A DNA stretch of 43,575 nt from a virus, in IMG/VR virus record IMGVR_UViG_3300020215_000025. The stretch is one strand, 5' to 3'. Shown one piece after another: positions 1-43,575 of the stretch. Numbering within the stretch: position 1 is the first letter of the stretch; the number at the start of each line of letters is the position of its first letter. A program made the position numbers and the translations under genes. The notes under the pieces were generated by a model. It searched no databases. It was given only the letters and a program-made list of their open reading frames with translations, and had not been told where the DNA came from.

Positions 1-127
1 AAAAATTTTATTTCTGAAATTTCTGCGCCGCGCGTGAGAGTGGGGTTAACAATGAAAACCCCCGCCACCCCTCCCCCGATTTACTTTTTGTTAACGGACG
101 ATTGTTCGCTTTGCTCTAGCCCTTGTG
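1..127. repeat. Terminal direct repeat, left copy (identical to 43449..43575); consistent with assembly overlap of a circular or terminally redundant genome
   Basis: First 127 bases read as identical to the last 127 bases of the window. Confidence 0.95.
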
Positions 128-668
128 CGGCAAGGGGTTCAGAGGACATGGTTAGTTTATCGCGCTTGATCTCTTCTCGTATTTGCTTCATCTCTTGCAG
201 GATTTCAAGCATGGCGCGTGCGGATTCTGAATTGTTTCCGGCGTAGTTGTGGACTTGTCGCGCATCGATCTTGATTTGAGAGTCTGATAACTTCCCCCTC
301 AATTTGAGTATTTTATCAACGCCGCTAATTCGAGCTTGCCAATCAGGTTCCTCTCCGACTTTGACTCCATTATGATAAATAGCCTTATTAGCTTGTCTGA
401 AGGAGTGAAAATCTCTAGCGAGATCTTCATCGCGTGCATATTCGGTTTCTAATAAATGGTTCAATCTATCTTGAATAGGTTCCCTGTCTAGGATTCTGCT
501 TGATTCAACAGCGATAGTAGAAGGTGAGGCGTTAGGGTAAGCAGCCGCATAAGCCTTTGACTGGTTCCCGTTATTTTCCAATAACTTACGGCAAAACCAC
601 TCTTGAGATACGTTAGGAAGCGGGGACTCTCCTGCCATGCTTAATTGATGCACCAGTTTATAGGACAC
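81..668 (-). CDS. terS: Terminase small subunit (Terminase_2-like)
   Basis: QEWFCRKLLENNGNQSKAYAAAYPNASPSTIAVESSRILDREPIQDRL fits the HTH N-terminus of Terminase_2 small subunits. On the circular map it lies upstream of terL on the same strand. Start uncertain (GTG 668 or ATG 638). Confidence 0.8.
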   Translation of the reverse strand: MSYKLVHQLSMAGESPLPNVSQEWFCRKLLENNGNQSKAYAAAYPNASPSTIAVESSRILDREPIQDRLNHLLETEYARDEDLARDFHSFRQANKAIYHNGVKVGEEPDWQARISGVDKILKLRGKLSDSQIKIDARQVHNYAGNNSESARAMLEILQEMKQIREEIKRDKLTMSSEPLAAQGLEQSEQSSVNKK

Positions 669-851
669 AAGTCAAGAAAAATCTTGGCACGCTCTCTGTA
701 TTACCGACAATTTAACGCATTCCACGAAGGATATTGCCTGGTTTTACCTAGCGTGTCTGTTTTTAAAACGCACAATGTCTAAAAGGGTAAACGTGTGCCT
801 GCGAACTGCCTAACATTCCGTGCAATTCCTTCATAATGTGCAATCCTATGC

Positions 852-880
852 TTGACAAGCTTATTCAGCTAGTTTATACT
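852..880 (+). promoter_or_regulatory. Sigma70-type early promoter P1
   Basis: TTGACA 852-857, 17-nt spacer, TATACT 875-880; AAGGAG 891-896 and ATG 906 follow. Confidence 0.7.
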
Positions 881-905
881 TCCCTCTAACAAGGAGTAAG
901 ACCGC

Positions 906-1073
906 ATGGCAACACATCCCGATCCGCAAGGCACGGTAAGGTATCAAATTGTTTTAAAGCCGGAACAGAGGCAAAAGATTAAACTAGACGCCCTTAAAGC
1001 CGGTTTCCCTAGCGTTAAAGATTATATCCTGCATAAATTAGGCTTAGACGGTAACGGTAAGCATAAGAAATAA
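906..1073 (+). CDS. Small ribbon-helix-helix-like regulator (55 aa)
   Basis: ORF below track cutoff; SD AAGGAG 9 nt upstream; VRYQIVLKPEQRQKIKLDALKAGFPSVKDYILHKL has a strand-helix-helix layout like Arc/CopG. Confidence 0.55.
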   Translation: MATHPDPQGTVRYQIVLKPEQRQKIKLDALKAGFPSVKDYILHKLGLDGNGKHKK

Positions 1074-1128
1074 GCCCCTCTCCTTAATTTAAGGTCTAAA
1101 CTTTCTTCCCATTCTTACGATATATGAC

Positions 1129-1157
1129 TTGACAAGCTTAGTAAGCTTAGGTATATT
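1129..1157 (+). promoter_or_regulatory. Sigma70-type early promoter P2
   Basis: TTGACA 1129-1134, 17-nt spacer containing AAGCTTAG twice, TATATT 1152-1157. Confidence 0.7.
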
Positions 1158-1175
1158 ATGAACTGTAGGACATAA

Positions 1176-1189
1176 AGCGCATGAGCGCT
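1176..1189 (+). promoter_or_regulatory. Tetraloop hairpin immediately 5' of SD
   Basis: AGCGC-ATGA-GCGCT followed by GGAAAGGA and ATG 1202. Confidence 0.5.
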
Positions 1190-1201
1190 GGAAAGGACAA
1201 T

Positions 1202-1408
1202 ATGGGAAAGATAGAGTTAAATCTAAAAGCAAGAGGACTGGCGCTGAAGATGTTGAATCATGTTCGGGTAACAAAGGCAGAAATTGCAGAGACTCGTAAA
1301 CATACCGGGATTAAGACGGCGCGTAAGCTAGTGAACATGTTCAAACATTCTAATCTCTGCCCTACTGTTACACGGTTAAGCTTTAGCAGAGTTTTAATCA
1401 CCTATTAA
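1202..1408 (+). CDS. Hypothetical early protein
   Basis: ATG 1202 in frame with track ORF 1181..1408, preceded by GGAAAGGA; first gene after P2. Confidence 0.55.
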   Translation: MGKIELNLKARGLALKMLNHVRVTKAEIAETRKHTGIKTARKLVNMFKHSNLCPTVTRLSFSRVLITY

Positions 1409-1423
1409 GCGCCGCATGAGCGC
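1409..1423 (+). promoter_or_regulatory. Intercistronic GC hairpin 5' of SD
   Basis: GCGC-cgcatga-GCGC then GAAGGAG and ATG 1439. Confidence 0.4.
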
Positions 1424-1438
1424 GAAGGAGCGAAGATT

Positions 1439-1573
1439 ATGAAAAATATCTGCCAGGCTTGCGGTAAACAATTTCAGTCTGAGCACTATGACAAGGTTTG
1501 CCAGCCATGCAATTATGACTGGATTATGACACCTTCTTTTCTTGCTGATATTGAGACTGTTAAAGCACGTTAA
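1439..1573 (+). CDS. Small zinc-ribbon protein (44 aa)
   Basis: MKNICQACGKQFQSEHYDKVCQPCNYDW: CxxC-x12-CxxC; SD GAAGGAG upstream. Confidence 0.55.
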   Translation: MKNICQACGKQFQSEHYDKVCQPCNYDWIMTPSFLADIETVKAR

Positions 1574-1581
1574 ATAAACCA

Positions 1582-1595
1582 CCGCATAAGCGCGG
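1582..1595 (+). promoter_or_regulatory. Intercistronic GC hairpin 5' of SD
   Basis: CCGC-ataagc-GCGG then GAAGGAG and ATG 1608. Confidence 0.4.
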
Positions 1596-1607
1596 AAGGA
1601 GTGAGGG

Positions 1608-1778
1608 ATGCAGACACTTTGGAAGGTAGAAACGGTTTTAAGAGTAAAGTATTTTAGAACGTGGAAAGCCGCCAATGATTATGCTGTCAAATTTGAATCT
1701 TCAAAGCTTATTCAAGCAAATGAATCGGAAAAGTGTTGGTATGAAACAAAACATAAAAATTGTGAGCATCTGAAATGA
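1608..1778 (+). CDS. Hypothetical early protein (56 aa)
   Basis: SD GGAAGGAG upstream; stop overlaps next start (ATGA). Confidence 0.5.
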   Translation: MQTLWKVETVLRVKYFRTWKAANDYAVKFESSKLIQANESEKCWYETKHKNCEHLK

Positions 1779-1936
1779 CTGACGAAAAATGGGTGCAAAT
1801 ACACGAAGATTTTGGGCATAAAGTGTATGCGGATAAATACCAATGCAAAACGTGCGGTCAAAGATACGAGCAATATATGGATATGACTATTTTAGAAAAA
1901 CACTTGTGGTTGATTAAGTATTTACCAGAAGCTTAA
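1775..1936 (+). CDS. Hypothetical early protein (53 aa, CxxC)
   Basis: ATGA coupling to upstream ORF; MTDEKWVQIHEDFGHKVYADKYQCKTCGQRY. Confidence 0.5.
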   Translation: MTDEKWVQIHEDFGHKVYADKYQCKTCGQRYEQYMDMTILEKHLWLIKYLPEA

Positions 1937-1942
1937 ACCAAA

Positions 1943-1956
1943 GCGCCTAGAGGCGT
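1943..1956 (+). promoter_or_regulatory. Tetraloop hairpin 5' of SD
   Basis: GCGCC-TAGA-GGCGT then CAGGAAGGA and ATG 1971. Confidence 0.5.
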
Positions 1957-1970
1957 CAGGAAGGAATGCT

Positions 1971-2147
1971 ATGAAAATTCTATGGGCCGTAAAGAAAGGT
2001 AATGAGGACTGGCAGGAAGAATTAATCACAGAGGACGAAACACGCATTGAGGCCGCTAGAAAATGGGCAGAGGCTAATGGATTTCACAAGTTCAGAGTAT
2101 CGGAATATAACGGAGAGAAACCGGATTTTACGAAGGTAATTAGATAA
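1971..2147 (+). CDS. Hypothetical early protein (58 aa)
   Basis: SD GGAAGGA upstream; MKILWAVKKGNEDWQEELITEDETRIEAARKWAEANGF. Confidence 0.5.
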   Translation: MKILWAVKKGNEDWQEELITEDETRIEAARKWAEANGFHKFRVSEYNGEKPDFTKVIR

Positions 2148-2149
2148 CG

Positions 2150-2161
2150 TGCCTAGAGGCG
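2150..2161 (+). promoter_or_regulatory. Tetraloop hairpin 5' of SD
   Basis: TGCC-TAGA-GGCG then GAAAGGA and ATG 2175. Confidence 0.5.
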
Positions 2162-2174
2162 GAAAGGAATCAAC

Positions 2175-2402
2175 ATGAAACTAGAGAAGTTTTTAGAACG
2201 CTCCAAAGCGGAAATTGAATTCTGGGACAAATGTGACCGTACACGCAATGAGAAGAAAGCTTTCATTAAAGCGGTTAGACGCACATTTAAGAATCCAGTA
2301 GAGCTAAGAGCCAATTTCGTAGTCGAAACAAATGAGCGTTTGCTTTATGCGTACAGCACAATGACAGACAGCTTTTACTTACTCGAAACTAAACAAGCTT
2401 AA
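2175..2402 (+). CDS. Hypothetical early protein (75 aa)
   Basis: Track ORF; SD GGAAAGGA upstream. Confidence 0.6.
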   Translation: MKLEKFLERSKAEIEFWDKCDRTRNEKKAFIKAVRRTFKNPVELRANFVVETNERLLYAYSTMTDSFYLLETKQA

Positions 2403-2405
2403 CTA

Positions 2406-2421
2406 CGTGCTTAGAGGCGCG
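2406..2421 (+). promoter_or_regulatory. Tetraloop hairpin 5' of SD
   Basis: CGTGCT-TAGA-GGCGCG (two G-U pairs) then GGAAAGGG and ATG 2437. Confidence 0.5.
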
Positions 2422-2436
2422 GGAAAGGGCGAGGAT

Positions 2437-2634
2437 ATGAGAACGCATTACGACAATAGACTCCCGGAAGGAATAACAATATACGAAAACTCTTTCGGCG
2501 AATTTGTTGCGGTTCAAAATGAAAGCATTGTGCAATTCAACGGCAAGAATGTAAGCGCAAGCAATAGCCTTGAGAATGCGGTTCAGTATTTCTTAAAGAA
2601 GGAAACGAATAGGAAGGCTTATTTAGGAGCCTAA
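2437..2634 (+). CDS. Hypothetical early protein (65 aa)
   Basis: ATG 2437 in frame with track ORF 2407..2634. Confidence 0.55.
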   Translation: MRTHYDNRLPEGITIYENSFGEFVAVQNESIVQFNGKNVSASNSLENAVQYFLKKETNRKAYLGA

Positions 2635-2706
2635 CAAGCCGCCCTACCCTACGCGAATAGGATAGGAGCGGGTACAGCAGTCTACCCGGATAGGAGCCGG
2701 GCAAAC

Positions 2707-3150
2707 ATGACAAAGAATAAAACAATTTCAAGCTTGGCGCAAGATGCTCTTAAATGCTTTGAATACCAAGAGGAACGTAAGATATGGGTATCAAAACACG
2801 ATAACCCATTATGGGAAGAATGGGTTAAGGACATGGTTTTCAATGCTCACGACGATATGGGGCCGGATGATTATAAATATAAGTTTATCGTTGATGCACT
2901 TGAAACATTGTCTGAATGTGAAACGGAAGAGCAAGCAGATGAAAGGCGCTGTGAGATTGAAGCGGATATTTACACAGCTGATTTAACGGCGTGGTTAGCG
3001 TCCAATATTAACAGGGTTTATTATCTTGAGGAAGCAATAAAGAACGGCGCAACGGACGGTTTTAGCTTGCTGGCAATGGCGCAAGTTCAAGAAAAAGAGG
3101 AAGTTTTTTATTCAGTCCTTCAAGCTATTTTGAAGCAACTAGAAGCCTAA
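2707..3150 (+). CDS. Strongly acidic early protein (147 aa)
   Basis: Track ORF; about 31 D/E versus 15 K/R by my count; no recognisable enzymatic motif. Confidence 0.65.
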   Translation: MTKNKTISSLAQDALKCFEYQEERKIWVSKHDNPLWEEWVKDMVFNAHDDMGPDDYKYKFIVDALETLSECETEEQADERRCEIEADIYTADLTAWLASNINRVYYLEEAIKNGATDGFSLLAMAQVQEKEEVFYSVLQAILKQLEA

Positions 3151-3174
3151 CCAAAACAGGAAAGGAAGCGGAGC

Positions 3175-3408
3175 GTGATAACTAAAACACCACCTACAGA
3201 ATTTCATTATTCAAGATGGCGGCATGGCGGTTGGTATGTTCACAATGTGCGCTATCCATCCGGCGCGATTGGTTGCGTATCAAGAAACTACGTTGACGGT
3301 AAATGGCGAATAGTATGCGATTCCCGCCCATTTGAGGAACAGCCAACATTTAAAACCAGGGACAAAGCCGCGCTTGCTGAATGGATGATTGCAAACGAAG
3401 CGGCCTAA
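3175..3408 (+). CDS. Hypothetical protein (77 aa)
   Basis: Track ORF, GTG start after GGAAAGGAAGCGGAG. Confidence 0.55.
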   Translation: MITKTPPTEFHYSRWRHGGWYVHNVRYPSGAIGCVSRNYVDGKWRIVCDSRPFEEQPTFKTRDKAALAEWMIANEAA

Positions 3409-3436
3409 CCCAACACAAACGAAAGGAAGCGCGACC

Positions 3437-3733
3437 ATGGGAACTAGACACGATGAAGAAACAGAAAAAGAGATGAAGGCGAATATGGCGGTGAGGCATA
3501 CGCCTGAGCCACTCCATCACCATAAAAACAATGGTAGCTTTTATCCGAATTGCAAACGTTGTGCGTTGAATGCAGCAGCGCCAGACCTTTTAACCGCTTC
3601 AGAACTCGCATTAAAAATGGCGGCGACATTAATGGACGAACTTTCCGGCAAAAAAGCAACTGATTGGAAAATCGTAAATGATGCCGCTGTAGCGTTAGAG
3701 CGTGCAATCAATAAAGCCAAAGGCCGCGCATGA
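3437..3733 (+). CDS. Hypothetical protein (98 aa)
   Basis: ATG 3437 after GAAAGGAAG; in frame with track ORF 3389..3733. Confidence 0.55.
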   Translation: MGTRHDEETEKEMKANMAVRHTPEPLHHHKNNGSFYPNCKRCALNAAAPDLLTASELALKMAATLMDELSGKKATDWKIVNDAAVALERAINKAKGRA

Positions 3734-3924
3734 AAAAGAAAACTGACATTACTTGGATTGGCAAAGTAAAGACACATGAAATAGATGAGCTGATGGCTTG
3801 TGAATGCTGCCGGAAGCTATTCCTGGCTGATGATTTAGGAGAATACGTTGAAACAGGTTCCGAAGAAAGCACACAACCTGTTTATCATTACCTTTGCGAA
3901 AAATGCTTCGATGGGCTTGAGTGA
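3730..3924 (+). CDS. Small Cys-rich protein (64 aa)
   Basis: ATGA coupling; CECC...CEKC cysteine pairs. Confidence 0.55.
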   Translation: MKKKTDITWIGKVKTHEIDELMACECCRKLFLADDLGEYVETGSEESTQPVYHYLCEKCFDGLE

Positions 3925-4149
3925 CTTTAGTACATTTATTTTCTAAATCTGAAATATTTTGCTTGAAACAGAATGTAATTTACGTTTAGTGTACGCGACA
4001 TGACAAATTTCCTTGGCGGGAATTATGAGTCAATCAAACAATAAAAGTTTAGGCATGCCCGGAGTGTCTGCAAAGACACCATCTTGCACGCAAGGTGCAC
4101 CCGCCAAGGTTCCGGGCCTCTGCCTTCCCCTATTACGGAGAACTTCACA

Positions 4150-5199
4150 ATGAGTGGTTTCGGATACTTTGACGCTTCACAATATGAACCTAAGAAAGAT
4201 GAAACGGCTTGGATAGTAAAGAACGTAATTCCTAAAGGCTTGGGCTTTGTGGCTGGCCCTCCAAAGGGCAATGCCTCCCCTCATGGCGGTAAGAGTGTGC
4301 TACAAAGAAAACTTGGCATTTCGATTATTACGAAGCAACCATTCTTTCAATTCGATACGCTTGAGAGCGGGAACATACTTTTTGTGAATTTGGATGAAGA
4401 TCCGGATAAGCAAGTCCGGCTCTACTACCGCATGACGAAGGGTAAGAAGATACCGGGCTATTACATCTCCAAGGCTAAGTCGTGCCGCCTTCCTGAGCAG
4501 CTCCCCTTACTTGAGGAAGATATTAAGACGCTTAAGCCGCTTGTCGTGTTCATTGATCCGTTTATGAGGGTTCTGAATGGCCGGGACGTAAAGGAACAGA
4601 AAGACGTTGGCCCAATCATCGACGGCCTAAAACGCCTTGTTCTAGAGTACAAAGTAACGATTATCGTAAGTCACCACTCTATTAAGGGACTGAATAAGAA
4701 ACATAAGGAGAATACGGCACAATGGCTTAGCGGCTCGGTTGACCTGGATAGTGCCTGGGACTTCTGCCTATGCGTTGAGTGGGACAAGGAAAGCGACGTT
4801 ATGCATGTCAGGAACTTTCAGAAAGAAAAAGCTAAGACAGACTTCTTCTATCAAGCCGAGATAGTGAACGGAGACGAGATTGTCGATCTGATTGAGATTC
4901 CAGAAGAGTTTAAATCTAGCCAGCAGGCTCGCATGATTTGGCGCGCACTTTATACCCACGGACCAGACCTTAGCTCACGTCAACTTTCGGAGATGTTAAA
5001 GATCGCAGAATCAAGCGTAAGATTTCAACTAAATGGCCCCATAAAAAAGTACGCAGTAAAACTCGCTTGTATCAGAACGGCACACATGCAGCAGGCTCAA
5101 AAAATAAACAAGTATTTGGATGAATTAGACGACATCTGCGTAAATCTGGAAGATGTTGTGGATCTTGGACTTAACCCGCGCAGTGAAGACCTTAATTAA
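4150..5199 (+). CDS. RecA-fold ATPase, AAA_25/RepA-like (putative replication helicase/initiator) with C-terminal wHTH-like region
   Basis: Walker A ASPHGGKS, Walker B LVVFIDPF, IIVSHHSIKG sensor-like segment. ATG 4150 has GGAG 9 nt upstream; the track ORF starts at TTG 4084. Confidence 0.65.
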   Translation: MSGFGYFDASQYEPKKDETAWIVKNVIPKGLGFVAGPPKGNASPHGGKSVLQRKLGISIITKQPFFQFDTLESGNILFVNLDEDPDKQVRLYYRMTKGKKIPGYYISKAKSCRLPEQLPLLEEDIKTLKPLVVFIDPFMRVLNGRDVKEQKDVGPIIDGLKRLVLEYKVTIIVSHHSIKGLNKKHKENTAQWLSGSVDLDSAWDFCLCVEWDKESDVMHVRNFQKEKAKTDFFYQAEIVNGDEIVDLIEIPEEFKSSQQARMIWRALYTHGPDLSSRQLSEMLKIAESSVRFQLNGPIKKYAVKLACIRTAHMQQAQKINKYLDELDDICVNLEDVVDLGLNPRSEDLN

Positions 5200-5207
5200 G
5201 TAGGCAC

Positions 5208-5269
5208 TACTGCGTACCTACGTTTCCCTACGCAGTAACGCCCCCTCCTGTAAGGAGGGCGTACTGCGG
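5208..5269. promoter_or_regulatory. Hairpin/iteron-like cluster downstream of the ATPase gene
   Basis: TACTGCGTA 5208-5216 and its complement TACGCAGTA 5229-5237; GC hairpin CCTCC-tgtaa-GGAGG around 5244-5258; third copy GTACTGCGG 5261-5269. Confidence 0.45.
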
Positions 5270-5289
5270 GAACGTACGAAAAGGATAAA

Positions 5290-5562
5290 ATGGAAACCAA
5301 AAAAACGACCACAAAAATATGGCTGATCGGACGCCGGATCTATTTCAACAAAATTGAGAAAACTTTTGTAATTGATTCATGCCATCCGAAATATCAAATT
5401 TATCCGGATGAGCTTAGTCAGATGTTTTTGATTGCGCTGAAGTATCGCTTGCTTGAGTTTCACCTCGTAACTAATCAAGAAAGTGACGAGATATGGGGTG
5501 GTAAGTTCAATTTCAGAGTGTTTGACGAGAAGATGTTTAAAGATTGGCTTGAGGAAGAATAA
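5290..5562 (+). CDS. Hypothetical protein (90 aa)
   Basis: Track ORF; SD AAAGGA upstream. Confidence 0.6.
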   Translation: METKKTTTKIWLIGRRIYFNKIEKTFVIDSCHPKYQIYPDELSQMFLIALKYRLLEFHLVTNQESDEIWGGKFNFRVFDEKMFKDWLEEE

Positions 5563-5576
5563 TTAAACTATTCTAC

Positions 5577-5605
5577 TTGACAAGTATACTAAGCTTTGCT
5601 ATAGT
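5577..5605 (+). promoter_or_regulatory. Sigma70-type promoter P3
   Basis: TTGACA 5577-5582, 17-nt spacer, TATAGT 5600-5605; same CTTGACAAG context as P1/P2. Confidence 0.7.
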
Positions 5606-5642
5606 TGGAATATCCGGTGAGGATATAACCGAAAGGGACGAT

Positions 5643-5939
5643 ATGTTGTTAGAGGTAGAAGGTCCGGTCGTAATGACCGATGGAGTAAGGAGGAAGTACA
5701 ACTTAGTGGAAGTGGCCAGGCAGTTAATTGCGAATATGAAGATGCTTGGATGGTCGAAGTACCGCTTGGCTAAGGAGCTTGAGCATACGTGGGGAACAGT
5801 CCACGCATGGGAGCGCGGCTGGTGGAATCCAGAGCCGCAGCACCTCAATAAGCTTCAAACGCTCTTTATTCAGGAGTGTACGAGGCGCGGTATGACGACC
5901 TTCGAGTTTAACGAAAGATACGGGGTCACTCAGAAATAA
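5643..5939 (+). CDS. XRE-family helix-turn-helix regulator
   Basis: LGWSKYRLAKELEHTWGTVHAWERGWWNPEPQHLNKL fits the HTH_3/XRE pattern; ATG 5643 lies downstream of P3, whereas the track ORF start 5577 sits inside the promoter. Confidence 0.7.
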   Translation: MLLEVEGPVVMTDGVRRKYNLVEVARQLIANMKMLGWSKYRLAKELEHTWGTVHAWERGWWNPEPQHLNKLQTLFIQECTRRGMTTFEFNERYGVTQK

Positions 5940-5942
5940 TTT

Positions 5943-6662
5943 ATGAGGACCGCTAAAGTTTTCAGACTATATGCCGATATATTCGGAACACGAGAGCATA
6001 ATATGACTATACAGACCGATAAGGTGATTCGTAAAATGGAAAATAGGACGCATTCCCCTGTGTATACTAAATATGCTCAGATCAATTTAATTAAGGCTGC
6101 TAGTATACATTATAGGACTCAAAATGAGTCGTATGTGTATATACCGTATGTAGTTAGAGCATTTCGTAGTTTCCTCCTAGTTGTAGGACTCTCCCTCGTA
6201 AGTTCGTTTATCCCGGTATATTCAGAAAGTAATCTGACAGGTTCTTCTGCCCATTCTGATTATGCCCACAATATCGCAGATCATAAGCAGATAGACCTCT
6301 CTGCTATAGCTCAGATCGAGTCAAGCGGTCGCGCTTCGGCTGTCGGAGACGGCGGCAAGGCGCTCGGGCTGTTCCAGATCCATCCTCCCGTAGTTCAGGA
6401 CTACAACAAGTTCAATAAGGCGTCCTTTACCCATAAGGACATGCTTGAGCCAGTCAAAGCGCGTTTAGTTGCAGACTGGTACCTCAATAAGCGTATTCCA
6501 GCCTTACTCGCTCATTATTCCCTGCCAGACACCCCTTATTTTCGCATTAGAGCCTATAACGAGGGGTTTCTGCGCTCTATCAAGGGTAGACAGCCATCTC
6601 GCATTACGAGGGCTTATATCGAGCGCTACAACAAGTTAACCAAAAAGGAGAGTGTGAAATGA
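5943..6662 (+). CDS. Lytic transglycosylase (SLT domain) with N-terminal membrane segment
   Basis: IAQIESSGRASAVGDGGKALGLFQIH contains the catalytic-Glu SLT motif; hydrophobic FRSFLLVVGLSLVSSFIPVY upstream; start uncertain (5943, 6003 or later). Confidence 0.75.
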   Translation: MRTAKVFRLYADIFGTREHNMTIQTDKVIRKMENRTHSPVYTKYAQINLIKAASIHYRTQNESYVYIPYVVRAFRSFLLVVGLSLVSSFIPVYSESNLTGSSAHSDYAHNIADHKQIDLSAIAQIESSGRASAVGDGGKALGLFQIHPPVVQDYNKFNKASFTHKDMLEPVKARLVADWYLNKRIPALLAHYSLPDTPYFRIRAYNEGFLRSIKGRQPSRITRAYIERYNKLTKKESVK

Positions 6663-6892
6663 ACCAGACGTACAGGATCGGAGACAAGGTTGTAATTCAT
6701 AAGGTGGGGCATGTGGAGAAGGTCGTTTATGACAGCGTATCGAAACGCATTGAGTATTGGATTCGGTTCGAGGACGGGCAGACGAGTTACGGGTATGCGA
6801 ACGTGACGGATGATGTGTTGATGCAGCCCGGAGAACAGCGATTGACGCAGGATGAGATTAACCGGCTGTTTAAGGATGGGTTAGCGTCATGA
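6659..6892 (+). CDS. Hypothetical protein (77 aa)
   Basis: Track ORF, ATGA coupling to the upstream gene. Confidence 0.55.
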   Translation: MNQTYRIGDKVVIHKVGHVEKVVYDSVSKRIEYWIRFEDGQTSYGYANVTDDVLMQPGEQRLTQDEINRLFKDGLAS

Positions 6893-7038
6893 AACAAGCC
6901 CACGCAGAAGAACCGTTTGAGGCAGGACTGAAGACAGCGCTTGAACTGATTAAGCGCGGGATTGCGTCAGGACTTACCGCAGAAGAAGCGATTCAGGCGC
7001 TTGAACGGGCAGTTTACCGCTCGAAGGAGGCCGCATGA
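6889..7038 (+). CDS. Hypothetical protein (49 aa)
   Basis: ATGA coupling at both ends. Confidence 0.45.
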   Translation: MKQAHAEEPFEAGLKTALELIKRGIASGLTAEEAIQALERAVYRSKEAA

Positions 7039-7202
7039 TGGACTTTAGCGATTACTACCCTGCCGGTGTGACAGAGAAGATGATTCAGAAGTTGTATCGA
7101 GTGGAGTTGTGCCGCTTGTGTGGACACGATAAGGACGAAGAAGGGTTCTGCCAGTTCTGCTACGACATGGAATCCAAGTGGGAAGTGGAGGATGAGAGAT
7201 GA
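7035..7202 (+). CDS. Small Cys-rich protein (55 aa)
   Basis: CRLCGHDKDEEGFCQFC; ATGA coupling at both ends. Confidence 0.5.
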   Translation: MMDFSDYYPAGVTEKMIQKLYRVELCRLCGHDKDEEGFCQFCYDMESKWEVEDER

Positions 7203-7417
7203 GCGGAAAAGAGAGATATGAACAGTTTTTGAAGATTGTGCGGGAAGCTGAGTTTGCGTGGAACGTGGAGCCGGACGATTTGGAAGTTGTGGCAGCGTTC
7301 TTACGAGCAAAAGCCGAAACGAAGCGGATTATGAGGAAATCAACCAAAATGGCGGCAGATGCGGTGTACTCTCCCCTTCCTGAAGAGTTTGAGGAGGGCG
7401 AAGATGTCGTTGCGTAA
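7199..7417 (+). CDS. Hypothetical protein (72 aa)
   Basis: Track ORF. Confidence 0.55.
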   Translation: MSGKERYEQFLKIVREAEFAWNVEPDDLEVVAAFLRAKAETKRIMRKSTKMAADAVYSPLPEEFEEGEDVVA

Positions 7418-7598
7418 GGTAGCCCCAGAACCGATAGCGCTTAATTGGTTAGCGTGCTTTGTGTGCAGCCGGAAAATTGAGGTTCAGGATTTCAGAAAGA
7501 TGGTTCAAGAAGGAAAAGTTCTTCAGTGTAAGGTGTGCGGCACCAGGCACAGGCTTAATGCGTCGGGTTGTATGGGCGTGATTGGAGTGGCGGTATGA
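7404..7598 (+). CDS. Small Cys-rich protein (64 aa)
   Basis: ATG 7404 after GAGGAGGG; CFVCSRK...CKVCG. Confidence 0.5.
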   Translation: MSLRKVAPEPIALNWLACFVCSRKIEVQDFRKMVQEGKVLQCKVCGTRHRLNASGCMGVIGVAV

Positions 7599-7675
7599 TC
7601 GACCTTGAGATTGCATGTGCAGCAGCGTGGTTAGGGCTGATCCTAATATTGGTCAGCGATAAGAGGGGAAAATGA
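7595..7675 (+). CDS. Possible 26-aa hydrophobic peptide
   Basis: ATGA coupling at both ends; MIDLEIACAAAWLGLILILVSDKRGK. Confidence 0.3.
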   Translation: MIDLEIACAAAWLGLILILVSDKRGK

Positions 7676-8508
7676 GATACAGCGAGATTCAGGCGTTTAA
7701 TTCGTGTCCTTACAAGTACAAGCTGACGTACATAGACCGCCTTGAGAAGATCGATCAGCCGGAATCAGCGAATGATCGGACTTGGGGCGCAGCAATGCAC
7801 AAGGCGCTTGAACTGTACTACAGAGGCGCTTCGTTTGCCGAGATGATGGCAGGTTTTAAGACGATTTACCCGGAAGATTTAAAGCCAGATGATTTAGCGA
7901 AAACGATTGAAGGTGCTGAAAAAGCGCTTGAGGCGTATATCGCCTACTACAAGGAGCAGGATAAGGACTGGCAGATCATAGACGCGGAAGTTAAGTCTGA
8001 AGTTGAGAACGAAGGAATGCACGAAATGACGGTCGATCTGGTCGCAAAGCACCTCCCTTCTGGCTCCCTCTACTTGTGGGATCACAAGACGACCGGCAAG
8101 ACATTCTCCTATACGTACTGGAAGCAATTCGAGTTGTCAGCGCAGATCACGCGCTACACGGCCTGGGCGCAGCAGAAGTACGGTGAGTGTGCGGGGTTTT
8201 ACATTAACGGCATTGCGGTTGGGCATAGACAGCGGGCATACAAGGGAGAGCCTGCGGGGTATTGGCAACGGTTTGAGCGCCAGTTGTTTAATCGGTCTGC
8301 GGCTCAGATTGAGGCTTGGAAGAAATCAGACCAAGCGTGGATGCGGACAGTTGCATTCAATATTGAGAATAATATTTGGCCTAAAGCATACAACTCGATG
8401 TGCAGCTACTGCGATTTTCACGAGTTGTGTACGGCGGCAGATGATGAGCAGGTTAAGGAAGCGTTGTATAGGACTAATAACAGTCAGAAGGAGCAAGTGC
8501 AGAAATGA
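7672..8508 (+). CDS. PD-(D/E)XK nuclease, Cas4/RecB-like exonuclease with 4-Cys cluster
   Basis: N-terminal Cys (FNSCPYKYKL), TVDLVAK...LWDHKTTGK nuclease core, C-terminal CSYCDFHELC. Confidence 0.8.
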   Translation: MRYSEIQAFNSCPYKYKLTYIDRLEKIDQPESANDRTWGAAMHKALELYYRGASFAEMMAGFKTIYPEDLKPDDLAKTIEGAEKALEAYIAYYKEQDKDWQIIDAEVKSEVENEGMHEMTVDLVAKHLPSGSLYLWDHKTTGKTFSYTYWKQFELSAQITRYTAWAQQKYGECAGFYINGIAVGHRQRAYKGEPAGYWQRFERQLFNRSAAQIEAWKKSDQAWMRTVAFNIENNIWPKAYNSMCSYCDFHELCTAADDEQVKEALYRTNNSQKEQVQK

Positions 8509-8717
8509 GACAGGTCAGAGTGTTAAGAGTTATTGAATACGTTGGAGATGAAGACTGGGTGAAATGGCAAGTTGAGCAATCAATTCATGGAGTACGTAAA
8601 GTTGATGGCTCAAAAGGAAAAGGAGAAATCCGCGTTGCAACAGTCGGAGTTTATCCTGAAGTGTTAGAGAATCTTCCAGAAGATAATCGCCAAGATGTAG
8701 GAGATTTTAACGAATGA
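8505..8717 (+). CDS. Hypothetical protein (70 aa)
   Basis: Track ORF, coupled at both ends. Confidence 0.55.
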   Translation: MRQVRVLRVIEYVGDEDWVKWQVEQSIHGVRKVDGSKGKGEIRVATVGVYPEVLENLPEDNRQDVGDFNE

Positions 8718-9487
8718 TTACTCGTGAGGACATCCTAAATGGGCAAGCGAAGCAGACGGTTAAAATCCTGGCGAATGGCGGGACGGGTACGGGCAAGACT
8801 TATTTCTCGTTTACGTTCCCTAAAGTGGCGTATGCGGGAACCGAGCCCAACGGTCTTGATACGGCTCGATCTAACGCACCTTTGTTGGGAAATCTTGTGT
8901 ACGCAGATGAGTTCATCCCCTCGCCTGCGGAAGATATTAAGCAGACCTTTGAGCGATTAGAAGGGTTTCTTAACCAAGCGCATAAGGACGCAAAGGAAGG
9001 AAAAATCGAAACTCTCGTACTCGACAACATCTCCTTCCTAAGTGAGAACAGGTGGCTCTATATCAATAAATACGAAAAACTCGTAACCAATAGTGGCGCA
9101 TTAGACACCAGGGGCATGTATGGAACTCTATCTCGTTGGCTGTATCAGTTTACTCTTACTCGTTTGCTTAGTTTTCCAGGCAATGTCATTGTCACTTGTC
9201 ATGAGCAAGTTGAAGGCGATGAGGCGATGGAACGCAAAGCTGACAAAACGACTCCGGTGGTACCAAACATACTCGGAGGGTTTAGAGAAAAGGTTGCGGG
9301 AATGTTCTCTGCGAGCATCTACCTTGATAAAAAACGTACGGGAGATAACCAGTACAAGTACGTTGCTAGATGTCAAAAAGGCGGACAGAGAGATGCCAAG
9401 AACAGATATGGCCTTCCTGAAATCGTAGAGAACGTTTCGTATCAGGCAATTATTAACGCAATCAACAACGGAAAGAAAACGGCCTAA
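8714..9487 (+). CDS. AAA_24 / Sak4-like recombination ATPase
   Basis: Walker A GGTGTGKT, Walker B LVLDNISFL, VIVTCHE, C-terminal DAKNRYG. Confidence 0.8.
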   Translation: MITREDILNGQAKQTVKILANGGTGTGKTYFSFTFPKVAYAGTEPNGLDTARSNAPLLGNLVYADEFIPSPAEDIKQTFERLEGFLNQAHKDAKEGKIETLVLDNISFLSENRWLYINKYEKLVTNSGALDTRGMYGTLSRWLYQFTLTRLLSFPGNVIVTCHEQVEGDEAMERKADKTTPVVPNILGGFREKVAGMFSASIYLDKKRTGDNQYKYVARCQKGGQRDAKNRYGLPEIVENVSYQAIINAINNGKKTA

Positions 9488-9519
9488 TAACGGGCATATA
9501 ACCAAGAAGGAGAAGTGTC

Positions 9520-10032
9520 ATGAGTGAAGACGAAGTGGGATTTGATGTAAATGATGAAGTGATTGTTGGAGATTTAACCGATGTGCGGGCTGAGATTCTT
9601 CCTGTTACGCAGAACGTGAAGCTGCGGATTGATAAGGCGTCAATCGCTAAGACTGAATCGGGAGATTTGAAAGGCTTGAAACTGGAATTAGCAATCGCAG
9701 AAGGAATCGAAGTCGCCGGTGAAACGAAGTTTGTGAATAAAAAAGTTTTCACCGGAATTATGGACCTCTGCTTCTATGCAGACCCCGCAACACGTAACAG
9801 TCAGTGGTATAAGTCCAAACAGCACCTGCTCGGATTCAAGCAGTTCATGCAAGCGCTTGATCTCGACATTACGAACGTGAAGATCAATGATGAGTTTTTG
9901 CAAGGGTTAGTTGGGCGTGAGGTTATGGCTAATATTACGCATGAGGAGGATACGGTCAAAGACGAATCAGGAAAAAGACAGAAGACCGGAAACTTTCGAG
10001 AGAAATTGAAGGCGTGGAAGAAAGCAGCGTAA
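9520..10032 (+). CDS. DUF669-like protein (putative ssDNA-binding partner of Sak4)
   Basis: Size and position directly after AAA_24 as in the common nuclease/AAA_24/DUF669 trio; the sequence pattern is only loosely recognisable. Confidence 0.5.
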   Translation: MSEDEVGFDVNDEVIVGDLTDVRAEILPVTQNVKLRIDKASIAKTESGDLKGLKLELAIAEGIEVAGETKFVNKKVFTGIMDLCFYADPATRNSQWYKSKQHLLGFKQFMQALDLDITNVKINDEFLQGLVGREVMANITHEEDTVKDESGKRQKTGNFREKLKAWKKAA

Positions 10033-10442
10033 TCCCCTCCCCTGCTGTCTCGGAACAGGCCGGAGAGTCCAAAAAGGAAGCCATCACCTTCAGGATTCCT
10101 GGCCTGCCTCCGAGCGTTAATTCGCTTTACCAGATCATCTATGCGCAGAAACGAGTTGAGCTGCGACCGGAAGCAAGGCTCTGGAAGTCAAAGGGTAAGC
10201 AATATGTGCCGTGTTGGAAGACGGAGAAGATGGAGCCGCTTGGGATTGAGTTGGAGTTTTACGGGAATTGGTTCTTTAAGAACGCGGCGTTTCGGAAGTT
10301 GGATTTGCAGAATTTGATTAAGCTTGTGTGCGATACGGTGGCTGAGAAGTGCGGCTTCGATGATTCGCAGTTCTTTAAGTTTGAAGCTAAGAAGGTTCAA
10401 TCTGAGGAAGAGTACGTCAAGGTGACACTGAAGAAACTTTGA
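10014..10442 (+). CDS. rusA: RusA-family Holliday junction resolvase
   Basis: IPGLPPSVNSLYQ near the N-terminus, RKLDLQNLIKLVCDTV, FDDSQF...VKVTL at the C-terminus, as in RusA. Confidence 0.75.
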   Translation: MEESSVIPSPAVSEQAGESKKEAITFRIPGLPPSVNSLYQIIYAQKRVELRPEARLWKSKGKQYVPCWKTEKMEPLGIELEFYGNWFFKNAAFRKLDLQNLIKLVCDTVAEKCGFDDSQFFKFEAKKVQSEEEYVKVTLKKL

Positions 10443-10450
10443 GGTGAGAC

Positions 10451-10597
10451 ATGAGACAAGTTGTGGAATTTTGCACGGAAGAATATGCGAATATGTTTGC
10501 AAGGCGGGCGGCAGTTGAGACAGGAAAAGTTGTTTACATTAAGTTTGATAAGATCGCTGAGAAATATAAGGTGGAGTACGAAACAGAAGATCGTTAA
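10451..10597 (+). CDS. Hypothetical protein (48 aa)
   Basis: SD GAGGTGAG upstream of ATG 10451. Confidence 0.45.
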   Translation: MRQVVEFCTEEYANMFARRAAVETGKVVYIKFDKIAEKYKVEYETEDR

Positions 10598-10605
10598 GAA
10601 GAATC

Positions 10606-10719
10606 GTGTTTAGGTGTAAGTGGTGTCGAGCGGTTTTTGAAGTGAAAGAAGAAGCTGAGAAACATGCGGTTGTTTGTGGAATGTTATTCGATGTGATTTG
10701 GTTAAAGGAAAGTGACTAA
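10606..10719 (+). CDS. Possible small CxxC protein (37 aa, GTG start)
   Basis: VFRCKWCRAVFEVKEEAEKHAVVCG; TAATG coupling to the next ORF. Confidence 0.35.
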   Translation: MFRCKWCRAVFEVKEEAEKHAVVCGMLFDVIWLKESD

Positions 10720-10859
10720 TGGAAAAAGAGCGAAGAAATTTATTGGGGTTGATGGAGTGGACTCTGAAGTTGAGAGAGTTGCCAAAGAATTCGGCTGAGT
10801 TTAATGAGGCTATGGACGCTTTGGAGAAAAAAGACAGGAGACGTGATGCCAAAAAGTAA
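10719..10859 (+). CDS. Hypothetical protein (46 aa)
   Basis: TAATG coupling; overlaps next start. Confidence 0.4.
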   Translation: MEKERRNLLGLMEWTLKLRELPKNSAEFNEAMDALEKKDRRRDAKK

Positions 10860-11073
10860 GAAGAAAGAACGTGGAGCGAGGGCGCAAGCAAAGCGAGTGG
10901 CAAAGGTGCAGATTGAGTTGAGTCCTGAGCAAGCGGCTCATTTGGATTTTATGCTTGAGTGTGTTGAGATGTGGGCAATCAATTCGAGAGGTTGCGCGAG
11001 ACTGTGGGAAGAGAATAAGGAATTGATTGAGGAGCTTGTGAGTCAGTTGTATGGGGAGAAAGGTTTGGTATGA
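10846..11073 (+). CDS. Hypothetical basic protein (75 aa)
   Basis: ATG 10846 in frame with track ORF 10804..11073. Confidence 0.5.
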   Translation: MPKSKKKERGARAQAKRVAKVQIELSPEQAAHLDFMLECVEMWAINSRGCARLWEENKELIEELVSQLYGEKGLV

Positions 11074-11717
11074 AGTATCACGAACTGACAGAGAATGTCT
11101 GGAAAGGTTGTTTTAGTAAGGAAGATTTGAATAAAAAAATTAGTGCCTGGCTTGAGGAGAAGGCGCAGAAATTAGCACGAACCTCCGGCGTATCAGTTTT
11201 CATCGACAAGCCGTTTTATGTTTTAGTTAGAGAAATCCTCGGCCTTTCGCCTTTACCCAAAGAGCCTGAAGTTGAGCCGTCAGCCGGAGCGTTTGGATTT
11301 CAGCCGGTGAGCGAGTGTCTTTGTTGGGAGCAAAAAGGATATAAGAACATATATGCAGTGAATCCTAAATGCCCGGAGCATAACAAACAAGCAGTTAAAA
11401 ACGAGGCCCCTATGGAGCAGGTGTTGGGCTGGCTATGTGACAAGTGCAGAACTTTTCAACCTGAGCAGTTTAAGTTCTGTGGCTTTTGCGGGACACAGCG
11501 CCCGGAGGAGCCGAGGAAGGCGCTGTGGCAGATATTAAGAGATTCCACTTCGCCGGGTTCGCAGTACATCGTGAATGATAATTATCACAAGATGGCCAAC
11601 GCCGCGCTCGATGCGGTGCTGGAAGTTATTGATAGCATTGATGCCGTAGTTTCTACTCCTGATAGACAGAATTTCAGGGACGAACTCACGAAACGGCTGG
11701 AAGACCTGCGTGGTTGA
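11070..11717 (+). CDS. Hypothetical protein with zinc-ribbon (215 aa)
   Basis: Track ORF; CDKCRTFQPEQFKFCGFCG. Confidence 0.6.
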   Translation: MKYHELTENVWKGCFSKEDLNKKISAWLEEKAQKLARTSGVSVFIDKPFYVLVREILGLSPLPKEPEVEPSAGAFGFQPVSECLCWEQKGYKNIYAVNPKCPEHNKQAVKNEAPMEQVLGWLCDKCRTFQPEQFKFCGFCGTQRPEEPRKALWQILRDSTSPGSQYIVNDNYHKMANAALDAVLEVIDSIDAVVSTPDRQNFRDELTKRLEDLRG

Positions 11718-11886
11718 TATTGCAAAGTGTGAAGGAACTGACTGCGAGGTTCGGAATAACTGCTACCGCTTCACGGCACCAGATAGCGGGAATATTCAAA
11801 GCTGGATCGAGATGCCGGACGTAAAAGGGAAAGATTGTTGGGCGTACTGGCCCATGAAGCGGCTGGAAGAGATGAGGGCGGAATGA
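11710..11886 (+). CDS. Small Cys-rich protein (58 aa, GTG start)
   Basis: KCEGTDCEVRNNCYRF...DCWAYWP; overlaps flanking genes. Confidence 0.45.
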   Translation: MVDIAKCEGTDCEVRNNCYRFTAPDSGNIQSWIEMPDVKGKDCWAYWPMKRLEEMRAE

Positions 11887-12053
11887 AATATCTACTAATT
11901 TTAATCTTGATTAGTACGTTTTGCGGATCAGCGTTTGCGAAGGAAGAATGTAAATACGGCAGAGGCTTTGGCATTCAAGTAGACGCAGCCGCCTCGTATC
12001 AACAATGCCGAATCGCCAATGCTTTAGAGGATATTGCGGAGGCTTTGAAATGA
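11883..12053 (+). CDS. Small secreted protein (signal peptide)
   Basis: MKYLLILILISTFCGSAFAKEE: hydrophobic leader plus AFA-K cleavage-like site. Confidence 0.55.
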   Translation: MKYLLILILISTFCGSAFAKEECKYGRGFGIQVDAAASYQQCRIANALEDIAEALK

Positions 12054-12169
12054 GTGAATACAGATTTAAAACCTATTGCGGTATCTGTGGAAGATTTGAC
12101 ATTTGCCGCTATTGTTGGGTCACGAACAGTTTTAAATGTCCAGAACACGGTGGAAGCAGCGGCTGTTAA
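12050..12169 (+). CDS. Small Cys-rich protein (39 aa)
   Basis: YCGICGRFDICRYCW...KCPEH; ATGA coupling. Confidence 0.45.
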   Translation: MSEYRFKTYCGICGRFDICRYCWVTNSFKCPEHGGSSGC

Positions 12170-12199
12170 CCAAAACAGAATAATTGGGGGATGAGGGAG

Positions 12200-12445
12200 A
12201 TGAAGCTCTGGCTGATTAGTCAAAGTAAGCACAACGATTATGATACTTATGATTCTGCTGTAGTTGCCGCCGAGACGGAAGAAGAGGCTCGCTGGATTCA
12301 TCCGAGCAATGACGAATGGGACGGAAAGTCAGACCATCACTACGACTGTTGGGCTTCTGTTGAATTTGTTAAGGCTGAGTATCTAGGGGAAGCCAAAGAA
12401 GGCACAAAAAAAGGTGTTATCTGCGCATCATTCAATGCCGGATGA
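12200..12445 (+). CDS. Hypothetical protein (81 aa)
   Basis: Track ORF 12191..12445; ATG 12200 has better SD spacing. Confidence 0.6.
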   Translation: MKLWLISQSKHNDYDTYDSAVVAAETEEEARWIHPSNDEWDGKSDHHYDCWASVEFVKAEYLGEAKEGTKKGVICASFNAG

Positions 12446-12460
12446 TTTTAACCCAAAACC
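12440..12460 (+). repeat. Junction motif copy
   Basis: GGATGATTTTAACCCAAAACC spanning the stop of the upstream gene. Confidence 0.6.
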
Positions 12461-12484
12461 AAACCAGATGAGGGAGAGGAAAGA

Positions 12485-12718
12485 ATGGGAAAACTAATTG
12501 GAGTAACTACAACATTGGGATTAGCAGGGTTCACGGCATGGTTATTCTGGGGACCGCTTAGGCTGTTCTTCTTTTCGTTGATTCCGGCAACGGCTGAATA
12601 TGCTTGGGTAGGGAAACTTATCGTTACTGTTTTGATCGCGTGGTTTGGTGGTTTGGCGCTGCCGTTTATTATTCTAATTTGCGGTCTTCTGATCACATTC
12701 GGAGTGATTGGACGCTAG
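12485..12718 (+). CDS. Membrane protein (about 3 TM, 77 aa)
   Basis: Track ORF; almost entirely hydrophobic (LGLAGFTAWLFWGPLRLFFFSLIP...LALPFIILICGLLITFGVIG). Confidence 0.65.
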   Translation: MGKLIGVTTTLGLAGFTAWLFWGPLRLFFFSLIPATAEYAWVGKLIVTVLIAWFGGLALPFIILICGLLITFGVIGR

Positions 12719-12762
12719 AGCCTTTAATAAAAGAAAAGAAAGAGGAGGGGTTCTTGATCGGA

Positions 12763-13011
12763 ATGGAAGCGTTTGCGGTAATTAAACGGCCCGGATACGG
12801 GAAATGTAAAAACTCTTCCTTTGCTGATGGCCAACATCGGGCCGGACTTATTCCAGTGTGGAGCGCATTAGACGGCGGACTCCCCGGTTGTTCTTCAAAG
12901 TGGTTCTGCGTTGATTGCGAAAAGCCATTGAAGCGAGAAGGCTATTTTGTGCCAATGAAACAACCGTCCAGAATCGGGGAGCTTTTAATCCCCCCGCGAA
13001 GGGAAGATTAG
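12763..13011 (+). CDS. Hypothetical protein (82 aa)
   Basis: ATG 12763 (or TTG 12754) after AGAGGAGGGG; the track ORF 12604 start lies inside the previous gene. Confidence 0.5.
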   Translation: MEAFAVIKRPGYGKCKNSSFADGQHRAGLIPVWSALDGGLPGCSSKWFCVDCEKPLKREGYFVPMKQPSRIGELLIPPRRED

Positions 13012-13055
13012 ATTAAGAGCGTGACAGTTTTATAACGGGCATTGAGGAGAATGAC

Positions 13056-13331
13056 ATGAGGATTGAGTATTTCGAGGTGAAGATGGTGCCGGAAAATGCG
13101 GCCTACGGTCAGGGTAAGCGGCTGAGGATAACGATTGAGGCTGATGGACGCGTGTTTGATAACACGCAACACATTTCCCTGGACTGGTTCGAGAACTTGA
13201 ACGACAACGATTTTAAGTCTCGCTTCGATCATATTTTCGACAAGATGAAATACGAATTTAAGAACTTGATTGATGCGTATATCGAAAAAGAAGTGGCGGC
13301 ACCCCTATCGTTAAAATGGCTCACGAGATGA
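13056..13331 (+). CDS. Hypothetical protein (91 aa)
   Basis: Track ORF; SD GAGGAG upstream. Confidence 0.6.
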   Translation: MRIEYFEVKMVPENAAYGQGKRLRITIEADGRVFDNTQHISLDWFENLNDNDFKSRFDHIFDKMKYEFKNLIDAYIEKEVAAPLSLKWLTR

Positions 13332-13350
13332 GCAAAAGAAAGCCAAAGTA

Positions 13351-13368
13351 GGGATGCCTTTACCCAAG
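13351..13368 (+). repeat. Junction motif copy
   Basis: GGGATGCCTTTACCCAAG in a noncoding spacer. Confidence 0.6.
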
Positions 13369-13394
13369 ATTAGACTAAAGGATTGCGAGGGCGG

Positions 13395-13586
13395 ATGAAC
13401 AGATTAAAAGAAAAAATAATCATGGCTATCGCTTGGGCGCTTCCTCCAAAGATATTGTTGTGGGCTGTAATTCGGGGCTTTGCTGACGCCACAAGTGGCG
13501 AGAACGGAAACAAGTTTATTGGCGATATTGGCTACAAGGAAGTTTACGACTCCATCGTCAAGAAATACAAGATAACCGGGATGTAG
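13395..13586 (+). CDS. Hypothetical protein with N-terminal hydrophobic segment (63 aa)
   Basis: In frame with track ORF 13383..13586. Confidence 0.5.
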   Translation: MNRLKEKIIMAIAWALPPKILLWAVIRGFADATSGENGNKFIGDIGYKEVYDSIVKKYKITGM

Positions 13587-13603
13587 GATGCCCTTAACCA
13601 AGG
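13586..13603 (+). repeat. Junction motif copy
   Basis: GGATGCCCTTAACCAAGG immediately after the upstream stop and 39 nt before the tnpB-like ATG. Confidence 0.65.
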
Positions 13604-13641
13604 CACCGCGATAGAGGGAGTTTAGGCTATAATTCGCAACC

Positions 13642-14697
13642 ATGAACCGCTCCTATAAGCTAAAAGTATACGGAAACAAGGTAAAGACCGACACGGCGCT
13701 TTATACGCTTAACCGCTTCAAAGCGTTTTCTGAATGCTTTATCGGAAAGCTATTCTTTAATGGGAACCGGCACATAAGCACAGTTGGAATGGGCGACCTT
13801 GCCGACAAAGCGCAAAAAAAATGTTTTGGTGTGGTCAGAAGCCTTCACGCACTTCAGAAAGAAGGCATAAAAACAAATGTTCCTTATAAGCCTGATTTTG
13901 GTTGTCCTGGAATGATCTACCCCGCCAAAAAGGGCGCGTTCGACTATTGGATTTCCGTATCAAATCTTTGGACGAAGCGAAGCGTTGTCGCCCTTCCGGC
14001 CAAATCACATAAAGCGTTAAACGGGGCTTTAAAGAATGGTTGGAAAATAATTCCTAATTGCGAATTGAAAATCATTAACGGAAACCTTTACGCGATTGTT
14101 TTTGTTTCAAAAGAAACAAGTCGAATGAAGAAATTCAACAATGTTCTTGGCTGTGATGTCGGCTTGAAACACTCTGTATCATGCTCTGATCGTTACCTTG
14201 GCCACGGGCTAAAAAGAGCCATCCGTACAGACAGAATAAGAACTGCGGAGCGTCGCCGTCAAGGGCATAAAGTTTCTTCAAAAGTAAAAACGCTTATTAA
14301 ACAGATTCTCGACCGCGAAGCAAAGACAGTCTTGAGACGTTCTCAAAGGTCTTTGTCTGCTATTGCTGTCGAAAGCCCGAAGCGACTAGCAAATCTAAGA
14401 AGCGGAAAGCTTCAAGGATGGGCAAGAAGCTACTTTGCTAACCGACTCCATATCTTAGGCAAGGAAAACGGGGTTTTGATACTGGATATTAATCCTTATC
14501 AGACTTCTCAGACTTGTTCTAAGTGTGGAATTGTGGATAAAAAGAGTCGGCGCAGTCGTGATGAGTTTGTTTGTGCTTCATGCGGTCACAAAGATCACGC
14601 AGACACAAACGCCTCGGTCGTGATAGCGCAAAAGGGCGCTCAAATGCTGGCTAAAAAGTCAGCGATCAGAATGAGTAAATTTCTGGCTCACACCTGA
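13642..14697 (+). CDS. tnpB: Compact TnpB/Cas12-like RuvC nuclease (OrfB zinc-ribbon type), 351 aa
   Basis: RuvC-I LGCDVGLKH, RuvC-II IAVESPKRL, NPYQTSQTCSKCG...FVCASCGHKDHADTNASVVIA (CxxC..CxxC zinc ribbon plus RuvC-III Asp); N-terminal YKLKVYGNK strand typical of TnpB. Confidence 0.85.
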   Translation: MNRSYKLKVYGNKVKTDTALYTLNRFKAFSECFIGKLFFNGNRHISTVGMGDLADKAQKKCFGVVRSLHALQKEGIKTNVPYKPDFGCPGMIYPAKKGAFDYWISVSNLWTKRSVVALPAKSHKALNGALKNGWKIIPNCELKIINGNLYAIVFVSKETSRMKKFNNVLGCDVGLKHSVSCSDRYLGHGLKRAIRTDRIRTAERRRQGHKVSSKVKTLIKQILDREAKTVLRRSQRSLSAIAVESPKRLANLRSGKLQGWARSYFANRLHILGKENGVLILDINPYQTSQTCSKCGIVDKKSRRSRDEFVCASCGHKDHADTNASVVIAQKGAQMLAKKSAIRMSKFLAHT

Positions 14698-14719
14698 GAG
14701 GTTTTAACAAAGGAGTCCT

Positions 14720-14872
14720 ATGAAGGAGTGGAGACTTACTAGAGTTAATCAGGGCTGGAAAATGTCACGTGTTGAAGGTGAGTGCGTTGCCCTCCGCAAC
14801 CTAAAGTGGTACGACTACGTATTGAATTGGCACAAAATGTTGATTCGGAGGCTTTTAATCCATGAGCGATAA
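14720..14872 (+). CDS. Hypothetical protein (50 aa)
   Basis: AGGAG 4 nt upstream of ATG 14720; overlaps the next start. Confidence 0.45.
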   Translation: MKEWRLTRVNQGWKMSRVEGECVALRNLKWYDYVLNWHKMLIRRLLIHER

Positions 14873-15101
14873 GTTTGAGGAAGAGGTTAAGAAAGTGATA
14901 AAGGAGAATGACAGCCTTCTTAAAAAACTGGCTTTTGATGAGGGGTATGAAAAGGGATATGCCGCAGGCTTAGAGAAAGCGGCGGAAAAAGCAGGCAGTT
15001 TTTGTTTTGGTGATAAAGATAGGGGTTGTATGGCTTGCGAAATTGAAAACGCTATCCGCGCGGAAGCCAAGCAACTAGATAAACCGGGCCTTACGGGATA
15101 A
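14862..15101 (+). CDS. Hypothetical helical protein (79 aa)
   Basis: Track ORF; GGAGG 10 nt upstream. Confidence 0.6.
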   Translation: MSDKFEEEVKKVIKENDSLLKKLAFDEGYEKGYAAGLEKAAEKAGSFCFGDKDRGCMACEIENAIRAEAKQLDKPGLTG

Positions 15102-15160
15102 CCAAGAGAGCTACAATTAGCTCCCCCGGCTTTTAACAGAGAGGATTTATTAAAAGATTT

Positions 15161-15233
15161 GGTTGGTGGTGTCCAGTATGGTTAACGACTATCGGTGCTA
15201 GCGAGGCGAAACACACCGAGCCACCAACCTCCA
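15161..15233 (+). ncRNA. Candidate structured RNA (Y-shaped, acceptor-like 9-bp closing stem, 3' TCCA); not a canonical tRNA
   Basis: GGTTGGTGG 15161-15169 pairs with CCACCAACC 15221-15229. Internal stems are GTC/GAC (15171-73/15187-89) and CGGTG/CACCG (15193-97/15214-18). It lies in a 170-nt ORF-free gap. Confidence 0.4.
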
Positions 15234-15237
15234 GTTT

Positions 15238-15256
15238 GGATGCAGTTAATAAAAAG
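15238..15256 (+). repeat. Junction motif copy
   Basis: GGATGCAGTTAATAAAAAG directly 3' of the structured element. Confidence 0.55.
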
Positions 15257-15271
15257 CGGAGGGAAGAGAGA

Positions 15272-15520
15272 ATGAGTGAAGCTATAAGGACAAACGATGT
15301 AACGGAAGAAATGAAGCAATTTAATATGGCCGCTGACACGCTTGGCGGGTTCTTCCAGATGATGCAGCCGAAGAGAACCGGTAAGATACTAATGGAGCGG
15401 TGCCGTTTCTATTCCCGTCTATTTGAGCTTTGTATGAAACACCTTGAGATGGAAGAACAAATATTATCGTTGGAGACGTCCTCAGTAGCGGTGGCTTTTA
15501 ACCAAAGAGGTAAGCAGTGA
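15272..15520 (+). CDS. Hypothetical protein (82 aa)
   Basis: ATG 15272 after GGAGGG; in frame with track ORF 15236..15520. Confidence 0.55.
   Translation: MSEAIRTNDVTEEMKQFNMAADTLGGFFQMMQPKRTGKILMERCRFYSRLFELCMKHLEMEEQILSLETSSVAVAFNQRGKQ
15490..15510 (+). repeat. Junction motif copy (inside coding sequence)
   Basis: GGTGGCTTTTAACCAAAGAGG read through as V-A-F-N-Q-R-G. Confidence 0.6.
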
Positions 15521-15690
15521 TTAAGTGTTGGGTTTGTGAGAATGCCAAGGATGTAGGGACTACATTCGTTGAGGAGAAGCGCCTCGCGTTCTGGAAAAGA
15601 GAATTGCGCCGCCGCCGGTTGTGCAAGAAAGATCGTAAGTTACTAAAACAAATATTGCAGGAAATCGAAGCAGTTAATCAAGGAGTTTAA
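15517..15690 (+). CDS. Small basic CxxC protein (57 aa, GTG start)
   Basis: GTGA coupling; VIKCWVCENAKD...RRRRLCKKDRK. Confidence 0.45.
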   Translation: MIKCWVCENAKDVGTTFVEEKRLAFWKRELRRRRLCKKDRKLLKQILQEIEAVNQGV

Positions 15691-15697
15691 AGAAGAT

Positions 15698-15952
15698 ATG
15701 AGTGAGTTGAAAGTAATAAAGGGAATTGATGCCATGAAGCGTGATTTTTGTAAGAGAAAAGGCATTTATCCAAACACGCTATTTGTTCCATTTGGGGCAC
15801 GGTATGAGTTTCTGTCGGAATTACAACCCATCGATTTGAACTTTAAAGCGTACAGATCGGTTCCAAGAGATCAGTTTATGGGGATGGATGTTGTTTTTAC
15901 GGTCAATGCCGCTGATATTGGCGTCGGCTATTGTGAATTTCTAACGGAATGA
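15698..15952 (+). CDS. Hypothetical protein (84 aa)
   Basis: Track ORF; AAGGAG upstream. Confidence 0.6.
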   Translation: MSELKVIKGIDAMKRDFCKRKGIYPNTLFVPFGARYEFLSELQPIDLNFKAYRSVPRDQFMGMDVVFTVNAADIGVGYCEFLTE

Positions 15953-15957
15953 AGTTC

Positions 15958-15977
15958 GGATGCTGTTAATCGAGAGG
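15958..15977 (+). repeat. Junction motif copy
   Basis: GGATGCTGTTAATCGAGAGG in a noncoding spacer. Confidence 0.6.
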
Positions 15978-15983
15978 TAAGCA

Positions 15984-16532
15984 ATGGGCAATGAGGAGAT
16001 AGAAAAGATAAAAGAAGATGTGTACAAAAATATGGATCGGTACGAAACCCACGATGATTGGGTTAAACCGGAATATTTGAACGCAGCCTTCAAGCTAGCT
16101 CAAGAGCTTGCTGTTAAAGACGCCCTGATAGCGGAGAAGGATAAGGAGCTTCAGCGCCTTAACTCAATAGTGGGCGGGATAAACGTAGAAAACCCATCGG
16201 CCATTGATCTATTGATCGACGCAATGAAGGAGCAGAAAAAGTATATTGGGCAGTTGAAAGCTGATCTTCAAAAGAAGGAGCAGGAGTTAGAGCAGGCGCA
16301 TAACGAGATTAGAGAATTAGCAACGCAACGCGACCGAGCGATGTCATATCTTGAAGAGGTGAATTTACAGGCAAAGAAAATCGCCGACCTGACCGCGAAG
16401 CTTGAGGCGGCGCAGCGTGCGCTTGAGAAAGTAGCCAAATCTGATTGCGAAGATTGCTTATCTGGAAATTACGCCAAAGACTTCCTTGCCTCCCTCTCCA
16501 AATCTGTGCCTGGAAAGGTTAAGGGCGAATGA
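15984..16532 (+). CDS. Coiled-coil protein (182 aa)
   Basis: Track ORF; long heptad-like K/E/L/Q stretch (KELQRLN...KADLQKKEQELEQAHNEIRELATQRDRA). Confidence 0.65.
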   Translation: MGNEEIEKIKEDVYKNMDRYETHDDWVKPEYLNAAFKLAQELAVKDALIAEKDKELQRLNSIVGGINVENPSAIDLLIDAMKEQKKYIGQLKADLQKKEQELEQAHNEIRELATQRDRAMSYLEEVNLQAKKIADLTAKLEAAQRALEKVAKSDCEDCLSGNYAKDFLASLSKSVPGKVKGE

Positions 16533-16651
16533 GTATTATCACTAAGCCGATTAAGTGTAAGCACGGAATAGAGCTAGCGTATTGGCCGTATAGTAATTGC
16601 GTCATGTGTGCGCTGGATGCTTTTAACCAAGGAACCAAGAGGGCAGGATAA
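16529..16651 (+). CDS. Small Cys-containing protein (40 aa)
   Basis: ATGA and TAATG coupling at its ends. Confidence 0.4.
   Translation: MSIITKPIKCKHGIELAYWPYSNCVMCALDAFNQGTKRAG
16615..16632 (+). repeat. Junction motif copy (inside coding sequence)
   Basis: GGATGCTTTTAACCAAGG read through as L-D-A-F-N-Q-G. Confidence 0.65.
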
Positions 16652-16818
16652 TGACCATTGAAACAGCAATAGCGTTAGGAAGCATCAAAGCTAATCTTTC
16701 GCAAATAGCAGGAAGCTTATCAGTTTTGGCTATTGTAGCCGTAGTCCATTTAGCCATAATGGTTGTACGCCTCGGCTTGCATATCAAAAACGTACTATAT
16801 CTACGAGACGGCATTTAA
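16651..16818 (+). CDS. Small membrane protein (55 aa)
   Basis: IAGSLSVLAIVAVVHLAIMVV hydrophobic core. Confidence 0.5.
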   Translation: MTIETAIALGSIKANLSQIAGSLSVLAIVAVVHLAIMVVRLGLHIKNVLYLRDGI

Positions 16819-16833
16819 CAAAGGGCAGGATAA

Positions 16834-16986
16834 ATGAGTGAGTATTACGACAGGGCGCTAATGCGAACGGTAAAGCTAAGAGAAGTAATGGGCCGTTATT
16901 ACGACGAGATGTTTGACGAATACGAAGTTGACCGCTACACCAATGAGGCGAAGCGAAAACAACCGGCTAAGGATGCCTTTAAATGA
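16834..16986 (+). CDS. Hypothetical protein (50 aa)
   Basis: SD AAGGGCAGG upstream; ATGA coupling to the next gene. Confidence 0.45.
   Translation: MSEYYDRALMRTVKLREVMGRYYDEMFDEYEVDRYTNEAKRKQPAKDAFK
16971..16985 (+). repeat. Junction motif copy
   Basis: GGATGCCTTTAAATG overlapping a stop and the next start. Confidence 0.55.
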
Positions 16987-17228
16987 TGGAATCAATTAAG
17001 AAGAGACTGAAAGCCGTAAAGAAAGAATACGAAGCGGCTTGGGCAGAGCCTGAAATAGTTGCAGATAGACACTTCGAGCGTTTAATCAAAGCCTTAGAAA
17101 CGGCTGTGGAGGCGCTTCAATTTACGCTCACAGACCCCTGTTCGCATATGCGAGACTCCGGTTTGGTGGCTGAAACCAAAAGGCAGTTAAAAGAAATTGA
17201 GCGCATCCTGAATGAAATCGAATCTTAA
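16983..17228 (+). CDS. Hypothetical helical protein (81 aa)
   Basis: Track ORF. Confidence 0.6.
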   Translation: MMESIKKRLKAVKKEYEAAWAEPEIVADRHFERLIKALETAVEALQFTLTDPCSHMRDSGLVAETKRQLKEIERILNEIES

Positions 17229-17667
17229 AGGTGTTTATTTTGTGAATGGGAAGTGGGCTGGAAGAATATTTAGAAATTATGAAAGCGTTCATGTTGGCTA
17301 CTACCCTACTCCAGAACTTGCGCAAGAGGCCAGAGTCAGGTGGAGTTTAAAACTATTTGGAAGCGTTGAGAAACCTAAACGGTGGTGCAAAATAGCAGAT
17401 CGCTGTAAAGAGTGTCGGAGTGATCGGGTTCGACATGGAGCGAATGGTTATTGTGAGAATTGCTGGAAGAGGCGCAAACGTTCAGAGATAAGACTTTCTG
17501 GAAAAGGACAGCCTAAGATTAAATGTAAGAGATATGTTTGTCAAAATAAATTCTATCAAGTTTTAAAGGAAACTTATTGTTCTCAATCATGCGCTACAAA
17601 AGATGTACGTTCAAGGAGAACGCTAGAAAATGCCAGGCGAAAAAACCCCCCATCTTTTCGTGTGTAA
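17212..17667 (+). CDS. AP2-domain DNA-binding protein with Cys-rich basic C-terminus (zero-frame product, 151 aa)
   Basis: KGVYFVNGKWAGRIFRNYESVHVGYYPTPELAQEARVRW fits the AP2 three-strand plus helix pattern; then CKECRSDRVRHGANGYCENCWKRRKR. Confidence 0.7.
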   Translation: MKSNLKGVYFVNGKWAGRIFRNYESVHVGYYPTPELAQEARVRWSLKLFGSVEKPKRWCKIADRCKECRSDRVRHGANGYCENCWKRRKRSEIRLSGKGQPKIKCKRYVCQNKFYQVLKETYCSQSCATKDVRSRRTLENARRKNPPSFRV

Positions 17668-17682
17668 AAAGTGTCGAGAAGA
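17640..17682 (+). promoter_or_regulatory. Candidate -1 programmed ribosomal frameshift signal
   Basis: A_AAA_AAC (17640-17646) in the zero frame of the AP2 gene, 6-nt spacer, 8-bp stem TCTTTTCG 17653-17660 / CGAGAAGA 17675-17682. Confidence 0.4.
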
Positions 17683-17837
17683 AAAAAGATTTCATATCAG
17701 GACAGGGACTTTCAGCAAATGCAGGTGTTCGAGGAAATGGAGAAGTGGTAAGCATTTATGGGAATGGCATTTCTCAAATAGAGTGTATTCGATTGAAACA
17801 AGAATGGATTTATAGGTTGCGCGCTTACGCGCGCTAA
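17640..17837 (+). other. -1 frame extension of the AP2 gene (about 64 extra codons) if frameshifting occurs
   Basis: The -1 frame stays open to TAA 17835-17837, shows G-rich first codon positions (about 37 percent by my count), and has no SD-led start of its own. Confidence 0.35.
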
Positions 17838-17865
17838 AAGCATAAACTGCATAAAAAGCAAAAGC
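17819..17865. promoter_or_regulatory. Composite element copy R1: GC hairpin plus AAAAGCATAAA-n-GCATAAAAA double box
   Basis: GCGCGC-ttac-GCGCGC 17819-17834, then AAAAGCATAAACTGCATAAAAAGCAAAAGC 17836-17865. Confidence 0.5.
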
Positions 17866-18072
17866 ATGGTTAATAAGGATGAACAGGTCGCGTTGTGGGT
17901 TGAGTGTTTAAAAATGAGATTTTCTGTTATGACTAACAGGGAAAAAAGATTTGCCAAAGGTGTTATAGATTTCTATGAGAATCAAGGATGGCTTTCAGAT
18001 AAACAGGCGAATGGGGCAAGAAAATTAGCCGTTCGTCTTATCTGTGAACGCGACCCATTTTTTCTTTACTAA
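17866..18072 (+). CDS. Hypothetical protein (68 aa) flanked by inverted copies of the double-box element
   Basis: Track ORF with good first-position G bias. Confidence 0.55.
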   Translation: MVNKDEQVALWVECLKMRFSVMTNREKRFAKGVIDFYENQGWLSDKQANGARKLAVRLICERDPFFLY

Positions 18073-18131
18073 CCGTTTTTAAGGTTTTTATGCCTTTTAT
18101 GCTTTTTGCCCTTGAGCGAAGCGAAAGGGCA
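18062..18131 (+). promoter_or_regulatory. Composite element copy R2 (opposite orientation to R1 and R3)
   Basis: TTCTTTACTAACCGTTTTTAAGGTTTTTATGCCTTTTATGCTTTTT 18062-18107, then hairpin TGCCCTT-11 nt-AAGGGCA 18107-18131. Confidence 0.5.
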
Positions 18132-18141
18132 TTAAGTTTGG

Positions 18142-18156
18142 TCGTCTGACAGACGA
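18142..18156. promoter_or_regulatory. 15-bp perfect palindrome (operator-like)
   Basis: TCGTCTG-A-CAGACGA, 25 nt upstream of ATG 18181. Confidence 0.4.
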
Positions 18157-18180
18157 TACTTTTGTACAACGAGGTGATTT

Positions 18181-18366
18181 ATGAGACAGCTAGGATTCGT
18201 ATTAGCGTTAGTTCTAATGAGCGGTTGTGCTCAAATAGGTTCAGGGGTTAGGGGTATATCTACTTTTGTTGCTGATAGGGCTTCAAACGCTTCTACGTCT
18301 ACTTCTTCTTATTCTCCCCCGCCATTACCGGACCCGAATGTTCAAAGAGTGAGGCTAGTAAACTAA
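18181..18366 (+). CDS. Small proline-rich lipoprotein (61 aa; o-spanin-like or exclusion lipoprotein)
   Basis: MRQLGFVLALVLMSGC lipobox-like signal; SSYSPPPLPDPN tail; SD GAGGTG upstream. Confidence 0.6.
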   Translation: MRQLGFVLALVLMSGCAQIGSGVRGISTFVADRASNASTSTSSYSPPPLPDPNVQRVRLVN

Positions 18367-18367
18367 A

Positions 18368-18529
18368 ATGGAACTTTCAGATGCTGTCAGAATTGCAATT
18401 GCTGTAGCGATATTTAGATACATACAGCACATTCTTGGTTCGGTTAAACGGAAGCAAGCTGAGCGTATGCGTAAAAATGCTAAGAATCTCGGCTTTACTA
18501 ATTTTGACTTGCCGCCTGAGAAACAATAA
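18368..18529 (+). CDS. Small N-terminally hydrophobic protein (53 aa)
   Basis: AVRIAIAVAIFRYIQHIL then a basic tail; 3' end overlaps the convergent 724-aa gene by about 32 nt. Confidence 0.4.
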   Translation: MELSDAVRIAIAVAIFRYIQHILGSVKRKQAERMRKNAKNLGFTNFDLPPEKQ

Positions 18530-20672
18530 CTTTTCCGAGTCTACTATTTATAAGTTCCGTAACAAGCTTGAGCGCTTCCGCTGAAGAATTGTATGCTCTC
18601 CCAGCTGTTTTTATTGTTCCTGTTGCTACCTTTGGTGATAGCGCTAAAGCGCCAACGCCTGACGCAAGAGCAAGGGGCGGGTTAGCAGCCAAAGAACCCG
18701 CTGCGCTTGCAACAGTTCCGAACTGAAGAGTCCTTCTTGTGGTGGATGGCGGAGTAAAAGATCTCGCTATATTCTGTTGCCTTACAAATTCCTGCTCGCT
18801 CTCTATTTGTGAAATGGTTCTCTCTAGCTTAGCCTTTTCAACAGTCCGCAGCTGATTAAGATTTCCTTGAAGGCGTTGCGCAACATCGAAGCGCTTAGCT
18901 CTCTGCGCCTGTTTAACCTGAAACTCTTTATGTCTTATTTCGTTGTTTAGGCGTATAAGGTTCTCATTCGCCTTCCTTTTGGCCATCTTCACATTTGCAG
19001 CCTTAATAGTTTCAGCTTGCGATAACTTTCTTGAAGCCTCGTAAGCTTTAGGTAACAATCTGTCTTCTGCTGGAAGAAGAGAGTCCGCCTTAGCGATCTG
19101 CTTAAGCGCAGTCTTATCCTGATTTCTTACGGCATTTAGGACTTTCTGAAAATCAGCTACTGGCTTTCCGGAAGCATCAAGACGGGTAAAATTTTTAATC
19201 GCTTCCTCGTATTTTGGAACAAGATCAGAGTATTGTGCATTAGCAGACTTAAGCATATTAATTTCAGCTCCGATGTTCTTACCCACTATATCATCTGCCA
19301 TATTGACTGGATTTAAAGCGCCGCTCAACTGGCGCATAATCTGGTTAGCTTGCGATTCGCCTGAGTATCCCATCTTTTGCCAAAGCTCTTTTTTCTTCTG
19401 CGCAAATCCGAGTGCGACGCCAGAAAAGTCAGTATTTGCCTTAATATCGTCAAGATTTTGCTGCAATATACGCATAGCTTCAGCATCTGCTGTACCTTGT
19501 CCAAACGCTGGCTCCACCTTTCCGCCAACAAGCTTATACCCGTTACGCTCTGCAACTTCCTTAAACTTGGATAGATATTTTGTCATGCCTATTCTTGAGA
19601 ACGGGTATTTATTAGTGATGTTCTCTACTGCCTGCCCAACTTGCTTGCCGTAGTTTTCCTTAATGGCCTCAACTTTAGTGAGCGTATTATTGAAGTCGTC
19701 AAGTAGTCCCGTATGGACTAAATCAACCGCGTTGTCGAAGGATTTACTAGCCTCCTGATGGACTCGTTCAACATCCATCTTTCCCTTATCCGCTAAACTT
19801 CTCTGGAGAGTTTTATTCTTATCCCTGAGAGCAAAGTATTCCCTATCAAGCTCTCCAGACAAGGCTGCTTTTTTCTCGGCATTCTGAACCTTAAGATCAC
19901 TTACTTTTGTATTGTATTCTAATTTTAGATTTTCGATCTTAGCGGCATTCTCTTTCTCAATAGCCTGCAAAGACGGTGTTTTCTGGAAAGGATTAAGATT
20001 GAATTTCCACGGATTCTTAACGAACTCTTCCGCAAACTTCTCATCTCCCGTAACTCCCTTAAGAAAAGCTTTCGCAGCTGACTTGCCCATACTCTTTCCA
20101 ATCTCAATAGCTTTTGGAACAGCCTCTGCCGCTATTCCTAATCCGATAGATGTTGTTGCCCCAGCCGAAAAAGCGTTTGCGGCCTCTGAGTATGAACTTG
20201 AATTTCTGAACTCGTTAATAGCGCTTTGAACACCAATGGTAATAGCGTCTCCTAATTGTCCAGTTGAGCGAATATCTCCAAACGCAGCTTTAAGAGCGGC
20301 TGGAACTTTAAGAGCGGACATTGCTTTTCCAGCAACAAGGAATTCTGCAACATCGCCCGGCATCTTGCCGATGGTTTGATAGGTTTCTTTAGCAAGTGGA
20401 CTGAGACGTGTTTCTGGTAGATTTTCAGCGCCTTGTCTTATAGGTTCTTCTAACGGAGTTCCGCGCAACATATCAGCGCTTTTTTCCTGAAAGCCTCTAA
20501 CCGTCTCAATGCCAGCTCCTACGAAAGCATCTTTAATATCCTCTCCAAGACTCGGCTTTGATTGAATGCTTGCAAAAGCTTCCTTGATCTGAGTTTCTGT
20601 TGGAGGCGTATCCCCTTTTGAGCTGAATTTAAGGCTATTCCCTTTTGAATCCTTAACAATGAAGTCTGTCAT
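18498..20672 (-). CDS. Large alpha-helical internal virion / ejection-type protein (724 aa)
   Basis: Last and largest gene of the late arm; A/K/E/Q-rich and helical; no enzymatic motif recognised. Confidence 0.5.
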   Translation of the reverse strand: MTDFIVKDSKGNSLKFSSKGDTPPTETQIKEAFASIQSKPSLGEDIKDAFVGAGIETVRGFQEKSADMLRGTPLEEPIRQGAENLPETRLSPLAKETYQTIGKMPGDVAEFLVAGKAMSALKVPAALKAAFGDIRSTGQLGDAITIGVQSAINEFRNSSSYSEAANAFSAGATTSIGLGIAAEAVPKAIEIGKSMGKSAAKAFLKGVTGDEKFAEEFVKNPWKFNLNPFQKTPSLQAIEKENAAKIENLKLEYNTKVSDLKVQNAEKKAALSGELDREYFALRDKNKTLQRSLADKGKMDVERVHQEASKSFDNAVDLVHTGLLDDFNNTLTKVEAIKENYGKQVGQAVENITNKYPFSRIGMTKYLSKFKEVAERNGYKLVGGKVEPAFGQGTADAEAMRILQQNLDDIKANTDFSGVALGFAQKKKELWQKMGYSGESQANQIMRQLSGALNPVNMADDIVGKNIGAEINMLKSANAQYSDLVPKYEEAIKNFTRLDASGKPVADFQKVLNAVRNQDKTALKQIAKADSLLPAEDRLLPKAYEASRKLSQAETIKAANVKMAKRKANENLIRLNNEIRHKEFQVKQAQRAKRFDVAQRLQGNLNQLRTVEKAKLERTISQIESEQEFVRQQNIARSFTPPSTTRRTLQFGTVASAAGSLAANPPLALASGVGALALSPKVATGTIKTAGRAYNSSAEALKLVTELINSRLGKVIVSQAASQN

Positions 20673-21811
20673 TATGCCCTCGTAACGGTAAATTCGCCAA
20701 CCTTGATAGTGGTCTTATCTTCTTTTTTAGACTCTAAATATTTTTTATTACCTTCATATCTTTGTCTAGCTTTTGCGATCATGGGAAAGCGCTTGTCATA
20801 ATTAGGGTCTTGAGCTTGTTCTTTGCGAACATCAAGACCTGCGAATACTTTTTCAAGTGTATCGCTATAGATCTGGATTTTTTCTGCGAAGGGTAGGTTA
20901 GTTTTACCGATTGCGCTTTTTGCCCTAAGCTGTTCGTCTTCATTTAGAGCGCCGCTATCTCCGCCGTATTTAACGAGGCCGCCAAGTGAACGGTCTATCG
21001 CACTGTTGAAGCGCGTTACAACGGGGTCGGCAGCAATCGCTTTAGCAACAGTATCTCCGCGAGCAATGATTTGATTAAAAATACCGCCTTTATAATCAGG
21101 AAGTTGCTCGGCAATTTCTTGAAATTTAAGCACATCGTTAATGACCGGCGTGATTGTGCGCGTATATTTATCTAGCTCTTTCCTTGCATCCCCAATGCGT
21201 TGAACGTTTTGTTCTCCGAATTGTTGACGAAATGCCGGGTCAATAGCTAAATCTTGCATTTGACCTGTCTGCCTATATCCTTGACCACTTGATGTGGAGA
21301 TGGGATCGCTTAGGTCATATTGTTGCTTTTGCTGATTTTGCGATAAAAGATTCAGCATTGAATAATCACCAGCAATCATAGCTTGATCTCTTGCGGCTTT
21401 AAGTATAAGACTTGCGCTTTTAGCAAGATCGCCAGGAGCTTGCCTCGCATCCTTATATTGTCTTCTCTGCTCCGCTCCCACATTATTCTGTAAATTCATG
21501 AGTTGAAGCGCGTTGTCGAATCCAAGCGACTGTTCTTGAGGAGCAAACGGCTTAAACCCGTTTCCCCTAATCGCTTGACCGAGCGCCGGAATAATCCCCT
21601 GCATCGTACCTTCAACCGGAACCTTCTGTTGAGCTACTTGATTCACACTTGAAAGCAAACTATTCAGAATCTCCTGCGGAGCCTGCCCTTGCTGGAGACG
21701 CTGCATCGTCTGCTGCTCAGTTGCTTTCTCCATAGTCTTGACGGCTTTCTCAGCGAGTCTGTCCTGCAAGCTTACCGGCTGTTTCTTTTCTGTTCTGGGA
21801 GTTGCGGCCAT
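20672..21811 (-). CDS. Internal virion-like protein (379 aa)
   Basis: ATG 21811 after GGAAAGAGGGGAG; Q-rich; the track ORF extends to 21835. Confidence 0.5.
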   Translation of the reverse strand: MAATPRTEKKQPVSLQDRLAEKAVKTMEKATEQQTMQRLQQGQAPQEILNSLLSSVNQVAQQKVPVEGTMQGIIPALGQAIRGNGFKPFAPQEQSLGFDNALQLMNLQNNVGAEQRRQYKDARQAPGDLAKSASLILKAARDQAMIAGDYSMLNLLSQNQQKQQYDLSDPISTSSGQGYRQTGQMQDLAIDPAFRQQFGEQNVQRIGDARKELDKYTRTITPVINDVLKFQEIAEQLPDYKGGIFNQIIARGDTVAKAIAADPVVTRFNSAIDRSLGGLVKYGGDSGALNEDEQLRAKSAIGKTNLPFAEKIQIYSDTLEKVFAGLDVRKEQAQDPNYDKRFPMIAKARQRYEGNKKYLESKKEDKTTIKVGEFTVTRA

Positions 21812-21812
21812 G

Positions 21813-22433
21813 TTAAGCTCCCCTCTTTCCGCCAAAGAGCATGTTGGCAGAGCCTGAGCCTAATCCAGATCCAAGCGAGCTATAAAAAGATTCCTTAAAA
21901 GGATTGTATCTAAAAGTTGATGTAGCGGTTCCGGTTTGATTAACGCCACGCAATCCGGCAAGTCTTCCCGACAACATCGAACTGAATCCCTGAATGGGCG
22001 CTTGAACTTGAGCCTGTCCTCCAATCCCAATATTCAGCAGTTGCAGAAGATTTTGGAGATTGAATTGCTCGGACTGATTACGGATATCTCCGGCTGTTCG
22101 CACACCGGCTGCTTGTGCGGCTCCAGATTCTAAAAACGTTCCAGCTCCGCTATGAGCAAGCTGCACATTCAGATCATTTAAACTCTGATTCACAATTCCT
22201 TGCGTAACTTCGGGCGATATTCCTCCCGGCAACGTATTGAGATAACCCGGAAGTTGCTCTCCGCGCAAAAGAGAGGATACAAGGTTTAATCCTTGCGACT
22301 GAACTCCTGTGATCTGCGGGTCAAGCTGCCTTTCACGCGCAAGATATAGTTTATTCAGTTCTGTTTCTTCTGCTGTTGGGGTGTACTGTGTTTGCTGCTG
22401 CGAACTTTCTGAAGTAGTGCGTTTAGAGCTCAC
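21813..22433 (-). CDS. Q/G/S/L-rich virion protein (206 aa)
   Basis: GTG start after AGGAGG; low-complexity Q/G/L-rich composition. Confidence 0.5.
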   Translation of the reverse strand: MSSKRTTSESSQQQTQYTPTAEETELNKLYLARERQLDPQITGVQSQGLNLVSSLLRGEQLPGYLNTLPGGISPEVTQGIVNQSLNDLNVQLAHSGAGTFLESGAAQAAGVRTAGDIRNQSEQFNLQNLLQLLNIGIGGQAQVQAPIQGFSSMLSGRLAGLRGVNQTGTATSTFRYNPFKESFYSSLGSGLGSGSANMLFGGKRGA

Positions 22434-22866
22434 GGGTAATTACCTCCTGTAATTGCTGGCGTTTAAATATTTTCCAAGGTCTATGTTTCTTCCGCTCAGC
22501 GTATCCGCAAAAATATGAAGCGGTATAATTCTGCTTAAAGAATTCAAGTTTAAGATATTTGATAGGCCAGGAACTTTGATGCGCTTCCTTAACATGAACA
22601 TTTGCAAGGTATGCGATGGGTCCGGTCTCTACATCTTCCCGATCAACCACAATATCCTCTCCGCATACAAGACGCCCGAATTGCGCGTAGTCAAGCCGGT
22701 AAGATTCAGCATATCCAAGAACCTCATCACCCTGCATTGCGAAGATCATTCGGTTTTTCCTAACCATAGTCTCGAAGTAGAGCCTCAACTGTTCATCCGT
22801 CTGCTTATCATGAGCTTGAAACCATTCACCCCGGTGAAACTGGATAAGCTGATCGATTATGTTCAA
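22423..22866 (-). CDS. Hypothetical protein (147 aa; possibly an acyltransferase-like fold)
   Basis: Track ORF; GDEVLGYAE...AYLANVHVKEAHQ is only loosely GNAT-like. Confidence 0.5.
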   Translation of the reverse strand: MNIIDQLIQFHRGEWFQAHDKQTDEQLRLYFETMVRKNRMIFAMQGDEVLGYAESYRLDYAQFGRLVCGEDIVVDREDVETGPIAYLANVHVKEAHQSSWPIKYLKLEFFKQNYTASYFCGYAERKKHRPWKIFKRQQLQEVITREL

Positions 22867-23648
22867 GCCTTAATCTCCGTAATTGTGATGCTAGACGCCA
22901 TCACGCCGCCATGAATCCTAGAAGTGTTGTCGCCGTTAAATGTGACTGTGGAAGATAAATTCGTTCCTGCTCTCAGCTTGAATGTGGTAGCTGAGGTTGT
23001 TCCTGCTGTCATATAGTGAGTCAAAACACATTGGCGGGCTTCCTGGGCTGTATCAATAAACATCGCCGCTGAAGCCAATGCGTTTGCCGTGCTGTCTTGG
23101 AACAGAGCCATACTCAATATTTGAGTTATGCTTGTAGAGAAATTGAAAACAACATCTATTCTTAATTTATTCGTTGCAGAAGTTGGGGTAACTGCCAGCG
23201 TCATGTATTGATCGCCCTCTGTATTTTGAGGAATTGTGTCATCGTAGGGCATTACCGTTGTACCTGTGGCAACCGCTCCGGTTTGAGTATTGACCACTTG
23301 CACAACTGAGCCAGTTGGAGCAGGCGCTGTTCCCCAGGAAGGAGTCGTGCCGCCAACAAGAACCTGTGAAGACGTTCCAACTCCAAGTCTTGCCCACGCG
23401 CTTGCAGAGGATGCGTAAATAATGTCACCCGTCGCTTGAGATGCAACAGTAAGCGCTGAGATATTGACTTTTCCAGCCGTTGTGATGGATGCAAGCTTTG
23501 TGTCTGCGATAGCCGCATTAGAGGCGATATTCGCGTTTGTTATATTTCCGTTATAATCGTTATAGATCGTATTAAAGTTCGCATTGTGCTCAGCTGCGAC
23601 AATCACAGCCCCTGCGCTAAATGTGTAATCCTTGTCAATTAGAGCCAT
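22863..23648 (-). CDS. Tail fibre protein
   Basis: N-terminus AEHNANFNTIYNDYNGNITNANIASNAAIADTKLASITTAGKV is a common tail-fibre motif; T/S/A/G-rich beta C-terminus. Confidence 0.7.
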   Translation of the reverse strand: MALIDKDYTFSAGAVIVAAEHNANFNTIYNDYNGNITNANIASNAAIADTKLASITTAGKVNISALTVASQATGDIIYASSASAWARLGVGTSSQVLVGGTTPSWGTAPAPTGSVVQVVNTQTGAVATGTTVMPYDDTIPQNTEGDQYMTLAVTPTSATNKLRIDVVFNFSTSITQILSMALFQDSTANALASAAMFIDTAQEARQCVLTHYMTAGTTSATTFKLRAGTNLSSTVTFNGDNTSRIHGGVMASSITITEIKA

Positions 23649-23649
23649 T

Positions 23650-24096
23650 CTAGTTCCCCGCTTTCACCCGTAACTTTTCAGTTCGAGGTTTCTTAATATT
23701 AGAAAGGTCTGATTCTCGCCATTCCTGGTCATGGCGTTTCTTAATATGAAGGTCTGAAAAATATTTCATGTAGGATTTCTTGAAGCTTGCTTTCCAATGT
23801 GTGCATACGCGATCAACTTGTTCCTGCATTCCGTTTATTTCTGATTCCATTAGCTGTTGACAGTCATCTACTCCGAACTCGTTGTAGCAGTCTTCGCACA
23901 GCATGACCGTCATCTTGCTGTTATCGTTCAGAACCACAATGGCTTTGTAAGCGTTATTTAGCCATTTCTTGAGTTTCGGGTAGCCGTTTATAGAGCCTTC
24001 AAATTCTGCAATTTCTGTATGGCAGCGAGAACAAAGGCCGGGACATGCGAAGTCAAAGCCAAACTGATTATTGGATTTAGAGGGAGTTTTTTTCAT
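23650..24096 (-). CDS. Cys-rich protein (148 aa)
   Basis: ATG 24096 forms ATGA coupling; CPGLCSRCH...CEDCYNEF. Confidence 0.5.
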   Translation of the reverse strand: MKKTPSKSNNQFGFDFACPGLCSRCHTEIAEFEGSINGYPKLKKWLNNAYKAIVVLNDNSKMTVMLCEDCYNEFGVDDCQQLMESEINGMQEQVDRVCTHWKASFKKSYMKYFSDLHIKKRHDQEWRESDLSNIKKPRTEKLRVKAGN

Positions 24097-24461
24097 GGCA
24101 GTATGAACACCGTAAAAGTTACAGACGCAACATCGCACTTGAAGAAGGCGTTTGTCGAATTCCAAGTTCCTGATTTGTAAAGACTTCCAGCCTTGTCCTG
24201 ACTCATGACAATATAAGCTCCGGACGGCGTTGCTCCGAGTCCGTGCGCAACAGTGTTTTCAGCATCAGGCGTGGCAGAAGTTGTGAAGGTTTGAAAACGT
24301 CCTGCGATATTTTCTCCCCTGAATCCGTCCGTTGGCGTTCCGAACTCGACGCGCCCATTACTCCAGTCGTATATTTTCCTTAAATCGTTATCAAGTGCAT
24401 GAACCTGGTTAAGAATATTCGCGGAACGTTCATTGATGGAACTGACTTTTACAAGTTTCAT
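24093..24461 (-). CDS. Virion-associated beta-rich protein (122 aa)
   Basis: Track ORF, coupled at both ends within the tail module. Confidence 0.5.
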   Translation of the reverse strand: MKLVKVSSINERSANILNQVHALDNDLRKIYDWSNGRVEFGTPTDGFRGENIAGRFQTFTTSATPDAENTVAHGLGATPSGAYIVMSQDKAGSLYKSGTWNSTNAFFKCDVASVTFTVFILP

Positions 24462-25990
24462 TATTGCGCCGTCTCCAGGTGAAGCATCATTCCAAATCCG
24501 TCTATCTGCATCGTTTCTCCAGAATTTGAGTTCGAAAATTTGAGTCTTATCACTCGGCCTCTTCCGATCAAGTCTCGGCGCACAACAGCGCCACCAGCTG
24601 CGGCATAAGTATCAGTTCCGTAAAGAGCTGTTCCGTAGACGGAAGCAGATGTGTTCATGCTGAAAGATTGGCTATATTGGTCTGCTGATTCGAAATCATA
24701 GGAATAAGAAAATGTGAGCGTTGAGTTTGCGATCTGGTAATAGATCGTAGAGTTTGGAACGCCTTTTTTATCAATCAGGTCGTCAAAGTTAAACCATTTC
24801 GTGTAGTAGTAGGCGTTAATAGCGGTGGCTGTTCCTTCAGGATTATCATTTGTGCCAGTATCAGCACGGTAAACGAATCCGCTGTAATCTCCGAAGTAAA
24901 CACGCTCCTGTCCCGAAACGTACACAATGGCAAAGCAGTTCGCGTTATGTCCTTTGTAGTAACTCCAAGCATTGTTATGGGAGTCCCAGGTTACGCATCT
25001 GGCATGTGTTGATGCGGCAGCGATGGAATGAGAGCCCCAATAGCGGTTCTTCGTTTTCTGATAGCATGATACTGAGTTTGCAAATCGGTTAGGTTCTAGT
25101 GTGGTCGTGAGCGTGGTCGTGATTCGGTCAGAAAGCTTGTAAACGTTCCATCCATCAAAATAGTAGTAGCCGTCCGTAGAAAGAAAGACGTGTCCGTTAT
25201 CGACTTCTTGAATGGAATGGCCCGAGACGCAGCCGACATGAGAGGGTGTTGGAGTAAAAACGAAAGGAATATCAGAGTCGCCCGTAAACTGAGCAACCCA
25301 GATGGAGCGCTCCTTATAAATAACGAGACGGTCGCCCAACTTTTTGAGACCCGTTATGTCCTGCCCATCATTCTTGTTCACGTCCCTGAAGTCAGTAGAG
25401 GTCCATGTGGAAACGGAATCAATATTCGAGTAGTAAATGCGGGTCGGATGCGCTGTTCCGCTAACTGTAACGTTTGCATAAAACGTGTAACGATTCCAAG
25501 TCTCAACAAACTTCGCTTTTGTGAGGCCGGTCGGAACATCCGCTGCGGCTGCGTTTCCGGAGCCAGTCCACTTGATTGGGGCATCGACTCCGTTCGTACC
25601 AATCGCTGTGTCGAGGAAGCTGGTCCATGTGAAGTGATTATTGTTCCCTGCTGTGATTGTTACAGCACCCGTCACGTCATCCCACGTTCCGTCAAGGTCA
25701 TCCATTTTTGCAAACTTATTTCCACACGTACCAATCAGATAGTTAGTTCCGGAGCTGAGCTCGAACCAAAAAAGGCTTGTCCATGTTGCGCCCGAATTGA
25801 AAGCAGACGAGTTGAGCGTGGCATAACCGTTTCGCTTCAAAATTGAACCAAACTTGTTAAAATCGATGTTTTGGCAATCGGTTGATTCGTTGTCAGCGAC
25901 ATTGAGCGGAGAACTTGTTGAATTAAGACCGCCCGTATTCCTGATAACTCCAAACGCAAAGCTGCGCGATGTGTAATCTAATCCGCTCAT
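24461..25990 (-). CDS. Tail structural protein, beta-propeller-like (509 aa; nozzle/tubular candidate)
   Basis: Repetitive W/Y/G/T-rich beta pattern; position in the tail module. Confidence 0.55.
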   Translation of the reverse strand: MSGLDYTSRSFAFGVIRNTGGLNSTSSPLNVADNESTDCQNIDFNKFGSILKRNGYATLNSSAFNSGATWTSLFWFELSSGTNYLIGTCGNKFAKMDDLDGTWDDVTGAVTITAGNNNHFTWTSFLDTAIGTNGVDAPIKWTGSGNAAAADVPTGLTKAKFVETWNRYTFYANVTVSGTAHPTRIYYSNIDSVSTWTSTDFRDVNKNDGQDITGLKKLGDRLVIYKERSIWVAQFTGDSDIPFVFTPTPSHVGCVSGHSIQEVDNGHVFLSTDGYYYFDGWNVYKLSDRITTTLTTTLEPNRFANSVSCYQKTKNRYWGSHSIAAASTHARCVTWDSHNNAWSYYKGHNANCFAIVYVSGQERVYFGDYSGFVYRADTGTNDNPEGTATAINAYYYTKWFNFDDLIDKKGVPNSTIYYQIANSTLTFSYSYDFESADQYSQSFSMNTSASVYGTALYGTDTYAAAGGAVVRRDLIGRGRVIRLKFSNSNSGETMQIDGFGMMLHLETAQ

Positions 25991-26022
25991 TCAAAGCTCC
26001 CCGCTATAATTACTGCGGTTAG

Positions 26023-26043
26023 GATTAAAACTATTATTAATAG
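26023..26043 (-). promoter_or_regulatory. 21-bp late-arm motif, copy 1
   Basis: Minus strand reads CTATTAATAATAGTTTTAATC, preceded by TTTTTTA, 32 nt upstream of ATG 25990; near-identical copy at 43263..43283. Confidence 0.5.
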
Positions 26044-26061
26044 GTCGTTTAACATAAAAAA

Positions 26062-27288
26062 TTAAGCCACAGGTCCAAATTGACCGCCCAATTGTCCATA
26101 CCCAAGATATTTATGAACTTTTCCGCTCGTCAAACTTCTGGATTCTTTCGGTTTAAGTAAACGCGGATTCCAGGGAGCGATATCTGCGTTCTTCTTTTTA
26201 AGGCTCTTGATCTCATCAGAGTAGAACCCAAAGTATTTGTCAGCGTCTTTTGTTTTGCCCTGATAGGCCATAATCTTAGAAACGGAAAGAAGGATGATCG
26301 CTTCGTCAAATTCTTGACCAAGTTCGTGAATGTCTCCATCATTCACTAAGCGCCAAGGGTCTTTGTAATATTCGACGTTGATATTGAAGACGCGAGTTGG
26401 AAGAGGCCAGATTTGAAGTTTCTTGTACATGATATTGCTAGTCGCATCGCCAGCCGGAAGGACAGCGACTATCGTATTGGAAGAGTTTGCGTCAACTGTA
26501 ATGCGGCCAACAGAGGATGACGCCTTGGATACACGCTCAACCTTGGAGAAGGATTTGGACCCACTTACGGCACCTGTTCCCGTAACCGTGATTGTCTCCT
26601 GGTCAGGATAGCCAGCTACGATGCCGGTTATTGTGATCGTAACAGAGGTATCAGAAGCAGATGAAGAGTAGACTCTGAGCACGCTTGCCTCAAGCGGCTG
26701 TTCAATAACGTTATCTTCTCCCCACTGACGCCAGTAGAGGGGGGTATTTCCTTCCTCGATTGTGACACCGCTTCCGTAGAAATCCTCATCCGTTACGTAG
26801 TGCATGACATACGGATACCCGTAGTCTTCGTGCCACAACATTGAAATTCTGCCAGCCTGAATAGGAACGTTGTACTCCTCGCGTCCATATACTTTGTATG
26901 TTTGGGTTGTAGAAGTAGTCCCATCGTAGGCTGGAGAAACTGTTAGGGTGGTTTCACCCGTAATTGTTGCGATTGTGAAAGTTTTGCTTGATCCGCCAAG
27001 CTCAATGCGGCGCCCTACTTGAATACCGTTCGTAATGAGTGCTGCGCCTGTAATCGTGACGCTGTTGGAGTTTTCCGTAACACTTACAGCTCCGCTTCCT
27101 GTTGAGTATTCAGCTTCAGTCGTAATAGTTGCTTTTCTGCGGAGGTTTCTCCAGTTACATTCGCGCCCAACACGGAATAAAGATGAGTTTACGATATTAT
27201 CTGTAGTTGTGTTGTACTCCGTTCCGCTTTGTCCCTGAGTTGCTCTTTGCTTAACCTCAGTTTTTAGATCACTAAAAAGTAAGCTCAT
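26062..27288 (-). CDS. Virion structural protein (408 aa; adaptor or tail candidate)
   Basis: Track ORF; T/S/V/G-rich beta protein in the tail module. Confidence 0.55.
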   Translation of the reverse strand: MSLLFSDLKTEVKQRATQGQSGTEYNTTTDNIVNSSLFRVGRECNWRNLRRKATITTEAEYSTGSGAVSVTENSNSVTITGAALITNGIQVGRRIELGGSSKTFTIATITGETTLTVSPAYDGTTSTTQTYKVYGREEYNVPIQAGRISMLWHEDYGYPYVMHYVTDEDFYGSGVTIEEGNTPLYWRQWGEDNVIEQPLEASVLRVYSSSASDTSVTITITGIVAGYPDQETITVTGTGAVSGSKSFSKVERVSKASSSVGRITVDANSSNTIVAVLPAGDATSNIMYKKLQIWPLPTRVFNINVEYYKDPWRLVNDGDIHELGQEFDEAIILLSVSKIMAYQGKTKDADKYFGFYSDEIKSLKKKNADIAPWNPRLLKPKESRSLTSGKVHKYLGYGQLGGQFGPVA

Positions 27289-27289
27289 A

Positions 27290-27400
27290 TCAATCCACCA
27301 GGTCTCTTAGCACAATACCCGCAAGACATTTCTCGCTAAGGCAGTGCATATCGTTAAGACAATCAGTGCAAATACAATCACATCTTGGACATTCACCCAT
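27290..27400 (-). CDS. 36-aa peptide with 8 cysteines
   Basis: MGECPRCDCICTDCLNDMHCLSEKCLAGIVLRDLVD; tightly packed between flanking genes. Confidence 0.4.
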   Translation of the reverse strand: MGECPRCDCICTDCLNDMHCLSEKCLAGIVLRDLVD

Positions 27401-27402
27401 TA

Positions 27403-27606
27403 TCAGTCCTTCTTTTTAGAGGGTTTCGGACCCCAAGCACAAGGGCGACAACAAGGCCGGTTATTAACTGCAAGCAAAATAAAGTCATTGCTTCCGCAGG
27501 TATTGCAAATATAAGAGAGGCAGTTGTTCTTAGTAAGGACCAAAACGAACGCCTCAGTATTTTTGTCCACAGTGTTTCTCCGCCGTTCTTTAAACTCCAT
27601 CACCAA
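27403..27606 (-). CDS. Small Cys-rich protein (67 aa)
   Basis: Track ORF; CLSYICNTCG...CCRPC. Confidence 0.5.
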   Translation of the reverse strand: MVMEFKERRRNTVDKNTEAFVLVLTKNNCLSYICNTCGSNDFILLAVNNRPCCRPCAWGPKPSKKKD

Positions 27607-27896
27607 ACCGCCAGGTGAAGGATGAGTCCTGCAAGAGCGATTGCAAAGAGGGCGAGGCTGAAGTATCCCCAGAATGGATGCTTCATAATGAAATCCTTGT
27701 ATTTCGTTGATATCGTCTTGCCTCGCTTTATGAAGTAAGCAAGCTCGAACACAAGGACGTTTACTGCCACACTGATCTTGAACCAGCCCCAGACAGAGCC
27801 GCCTTTTGAGAAATCTATTGCGGCAGATGCAATGGCTGCGATAATGAGAATCAAGAGTCCAACAGTTCGCGCAATTCCTCCCAAAGTCATCGCCAT
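27600..27896 (-). CDS. Membrane protein, about 3 TM (98 aa; holin-like)
   Basis: ATG 27896 shares TAATG with the upstream stop; GLLILIIAAIASAAI, ISVAVNVLVFELAYF, FSLALFAIALAGLILHL. Confidence 0.6.
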   Translation of the reverse strand: MAMTLGGIARTVGLLILIIAAIASAAIDFSKGGSVWGWFKISVAVNVLVFELAYFIKRGKTISTKYKDFIMKHPFWGYFSLALFAIALAGLILHLAVW

Positions 27897-28174
27897 TAGG
27901 AACTCCTCTTCTTCTTCCTTATTGCAGCGCCAAGCGTTGACAGGAGTACGACAAGACTCGCGTATCCGACTCCTGCCTTTGCCGCTTTGCCAGCCCACGG
28001 AACACCGGATAAAGAAGCCACATCTTCAGCTCGTTGCCCGTATTCTTTTGAGCGTTCAACCGCTTCAGTACGGCACGCGGTATCCGCAAAGCACTCGGCG
28101 ACATTCATGCGCTGTTCCTGAAACCAGGCACATCCAGCCAAACTTAGGAATGCGATCAGTACGACGCCCCTCAC
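27896..28174 (-). CDS. Lipoprotein with C-terminal TM segment (u-spanin-like, 92 aa)
   Basis: MRGVVLIAFLSLAGC lipobox; C-terminal GYASLVVLLSTLGAAIRKKKR; GTGA coupling to the upstream gene. Confidence 0.6.
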   Translation of the reverse strand: MRGVVLIAFLSLAGCAWFQEQRMNVAECFADTACRTEAVERSKEYGQRAEDVASLSGVPWAGKAAKAGVGYASLVVLLSTLGAAIRKKKRSS

Positions 28175-28344
28175 TTGATTGCCGCCCGGAGCGTGGCGAG
28201 ACCGGCTCCTGTAAGAAGCGCAACGAGCTGGTCATAAGTTGACTGATCAATGAAACCGGCGTACTTAGCAAATACAAGCACAGCCATAATCGCGGCGATG
28301 ATGTAGGTCTTCTTTCCTGCTAAGAAACTCAGAATCTTATCCAT
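28171..28344 (-). CDS. Small 2-TM membrane protein (57 aa; holin/antiholin-like)
   Basis: AGGAGG upstream; MDKILSFLAGKKTYIIAAIMAVLVFAKYAGFIDQSTYDQLVALLTGAGLATLRAAIK. Confidence 0.55.
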   Translation of the reverse strand: MDKILSFLAGKKTYIIAAIMAVLVFAKYAGFIDQSTYDQLVALLTGAGLATLRAAIK

Positions 28345-28356
28345 GATTCCTCCTGG

Positions 28357-28701
28357 TTAGTGGGGCCAAAACTGTTTGAGCAAAATCGCTGATTGAATCG
28401 TGATGATAAGTCCAAAAGCCCAGCGGTCAGCGTTCGTGTGATCTTTTAAATCGTTCTTCTTATCTTCTAAACGCCTGACTTTACTTGTGAGACCTTCGAT
28501 GCCGTTTCCGTAAAGAGTCTTGTTATGTTTCTCAAGAAGTTCTTCAATATGAATAACTGTTTTTCTTAGACTTTCATGATTAGCATCAACCTTGTTGATT
28601 AAGATCGCTACATCTGTGCGAGTATCAGACAAGTCCTTTTTAATCTGGTCCATATCCGCAAACTGCTTTCTCCTTTCACCACCTTCCCAGTGAGATGACA
28701 T
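28357..28701 (-). CDS. Coiled-coil protein with C-terminal TM anchor (114 aa)
   Basis: Track ORF; RWAFGLIITIQSAILLKQFW at the C-terminus. Confidence 0.6.
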   Translation of the reverse strand: MSSHWEGGERRKQFADMDQIKKDLSDTRTDVAILINKVDANHESLRKTVIHIEELLEKHNKTLYGNGIEGLTSKVRRLEDKKNDLKDHTNADRWAFGLIITIQSAILLKQFWPH

Positions 28702-28704
28702 TTT

Positions 28705-28878
28705 CTAATTTGATACGCCTGAATTTATTTTTTTAGAAGAAGATCGGCCATTTAGCTTTTCTGTAATTACTTTTACGTGTGTAACCACTTCTAAAGCGTC
28801 CGGTTGCATCGCTGTTACTCCGACTTGTTTCAGTAGATTAATGAGAAATTGCTTTTCCTTATCAGTGAAATCGATCAT
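28705..28878 (-). CDS. Hypothetical protein (57 aa)
   Basis: ATGA coupling to the upstream gene; MIDFTDKEKQFLINLLKQVG. Confidence 0.45.
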   Translation of the reverse strand: MIDFTDKEKQFLINLLKQVGVTAMQPDALEVVTHVKVITEKLNGRSSSKKINSGVSN

Positions 28879-29156
28879 TTTCGAGCCTGCATCAAAATTG
28901 CTTTATTAAGCGCGACATCAAATGTGGCTTTGAAGTTGTTTGTAACATCCCCCAGCAACACTTCAGTAATGTAGGGCGTTAAGTGCGTGAGGTCTGTATC
29001 ATCGAAGTCCGCTTGTTCGTATGCGCCACCAGCTCCCATTTCATTTCGCTCAACTTGCAATTCTTTTAATCCATTAATTGCGTCAGCTAATTGAGTGGCG
29101 TAAATAACCGCGTTTGTAGCGATGTTTCTTCTTTTGTTAACAACGTTCTGTGGCAT
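28875..29156 (-). CDS. Hypothetical virion-module protein (93 aa)
   Basis: Track ORF. Confidence 0.55.
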   Translation of the reverse strand: MPQNVVNKRRNIATNAVIYATQLADAINGLKELQVERNEMGAGGAYEQADFDDTDLTHLTPYITEVLLGDVTNNFKATFDVALNKAILMQARK

Positions 29157-29166
29157 TTAGATCTCC

Positions 29167-29682
29167 TTATTCAATATAAATAACGCCGCCGAAACGGACG
29201 TTAGCCGGGTTTGTGGCCCATGTTGGATTGATGCTTTTTATTTCGATGTAATCACCTGCGACGACCGCAATGCTTAAGCTCGTGTTTATCCAGGTTCTGA
29301 ACGCTGCCGTTGATGCAACAGTTTGAATGAGTGTGTCGGTCGTGTTGTTAAGACGAACGTACAAAGACCAGCTTTCTCCGGTTCCTGCGGTTGCTGCATG
29401 AGCTACGATCTGAGCAACTTTGATCGTTCCGGTCTTTGGAATGTAAATGCGTGAAATGGCCGCTGTGGAGGATGGCGCTACGCCAGCGAGAGAACCGAAA
29501 TAGATTGTTTGAGCGTCCGTAGTGGTCGCTAAATTAGCAGCTGTTACTGTTAAGGCATAACCAAGTCCAGCTCCACCGGCTGAAGGTGTATAGGCTTCAA
29601 ATTCTGAATCTTGTGCATTCCTGCGAACGCTTTGTCCTGCTCCTACTACTAAATTAGATGAAATTTCTCCGAAGGTAGCCAT
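29167..29682 (-). CDS. A/T/G/S-rich beta protein (171 aa)
   Basis: Track ORF; GGAG upstream. Confidence 0.55.
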   Translation of the reverse strand: MATFGEISSNLVVGAGQSVRRNAQDSEFEAYTPSAGGAGLGYALTVTAANLATTTDAQTIYFGSLAGVAPSSTAAISRIYIPKTGTIKVAQIVAHAATAGTGESWSLYVRLNNTTDTLIQTVASTAAFRTWINTSLSIAVVAGDYIEIKSINPTWATNPANVRFGGVIYIE

Positions 29683-30533
29683 TATGCGAGCAACCCGTAT
29701 GCTTGCAAATCTTGAATAAGCGTTCCGACGACATCTGCCAGCTCATCAAGCGTTGTTGCGTTTGCGTCATAGCTGCGGTCAGTGGTCACATTGCTTGGCG
29801 TGTATGCGCTTGGACGCGCAACGGCAGCGGCTCCCAAAAATCCAATCATAGGCGCTGATCCACTTGCTTCAATCCGTATCGCTTCCCTTGCCGCTGTATC
29901 CCAAACTCGAAATATTCCACGCGCTTTTCGTGAAGCGTCTGTTGAAGTGGCCCAGGCGGTATCTATGTCAACTTGTTCCCGCGCTGTGGATGTTGAACTC
30001 ACTCCATGGAGCTGGATCAACGCCGCCGTTTGAGACGAAACACCACGGAACACCCCGGCCTTTGAGGCTGAGTCTTTCGCTTCGAAAATGATGCTGCCAC
30101 CGCCCAGCAATATTTCGCGCATTCTTACGCCGTTGTTATCAATGGAAAAGTCCAGCAACCGTGTTCCGGCTAATGAAATGCTAAACCCGCTATTAGAGAC
30201 ATAACCTGGATTTCCAGAACTTGGATTCCTGGCCTGGATCGAGAGTGTTTGTCCGTGTGGAGAAGCGGCCCGAATTGTGAGCGTTCCGTTATCCGTGTTG
30301 TCAAATTGAAACATGGTTCGGCTTCCACTTTTGATGAGAAACGAGCCGTTGACGGTGGACCCATCGCCAAGTGTCAGTTCACCGCTGCCGTTGTAGGTGA
30401 GGCCGGGATTGTGCTGCGCGAGATTTCCAGAGGAATCGACATAGAGGACAGAGCCAGACGTGCCTGAGCCTATTGCATCTCCAATATCAATCGTAAACGG
30501 AACTGCTGGATTCTCAATTCTGAAATCTGTCAT
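29682..30533 (-). CDS. Tail fibre / collar-like protein (283 aa)
   Basis: GSGTSGSVLYVDSSGNLAQ and G/S/T repeats; C-terminal LDELADVVGTLIQDLQAYGLLA. Confidence 0.6.
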   Translation of the reverse strand: MTDFRIENPAVPFTIDIGDAIGSGTSGSVLYVDSSGNLAQHNPGLTYNGSGELTLGDGSTVNGSFLIKSGSRTMFQFDNTDNGTLTIRAASPHGQTLSIQARNPSSGNPGYVSNSGFSISLAGTRLLDFSIDNNGVRMREILLGGGSIIFEAKDSASKAGVFRGVSSQTAALIQLHGVSSTSTAREQVDIDTAWATSTDASRKARGIFRVWDTAAREAIRIEASGSAPMIGFLGAAAVARPSAYTPSNVTTDRSYDANATTLDELADVVGTLIQDLQAYGLLA

Positions 30534-30796
30534 GAGCCTGCGCTGGACTTACTGTATTGAGCTGTTAAGTTTCCAGAAGACGAAAGGCCGTTAATCGCAC
30601 CCTTGAAGATGCGATCTCCGGCCAAGGTCATGTTTCCTCCCGCTGCAATGTAGGCATCATTCGCAGTTGCATCGGACCCGAAAGCAACATAGAGCTTTGA
30701 AGTTGCGTGCGTGTTTGTGATTACGACAAGCACCCTACTGTAATCAGCGGGAACTATCTCAGTTGACGTTGTGGCTGAGACCGTAACTGCTGGCAC
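30530..30796 (-). CDS. Small beta-rich protein (88 aa)
   Basis: Track ORF, coupled. Confidence 0.5.
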   Translation of the reverse strand: MPAVTVSATTSTEIVPADYSRVLVVITNTHATSKLYVAFGSDATANDAYIAAGGNMTLAGDRIFKGAINGLSSSGNLTAQYSKSSAGS

Positions 30797-30797
30797 T

Positions 30798-31250
30798 TTA
30801 CGCCCTCTGTTTTAATGCCTGGTTAGGAACGTCTGAAGGGTCTCCGAAATCACCGTAACGATGTTGACCTTTTCCGGAACGATCTTCTCCACCGGCAACT
30901 TCTTTAATTGATTTCTTGCGAGAAGGATTCTTGTGCTGATTTACAACTTCAGCTTTTTTTTCAGCCTCTTCTTCAATCTTCTTAGTTTCAACACCGTGCA
31001 TAACGCTCAAATATTCATCAACAGACTTAAATCCCAATTCACGCGATTGCCGAATCAGATCTGGATTCATGCGAAAATCCTGACCAAGATATTCCACGCC
31101 TTCTTGCTCTAAAATTTCTTGCGCTGCTCGGTCTGGACCTTCGTAAACAGGCTTACGACCAGCGGATTGATCTTCTATTGTGAAGTTCGGATTAACTGCA
31201 AACTCTTTTGCCGGAAACCATTTACCGCCTTTAGAAATCCATGTAGGCAT
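30798..31250 (-). CDS. Hypothetical protein (150 aa)
   Basis: Track ORF; charged C-terminal half. Confidence 0.55.
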   Translation of the reverse strand: MPTWISKGGKWFPAKEFAVNPNFTIEDQSAGRKPVYEGPDRAAQEILEQEGVEYLGQDFRMNPDLIRQSRELGFKSVDEYLSVMHGVETKKIEEEAEKKAEVVNQHKNPSRKKSIKEVAGGEDRSGKGQHRYGDFGDPSDVPNQALKQRA

Positions 31251-31266
31251 TTATTTCTCCTTTTAT

Positions 31267-31623
31267 TTATGGCAGAATCACTGCGATTGCGGTGCAACGA
31301 GCTGTTGCTTGCGTTGTAGCTGCGCCGTCAACGGTTACGTTAAGAACAGTGTTTGCGGACAAGTCGTAGCCTTCGTCTCCAAAGTCCACCAAGTAAACTC
31401 CAACCGCATCTGCATCAGCTTCAAAGAAGCGAGTTCCGCCAGCTCCATCTTCAAGAGCAACTTCACCGCCTCCTCCAACCGCCGCGACCGTTACTTGCAC
31501 GATTGCTTTCTTGATGCGCAGCTTTTTTTCAGCTCCAGGCGCAGCAATAACCGAAGCGTCAACTGCTCCGTTGGCTGCCTCTGCTGTTCCCTGCTGCTTC
31601 TTATAAATCTCAACTCCTTGCAT
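31267..31623 (-). CDS. Small A/G/V-rich beta protein (118 aa)
   Basis: Track ORF directly downstream of the glycosyltransferase block. Confidence 0.5.
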   Translation of the reverse strand: MQGVEIYKKQQGTAEAANGAVDASVIAAPGAEKKLRIKKAIVQVTVAAVGGGGEVALEDGAGGTRFFEADADAVGVYLVDFGDEGYDLSANTVLNVTVDGAATTQATARCTAIAVILP

Positions 31624-32638
31624 GAATAGCCTCCTTGATTAGTCCATTCGCTTTGGCTTGATTAAACATTTCGAGAACTCTGTGATAAATTGTGTGTTTC
31701 TGCATGGCGTATTCATATCCACATTTCGCAATCGCTTCTCTCTCTTCTTCGTGCTCCAGGTAATAGCGAACCTTCAGAACAAGATCGTCTAAGTTGTCGT
31801 AAAGAACGCAGTGTTTACGGTCAACGAAGATGTCTTCAATGGAGGAGATGCGGTCAGTCATGAGGAAATTGCCGGAACCCATAATTTCGAAGCAGCGCAT
31901 ATTGACATCATCTTTCATGGCTACATTGAACGAGATGCGTGACTTTGCGAAAATCTCACTAGCGGCTTCAAATCTGCGTTGCCCAAAGAAAAAGTTTGGA
32001 AATTCTCGGAAAAGACGGTCCAAGGATTCCAAGCGATTCTCCGAATTGACATGACCCACGAACGCGACATCATATTTCTTTGAAGCCATGTTGAATTTAG
32101 GATAGGCCAAGGGCTCGAAAGCGTGAGGCAGCCAGTAGACGGGAGCAGTCAAGCCGTCTTGTTTCATACGCTCAACCGCATCCTTCTGAGCGCAGAATAC
32201 GAGATCAGATTTCTTTGCGACGCTTAGGCGATAGTCATAGCCCAAATGAGTATCTGACGCCCAATAAACGATTGGAGCACCTGACGGGAATGAGCATTCA
32301 TAGGGCAGGACTCCTGTTAGTCCGTCTTCTCCCCAATCAACCCAAACGTGCATATCAAACTGACCATATTGCTTGAATTCATTTCCTTGAGGACGCAGAT
32401 GCACAACTTCAATGCCGTCTGAATCTAAGTTCTCAAGAATCCATTTCGCCATTTCTTCAGCGCGCGGGTCTAATAGATTCTTGGAGTTTGGGAAGGCTCG
32501 AATCAGAGACTTGTTCTGGTTTCGGCGCAGCATTACGTCGCAGAAATGTTGTGTGCGTTGCAAGAACGAATCGACGTAAAGCGGATTTCCGTCATTTCTG
32601 CCAAGTTGAGACTCATACCAAACGGCTATTCTGAGCAT
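31610..32638 (-). CDS. Glycosyltransferase, CgeB/Glyco_trans_1_2-like
   Basis: C-terminal FNVAMKDDVNMRCFEIMGSGNFLMTD...YDNLDDLVLKVRYYLEHEEEREAIAKCGYEYAMQKHT is typical of this family; ATG 32638 after GGAGAGGAAG. Confidence 0.7.
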   Translation of the reverse strand: MLRIAVWYESQLGRNDGNPLYVDSFLQRTQHFCDVMLRRNQNKSLIRAFPNSKNLLDPRAEEMAKWILENLDSDGIEVVHLRPQGNEFKQYGQFDMHVWVDWGEDGLTGVLPYECSFPSGAPIVYWASDTHLGYDYRLSVAKKSDLVFCAQKDAVERMKQDGLTAPVYWLPHAFEPLAYPKFNMASKKYDVAFVGHVNSENRLESLDRLFREFPNFFFGQRRFEAASEIFAKSRISFNVAMKDDVNMRCFEIMGSGNFLMTDRISSIEDIFVDRKHCVLYDNLDDLVLKVRYYLEHEEEREAIAKCGYEYAMQKHTIYHRVLEMFNQAKANGLIKEAIHARS

Positions 32639-33936
32639 GTTACTTCCTCTCCGGTTGTTGAGACCCATGTGGAAGGACACGAAATATCAACCTGCTTCTC
32701 AAAGCAGGACACGAAACTGATTCCGTTCCCTGTCGATTGCGCAAATGTTTGACTAAGCCCAAGCGTTTCAGCGATTGATTTAAGACTCGACATCGTGAAA
32801 GCGTGAAGGTGATCGAAGGAAAGCGGAATCCCAGATGTTACTTCCTCATCAGGACAAGCGATAATTAGCTTTCCTCCAGGACGGAGAGCTTTCATCCAGT
32901 TACGAAGTGTTTCTACAGGGTTGATGATGTGTTCAAGAATATGCCGCGCAATCACGACATCAAATGAGGAATCCTTTACCGGAAGCGGTTTTGAGACATC
33001 GGCCACCATATCAGCTACAGAGCGTTCATTTGAGTATGGGAGAAGCGGAATCTTTTCGCCTTTTGGAACACGATCAATTCCAACAGACTGCTCAACTGTT
33101 TTGCGAAATCCGCAGCCAAGTTCAAGGACTTTATCTTCAGGCGTTACGAGGGAGCGAATTAAGTTTCCTTCAATGTCTTCTGGAACTGTGTTCATATTGC
33201 AATAAGTTATGAGCTGCTGCGAAATAGATGTAAAAAACTCCTTAAAGCCGTGTTTGCGGATAAGCGCTTTGTTTGTGTCTTCACTCATTTCTTTGGAGTT
33301 CCAGCCACCCGCACGATCAGATGTTCCTCGAACACGCTCTCCTGTCTTGAAACCGTGATGAATAATAAAAGCACTTGGGTCAAAAACGAGTCTGTAGCCG
33401 CCTTTACGGAGACGAATAGAGAGATCGAAATCATCACCGCCAGGAAGGGACGCATCAATACCTCCGACCGCATCTAAAGCAGAACGCCTCACAATGACGC
33501 AAAAGAAAATCATCCATCGTAGTTCTGAAAAAGTAACGGGTATATTGGGGTGATAGATTGACTGGAGACCGGCTGCCGTAGTTGTTGATGGACCTACAGC
33601 TCCAACGCTAGGGTCTCTAAAATTACTGAGCAGACGCGAGTAAAAAAGAGCCTGAGACACGACGGGGATGAACGTATCATCATTCTGGAAGCAGACAAAA
33701 GGCGCATCGGACGCTTCAAGCCCGGCTTTAAGACCGCCTTCCCAACCAAGGTTTTGTCCAGTCTTAATAACGCGAAGACCGGGAAACTCCTGAATGGGTT
33801 GATCTCCGTTATTGACAACGATGATTTCTGCAATTCCACTATCAATAACGCTTGTCTTCATGATGGAAGCAATGCACGGATTGAGGAACTGCGGATTATT
33901 CCAAGTCGGGATAATGATAGAAAGAACCGGCTTCAT
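32626..33936 (-). CDS. Bifunctional GT2 glycosyltransferase / class I SAM methyltransferase
   Basis: N-terminal LSIIIPTWNN...FQNDD...GGDDFDLSIRLRKGGYRL (GT-A). C-terminal VLELGCGFRKTV...FDVVIARHILEHI...LRPGGKLII (methyltransferase motifs I and post-I). ATGA coupling at 33936. Confidence 0.8.
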   Translation of the reverse strand: MKPVLSIIIPTWNNPQFLNPCIASIMKTSVIDSGIAEIIVVNNGDQPIQEFPGLRVIKTGQNLGWEGGLKAGLEASDAPFVCFQNDDTFIPVVSQALFYSRLLSNFRDPSVGAVGPSTTTAAGLQSIYHPNIPVTFSELRWMIFFCVIVRRSALDAVGGIDASLPGGDDFDLSIRLRKGGYRLVFDPSAFIIHHGFKTGERVRGTSDRAGGWNSKEMSEDTNKALIRKHGFKEFFTSISQQLITYCNMNTVPEDIEGNLIRSLVTPEDKVLELGCGFRKTVEQSVGIDRVPKGEKIPLLPYSNERSVADMVADVSKPLPVKDSSFDVVIARHILEHIINPVETLRNWMKALRPGGKLIIACPDEEVTSGIPLSFDHLHAFTMSSLKSIAETLGLSQTFAQSTGNGISFVSCFEKQVDISCPSTWVSTTGEEVTCSE

Positions 33937-34706
33937 CCGAGCACCAGATGAGCGGAACCCGCTTCCCACTTCATGGGTTCTCGCTTATGACCCATTGCGT
34001 TAGAGTCTTGATAGTTCATTTCTTTACGCACCTTCTCAACGTAAGCTTCTGTAACTTCTATAGGGTGCGACAAGTGACCAAGCTTCGTTGCTGTGTCCAT
34101 AAACACGCGGAAGCCAGCTTTGCGGGCTTTGTGGCAGAAAAGAACGTCTTCGCCGGTGCCAGAGGAGCACATGAATCGGGGAGCCGGAATTGCGCGAACT
34201 ACCTTCATATTAATAAGGACTGCGCCGAACCCAACCGCATCACATTCGATGAGGCAGTCTTTCGGGTACTTATCTACGTGCCTATTAATGAAGTAGGGAG
34301 TTTGGCTTACGGGGTCCCATCCGTCTTCAATCTCGTAAATGACGGCTTTATGAGGAAAGTTGCGCGTGAAAGCAAGAGGAGCCACCATATCAACCTGGTG
34401 CGCATACAGCCTCTCAAAAAGTTCGTTGGGACAAGTCATATCATCATCAATCATGAAGAGGTAATCGGCTTCGATTTCGAGCGCGAGCTTTGCAGCCTCT
34501 TCACGCGCAAGCGGTGTGAAGATGCGACCTAAATCAATAAAGTGGAATTCAAAACGAGGATTACGTTTCTCTTGAATGCCACGCTCTTGCAGCGTTCCAA
34601 GATAGAAGAAGTTTTCTAAGCGGTTCGTATAGGATTTGCACGGAGGAGAACCCTCGTTCGGAATACAAATCGCTACCTTTACAACCTTTCCTTCTTCTTG
34701 ACTCAC
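33933..34706 (-). CDS. GT2-family glycosyltransferase
   Basis: VAICIPNEG..., DXD region YLFMIDDDMTCP, GEDVLFCHKARKAGFRVFMD. Confidence 0.8.
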   Translation of the reverse strand: MSQEEGKVVKVAICIPNEGSPPCKSYTNRLENFFYLGTLQERGIQEKRNPRFEFHFIDLGRIFTPLAREEAAKLALEIEADYLFMIDDDMTCPNELFERLYAHQVDMVAPLAFTRNFPHKAVIYEIEDGWDPVSQTPYFINRHVDKYPKDCLIECDAVGFGAVLINMKVVRAIPAPRFMCSSGTGEDVLFCHKARKAGFRVFMDTATKLGHLSHPIEVTEAYVEKVRKEMNYQDSNAMGHKREPMKWEAGSAHLVLG

Positions 34707-34933
34707 AATGCCCCCTTAATGATTAGTTCCACTTCATCTCGTTTAATACAAACCGGCTGCCTGACTTTGTGGCCGCCGTGCTTTGGTAAATGCTCAGGAT
34801 TATTCGTAACGATCACACCGCATGTTTCACAGCGATGCACTTGAATCTCTTTCCCATCTATGACAAGGTGGGAGGTTGGAGTAAGTTCAAACTTCACTAC
34901 GTCTTCTTCAGTCCAACCGTCCCACCAGGCCAT
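34703..34933 (-). CDS. Small CxxC protein (76 aa)
   Basis: Track ORF; HRCETCG; coupled to the GT2 gene. Confidence 0.5.
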   Translation of the reverse strand: MAWWDGWTEEDVVKFELTPTSHLVIDGKEIQVHRCETCGVIVTNNPEHLPKHGGHKVRQPVCIKRDEVELIIKGAL

Positions 34934-34943
34934 ATAATTCTCC

Positions 34944-35396
34944 TTAGATTGCGCGCACTAAACCCTTGCAATACGACTGAGCCATAGTCGAAACTGCAAC
35001 GGGAGTGGAAGCTGCAATGACGTAACGATAGAACAGCGTGCTGACCGCTTGATCAGTGAGCGAGCTGAAGAAAGTTCCAGGCACTGCGCCCGGTTTCAAG
35101 AAGTCTCCCGCCGTAATCGTGATGGAGCTGCCAACGTGCGAAATGAGCACAGAGTTAGCAAGACCCCAGCATGTCGCAAATCCGTACCCGTTAATGGGAA
35201 CGTCAGATTCGGACACGCCGATGAAACCTTCTTGATTGGCTGCTGCATATAACACGGCAGACAACGCATCAATGGAAGCGCCAGCTTGGCACCAAGAAAC
35301 GCCCATACCGGTCGTGATAGAGCCACCGCCATCTACGTTTTTGAAGAGGACTTTCACCACTTCGGAGTTAGTACGATTAAGTTGCTGAATCTGCAT
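34944..35396 (-). CDS. Head-associated beta protein (150 aa; decoration or cement candidate)
   Basis: Track ORF two genes downstream of the capsid gene. Confidence 0.5.
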   Translation of the reverse strand: MQIQQLNRTNSEVVKVLFKNVDGGGSITTGMGVSWCQAGASIDALSAVLYAAANQEGFIGVSESDVPINGYGFATCWGLANSVLISHVGSSITITAGDFLKPGAVPGTFFSSLTDQAVSTLFYRYVIAASTPVAVSTMAQSYCKGLVRAI

Positions 35397-35423
35397 TTTG
35401 AATCTCCTTTAGGCTGTAACTTG

Positions 35424-35441
35424 GACGCGGATTACCGCGCC
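35424..35441 (-). other. Intercistronic tetraloop hairpin (RNA-level)
   Basis: Minus strand reads GGCGCGG-TAAT-CCGCGTC; one pair is G-U only on the minus transcript. Confidence 0.35.
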
Positions 35442-35466
35442 TCCAGTCCCAGGCCGATTGATTGAG

Positions 35467-35739
35467 TTATGCGTATGCGATAAGAAATCTTCCGCTACTT
35501 ACCGCGTCATGCGGATAGAAAGTTACGGTCGTCAAAGCGCCAGAGGTTGAAGCTGTCCAGGGAACGCTCGCAAGCTCGCCAGTGACCGAATCCTGCGCTG
35601 AAAACTGAGCGAAATAAACACGCGCTCCGCCCACAGTCACAGTTCCGCTATCATCACCCACCGCGCTTGACCAGTCGCCCGCTAAGAAGTTCAGACTTCC
35701 GCCGCTCTGCTGCTTAACGTTAGAGGTTGCGATTGCCAT
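35467..35739 (-). CDS. Small beta-rich head-associated protein (90 aa)
   Basis: Track ORF immediately downstream of the capsid gene. Confidence 0.5.
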   Translation of the reverse strand: MAIATSNVKQQSGGSLNFLAGDWSSAVGDDSGTVTVGGARVYFAQFSAQDSVTGELASVPWTASTSGALTTVTFYPHDAVSSGRFLIAYA

Positions 35740-35751
35740 TTATGCCTCCTC

Positions 35752-36705
35752 TTACGCTGTGATAGATTGCAGTTTAAATTGACGCCGCCTGTTGTTTGTG
35801 ACAGGTCCGGTTGTACGATGCAGAATGAACGCGACTTTAGCAGTCTGGTTCACAGGCATCATAAACGGAGTCATCGCAAAGTCGGTCTCGCTGTCAACGT
35901 TATAGTCCACATAGTTCATGTTCAGACCGAACCAGAGACCGGAACCGATAAAGTTTCCGTACACGACGGGTGTGCCTTTAAAGGTCAGGTTCTTGAAACC
36001 AGCATTAGCGGTCAGGTTGCCGTTGGAGATGCGCTCCAAAGGAAGCCGGGTCGCTTCAAAACGCTGAAAGTTCGTCTTATTCGTGATGTGGATTGTGACG
36101 TTATCGCTTGTGGCGCTTGATGCGACAGCGTACTCAGCCGTAGCAAGGTCGGTTAAACCCTGAGCTGCGAAAGAGCCTGAAGTCGTCACGGTCGCTTGCC
36201 AGAACGTGTCAGTTCCGCCTGCGATAGTGCCGAAGGTTCCTGTATTGACCATTGTTTCGAGGTCAGCGAGGTTGTTGGCATTAGCAGTCGGAGTGGACAT
36301 GGCTTGCTCTGCGCGTTTCGAAACGGCTAACTCTGCGCGCTGAACCTTCTCGCCAACAAGATCGATGATTTTGTGTTCATCGCCGGAGTTGATGCGTTCC
36401 TCATCGCGGGTTAGCTGAATCGGCTCGTACAGGTTCTGCCAGCGAAACTCAACAAGCGTCTCAGCGTCAGACTGAGTTGTATTCAGCTGAGTTGCGCCGA
36501 GATAGAAACCGCCGTTGTTTTGGTCAGATTTAATGAGCGTGTAGACAACAGATACACCTCCGTTAATGAGGCGCTTGCGTTCATTCAAAATCTTAAGCAC
36601 GACATTAGAGTTGTATACGTTATCCGTCGCTGTCTTCGAGTAATCGGCGATTGAGGTCGCAAGCGACGCATCAATCGTGGACGGGATGAATAATTCGTTT
36701 GCCAT
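35752..36705 (-). CDS. Major capsid protein (317 aa)
   Basis: Position directly after the scaffold gene, size and composition typical of HK97-fold coat proteins; call is mainly by synteny. Confidence 0.7.
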   Translation of the reverse strand: MANELFIPSTIDASLATSIADYSKTATDNVYNSNVVLKILNERKRLINGGVSVVYTLIKSDQNNGGFYLGATQLNTTQSDAETLVEFRWQNLYEPIQLTRDEERINSGDEHKIIDLVGEKVQRAELAVSKRAEQAMSTPTANANNLADLETMVNTGTFGTIAGGTDTFWQATVTTSGSFAAQGLTDLATAEYAVASSATSDNVTIHITNKTNFQRFEATRLPLERISNGNLTANAGFKNLTFKGTPVVYGNFIGSGLWFGLNMNYVDYNVDSETDFAMTPFMMPVNQTAKVAFILHRTTGPVTNNRRRQFKLQSITA

Positions 36706-36717
36706 TGTTTAAAACTC

Positions 36718-37644
36718 CTATTTGCGAGGTAATGCGCCTTGCTTCTGTTTCTGTAGATTAAAGAGAGCGAGACGCTTGAAATAGTTTCGCGGTTGTTCGC
36801 CAGGTTCCATCTTTGGCTTATCTTCCCCTGTCGTAAGACCGTTCGAACCTATTTCGGTTGAACCGTTAAGTTTTTCTTTGAATTGACTTTGACCGTCTTG
36901 TATTCCGAATTGATAGGTGCGTTCCATGTAGCGCTCAAAGTTGAGCCCCTTGTGAACAAGCTCCCTAAGTTTTGCAGTGTCGATTTGACCACGATCAAAA
37001 TCTTCTGCAAACTTATCAATTTGCGTAGGGTCATAGTCGGGATACTTCTCTCTGATTTGATTGTCGAACTGAGCAACCTGCATTTTGTTGTTGGAAGCAA
37101 GTAGGCTGTTAACCTTTCCTTCCAGCTGTTGAAATGCCGCTTTCTCAGTCGGACTTAATGCAGACCATTCCTCAGTTGTACCAGTCCAGTTTCCCGGAGC
37201 CTGGCTCTGAGCAAGAGCCTGTGCGGAAGCAACAAAACGAGGGTCTTGAAGGATTTGCTGCACACGTTCAGGAGACCACTCCTGCTGTCGCGTCAGCTCC
37301 TCAAGGCGTTGCGATACCGCCTTTTCCTTTTCTGCTACTTCCATAAATTTTTTATTGAAACCTTTCTCAAAATGCTTGTAGAGATCTTGAACAACCTTCT
37401 TTGCAACCGGATCTTGAATCTTCTCAATGTCGGAGGAGTTGTAGAGCGTTTCTTCCTGAGCCTGTGATGCAGATTCCTTCTTCTGCTCAGGAGACATGCG
37501 TTTAAGTAAATCGTCAGTCTTGACTGGCGAATGTTTAGTTTCTTGAACGGGCGGCTGCTGATTAGACTGGCTTCCTTGCGTTGGAGCCGCTTGTTGCTTA
37601 GTAGGCTCTTGCGCCGTAGGTTGTGGCACAGTTTGTGATGACAT
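36718..37644 (-). CDS. Scaffolding protein (308 aa)
   Basis: Q/E/K-rich, helical, low-complexity N-terminus; located between portal block and capsid gene; GGAGG upstream. Confidence 0.65.
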   Translation of the reverse strand: MSSQTVPQPTAQEPTKQQAAPTQGSQSNQQPPVQETKHSPVKTDDLLKRMSPEQKKESASQAQEETLYNSSDIEKIQDPVAKKVVQDLYKHFEKGFNKKFMEVAEKEKAVSQRLEELTRQQEWSPERVQQILQDPRFVASAQALAQSQAPGNWTGTTEEWSALSPTEKAAFQQLEGKVNSLLASNNKMQVAQFDNQIREKYPDYDPTQIDKFAEDFDRGQIDTAKLRELVHKGLNFERYMERTYQFGIQDGQSQFKEKLNGSTEIGSNGLTTGEDKPKMEPGEQPRNYFKRLALFNLQKQKQGALPRK

Positions 37645-37759
37645 TGAATCCTCCGGTATTACTTGGTTAATTTATTTTGACCAAAAAAGAAGGCGCAGAA
37701 GAGTTTGGGGTGACTGAAAAGGTTGATGGACCAACCCGTCCCTTATTCCTCTAACTGCG

Positions 37760-37773
37760 CCTAAACGTTTAGG
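37760..37773. promoter_or_regulatory. 14-bp perfect palindrome in the capsid-operon leader
   Basis: CCTAAACGTTTAGG. Confidence 0.4.
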
Positions 37774-37846
37774 GCTTAGCTTTTTTGGTTATCTCAACCT
37801 GTGATCAGCAGGAGAGTTTTACTTCACGAACTACCTTGGTATAGCG

Positions 37847-37918
37847 CGCCGCCTGAAAAGCGGCGGCGTAAAAACAAAAGCATAAAAAGCATAAAAATCA
37901 AAAACGGTTTATAAAGAA
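37847..37918 (-). promoter_or_regulatory. Composite element copy R3 upstream of scaffold/capsid genes
   Basis: Hairpin CGCCGCC-8 nt-GGCGGCG 37847-37868; the reverse complement of 37875-37918 matches 18062-18107 at about 39 of 46 aligned positions. Confidence 0.5.
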
Positions 37919-37925
37919 TAAACCG
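37900..37925 (-). terminator. Candidate intrinsic terminator ending the terL-portal transcription unit
   Basis: Minus strand reads CGGTTTAT-tcttt-ATAAACCG followed by TTTTT. Confidence 0.45.
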
Positions 37926-38020
37926 GCTCGAACGTGCGTCTTACTCCAAATAGCTGTGACGCCTACAGTAACACTTTCCTTCTTCTTCGACTGGAGCTGA
38001 GCACTCCAAACACGCTTTCA

Positions 38021-38275
38021 TTACGGCCTAAACACCTGCTGATACTTGGCAATCTGATCGAGACTCTTCTGCATTGCATACAATGTCTGGTTCTGATCAA
38101 GCGCGCTTACTTGCCGCTCCTTCACAAGCTCCTGAAATATCTCATACGAAATTACCGTCTCAAGCTCAACGCCATCTTTTGTGTAAATAAACGTTGAACC
38201 ATCTTCCTGTTTACAGAAATACTGAATACAGTCTACGCTCAAAGACTCCCCAGGAAGAATTTCGATAAATCTCAT
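38021..38275 (-). CDS. Hypothetical protein (84 aa)
   Basis: Track ORF; ATGA coupling upstream. Confidence 0.55.
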   Translation of the reverse strand: MRFIEILPGESLSVDCIQYFCKQEDGSTFIYTKDGVELETVISYEIFQELVKERQVSALDQNQTLYAMQKSLDQIAKYQQVFRP

Positions 38276-38367
38276 TTAGTTTTCTCGCTCCATCCACACC
38301 TTAAACATTCACCCACCTCTTTACTGTAAGAAAAACTTCCGCAATTCTTACAGATGAAAACAATCAC
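38272..38367 (-). CDS. Possible 31-aa zinc-ribbon peptide (GTG start)
   Basis: VIVFICKNCGSFSYSKEVGECLRCGWSEKTK; overlapping coupling at both ends. Confidence 0.35.
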   Translation of the reverse strand: MIVFICKNCGSFSYSKEVGECLRCGWSEKTK

Positions 38368-38522
38368 ATTCTCCCGGACTTAGGAGCTCCATTAATCTTA
38401 ATTTTCTTAGCAGGAGCCGAGGTAGTAAACGTGTCCGATTTACGATCAAACAGTTTTACGCTTGTTTTAATATTGCGTTCTTTGCTTACCTTCTGTCCGT
38501 TCTTTCCGATAACAAGTGACAT
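38364..38522 (-). CDS. Small basic protein (52 aa)
   Basis: MSLVIGKNGQKVSKERNIKTSVKLFDRK... Confidence 0.4.
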   Translation of the reverse strand: MSLVIGKNGQKVSKERNIKTSVKLFDRKSDTFTTSAPAKKIKINGAPKSGRM

Positions 38523-38524
38523 AA

Positions 38525-38752
38525 TTATTTACCTTTCGTGTTAGAGGTTGTCTTGATGGGTCTTGCTTTATAAACTTTAGGGTCGTAGTGACCATAGAAT
38601 CCACCGTCAATTTTGAGAGGAGGAGTTGCAGTGCCGCCTCCGCTGCCACCCATACCCGCAAGCACAACTTTTCTGACCTGATCACCGCCAAAGAGCTTGT
38701 CTCCGGCTTTGATCGCAGCAATATTTGCAAGCCCTGTTAATAATGCAGACAT
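38525..38752 (-). CDS. Small protein with conserved GFYGHYDPKVYK C-terminal tail (paralog A, 75 aa)
   Basis: Track ORF; tail DGGFYGHYDPKVYKARPIKTTSNTKGK. Confidence 0.6.
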   Translation of the reverse strand: MSALLTGLANIAAIKAGDKLFGGDQVRKVVLAGMGGSGGGTATPPLKIDGGFYGHYDPKVYKARPIKTTSNTKGK

Positions 38753-38755
38753 AAA

Positions 38756-38896
38756 TTACCGTCCCTTTAAGTTAGATTTCGTTTTGATAGGCCGAGACTT
38801 ATACACTTTCGGGTCATAATGCCCGTAAAATCCACTGTCTCTTCTCGGAAGAGGAACCGTATACGCTTTTTTTGAAGATGATTTCTTCATTCTCAT
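38756..38896 (-). CDS. Small basic protein with the same C-terminal tail (paralog B, 46 aa)
   Basis: MRMKKSSSKKAYTVPLPRRDSGFYGHYDPKVYKSRPIKTKSNLKGR; GGAG 9 nt upstream. Confidence 0.55.
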   Translation of the reverse strand: MRMKKSSSKKAYTVPLPRRDSGFYGHYDPKVYKSRPIKTKSNLKGR

Positions 38897-39244
38897 TTAA
38901 AGTGCTCCGTATTCCTTAGCCTTCTTTTCAATCTGACTAATCTCATCCTTCGTTTTAAGAGCTCCGCGCCTTCTCAACTCACCTTTTAAACTTCCACTTG
39001 GATTAAAATTACCTTTAGAGTCTGATTGCCGCTTGATCGCTTTCACGAGACTGCGAGTATCATCAGATACTTTGTACGGCTTCTTCTTCGGCTCCACTTT
39101 TGGGTCGTAAGGAACATATCCGCCCTTTTTCATTTCATTCCTGTAATCTTCCTTCGTATGGATATACTTCCCCATCGCACTGTTATAGTGCGGGAAAAAT
39201 CCTTTGCGAGATTCCTTACCTTTAATGATGATTCCGAAGGCCAT
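38897..39244 (-). CDS. Basic protein with a related GGYVPYDPKV motif (115 aa)
   Basis: ATG 39244 (TAATG coupling); in frame with track ORF 38897..39265. Confidence 0.55.
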   Translation of the reverse strand: MAFGIIIKGKESRKGFFPHYNSAMGKYIHTKEDYRNEMKKGGYVPYDPKVEPKKKPYKVSDDTRSLVKAIKRQSDSKGNFNPSGSLKGELRRRGALKTKDEISQIEKKAKEYGAL

Positions 39245-39387
39245 TAGTTTAGTCCGTCCATCCATGCGTTATAAGATTTTCCGCAATCACAGTCATAAAA
39301 ACCTGGCAGTATACGCGCATACATCACACCGCTGCATTCCAGGCACATCATGCTCGGAGTTCCTATCGTAAGAATCCACTCACTCAC
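39244..39387 (-). CDS. Small zinc-ribbon protein (47 aa, GTG start; or ATG 39351)
   Basis: MMCLECSGVMYARILPGFYDCDCGKSY; GTGA overlap with the portal stop. Confidence 0.4.
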   Translation of the reverse strand: MSEWILTIGTPSMMCLECSGVMYARILPGFYDCDCGKSYNAWMDGLN

Positions 39388-41438
39388 AGCGTACCGACAG
39401 ATTCAACGCCCGGAGCCTTTAATCGTACCGGCTGCCCTTCTCTTGGCGCATTCTTCTCAGCTTCCATCTCAGCAAGTTGTGACTGCACCATGATAAGCTC
39501 ATTAAGCATGTCTGAAACGCGACCTTCTAACTCAAAGATCTTCTTCACAGCCATGTAAACACTGAGGCGAGCGCCATGATCTTGCCCTTCAGCCGGCGGA
39601 GAAGGAGGAGGAGCGCCCATAAGAGCCGCTTCCGTATTCGCCTGAGCCGCACGAAGCTCAGCTACGGATGCGAATCCTTCGGACTCTTCCGGTCTAATAG
39701 AACGAAATACTTCAGGGTCACGAATCTTAAGACGTAAAAGCAAATTCTCAATGATTGGCGATATGTTGAACGTCTTACCTTCCTGCTGAAGTTTCTGGAA
39801 AATGCCAGGATTGTTTATTGCCTCAAACATAAGGTTAAGCACAGCCTGTAACTCCTGAATCTCCTTTTCCGGATTCTCAGGAAGCATCGAGATCACATCA
39901 ATCTCAACATCTACATCTGCCTGAACCTCTTCCTTCGATGGCTTTTCCGACCACTGCGTGTCTAAGCTACCCGTAATGCGTACCGCTTCCTCATACGGAA
40001 GAAACTGTTTCAGCAACTGGTTTATATATAGAAGAGAGTCCTTCAAGAAATCACTCATTAAATCCTGCCGGAACGCTGGACGGGCTGAAGAACCAGCCAC
40101 GCGCTGCTTCACAGAATAGGCAGACTCTTCGCCGGACCGCAAAACACCTTTCCGAATCTCATTCACACCCGACTTCTCATCTAAATTCTGCTGAATACGG
40201 CCATCAAGCATATACAACTCACCCGATGCCTGACCGCCAGGAGTCGCAATCGCAATCTTTCCTGTCGCAGCTCCCTCAACGCCAATGATCTGCTGCTCAC
40301 CCGATTCAATGCGCGCCACTGTCTGCTCATCCATATTCGTTTTATCAAACAGAATAACGACCTTGGAGTTACACTGCGCATTCCTGAGCTGCATATTCAC
40401 AATCAGGTTCTTATGATCCACAATCTCGCCAAAAACTTCCGTATCAGCCATGCCGAATATTTGGTCAGGCACTTCGTTAAACATGAGCACCTTGCCCGGC
40501 CAGCCTTCCGCCTTATACGGCCATGCGTTTTGACGCAAAGGCTTTTCCTGCTCCGGCGTATAGAGAATAATGTTCCCTTTACTACCGGAACGCTTCTCTT
40601 TCTTTGAAGGTCTTCGCAAAATCTCGTAAACGCGGGCGAAGCGTCCGCCAAGCCCCTTCTTGTATTCCTCATCCGTATAATCAAGGAGTGTTTTAGAACG
40701 TGAACTGAGCACCTTCGTATCAAATCCACCGTTCCCCATCGGACTCGGTTTATCCATATCAAGCGTTACGTTGTAACCCGGCTGCCCTTTAAGTTTAGGG
40801 TCAACATCAAGCGTGTCGTCTTCCTTTAAATCCTGTAAAGGCACTTCAAACACACGCGCAATCCAGCGCGCTTCATCAAGATTCGCAATCGTTACAGACG
40901 GGTCAAAGAGAAACTGGCGAGGAGAAAGCCTGCGCACGAACACCTTCTCATCCTGAATATATATAGATTGCTCCTCCGTCATTCCAAACTCACCCTTGTA
41001 GCCGTGCCACAGGATTCCATGCTTAAAGATAAGGGCGTCTAAGAGGCACCTACGCACCTCTTCCTTGTAACGAATCTGAGAAACGGTATAGTTCAGAATC
41101 GCTTCCTGCGTCTTAGCCGACTTGTTCGAGTCCATTACGACGGGAACCATGTTTCCGGTAAGCGGGTCACGCCTTTTTACAATGTAATTCTTGTTGCGCG
41201 GCTTCAGGAAGGCTCTAGGATTGCGGAAATAAATAGAAGGAAGTTCGTACTGCACAATCGGGTAAAGTTCGTTTAGGATGATGTCCCAATTTGATGCGAT
41301 AGCGGGAACATGCTTTCCTGTGTAGCGCTCCATCGCTTCCCGCATCTGCGGAAGCAGCTTATCCTCATTGACCTTTTCAGCCATGCGGATTTCATTGCGC
41401 AAACTATGAAGTTGCTCTTTGGAGAGTTTTTCGCTCAC
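39384..41438 (-). CDS. Portal protein (684 aa)
   Basis: Large ORF directly downstream of terL; size and acidic C-terminal half are typical of portals; call mainly by synteny. Confidence 0.75.
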   Translation of the reverse strand: MSEKLSKEQLHSLRNEIRMAEKVNEDKLLPQMREAMERYTGKHVPAIASNWDIILNELYPIVQYELPSIYFRNPRAFLKPRNKNYIVKRRDPLTGNMVPVVMDSNKSAKTQEAILNYTVSQIRYKEEVRRCLLDALIFKHGILWHGYKGEFGMTEEQSIYIQDEKVFVRRLSPRQFLFDPSVTIANLDEARWIARVFEVPLQDLKEDDTLDVDPKLKGQPGYNVTLDMDKPSPMGNGGFDTKVLSSRSKTLLDYTDEEYKKGLGGRFARVYEILRRPSKKEKRSGSKGNIILYTPEQEKPLRQNAWPYKAEGWPGKVLMFNEVPDQIFGMADTEVFGEIVDHKNLIVNMQLRNAQCNSKVVILFDKTNMDEQTVARIESGEQQIIGVEGAATGKIAIATPGGQASGELYMLDGRIQQNLDEKSGVNEIRKGVLRSGEESAYSVKQRVAGSSARPAFRQDLMSDFLKDSLLYINQLLKQFLPYEEAVRITGSLDTQWSEKPSKEEVQADVDVEIDVISMLPENPEKEIQELQAVLNLMFEAINNPGIFQKLQQEGKTFNISPIIENLLLRLKIRDPEVFRSIRPEESEGFASVAELRAAQANTEAALMGAPPPSPPAEGQDHGARLSVYMAVKKIFELEGRVSDMLNELIMVQSQLAEMEAEKNAPREGQPVRLKAPGVESVGTL

Positions 41439-41478
41439 GGATAAATAGTGTTACGGAAGATAACTATCGCATGTCAAG

Positions 41479-41510
41479 AGATTTTTATCGTATAATAGAA
41501 GATTTTTATC
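41479..41510. repeat. Two direct copies of AGATTTTTATC in the terL-portal spacer
   Basis: 41479-41489 and 41500-41510; the minus strand also carries TTGACA at 41474-41479. Confidence 0.5.
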
Positions 41511-43104
41511 TAAACGAGAGACCGGCTGGAACTTCGAACCATTTATGCTTTCCGGGATACTTATGAGTACGCTTTTGGACGGCAAGATGCGGTTTCTTGG
41601 TCTCTATCATGATGCGCCTGACGCGCTCAAATTCATCTTCTTCAGCATGGGGGGAGGAAGCGGCTTTGGGGTACTGGAGAAGCTGAACCAAACCTTGCGC
41701 TGCATCGGCCAGATCGTCATGCGCGCCGTATGGGAAGCGCGTTAGCTGGTACTCCAGCTCGCCCATATCTCGCTTGTGGTACATTACGTGTTGGGCGTAA
41801 CGCGGCTGCAACCTGATCTCTATACGCCTAATCTTGTCAGCGTCCCATACGAGTTCCTCGGTAAGAAGGAACTTCCCTCTCTTTTTCATCTCGCGTTTCA
41901 AAATGTACTGCACGACGTTCTCTAAGGCTGATTTTTCGAAACCGACCTTGACCGTACCGCTCGTTAACTTCTCCAGGTGTTCAGACATTACGAACAGATG
42001 CTCGGCTAGTTCTTCCGGTCTCATTCCTTTTTTAGTGACGTAGGATTCGAGCAGGATTTCCGAGTCTGGCGTAATGAGGCCGGGCATGAGGACCGACGAG
42101 TCTGACTCTCGTTTTTCTTTCCACGCGAGGTCGCACGCGATGGCAGCGCGGCAGTCTTTGAGGGAGCCTTTGGAGATGGGGCGATTATCTCGATCAAATA
42201 GCACATAGTCTTGTCCTTCTGCTTTCCAGTACCTGAAGTCTTCTTTCTTGAACCGGACGTTTGCTCCGGCAACAGGGTCGTTTTGGTATTCTTTCGCAAA
42301 GACAGACGGTTTCGTGCGTTCGAGCTCACGCAAGTAATCCAGGCTCCACTTTTCCGGCCAAAGAGAGCGAACATTGGGCTTACCCCAGTTTTCCCCTGCG
42401 CGGAAGAATATTTTTGAATACTCATGGTAATGCTCCTTTGAGGCGAGTTTCGCCATTTGACAATCATCATGCAGAATAGTTCCAACGAATATGTATTGGC
42501 AGACACCCTTTTCACCGGCTGGAATGAGCGCCGTATCGAAGTCTTCCTGTAATTGGAAGCGTCGCTCAATCGAGCGTACAAGTTCGTCATCTTCCATATC
42601 GTCTCCGATGATAAGGTCGGGCCGGTAAGCTCCAAACTTCACGCCACGTATGGAGCCGATTTGGTCTACGCCACGGCATAGAACAAGCGTCTTGAAGCCA
42701 TCGGGATGCTTGATAATCGAATCGCCTTCCGCATCCTTAATGATCTCGATGCCGGGAAAATGTTGACGAAACTCCTGATTCTCCCTTATTTCTGCCTTGA
42801 TAGACTCCAGCTGCATCGCGGCTTTCTTAAACGTATTCGATATGATCACGATGAAACGTTTCCTCTTGAACACGATGGCATGAAACGGGTAGAGAAACAC
42901 AAGCATGGTCGACTTCGCCGACTCACGAGGGGCTGCAACAGCTAACTGCCTGGACTCCATCGCTGCATCGACCATAATGAAATGAAAGGGCGGCGTTTTG
43001 AGCCTGAAATGGTGCTTGAAGTACATCTTTCCCCAAAGCATGGGGTCTTCAGCAAGGAATGGGTATAAATCGAGGTGTTCTTCCTGCGGCTTACTCTTCG
43101 GCAT
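41506..43104 (-). CDS. terL: Terminase large subunit
   Basis: ATPase region VAAPRESAKSTML and DLIIGDDMEDDE, plus a C-terminal nuclease half with acidic motifs. ATG 43104 (MPKSKPQEE) is preferred over the track start 43152. Confidence 0.85.
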   Translation of the reverse strand: MPKSKPQEEHLDLYPFLAEDPMLWGKMYFKHHFRLKTPPFHFIMVDAAMESRQLAVAAPRESAKSTMLVFLYPFHAIVFKRKRFIVIISNTFKKAAMQLESIKAEIRENQEFRQHFPGIEIIKDAEGDSIIKHPDGFKTLVLCRGVDQIGSIRGVKFGAYRPDLIIGDDMEDDELVRSIERRFQLQEDFDTALIPAGEKGVCQYIFVGTILHDDCQMAKLASKEHYHEYSKIFFRAGENWGKPNVRSLWPEKWSLDYLRELERTKPSVFAKEYQNDPVAGANVRFKKEDFRYWKAEGQDYVLFDRDNRPISKGSLKDCRAAIACDLAWKEKRESDSSVLMPGLITPDSEILLESYVTKKGMRPEELAEHLFVMSEHLEKLTSGTVKVGFEKSALENVVQYILKREMKKRGKFLLTEELVWDADKIRRIEIRLQPRYAQHVMYHKRDMGELEYQLTRFPYGAHDDLADAAQGLVQLLQYPKAASSPHAEEDEFERVRRIMIETKKPHLAVQKRTHKYPGKHKWFEVPAGLSFR

Positions 43105-43258
43105 AATAAAGCGTTTCCCCGCAGATCTCACAAGTGCAGTATTTGCCTCCACTCATGAGCTCACGCCAGCGCATCTCACCCCACACAATAGCATCACGCT
43201 CACCATGCGGGTGCTGGAAATCCATGTCACAGAAGTTGATCGTGCCGAATCGTTTCAT
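43091..43258 (-). CDS. Small Cys/His protein (55 aa) overlapping the terL start
   Basis: MKRFGTINFCDMDFQHPHGERDAIVWGEMRWRELMSGGKYCTCEICGETLYYAEE; no SD, starts 4 nt after the 21-bp motif. Confidence 0.4.
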   Translation of the reverse strand: MKRFGTINFCDMDFQHPHGERDAIVWGEMRWRELMSGGKYCTCEICGETLYYAEE

Positions 43259-43262
43259 ATTA

Positions 43263-43283
43263 GATTAAATCTATTATTAATAG
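43263..43283 (-). promoter_or_regulatory. 21-bp late-arm motif, copy 2
   Basis: Minus strand reads CTATTAATAATAGATTTAATC, preceded by TTTTTTTA; 20 of 21 positions match copy 1. Confidence 0.5.
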
Positions 43284-43301
43284 AGTAAGGAAGTAAAAAA
43301 A

Positions 43302-43436
43302 TTACGCCGAAATAAGTCCTAAATTGTAATTCTTTTTCATGCGCCGAAACACTCGCATAAATGGAAGCAGATTATTTTGAAGCTTCATGATCTTCGCAAC
43401 TTTTTTACGTAAACGTTTTGCAACTGAGTTTCGCAT
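43302..43436 (-). CDS. Possible 44-aa highly basic peptide between terS and terL
   Basis: MRNSVAKRLRKKVAKIMKLQNNLLPFMRVFRRMKKNYNLGLISA; GGAG 7 nt upstream. Confidence 0.3.
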   Translation of the reverse strand: MRNSVAKRLRKKVAKIMKLQNNLLPFMRVFRRMKKNYNLGLISA

Positions 43437-43448
43437 TCGTGTTCTCCA

Positions 43449-43575
43449 AAAAATTTTATTTCTGAAATTTCTGCGCCGCGCGTGAGAGTGGGGTTAACAA
43501 TGAAAACCCCCGCCACCCCTCCCCCGATTTACTTTTTGTTAACGGACGATTGTTCGCTTTGCTCTAGCCCTTGTG
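43449..43575. repeat. Terminal direct repeat, right copy (identical to 1..127)
   Basis: See left copy. Confidence 0.95.

What the first reader, a model, noticed from the sequence alone, without database searches (positions are those of the whole stretch)
13586..14715. Compact, apparently catalytically intact TnpB/Cas12-like RuvC nuclease sits as a lone cassette in the phage middle arm, with no TnpA, IS ends or guide RNA that I could find
- The 351-aa ORF has the full TnpB signature. It has an N-terminal YKLKVYGNK strand, RuvC-I LGCDVGLKH and RuvC-II IAVESPKRL. It also has a CSKCG...CASCG zinc ribbon and RuvC-III HADTNAS.
- All three acidic residues are present, so it looks like an active nuclease rather than a nuclease-dead TldR-type repressor.
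- At 351 aa it is at the small end of known TnpB sizes.
- I saw no Y1 or serine TnpA anywhere in this complete genome, and no subterminal IS200/605-type hairpins.
- The 3' end of the ORF and the 22 nt before the next gene show no stable structure, although that is where an omega RNA scaffold normally sits.
- The gene lacks an SD. A perfect TATAAT at 13628-13633 lies 8 nt before the ATG, so the mRNA may be leaderless.
- The cassette is bounded on both sides by the junction motif used at other gene boundaries (13586-13603 and 14696-14715).
- A domesticated or differently guided RNA-guided nuclease in a lytic-looking phage could act in inter-phage competition, homing or gene regulation.
Basis: partly seen in the sequence, partly recalled or inferred. 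Interest (0 to 1): 0.8.

Follow-up and report, generated by a model that had tools for sequence, protein, structure and literature searches.

The report
Phage TnpB nuclease with hidden guide RNA

Summary
The 351-aa ORF (13642-14697, +) is confirmed as an intact TnpB/Cas12f-fold nuclease. Its D172-E244-D321 triad and CxxC/CxxC zinc ribbon are invariant in 31 relatives, and the AlphaFold model (pLDDT 91.7) matches Cas12f and TnpB structures.

The "no guide RNA, no structure" claim is not supported.
- A conserved, covarying RNA structure lies inside the ORF at 14302-14431.
- A 3' module (14631-14685) has a stem, a hairpin and a pseudoknot (CAGAA/TTCTG).
- A covariance model built from ten relatives, without this window, hits only this site (36.5 bits, E 1e-5).
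- In four close relatives, homology starts at the ATG and stops exactly after TTCTG.
- The cassette is therefore the ORF body plus scaffold. The candidate guide is 14686-14705, and the last codons are flank-encoded.

No TnpA, integrase or separate left end exists here. More distant clade members do have a ~105-nt left end and a sharp right end (…GTACCTG|) in at least seven contexts.

The clade is almost absent from 185,579 species genomes and sits in unrelated phages.

Best reading: a TnpB-only (IS1341-like) omega-RNA nuclease cassette that persists in phages by RNA-guided homing. It is a new member of a known kind, of moderate interest.

The parts
13642..14697 (+). tnpB ORF, 351 aa, with the full WED-REC-RuvC-TNB fold
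14155..14157 (+). RuvC-I aspartate D172 (LGCDVG)
   Evidence: Invariant in 31 sequences. Aligns with the GVDMG motif of OsCas12f.
14371..14373 (+). RuvC-II glutamate E244 (AVESP)
   Evidence: Invariant. Aligns with the catalytic E of Cas12f.
14515..14583 (+). Zinc ribbon C292-x2-C295 ... C311-x2-C314 (TNB domain)
   Evidence: Invariant cysteines. Pfam PF07282.
14602..14604 (+). RuvC-III aspartate D321 (HADTNA)
   Evidence: Invariant. Aligns with the ADFNA motif of Cas12f.
14302..14431 (+). Conserved RNA structure inside the ORF (helices H1-H4), the presumed 5' domain of the omega RNA. In this window H2, H3, H4b and H4c are kept, while H1 (4/12 pairs) and H4a (2/6 pairs) are broken.
   Evidence: Sliding RNAalifold windows give z down to -25. 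The count of structure pairs: 79.8% of cells paired versus 31-45% for slid controls, and covariation score 0.382 versus about 0.11.
14631..14685 (+). Omega-RNA 3' module. Stem S1 is CTCA (14639-14642) with TGAG (14672-14675). A hairpin is 14646-14652 with 14657-14663. The pseudoknot is CAGAA (14667-14671) with TTCTG (14681-14685). The module ends the scaffold and the conserved cassette.
   Evidence: Manual structural alignment. Pseudoknot position 4 is G-C in 20 sequences and A-T in 6, with no mismatch. S1 is 4/4 Watson-Crick in 23 of 26 sequences, versus a mean of 10.5 with shuffled partners. The covariance model built without this window scores 36.5 bits, E 1.1e-5, and this is its only hit.
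14686..14705 (+). Candidate guide segment (GCTCACACCTGAGAGGTTTT). This is flanking DNA that also supplies the last three codons and the stop codon of the ORF.
   Evidence: Homology to L002, L126, L128 and L129 ends exactly at 14685. There is no second match in the window. Its role as a guide is inferred from the canonical TnpB arrangement.
13586..13641 (+). Left flank up to the ATG. It holds a copy of a repeated phage intergenic motif (13586-13603) and TATAAT (13628-13633). It is not a recognisable IS left end.

Best explanation
This is a minimal TnpB-only (IS1341-like) OMEGA cassette living in a phage genome.

Anatomy:
- The ORF encodes an intact RuvC nuclease.
- The same DNA, read as RNA on the same strand, encodes the omega-RNA scaffold: a structured domain at 14302-14431 and a stem/hairpin/pseudoknot module at 14631-14685.
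- The roughly 16-20 nt that follow (14686 onward) would serve as the guide.

Inferred mechanism:
- TnpB bound to this RNA would cut DNA that carries the same flank sequence next to a TAM. Such DNA is the same locus in a co-infecting or recombinant phage genome that lacks the cassette.
- Repair by recombination with a cassette-bearing genome would copy the cassette back in.
- This matches the retention/homing role shown for TnpB, and resembles free-standing homing endonuclease genes of phages.

In this subgroup the cassette has no separate left end and no TnpA, so TnpA-type transposition is not expected from this copy.

What is shown and what is inferred:
- Shown here: family membership, intact active-site residues, the conserved covarying RNA structure, the exact right boundary, the absence of TnpA, and the phage-restricted, patchy distribution.
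- Inferred: that the RNA is made, that 14686-14705 acts as the guide, the TAM, and that cleavage and homing occur.
For: - Family and fold: profile hits, PDB profile hits to Cas12f and TnpB, an AF2 model with pLDDT 91.7, and Foldseek top hits AsCas12f (E 1e-16, TMq 0.63-0.65) and ISDra2 TnpB (TMq 0.58).
- Active site: the triad and zinc ribbon are invariant.
- Selection: dN/dS is 0.10-0.15 among close relatives, and dS is saturated against this window.
- RNA structure:
  - Covariation in region A.
  - Covariation in S1 and the pseudoknot.
  - A single covariance-model hit at 14631-14685.
  - Thermodynamic z-scores.
- Boundaries: among WIN, L002, L126, L128 and L129, homology starts at the ATG and ends after TTCTG. 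The ORFs then run 12-71 nt into unrelated flank.
- Mobility of the clade:
  - A sharp right end ...GTACCTG| in at least 7 different flanks and a shared ~105-nt left end.
  - Two copies on one contig.
  - The gene is carried by phages that share no other gene with this one.
- Distribution: only one distant hit in representative genomes of 185,579 species, against 282 relatives in IMG/VR.
- Literature: most tnpB genes lack tnpA, and TnpB promotes retention by homing-like cut-and-copy (PMC10055086). IS1341 encodes TnpB alone, and TnpB occurs in viruses (PMC10691335; PMC13565253).
Against: - No left end and no TAM could be defined for this copy.
- No "empty site" allele was found for this cassette or for two relatives.
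- Two helices of the 5' RNA domain that relatives keep are broken here: H1 at 4/12 pairs and H4a at 2/6 pairs. The RNA may be impaired or shortened.
- The gene has no SD sequence.
- No Rfam omega-RNA-type family matches.
- The NCBIfam TnpB score of 82.9 bits is below the curated cut-off of 100.
- No expression or cleavage data exist.
Confidence: 0.55

Rival explanations
1. Domesticated phage tool. The cassette is fixed in this phage lineage and its guide is used for the phage's benefit. It might cut or silence a competitor phage or a host locus, or regulate the neighbouring gene, rather than merely propagate itself.
For: - There is no left end and no TnpA, and the copy is single.
- The gene is embedded among early genes. 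Relatives are translationally coupled to their neighbours.
- The clade is restricted to phages.
- L001 and L122 are distantly related phages that carry the gene in the same genome arm.
- Purifying selection is evident.
- 18 nt of the candidate guide match a prohead-protease gene of another phage group.
Against: - Immediate neighbours are never conserved, and the gene occurs in many unrelated phages. That pattern suggests a mobile passenger.
- The guide is simply whatever lies downstream and differs in every relative.
- About 1-2 exact 18-nt matches are expected by chance in a collection of that size, and only one independent family was hit.
- The catalytic residues are intact, unlike TldR-type regulators.
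Confidence: 0.22
2. Stranded, decaying IS remnant. This would be a TnpB-only element that lost its left end and is no longer mobile or useful, with the ORF not yet inactivated.
For: - No TnpA is present and no left end.
- The N-terminus is two codons shorter than in relatives.
- Helices H1 and H4a of the RNA are broken in this copy only.
- There is no SD sequence.
- Some clade copies carry internal stops (L011, L108).
Against: - The 351-aa ORF is intact, with every invariant residue kept, despite saturated synonymous divergence from its nearest relatives.
- The 3' RNA module is perfectly kept, including compensatory changes in its hairpin.
- The whole left-end-less subgroup (at least five members in different phages) is under purifying selection, with dN/dS 0.10-0.15.
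Confidence: 0.15
3. One reading: a TnpB that has no cis-encoded guide RNA, and that works unguided or with an RNA encoded elsewhere in the genome.
For: No Rfam family matches. There is no non-coding space downstream, since the next gene starts 22 nt after the stop codon.
Against: - The scaffold is inside the ORF.
- No second copy of the 3' module exists elsewhere in the genome. The next-best covariance-model hit scores 11 bits, and the loose pattern scan found nothing similar.
Confidence: 0.05

Closest known systems
TnpB-only IS200/IS605-family elements (IS1341 type) with an overlapping omega RNA (OMEGA systems; e.g. ISDra2 TnpB, the ISGst elements)
   Same: - The protein fold, D-E-D RuvC triad and zinc ribbon are the same.
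- The RNA scaffold overlaps the 3' end of tnpB on the same strand, ends in a pseudoknot next to the guide, and the guide is taken from the DNA flanking the right end.
- There is no tnpA in the element.
- More distant clade members have defined left and right ends and sit in many contexts.
   Different: - The protein is smaller (351 aa, against 408 aa for ISDra2, from my own knowledge).
- The scaffold lies entirely inside the ORF, and the right boundary falls 12 nt before the stop codon, so the C-terminal residues come from the flank.
- This subgroup has no left end outside the ORF.
- It is single-copy.
- The lineage is found almost only on phage contigs.
- Profile scores are below NCBI's curated cut-off.
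Cas12f (type V-F CRISPR effectors, e.g. AsCas12f, OsCas12f)
   Same: These are the best structural and sequence matches among solved structures. They are miniature RuvC nucleases with a TNB zinc ribbon.
   Different: There is no CRISPR array, no cas1/2/4 and no tracrRNA/repeat arrangement in the genome. The RNA is a single scaffold fused to a flank-derived guide.
TldR (TnpB-like nuclease-dead repressors, some prophage-encoded)
   Same: These are phage-borne TnpB relatives with a cis-encoded guide RNA and no transposase.
   Different: TldR proteins have lost the RuvC active site and carry a guide against a host promoter. Here the triad is invariant and the guide is merely the downstream flank.
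Free-standing homing endonuclease genes of phages (Seg, Mob and related families)
   Same: This is a functional analogy. Each is a lone nuclease gene wedged between early or middle phage genes, patchily distributed among phages, and expected to spread by cutting cassette-less genomes during co-infection.
   Different: The proteins are unrelated, and those enzymes recognise DNA by protein contacts. Here recognition would be through RNA.

Membership tests
TnpB (OMEGA RNA-guided nuclease) | Split RuvC domain with a D-E-D catalytic triad | tested here: met
   D172, E244 and D321 are invariant in 31 sequences. They align with the RuvC I/II/III motifs of solved Cas12f/TnpB structures.
TnpB (OMEGA RNA-guided nuclease) | C4 zinc ribbon (TNB) between RuvC-II and RuvC-III | tested here: met
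   PF07282 at 1.5e-15, above the cut-off. C292, C295, C311 and C314 are invariant.
TnpB (OMEGA RNA-guided nuclease) | Full-length WED-REC-RuvC fold | tested here: met
   The AF2 model has pLDDT 91.7. Foldseek aligns it over the full length with AsCas12f (TMq 0.63-0.65) and with ISDra2 and ISFba1 TnpB (TMq 0.53-0.58).
TnpB (OMEGA RNA-guided nuclease) | Curated family profile score | tested here: inconclusive
   NCBIfam guided_TnpB gives E 2.6e-23, but 82.9 bits is below the cut-off of 100 and only residues 120-331 are covered.
TnpB (OMEGA RNA-guided nuclease) | Cis-encoded omega RNA overlapping the 3' end of the gene, with a flank-derived guide | tested here: met
   Conserved covarying structure. 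Homology ends exactly at the pseudoknot. The covariance model hits at 36.5 bits. Transcription and binding were not tested.
TnpB (OMEGA RNA-guided nuclease) | RNA-guided, TAM-dependent DNA cleavage | not testable with these tools
   This needs biochemistry or interference assays. The TAM could not be inferred for this copy.
IS200/IS605 or IS607 autonomous element | Y1 or serine TnpA next to tnpB | tested here: not met
   No PF01797, PF00239 or PF00589 hit in any ORF of at least 55 aa of the genome.
IS1341-type (TnpB-only) element | Defined left and right ends flanking a lone tnpB | tested here: inconclusive
   The right boundary is defined at 14685. This subgroup has no left end upstream of the ATG. 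Related clade members have both ends.
IS1341-type (TnpB-only) element | Evidence of mobility (same element in different contexts, or multiple copies) | tested here: met
   This holds for the clade: at least 7 different right flanks, two copies per contig, and unrelated host phages. For this copy itself there is a single copy and no empty site was found.
Cas12f / type V CRISPR | Adjacent CRISPR array and adaptation or tracr components | tested here: not met
   No array in the tandem or direct repeat scans. No Cas1, Cas2 or Cas4 domains.
TldR (nuclease-dead TnpB-like repressor) | Loss of RuvC catalytic residues | tested here: not met
   The triad is intact and invariant.

The most novel reading that the evidence does not exclude
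This phage-restricted TnpB lineage would act as an RNA-guided free-standing homing or exclusion nuclease.
- The cassette has no left end and no transposase, and consists only of the ORF plus an ORF-embedded omega RNA.
- It would read its guide from whatever lies downstream.
- It would use that guide to destroy or convert cassette-less relatives during co-infection, as an RNA-programmed version of phage marker exclusion.
- It would move between unrelated phages without any transposase.
Probability: 0.3. Interest if true: 0.7.

Novelty: new member of a known kind. Interest (0 to 1): 0.42.

Why it matters
- It removes the apparent anomaly of an active TnpB with no guide. The guide-RNA scaffold can be missed when it lies wholly inside the coding sequence and no intergenic space follows.
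- It documents a compact (about 340-380 aa) TnpB lineage with a defined RNA 3' module and scaffold/guide junction. That is the information needed to test it as a miniature editor.
- The lineage is phage-restricted and has neither transposase nor left end. This makes it a good system for asking whether TnpB alone can drive homing between co-infecting viruses.

Tried and rejected
- Near-identical DNA in INPHARED phages: none. tblastn finds only phage TnpBs at 31% identity or less.
- Rfam at gathering and permissive thresholds: no omega-RNA-type hit.
- The tool's default RNAalifold on MAFFT alignments missed the structures. They appeared with a codon-anchored alignment and ribosum scoring, and were then checked with the count of structure pairs.
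- Search for relatives of this phage lacking the cassette, using the neighbouring proteins: nothing usable. One contig shares only the upstream 63-aa gene.
- Search for empty sites or targets with guide sequences in IMG/VR:
  - The 18-mer from this window hit one family of six contigs, at chance level.
  - Two relatives' 20-mers hit only their own contigs.
- TAM inference: the left flanks of three full copies and one left-end remnant of the distant relatives read AATGA/AATAA. The five close relatives show no consensus, so no TAM is claimed.
- Loose pattern scan for extra scaffold copies in the window: only chance-like hits.
- The idea that the 18-nt GGATGC..TTAACCAAGG motif is the IS left end or the TnpB target was rejected. 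It also occurs at two tnpB-less sites and does not resemble the guide.
- The Cas12 'hacker'/Cas12p comparison was rejected because that system has a CRISPR array.
- Sigma-70 promoter scan: the TATAAT at 13628 has no acceptable -35 and is not listed.
Full report
**The observation**

The window is a complete phage genome. Its ends (1-127 and 43449-43575) are identical, which indicates an assembly overlap of a circular or terminally redundant 43,448-bp molecule. It has a + strand early/middle arm up to about 18.4 kb and a - strand structural arm.

The ORF 13642-14697 (+, 351 aa) exists as described, and all quoted motifs are in its translation.
- Pfam hits the Cas12f1-like TNB domain (1.5e-15), NCBIfam hits guided_TnpB (2.6e-23, but 82.9 bits against a cut-off of 100, covering residues 120-331 only), and PHROG 506 'transposase' hits at 1.7e-27.
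- TATAAT at 13628-13633 lies 8 nt before the ATG, and the lack of an SD within 5-12 nt is real.
- The promoter scan does not list this site, because there is no acceptable -35.

**The protein**

A search of 5.8 billion proteins returned 95 relatives of 40-70% identity and 340-380 aa.
- In an alignment of 31 of them, D172, E244, D321 and the four zinc-ribbon cysteines are invariant.
- A profile of that alignment hits solved Cas12f and TnpB structures. The three acidic residues sit on the RuvC I/II/III motifs.
- An AlphaFold2 model (pLDDT 91.7, pTM 0.77) aligns over its full length with AsCas12f (E 1e-16, TMq 0.63-0.65) and with ISDra2 and ISFba1 TnpB (TMq 0.53-0.58).
- Among close relatives dN/dS is 0.10-0.15. 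Synonymous sites are saturated between the window and its nearest relatives, yet the ORF is intact.

So the protein part of the finding stands: a small, apparently active TnpB.

**The RNA**

The claim that there is no guide RNA and no structure does not stand.

Sliding RNAalifold on a codon-anchored alignment of 26 clade members showed a strong conserved structure at codons about 211-260. The consensus energy was -22 to -26 kcal/mol, against about -1 to -3.5 for column shuffles, giving z down to -25.

I counted the proposed pairs on an independent MAFFT alignment (A6).
- 79.8% of cells are paired, versus 31-45% when partners are slid by 1-3 columns.
- 167 cells have changes on both sides, versus 31-50 in the slid controls.
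- The covariation score is 0.382, versus about 0.11 for slid partners and 0.219 for shuffles (0/500 shuffles reach the observed value).
- In the window this region is 14302-14431.

The variable C-terminal tail of the protein hides a second RNA module. After the conserved AAGGG (Lys-Gly codons) comes a short stem S1, an optional hairpin, an invariant (A)TCAG, the 3' strand of S1, an A-rich linker, and a 5-nt segment complementary to CAGNN. That last pairing forms a pseudoknot.
- In the window, S1 is CTCA (14639-14642) with TGAG (14672-14675).
- The hairpin is 14646-14652 with 14657-14663.
- The pseudoknot is CAGAA (14667-14671) with TTCTG (14681-14685).

Across 26 sequences the module covaries.
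- Pseudoknot position 4 is G-C in 20 sequences and A-T in 6, with no mismatch. Observed combinations include CAGGT/ACCTG, CAGAA/TTCTG, CAGAT/ATCTG and CAGGA/TCCTG.
- S1 is a perfect 4-bp Watson-Crick helix in 23 of 26 sequences. With shuffled partners the mean is 10.5 and the maximum 17 in 1000 trials.

A covariance model built from ten relatives, without the window, finds exactly one significant site in the whole genome: 14631-14685 (+), 36.5 bits, E 1.1e-5. The next best hit scores 11 bits.

The window sequence alone also folds better than shuffles. 14631-14690 gives -17.4 kcal/mol (z -2.5) and 14293-14690 gives -129.8 kcal/mol (z -3.75). Rfam has no matching family.

**Boundaries**

Four close relatives (L002, L126, L128, L129; 62-70% amino-acid identity) lie among unrelated neighbouring genes.
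- Nucleotide homology to the window begins at the start codon and ends exactly after TTCTG.
- S1 and the hairpin show compensatory changes: CTCA/TGAG, CCCA/TGGG and ACCA/TGGT for S1, and GCTGGCT/AGTCAGC, GCTTGC/GCAGGC and GCTTCT/AGAAGC for the hairpin.
- The ORFs then run on for 12-71 nt into unrelated sequence until a stop codon happens to occur.

The conserved cassette is therefore the ORF body plus the scaffold. The right boundary in the window is 14685|14686, and the last three codons and the stop codon are flank-encoded.

By analogy with canonical TnpB, where the scaffold is followed by a guide copied from the DNA flanking the right end, the guide would be 14686-14705 (GCTCACACCTGAGAGGTTTT). 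It has no second match in the genome.

There is no left end upstream of the ATG. The 55 nt between the upstream stop codon and the ATG carry one of three copies of a phage intergenic motif (13352, 13586, 16615). The 13586 copy stays similar to the tnpB-less copy at 16615 for about 55 nt. That stretch therefore looks like phage sequence rather than transposon sequence.

**The clade elsewhere**

More distant members (about 42-50% identity) look like ordinary TnpB-only insertion sequences.
- They have a shared ~105-nt left end starting GGCTTGTGT.
- They have a right end finishing ...TTCGTACCTG|, after which at least seven different flanks follow.
- Two copies can occur on one contig. Some copies carry internal stop codons.
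- None has a tnpA between its ends.

The clade sits on contigs with portal, terminase and tail genes, and IMG/VR holds 282 relatives. A scan of one genome from each of 185,579 bacterial and archaeal species with clade-specific motifs found a single distant hit on a MAG contig.

Host phages mostly share nothing else with this window. The exceptions are L001, whose tail genes are 40-60% identical, and L122, which shares RusA and a neighbouring gene. Both carry the gene in the same genome arm but with different immediate neighbours.

This phage has only distant relatives among isolates, with TerL and the capsid protein at 30% identity or less.

**No transposase**

I scanned all ORFs of at least 55 aa on the coding strand of each arm, apart from one short ORF (28065-28277, -) that was left out, against Pfam. 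The hits were AAA_25, PDDEXK_1, AAA_24, RusA, glycosyltransferases and a methyltransferase. There was no Y1 transposase, serine recombinase or integrase.

**Mechanism**

The best-supported reading is a minimal OMEGA cassette of the IS1341 (TnpB-only) type.
- Most tnpB genes lack tnpA. TnpB has been shown to promote retention of its element by cutting the empty site, followed by recombinational copying (PMC10055086).
- IS1341 encodes TnpB alone, and TnpB genes occur in viruses (PMC10691335; PMC13565253).
- In a phage without TnpA or a left end, the same activity would amount to RNA-guided homing, or exclusion of cassette-less genomes during co-infection. That would be analogous to free-standing homing endonuclease genes.
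- This step is inference. No empty site, TAM or expression evidence was obtained.

**Evidence against full function in this copy**

- Helices H1 (4/12 pairs) and H4a (2/6 pairs) of the 5' RNA domain are broken in the window. Most clade members keep H1 (10-12/12), and among the close relatives only L129 does (12/12). The close relatives L002, L126, L128 and L129 all keep H4a (6/6).
- The N-terminus is two codons shorter than in relatives.
- There is no SD sequence.

These points keep a "stranded remnant" reading alive, at about 0.15.

A "domesticated weapon or regulator" reading (about 0.22) is not excluded. Its only specific support is an 18-nt match of the candidate guide to a prohead-protease gene in six related IMG/VR contigs. 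That is about what chance predicts for a collection of that size.

**Verdict**

The feature is a new member, from an undescribed phage-restricted lineage, of a known kind: a TnpB-only OMEGA element. Its unusually compact layout is the scaffold entirely inside the ORF, the right boundary inside the ORF, and no left end. Interest is moderate.

Noticed in passing
window 13352-13369, 13586-13603, 16615-16632 (+): An 18-nt motif GGATGCyyTTAaCCAAGg occurs three times on the + strand (0/100 shuffles reach three matches). The 13586 and 16615 copies stay similar for about 55 nt, including GAGGG and (T/G)ATAAT. Its function is unknown; it may be a regulatory or intergenic repeat of the phage.
   Followed up: partly
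window 14703-14713, 16814-16824 and seven near-matches on the + strand: The core TTTAACNAAGG gives 10 hits against 4.4 expected, nine of them in the early arm and several 6-10 nt before start codons.
   Followed up: partly
window 1-127 and 43449-43575: The terminal 127 nt are identical. This is an assembly overlap of a circular or terminally redundant genome of 43,448 bp.
   Followed up: no
window 851-886, 1127-1162, 5575-5610 (+): Three copies of a sigma-70-like promoter (ACTTGACAAG..N..TATAtT), probably early promoters.
   Followed up: no
window 17833-18109 and 37876-37921: AAAAGCATAAA-rich direct and inverted repeats lie at the junction of the two divergent arms and again at 37.9 kb. They could be bidirectional regulatory or origin-like sequence.
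   Followed up: no
window 31610-34706 (-): Two glycosyltransferase genes and a methyltransferase-domain gene lie inside the structural arm.
   Followed up: no
L130-L135 (e.g. L131 3528-3545): 18 nt of the candidate guide (14686-14703) match exactly a conserved site in a prohead-protease gene of six related IMG/VR contigs, and similarity stops at nt 19. About 1-2 such hits are expected by chance.
   Followed up: partly
L113 384-475: The right end of a related element is partly duplicated in tandem (CAGCATCTTCGTACCTG twice).
   Followed up: no
L006 about 9880-10000, L086 about 1150-1267, L122 about 2440-2570: A small upstream ORF (…KIGRKGGKSR…GGRPKK) overlaps the 5' end of tnpB in another frame in three different loci. 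It may be part of that sub-lineage's cassette.
   Followed up: no
L104 and L108 (contig VFSW01000274.1); L092 and L113 (contig Ga0163150_10002405); L114 3649: Two clade copies occur on one contig, one of them with an internal stop codon. There is also a solo left-end remnant. These are signs of turnover typical of insertion sequences.
   Followed up: partly

Follow-up and report, generated by a model that had tools for sequence, protein, structure and literature searches.

Three enzymes encoded between the head and tail genes of an uncultured phage are proposed to form a cassette for O-glycosylation of the virion, probably of the capsid surface, with optional methylation of the sugars; we assign this reading a probability of about 0.6. 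The window, i.e. the whole stretch of 43,575 nucleotides analyzed, is the complete and circular genome (127-bp terminal repeat) of this 43-kb phage. Modification of virion proteins is favoured because the enzyme genes are coupled in a late operon, are linked to a gene with a predicted decoration fold, come, among the ORFs scanned, with neither a membrane partner nor a DNA-modification pathway, and have analogues in other viruses. The initial annotation of this DNA had proposed that virion proteins are modified and their sugars methylated. The genomic evidence favours the proposal; a glycan on the virion, the protein that carries it, the sequence of enzymatic steps, the sugars involved and the biological benefit are inferred from the genes.

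The open reading frames GTA1, GT2-MT and GTB, all on the minus strand, lie where they had been placed in the initial annotation, and overlap one another (Table 1). The stop of g76 and the start of GTA1 share GTGA (34703-34706), the stop of GTA1 and the start of GT2-MT share ATGA (33933-33936); the GT2-MT stop (32626-32628) overlaps the GTB start (ATG, 32638-32636) by 13 nt, and the GTB stop overlaps the g118 start (ATG, 31623) by 14 nt. Given overlaps of 4, 4, 13 and 14 nt, five genes (g76, GTA1, GT2-MT, GTB, g118) are chained, and the chaining of the three enzymes, ATGA included, had been correctly read. GT2-MT and GTB likely start at internal ATGs, and would be 436 and 342 aa long, versus 447 and 356 aa for the maximal ORFs. 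The enzyme genes belong to a late operon and are translationally coupled. Promoter- and terminator-like sites are not more frequent in the scanned stretch than in shuffled sequence.

Table 1. Features of the cassette region and its boundaries (position 1 is the first letter of the window)
Feature	Position	Strand	Size	Assignment and basis
Major capsid protein	35752..36705	-	317 aa	phrog_9953 'major head protein', E 5e-30
g90	35467..35739	-		Short S/T-rich ORF (24%) immediately following the capsid gene; no family match
g150a	34944..35396	-	150 aa	Predicted capsid decoration/cement protein (AF2 + Foldseek)
g76	34703..34933	-		Small protein, overlaps GTA1 start; no family match
GTA1	33933..34706	-	257 aa	Soluble DxD GT-A-fold glycosyltransferase (PHROG + AF2/Foldseek)
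GT2-MT	32626..33936	-		GT2 (residues 1-200) + class I SAM methyltransferase (residues 260-400)
GTB	31610..32638	-	342 aa	Glyco_trans_1_2 (CgeB-type, GT4-like GT-B) glycosyltransferase (PF13524)
g118	31267..31623	-		Small protein, overlaps GTB stop; no family match
Head-tail adaptor	26062..27288	-		PF24175 SU10_adaptor, 28.2 bits (cut-off 27)

The location of the module between head and tail genes, about 1 kb downstream of the major capsid gene, holds as well, the distance from the end of the capsid gene to GTA1 being 1,046 nt. By tblastn, the capsid gene is 24-27% identical to capsid genes annotated in Mx8/Mx9, Brucella Tb-like and Stenotrophomonas phages; it bounds the block on the upstream side, and its product is a candidate alternative acceptor. 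The downstream boundary of the region between head and tail genes is the head-tail adaptor gene, the N-terminus of which has tail-fibre PHROG matches. The motifs quoted earlier for the enzymes (IDDDMTCP, GEDVLFCHKARKAGF, VLELGCGFRKTV and LRPGGKLII) are all found. Catalytic motifs of the three enzymes are at least 95% conserved among 33-38 homologues and the block recurs in more than 100 viral contigs, which argues that it is not due to chance.

GTA1 had been described as a GT2 enzyme. It matches no Pfam or NCBIfam family above threshold, GT2 included; it matches phrog_1574 and phrog_12406 ('glycosyltransferase'), and its homologues weakly match Anp1, presumably GT62 (40 out of 45), or match Glyco_tranf_2_3 (5 out of 45). 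GTA1 can be called a DxD GT-A enzyme but not demonstrably a GT2; the families assigned in the initial annotation stand in Pfam for GT2-MT and GTB, and not for GTA1. The AF2 model (pLDDT 89) has a GT-A fold, and R68, D87-D88-D89, E186-D187 and H211 are invariant in the homologue alignment. The top Foldseek matches (E 3e-10 to 1e-6) are COLGALT1, LH3, STIV A197, mimivirus R699, ppGalNAc-T2 and Mnn9. Most of the best neighbours of the predicted fold are polypeptide-directed (collagen Hyl-galactosyltransferase, LH3, ppGalNAc-Ts), and two, STIV A197 and mimivirus R699, are viral; the excess of protein-directed enzymes is only suggestive, because GT-A folds are all alike (TM about 0.45-0.5 here). 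GTA1 relatives are encoded on at least 213 IMG/VR stretches, and in both Microcystis phage Mel-JY34 and MW202711 a GT-A relative is encoded immediately behind the capsid gene. A transmembrane segment was found in none of the three enzymes.

That the second enzyme is a GT2 fused to a class I SAM methyltransferase is borne out by matches to PF00535 Glycos_transf_2 (51.5 bits, cut-off 23.3, E 1.5e-13) and PF08241 Methyltransf_11 (43.7 bits, cut-off 21.2, E 4.3e-11). The best solved relative of the GT2 domain is the PglI glucosyltransferase (PDB 9jma, E 1e-8), the methyltransferase half resembles small-molecule and sugar O-methyltransferases in PDB, and similarity to MftF/MftM is weak and sub-threshold. 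N85-D86-D87, D168-D169-x-D171, G274-C-G276, D288 and D309 are conserved. The GT2 is devoid of the methyltransferase domain in nine loci; in locus L020 the domain is replaced by two stand-alone Methyltransf_24 genes, and some other loci carry one extra Methyltransf_24 gene, weakly matching rhamnosyl O-methyltransferase/CmcI. Methylation thus appears, from gene content, to be a variable, optional tailoring step.

GTB was rightly identified as a CgeB/Glyco_trans_1_2-type enzyme (PF13524, 87.3 bits, cut-off 25, E 1.2e-24). Its 807 homologues, some of which also match PF00534 and PF13692, all reside on contigs of 48 kb or less, and its profile matches PDB 5i45 ('glycosyl transferases group 1') and TreT. 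No PHROG match was obtained for GTB, and no recognised domain in its N-terminal half.

The fold predicted for g150a is of the capsid decoration/cement class, as judged from a model of moderate confidence (pLDDT 72, pTM 0.68; four of the five models scored 61 or less) and modest E-values. Every top match in PDB is to a capsid accessory protein (HFTV1 gp18, Pam3, phi29 gp8.5 N-base, T1, FCWL1, Sf11, TW1 and lambda gpD; E 1e-3 to 1e-2, TM 0.5-0.59), and many of the 62 matches in BFVD at E 1e-3 or less are N-terminal domains of fibre proteins. HFTV1 gp18 is described as a trimer that stabilises the capsid and is akin to the base of phi29 gp8.5 (bioRxiv 10.1101/2024.12.09.627619). The 290 homologues of g150a have no Pfam domain. 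g150a is the co-inherited partner of the three enzymes and their most likely acceptor. It was missing from the acceptors listed in the initial annotation, of which the capsid protein is retained as second candidate; family and PHROG searches gave no structural role for the listed neighbours at 31267-31623, 30530-30796, 29167-29682 and 22863-23648. The g90 position is occupied by ORFs of 83-106 aa, 28-46% identical, whether or not a relative has the cassette, and g90 seems accordingly to be part of the backbone, not of the cassette. Many cassettes, though not all, include a g76 gene (76 aa in the window; 33-50% identity; R34, C35, H52, G54 and H55 conserved), which may encode an accessory factor. 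Only a minority of loci have a g118 gene along with the cassette; it is 42-81% identical in, e.g., L001, L002, L003, L012, L014, L019 and L116 despite very divergent backbones.

Synteny was monitored at loci seeded independently by GT2-MT (17 loci), g150a (37 loci) and GT-A (80 of at least 213 loci). With all three seeds the order capsid, g150a, GT-A, GT2(-MT), GT-B is constant, recurring without variation in more than 100 IMG/VR contigs, though in one large clade this constancy may partly reflect shared ancestry; the full block is present in 50 out of 50 GT-A-seeded loci whose flanks extend far enough to either side. Neither g150a nor any of the three enzymes is present in L021-L023, which are related to the window in their backbone (54-61% identity in the capsid protein, 50-54% in the portal); this contrast corresponds to roughly a single evolutionary event. 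In pairwise identity, g150a is correlated with GT-A (r 0.63) and GT-B (r 0.72; Mantel p 0.0005), and weakly with the capsid protein (r 0.17, p 0.08). Cassettes are about 50-57% identical to that of the window both where capsid identity is 74% and where it is 31%, and the cassette and g150a remain at about 50% where the capsid protein is down to 26-35%. Virion glycosylation had been deemed rare; with GTA1 relatives on at least 213 IMG/VR stretches and a comparable insertion in cluster J mycobacteriophages, the arrangement is less rare than implied.

Late in infection, the capsid gene, g150a, g76 and the three soluble cytoplasmic transferases would be co-expressed from one operon, and a protein of the capsid surface would receive a short O-linked oligosaccharide, made with host nucleotide sugars and SAM. 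GTA1, as a putative initiating, polypeptide-directed enzyme, is the best candidate for adding the first sugar to the acceptor Ser/Thr; the GT2 domain and GTB would extend the chain, and the fused methyltransferase would O-methylate one sugar, as optional tailoring or capping. The most likely acceptor, g150a, would display the glycan at local three-fold positions of the capsid, the capsid protein coming second. Such a sugar coat, if real, would alter the particle surface, and so adhesion, stability and shielding.

The enzymes may instead act late on lipid-linked or cell-surface polysaccharides of the host (LPS O-antigen, capsule, S-layer glycan), keeping progeny or competing phages off infected cells and debris, and their adjacency to head genes would be incidental. 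Pathways for envelope polysaccharides typically use GT2, GT4-like and CgeB-like enzymes, PglI acts on an undecaprenyl-PP-linked glycan, some GTB homologues are named in their source 'glycosyltransferase involved in cell wall biosynthesis', and phrog_12406 is filed under 'moron, auxiliary metabolic gene and host takeover'. Undecaprenyl-linked host glycans are common substrates of soluble GT2 and GT4 enzymes, and peripheral glycosyltransferases of envelope pathways need no transmembrane segment; since many GT2/GT4 enzymes are peripheral, the missing segment is compatible with lipid-linked host glycans. Yet no Gtr-type partner is found in the complete circular genome, and no flippase, GtrA/GtrB-like protein or polymerase, nor a membrane protein of any other kind, is encoded within or next to the cassette; the absence of flippase and Gtr partners had been remarked in the initial annotation. 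No integrase is encoded among the genome ORFs of at least 114 aa, no lysogeny module was found, and homologues, all on contigs of 48 kb or less, are missing from bacterial chromosomes among 185,579 species genomes; the usual setting of seroconversion is therefore absent. Host remodelling, which leaves unexplained both the fixed placement between the decoration gene and other virion genes in more than 100 contigs and the joint loss of cassette and g150a, is judged unlikely. Unlikely too, within virion glycosylation, is that the acceptors are the major capsid or the tail/fibre proteins, g150a being merely a neighbouring structural gene. Capsid and tail-tube subunits are the acceptors in mycobacteriophages, several operon proteins are S/T-rich (g90, g88, g283, g171 and g261; 20-25% S+T), and in Mel-JY34 no decoration gene separates the glycosyltransferase gene from the capsid gene ahead of it, hence g150a need not be the acceptor. 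But g150a co-varies with the glycosyltransferases, not with the capsid protein, the latter diverges far more than cassette and g150a, and close capsid relatives lack the cassette.

Glycosylation of hydroxymethylated DNA bases against restriction, as in T4 and in 5mYOX/ThyS-linked pathways, is very improbable. Phages use both GT-A and GT-B folds, also found in the cassette, for DNA glycosylation, the GT-A enzymes have conserved R...DDD...ED(Y/F) motifs, and DNA hypermodification genes are reported to cluster together (bioRxiv 10.1101/2023.12.21.572611). R68, D87-89 and E186-D187 of GTA1 fit this pattern, and a methyltransferase domain is at hand. Yet no thymidylate-synthase homologue, TET/JBP-type dioxygenase/5mYOX or C5-cytosine methyltransferase is encoded among the genome ORFs of at least 114 aa; lacking a 5hmC/5hmU pathway gene, no hydroxymethyl acceptor would be made. 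The methyltransferase domain is of the small-molecule/sugar type (Methyltransf_11), not a DNA methylase, T4 beta-GT, TarP and JGT-like structures do not occur among the 50 best structural matches to GTA1, and the cassette genes cluster with capsid genes.

Glycosylation of the virion by phage enzymes has precedents. According to Freeman et al. (2023, Cell Host Microbe), as relayed in PMC11600133 and PMC12363180, capsid and tail-tube proteins are glycosylated in Che8, Corndog and Myrna, the phages' own glycosyltransferases modifying structural proteins, as is proposed here. Cluster O phages have the same inventory, three tandem glycosyltransferase genes adjoining an O-methyltransferase gene. Unlike these mycobacteriophages, in which glycosylation is reported, the cassette phage is podovirus-like, has an SU10-type adaptor and belongs to an uncultured clade, its methyltransferase is fused to the GT2, and a decoration protein is the proposed acceptor. 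Close homology to mycobacteriophages was not detected, GTA1 finding by tblastn only cluster J glycosyltransferases, 28% identical over half its length. In cluster J an insertion described in 2013 sits at the same place, with the major capsid gene on one side and the connector/adaptor genes on the other, and includes multiple predicted glycosyltransferases and SAM methyltransferases (PMC3706429). It differs in having 8-10 genes, with a zinc-metalloprotease-like protein and a Ser/Thr kinase among their products, in the N-terminal, not C-terminal, methyltransferase of its GT-MT fusion (LittleE gp17), and in that no link to a decoration protein is described; the function of its genes is, as for the cassette, only predicted (PMC3706429).

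PBCV-1 A064R, as summarised in PMC7826918 (citing Speciale 2020), is a soluble multidomain GT-GT-methyltransferase which builds and methylates the glycan of the capsid protein Vp54. PBCV-1 is a eukaryotic giant virus, its glycans are N-linked to a double-jelly-roll capsid protein, and A064R has other domain families and is encoded outside any structural operon. Phage DNA-hypermodification enzymes, abundant in IMG/VR, share the GT-A motifs and the GT-B partner (bioRxiv 10.1101/2023.12.21.572611), but adjoin 5mYOX, C5-MT or ThyS genes.

Similar in predicted fold to HFTV1 gp18, the phi29 gp8.5 N-base, the TW1 capsid-stabilising protein and lambda gpD, g150a is also, as are decoration/cement proteins, 130-170 aa in size class and encoded immediately after the capsid gene, but it has no sequence similarity to them. 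To our knowledge, no member of this class is glycosylated or linked to a glycosyltransferase. Many BFVD relatives bear a protein fibre on the base domain; g150a stands alone. The C-terminal domain of GTB is in the same family (PF13524) as Bacillus subtilis CgeB, the namesake of Glyco_trans_1_2, which acts in glycosylation of the spore crust. CgeB works in a cellular sporulation pathway, yet the concept is that proposed for the cassette, a proteinaceous outer shell glycosylated from inside the producing cell.

The block made up by g150a, a predicted decoration-like protein of 150 aa, and three enzyme genes is a real, well-conserved module. The enzyme genes are on the minus strand where the initial annotation had placed them (see table), and the ATGA overlap which it had noticed at 33933-33936 is real. 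Further overlapping junctions are a GTGA shared with the upstream 76-aa gene (g76), 13 nt shared by genes 2 and 3, and 14 nt shared by gene 3 and the downstream 118-aa gene (g118). Within the cassette, neither promoter nor terminator sites were enriched over shuffled sequence, and the stretch is compatible with a single transcription unit. A zinc ribbon is not claimed for g76, only one Cys and two His residues being conserved.

Gene 2 (GT2-MT) encodes, as had been proposed, a GT2 enzyme fused to a class I SAM methyltransferase. The N-terminal domain scores above the gathering threshold of Pfam Glycos_transf_2 (PF00535, 51.5 bits, cut-off 23.3), a family which we take to be CAZy GT2, and has a DxD motif; the methyltransferase domain scores above that of Methyltransf_11 (PF08241, 43.7 bits, cut-off 21.2). 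Residues N85-D86-D87 and D168-D169-x-D171 of the former, G274-C-G276, D288 and D309 of the latter, are conserved in at least 95% of 33-38 homologues. Gene 3 (GTB) encodes the GT-B enzyme of the Glyco_trans_1_2/CgeB type which had been recognized from the sequence (PF13524, 87.3 bits, cut-off 25), and the same domain is carried by 120/120 of the homologues listed. No PDB entry was retrieved by the GTB single sequence, weak GT4-type matches by the GTB profile.

Gene 1 (GTA1) had also been assigned to GT2. The protein is a glycosyltransferase, according to its GT-A fold and DxD motif, but its membership of GT2 could not be demonstrated, the Pfam score being below threshold. GTA1 has no match at E<=0.01 in Pfam and NCBIfam. 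Among 45 homologues, five match Glyco_tranf_2_3 weakly, and 40 match Anp1 (PF03452, presumably CAZy GT62) at E<=0.01, again weakly (best E 6.7e-8), the window protein itself having no match. Nothing significant was found in PDB with either the single sequence or the profile. The AF2 model (pLDDT 89) has a clear GT-A fold, a single Rossmann-like domain with the DxD motif and a C-terminal metal-ligand His, and residues DDD87-89, ED186-187 and H211 are invariant. At E<=1e-3 the model retrieves 308 PDB entries, GT-A enzymes making up nearly all of the top 50; the nearest solved structures include collagen hydroxylysine galactosyltransferase, LH3, STIV A197, mimivirus R699, polypeptide GalNAc-transferases and Mnn9, the last ranking 29. 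None of the three enzymes has a predicted transmembrane segment, and no 19-residue Kyte-Doolittle mean exceeds 1.6 anywhere in the cassette.

A 127-bp direct repeat is found at both ends of the window (1-127 and 43449-43575), which therefore represents a circularly assembled, complete genome of ~43.45 kb. Identical copies are present in the JGI, ENA and Logan assemblies. Early genes map on the plus strand, the late operon on the minus strand; no integrase was found in the window genome.

Main features of the window genome, with the late genes of the minus strand in order from the terminase genes
Feature	Coordinates	Strand	Remarks
Early-strand genes	~1-18 kb	+	AAA_25 primase/helicase-like, exonuclease, Sak4-like annealing protein, RusA, HNH, SLT-domain protein, TnpB-like ORF
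SLT lytic-transglycosylase-domain protein	5943-6662	+	early strand
TnpB-like ORF	13642-14697	+	PF07282 Cas12f1-like TNB domain, E 1.5e-15; phrog_506 'transposase'; early region of a lytic-looking phage
TerS-like ORF	81-668	-	weak match; precedes TerL, on the other side of the circular junction
TerL	41506-43152	-	
Portal	39384-41438	-	
Probable scaffold	36718-37644	-	
Major capsid protein	35752-36705	-	followed by the cassette, then by small proteins without assigned function
GTA1	33933-34706	-	gene 1
GT2-MT	32626-33936	-	gene 2
GTB	31610-32638	-	gene 3
g118	31267-31623	-	overlaps the GTB stop
Three small ORFs	27600-28344	-	each with a predicted transmembrane segment, possibly lysis genes; between the small proteins without assigned function and the adaptor, inside the late structural operon
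SU10-type adaptor	26062-27288	-	followed by tail and virion proteins

The window phage appears to have no cultured close relative, since no match to 30500-38000 was found by blastn among 50,697 GenBank phage records; no match to g150a was found by tblastn in the same set. The capsid protein is ~24-27% identical to the capsids of Mx8/Mx9, Brucella Tb-like and Stenotrophomonas podoviruses. Two matches only resulted from the search of 185,579 species genomes with the g150a profile, both in short MAG contigs, binned as Elusimicrobiota (L060, 6.2 kb) and Hydrogenedentota (L061, 4.6 kb). Both are probably binned phage fragments, and give at best a weak hint of host or habitat.

At least 213 IMG/VR stretches encode GTA1 relatives, and in public metagenomes the clusters at 90% identity number in the hundreds for each cassette protein. 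IMG/VR loci were collected with three independent seeds, GT2-MT (17 loci), the g150a profile (37 loci) and the GT-A profile (best 80 of 213 loci), and the gene order is the same in all: capsid, (g90), g150a, (g76), GT-A, GT2(-MT), GT-B, g90 and g76 being small neighbouring genes. The full block was found in 50/50 GT-A-seeded loci with enough flanking DNA on both sides, every exception ending at a contig edge. In most cassette contigs the backbone is very divergent from that of the window (identities of 22-27% for TerL and 26-35% for the capsid protein); g150a and the enzymes nevertheless keep ~45-60% identity to their window counterparts. Four contigs are close to the window in backbone (capsid 70-77%), but their cassettes show no greater similarity (~50-54%). 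Pairwise identities of g150a correlate with the corresponding GT-A (r 0.63) and GT-B (r 0.72) identities, but hardly with those of the capsid protein (r 0.17).

From three contigs with a related backbone (L021-L023, capsid 54-61%), g150a and the three enzymes are missing together; the site behind the capsid gene is taken by an unrelated protein of 259-277 aa, the L021 version of which weakly matches phrog_29386 'virion structural protein'. The possibility that it is a divergent or fibre-bearing g150a homologue was discarded, no relationship being detected by hhalign (probability 0.3). L022 and L023 carry a different, phrog_1574 GT-A enzyme, and L022 also a B12-binding radical-SAM enzyme. The replacing region (7840-10609 in L022, 11173-12752 in L023, 11363-12142 in L021) may be an alternative capsid-modification cassette. 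Shared presence and absence, correlated identities and backbone divergence thus indicate that g150a and the enzymes behave as a single unit; as judged from sequence identities, the history of the cassette is decoupled from that of the backbone. Independent gain and loss events are few, however, and much of the synteny may be inherited.

Some variation was observed at the borders of the unit. HNH homing-endonuclease ORFs are inserted between capsid and decoration genes in the related contigs L009 and L018 (7716-8201, L009 coordinates) and L012 (6855-7466). Proteins 42-81% identical to g118 are encoded by a scattered subset of very divergent contigs (L001, L002, L003, L012, L014, L019, L116), and g118 is found in two tandem copies in L010 and L012. 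Its product might be an additional, facultative part of the system, or another acceptor.

The g150a gene, located at 34944-35396 between the capsid gene and the enzymes, had escaped the initial annotation. The protein has no match in Pfam, PHROG and NCBIfam, but 290 tightly conserved homologues, the best 120 listed being 58-83% identical. The top 17 PDB matches of the AF2 model (pLDDT 72) are all capsid accessory proteins, with probabilities of 0.85-1.0 and TM scores of 0.46-0.59, though E values are only 1e-3 to 0.16. They include the capsid-stabilisation trimer HFTV1 gp18, the Pam3 cement protein, the phi29 gp8.5 head-fibre base, the decoration proteins of T1, FCWL1 and Sf11, the TW1 stabilising protein and, more weakly, lambda gpD. 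In BFVD, g150a matches both stand-alone structural proteins of 130-170 aa and the N-terminal domains of long fibre proteins. By its model, g150a is predicted to share the decoration fold of the gpD or gp8.5-base type, and on the fold matches in both PDB and BFVD it is therefore read, with moderate confidence, as a capsid decoration or cement protein. Its two S/T-rich motifs with the strongest conservation, at residues 22-30 and 87-98, fall largely in non-regular segments of the model; the loops DGGGSITTG (22-30) and SSITITAGD (90-98) are invariant. HFTV1, which provides the best fold match, was considered as a precedent for a glycosylated capsid and set aside, the HFTV1 paper giving no such evidence.

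The methyltransferase varies among the cassettes. GT2 is found without the MT domain in 9 loci. Two stand-alone Methyltransf_24 genes take the place of the domain in L020; elsewhere, in several loci, one extra Methyltransf_24 gene between GT2-MT and GT-B supplements it. Facultative arrangements are found in L020 (10951-12999), L092, L098, L100, L102-L105 and L003 (1828-2430). One extra gene product weakly matches rhamnosyl O-methyltransferase/CmcI. The fused domain resembles small-molecule and sugar O-methyltransferases, with weak, sub-threshold similarity to MftM and to a D-glucose O-methyltransferase, and the GT2-MT pair resembles, also below threshold, MftF/MftM of mycofactocin glycan synthesis. 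The pattern of presence, absence and replacement fits a role in glycan decoration, and not a core catalytic requirement.

Glycosylation of the virion, as proposed in the initial annotation, is the best available interpretation, short of proof. In the mechanism proposed, a protein of the capsid surface would receive, late in infection, a short O-linked oligosaccharide with optional methylation, made by the soluble enzymes from host nucleotide sugars and SAM. The GT-A enzyme is the foremost candidate for initiation on account of its structural neighbours, a weak indication; elongation would fall to GT2 and GT-B, and tailoring or capping to the methyltransferase. The most likely acceptor would be g150a, the capsid protein being the alternative. 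Target, order of the steps and sugars are all inferred.

The enzymes could instead remodel host envelope glycans, a target with which the lack of transmembrane segments is compatible. We regard this as unlikely: membrane partners and lysogeny genes are both lacking, and the Gtr or flippase partners are indeed absent, as had been remarked (no GtrA, GtrB or polytopic Gtr-specific glycosyltransferase, no integrase). No cassette homologue was found in a bacterial chromosome or on a chromosome-sized contig, and an envelope target leaves the linkage to g150a unexplained. Sugar hypermodification of DNA has in its favour that the R...DDD...ED pattern also occurs in phage GT-A enzymes which modify DNA, but is very improbable, the neighbours being capsid genes and the methyltransferase not of a DNA methylase type. 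Moreover, no member of the ThyS, TET/5mYOX or C5-MT families was found among the ORFs >=114 aa of the complete genome; several ORFs of 170-387 aa have no annotation, so a very divergent hydroxymethyl-pyrimidine enzyme could be among them. That the glycan is placed on another virion protein, a sub-case of virion glycosylation, is rather improbable as well.

Within virion glycosylation, g150a might be a dedicated glycan carrier, a sort of "sugar head fibre". The capsid-binding base domain of many other phages bears a protein fibre, with collagen-like, Mtd-like or tail-fibre-like extensions (BFVD); here a lone base domain would be extended with a short, variably methylated oligosaccharide by three co-inherited enzymes. 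Carrier and enzymes would move and diversify as a unit between distant backbones, giving each lineage a capsid "glycotype", much as O-antigen serotypes, with the MT domain and the extra Methyltransf_24 genes as the variable part. We put this forward as a tentative idea, possible though doubtful.

To our knowledge, proof of virion self-glycosylation is limited to a few phages, each of which infects mycobacteria. In these it lowers antibody binding and the production of neutralising antibodies. If the interpretation is true, self-glycosylation extends to a large, environmentally widespread, uncultured phage clade, and g150a is a concrete, testable acceptor candidate. If confirmed, the cassette would provide a compact four-gene system displaying defined methylated glycans on capsids, of use in phage engineering and glycoconjugate display, and with g150a the decoration proteins would gain a new functional class; a GT-A gene immediately following a capsid or decoration gene would serve as a metagenomic marker predicting glycosylated virions. 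Immediately behind the major capsid gene, GTA1 relatives are encoded in the isolated cyanophage Mel-JY34 of Microcystis (PP438425, 5992-6687), a possible culturable test case for capsid glycosylation, and in a genome from Manatee Spring (MW202711, 5818-6447). The two are annotated as 'hypothetical' or 'putative glycosyltransferase'.

As in systems of the Che8, Corndog and Myrna type, the glycosyltransferases are encoded by the phage itself, the window genome having three such domains or proteins in which the catalytic motifs are conserved. According to PMC11600133 and PMC12363180, which summarise Freeman et al. (2023), phage-encoded glycosyltransferases glycosylate the virions of these three phages, and cluster O phages have three tandem glycosyltransferases adjoining an O-methyltransferase. 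The matches listed from the tblastn search of GTA1 against the 50,697 phage records (30 of 46) include glycosyltransferases of cluster J, cyanophages and Mel-JY34; the records of Che8 and Corndog, in which gp110 and gp38, respectively, are characterised glycosyltransferases, are not among them. No mycobacteriophage was matched by GT2-MT. Cluster J mycobacteriophages have 8-10 genes inserted between capsid and connector genes, including several glycosyltransferases, methyltransferases and a GT-MT fusion (PMC3706429), and GTA1 is 28% identical to one cluster J glycosyltransferase over half its length. A064R of PBCV-1, a GT-GT-MT protein, extends and methylates the capsid glycan (PMC7826918). New in the present case are the phage clade, which is uncultured, podovirus-like and distinct from the actinophages, the set of enzymes and, most of all, their obligate association with a protein of predicted decoration fold.
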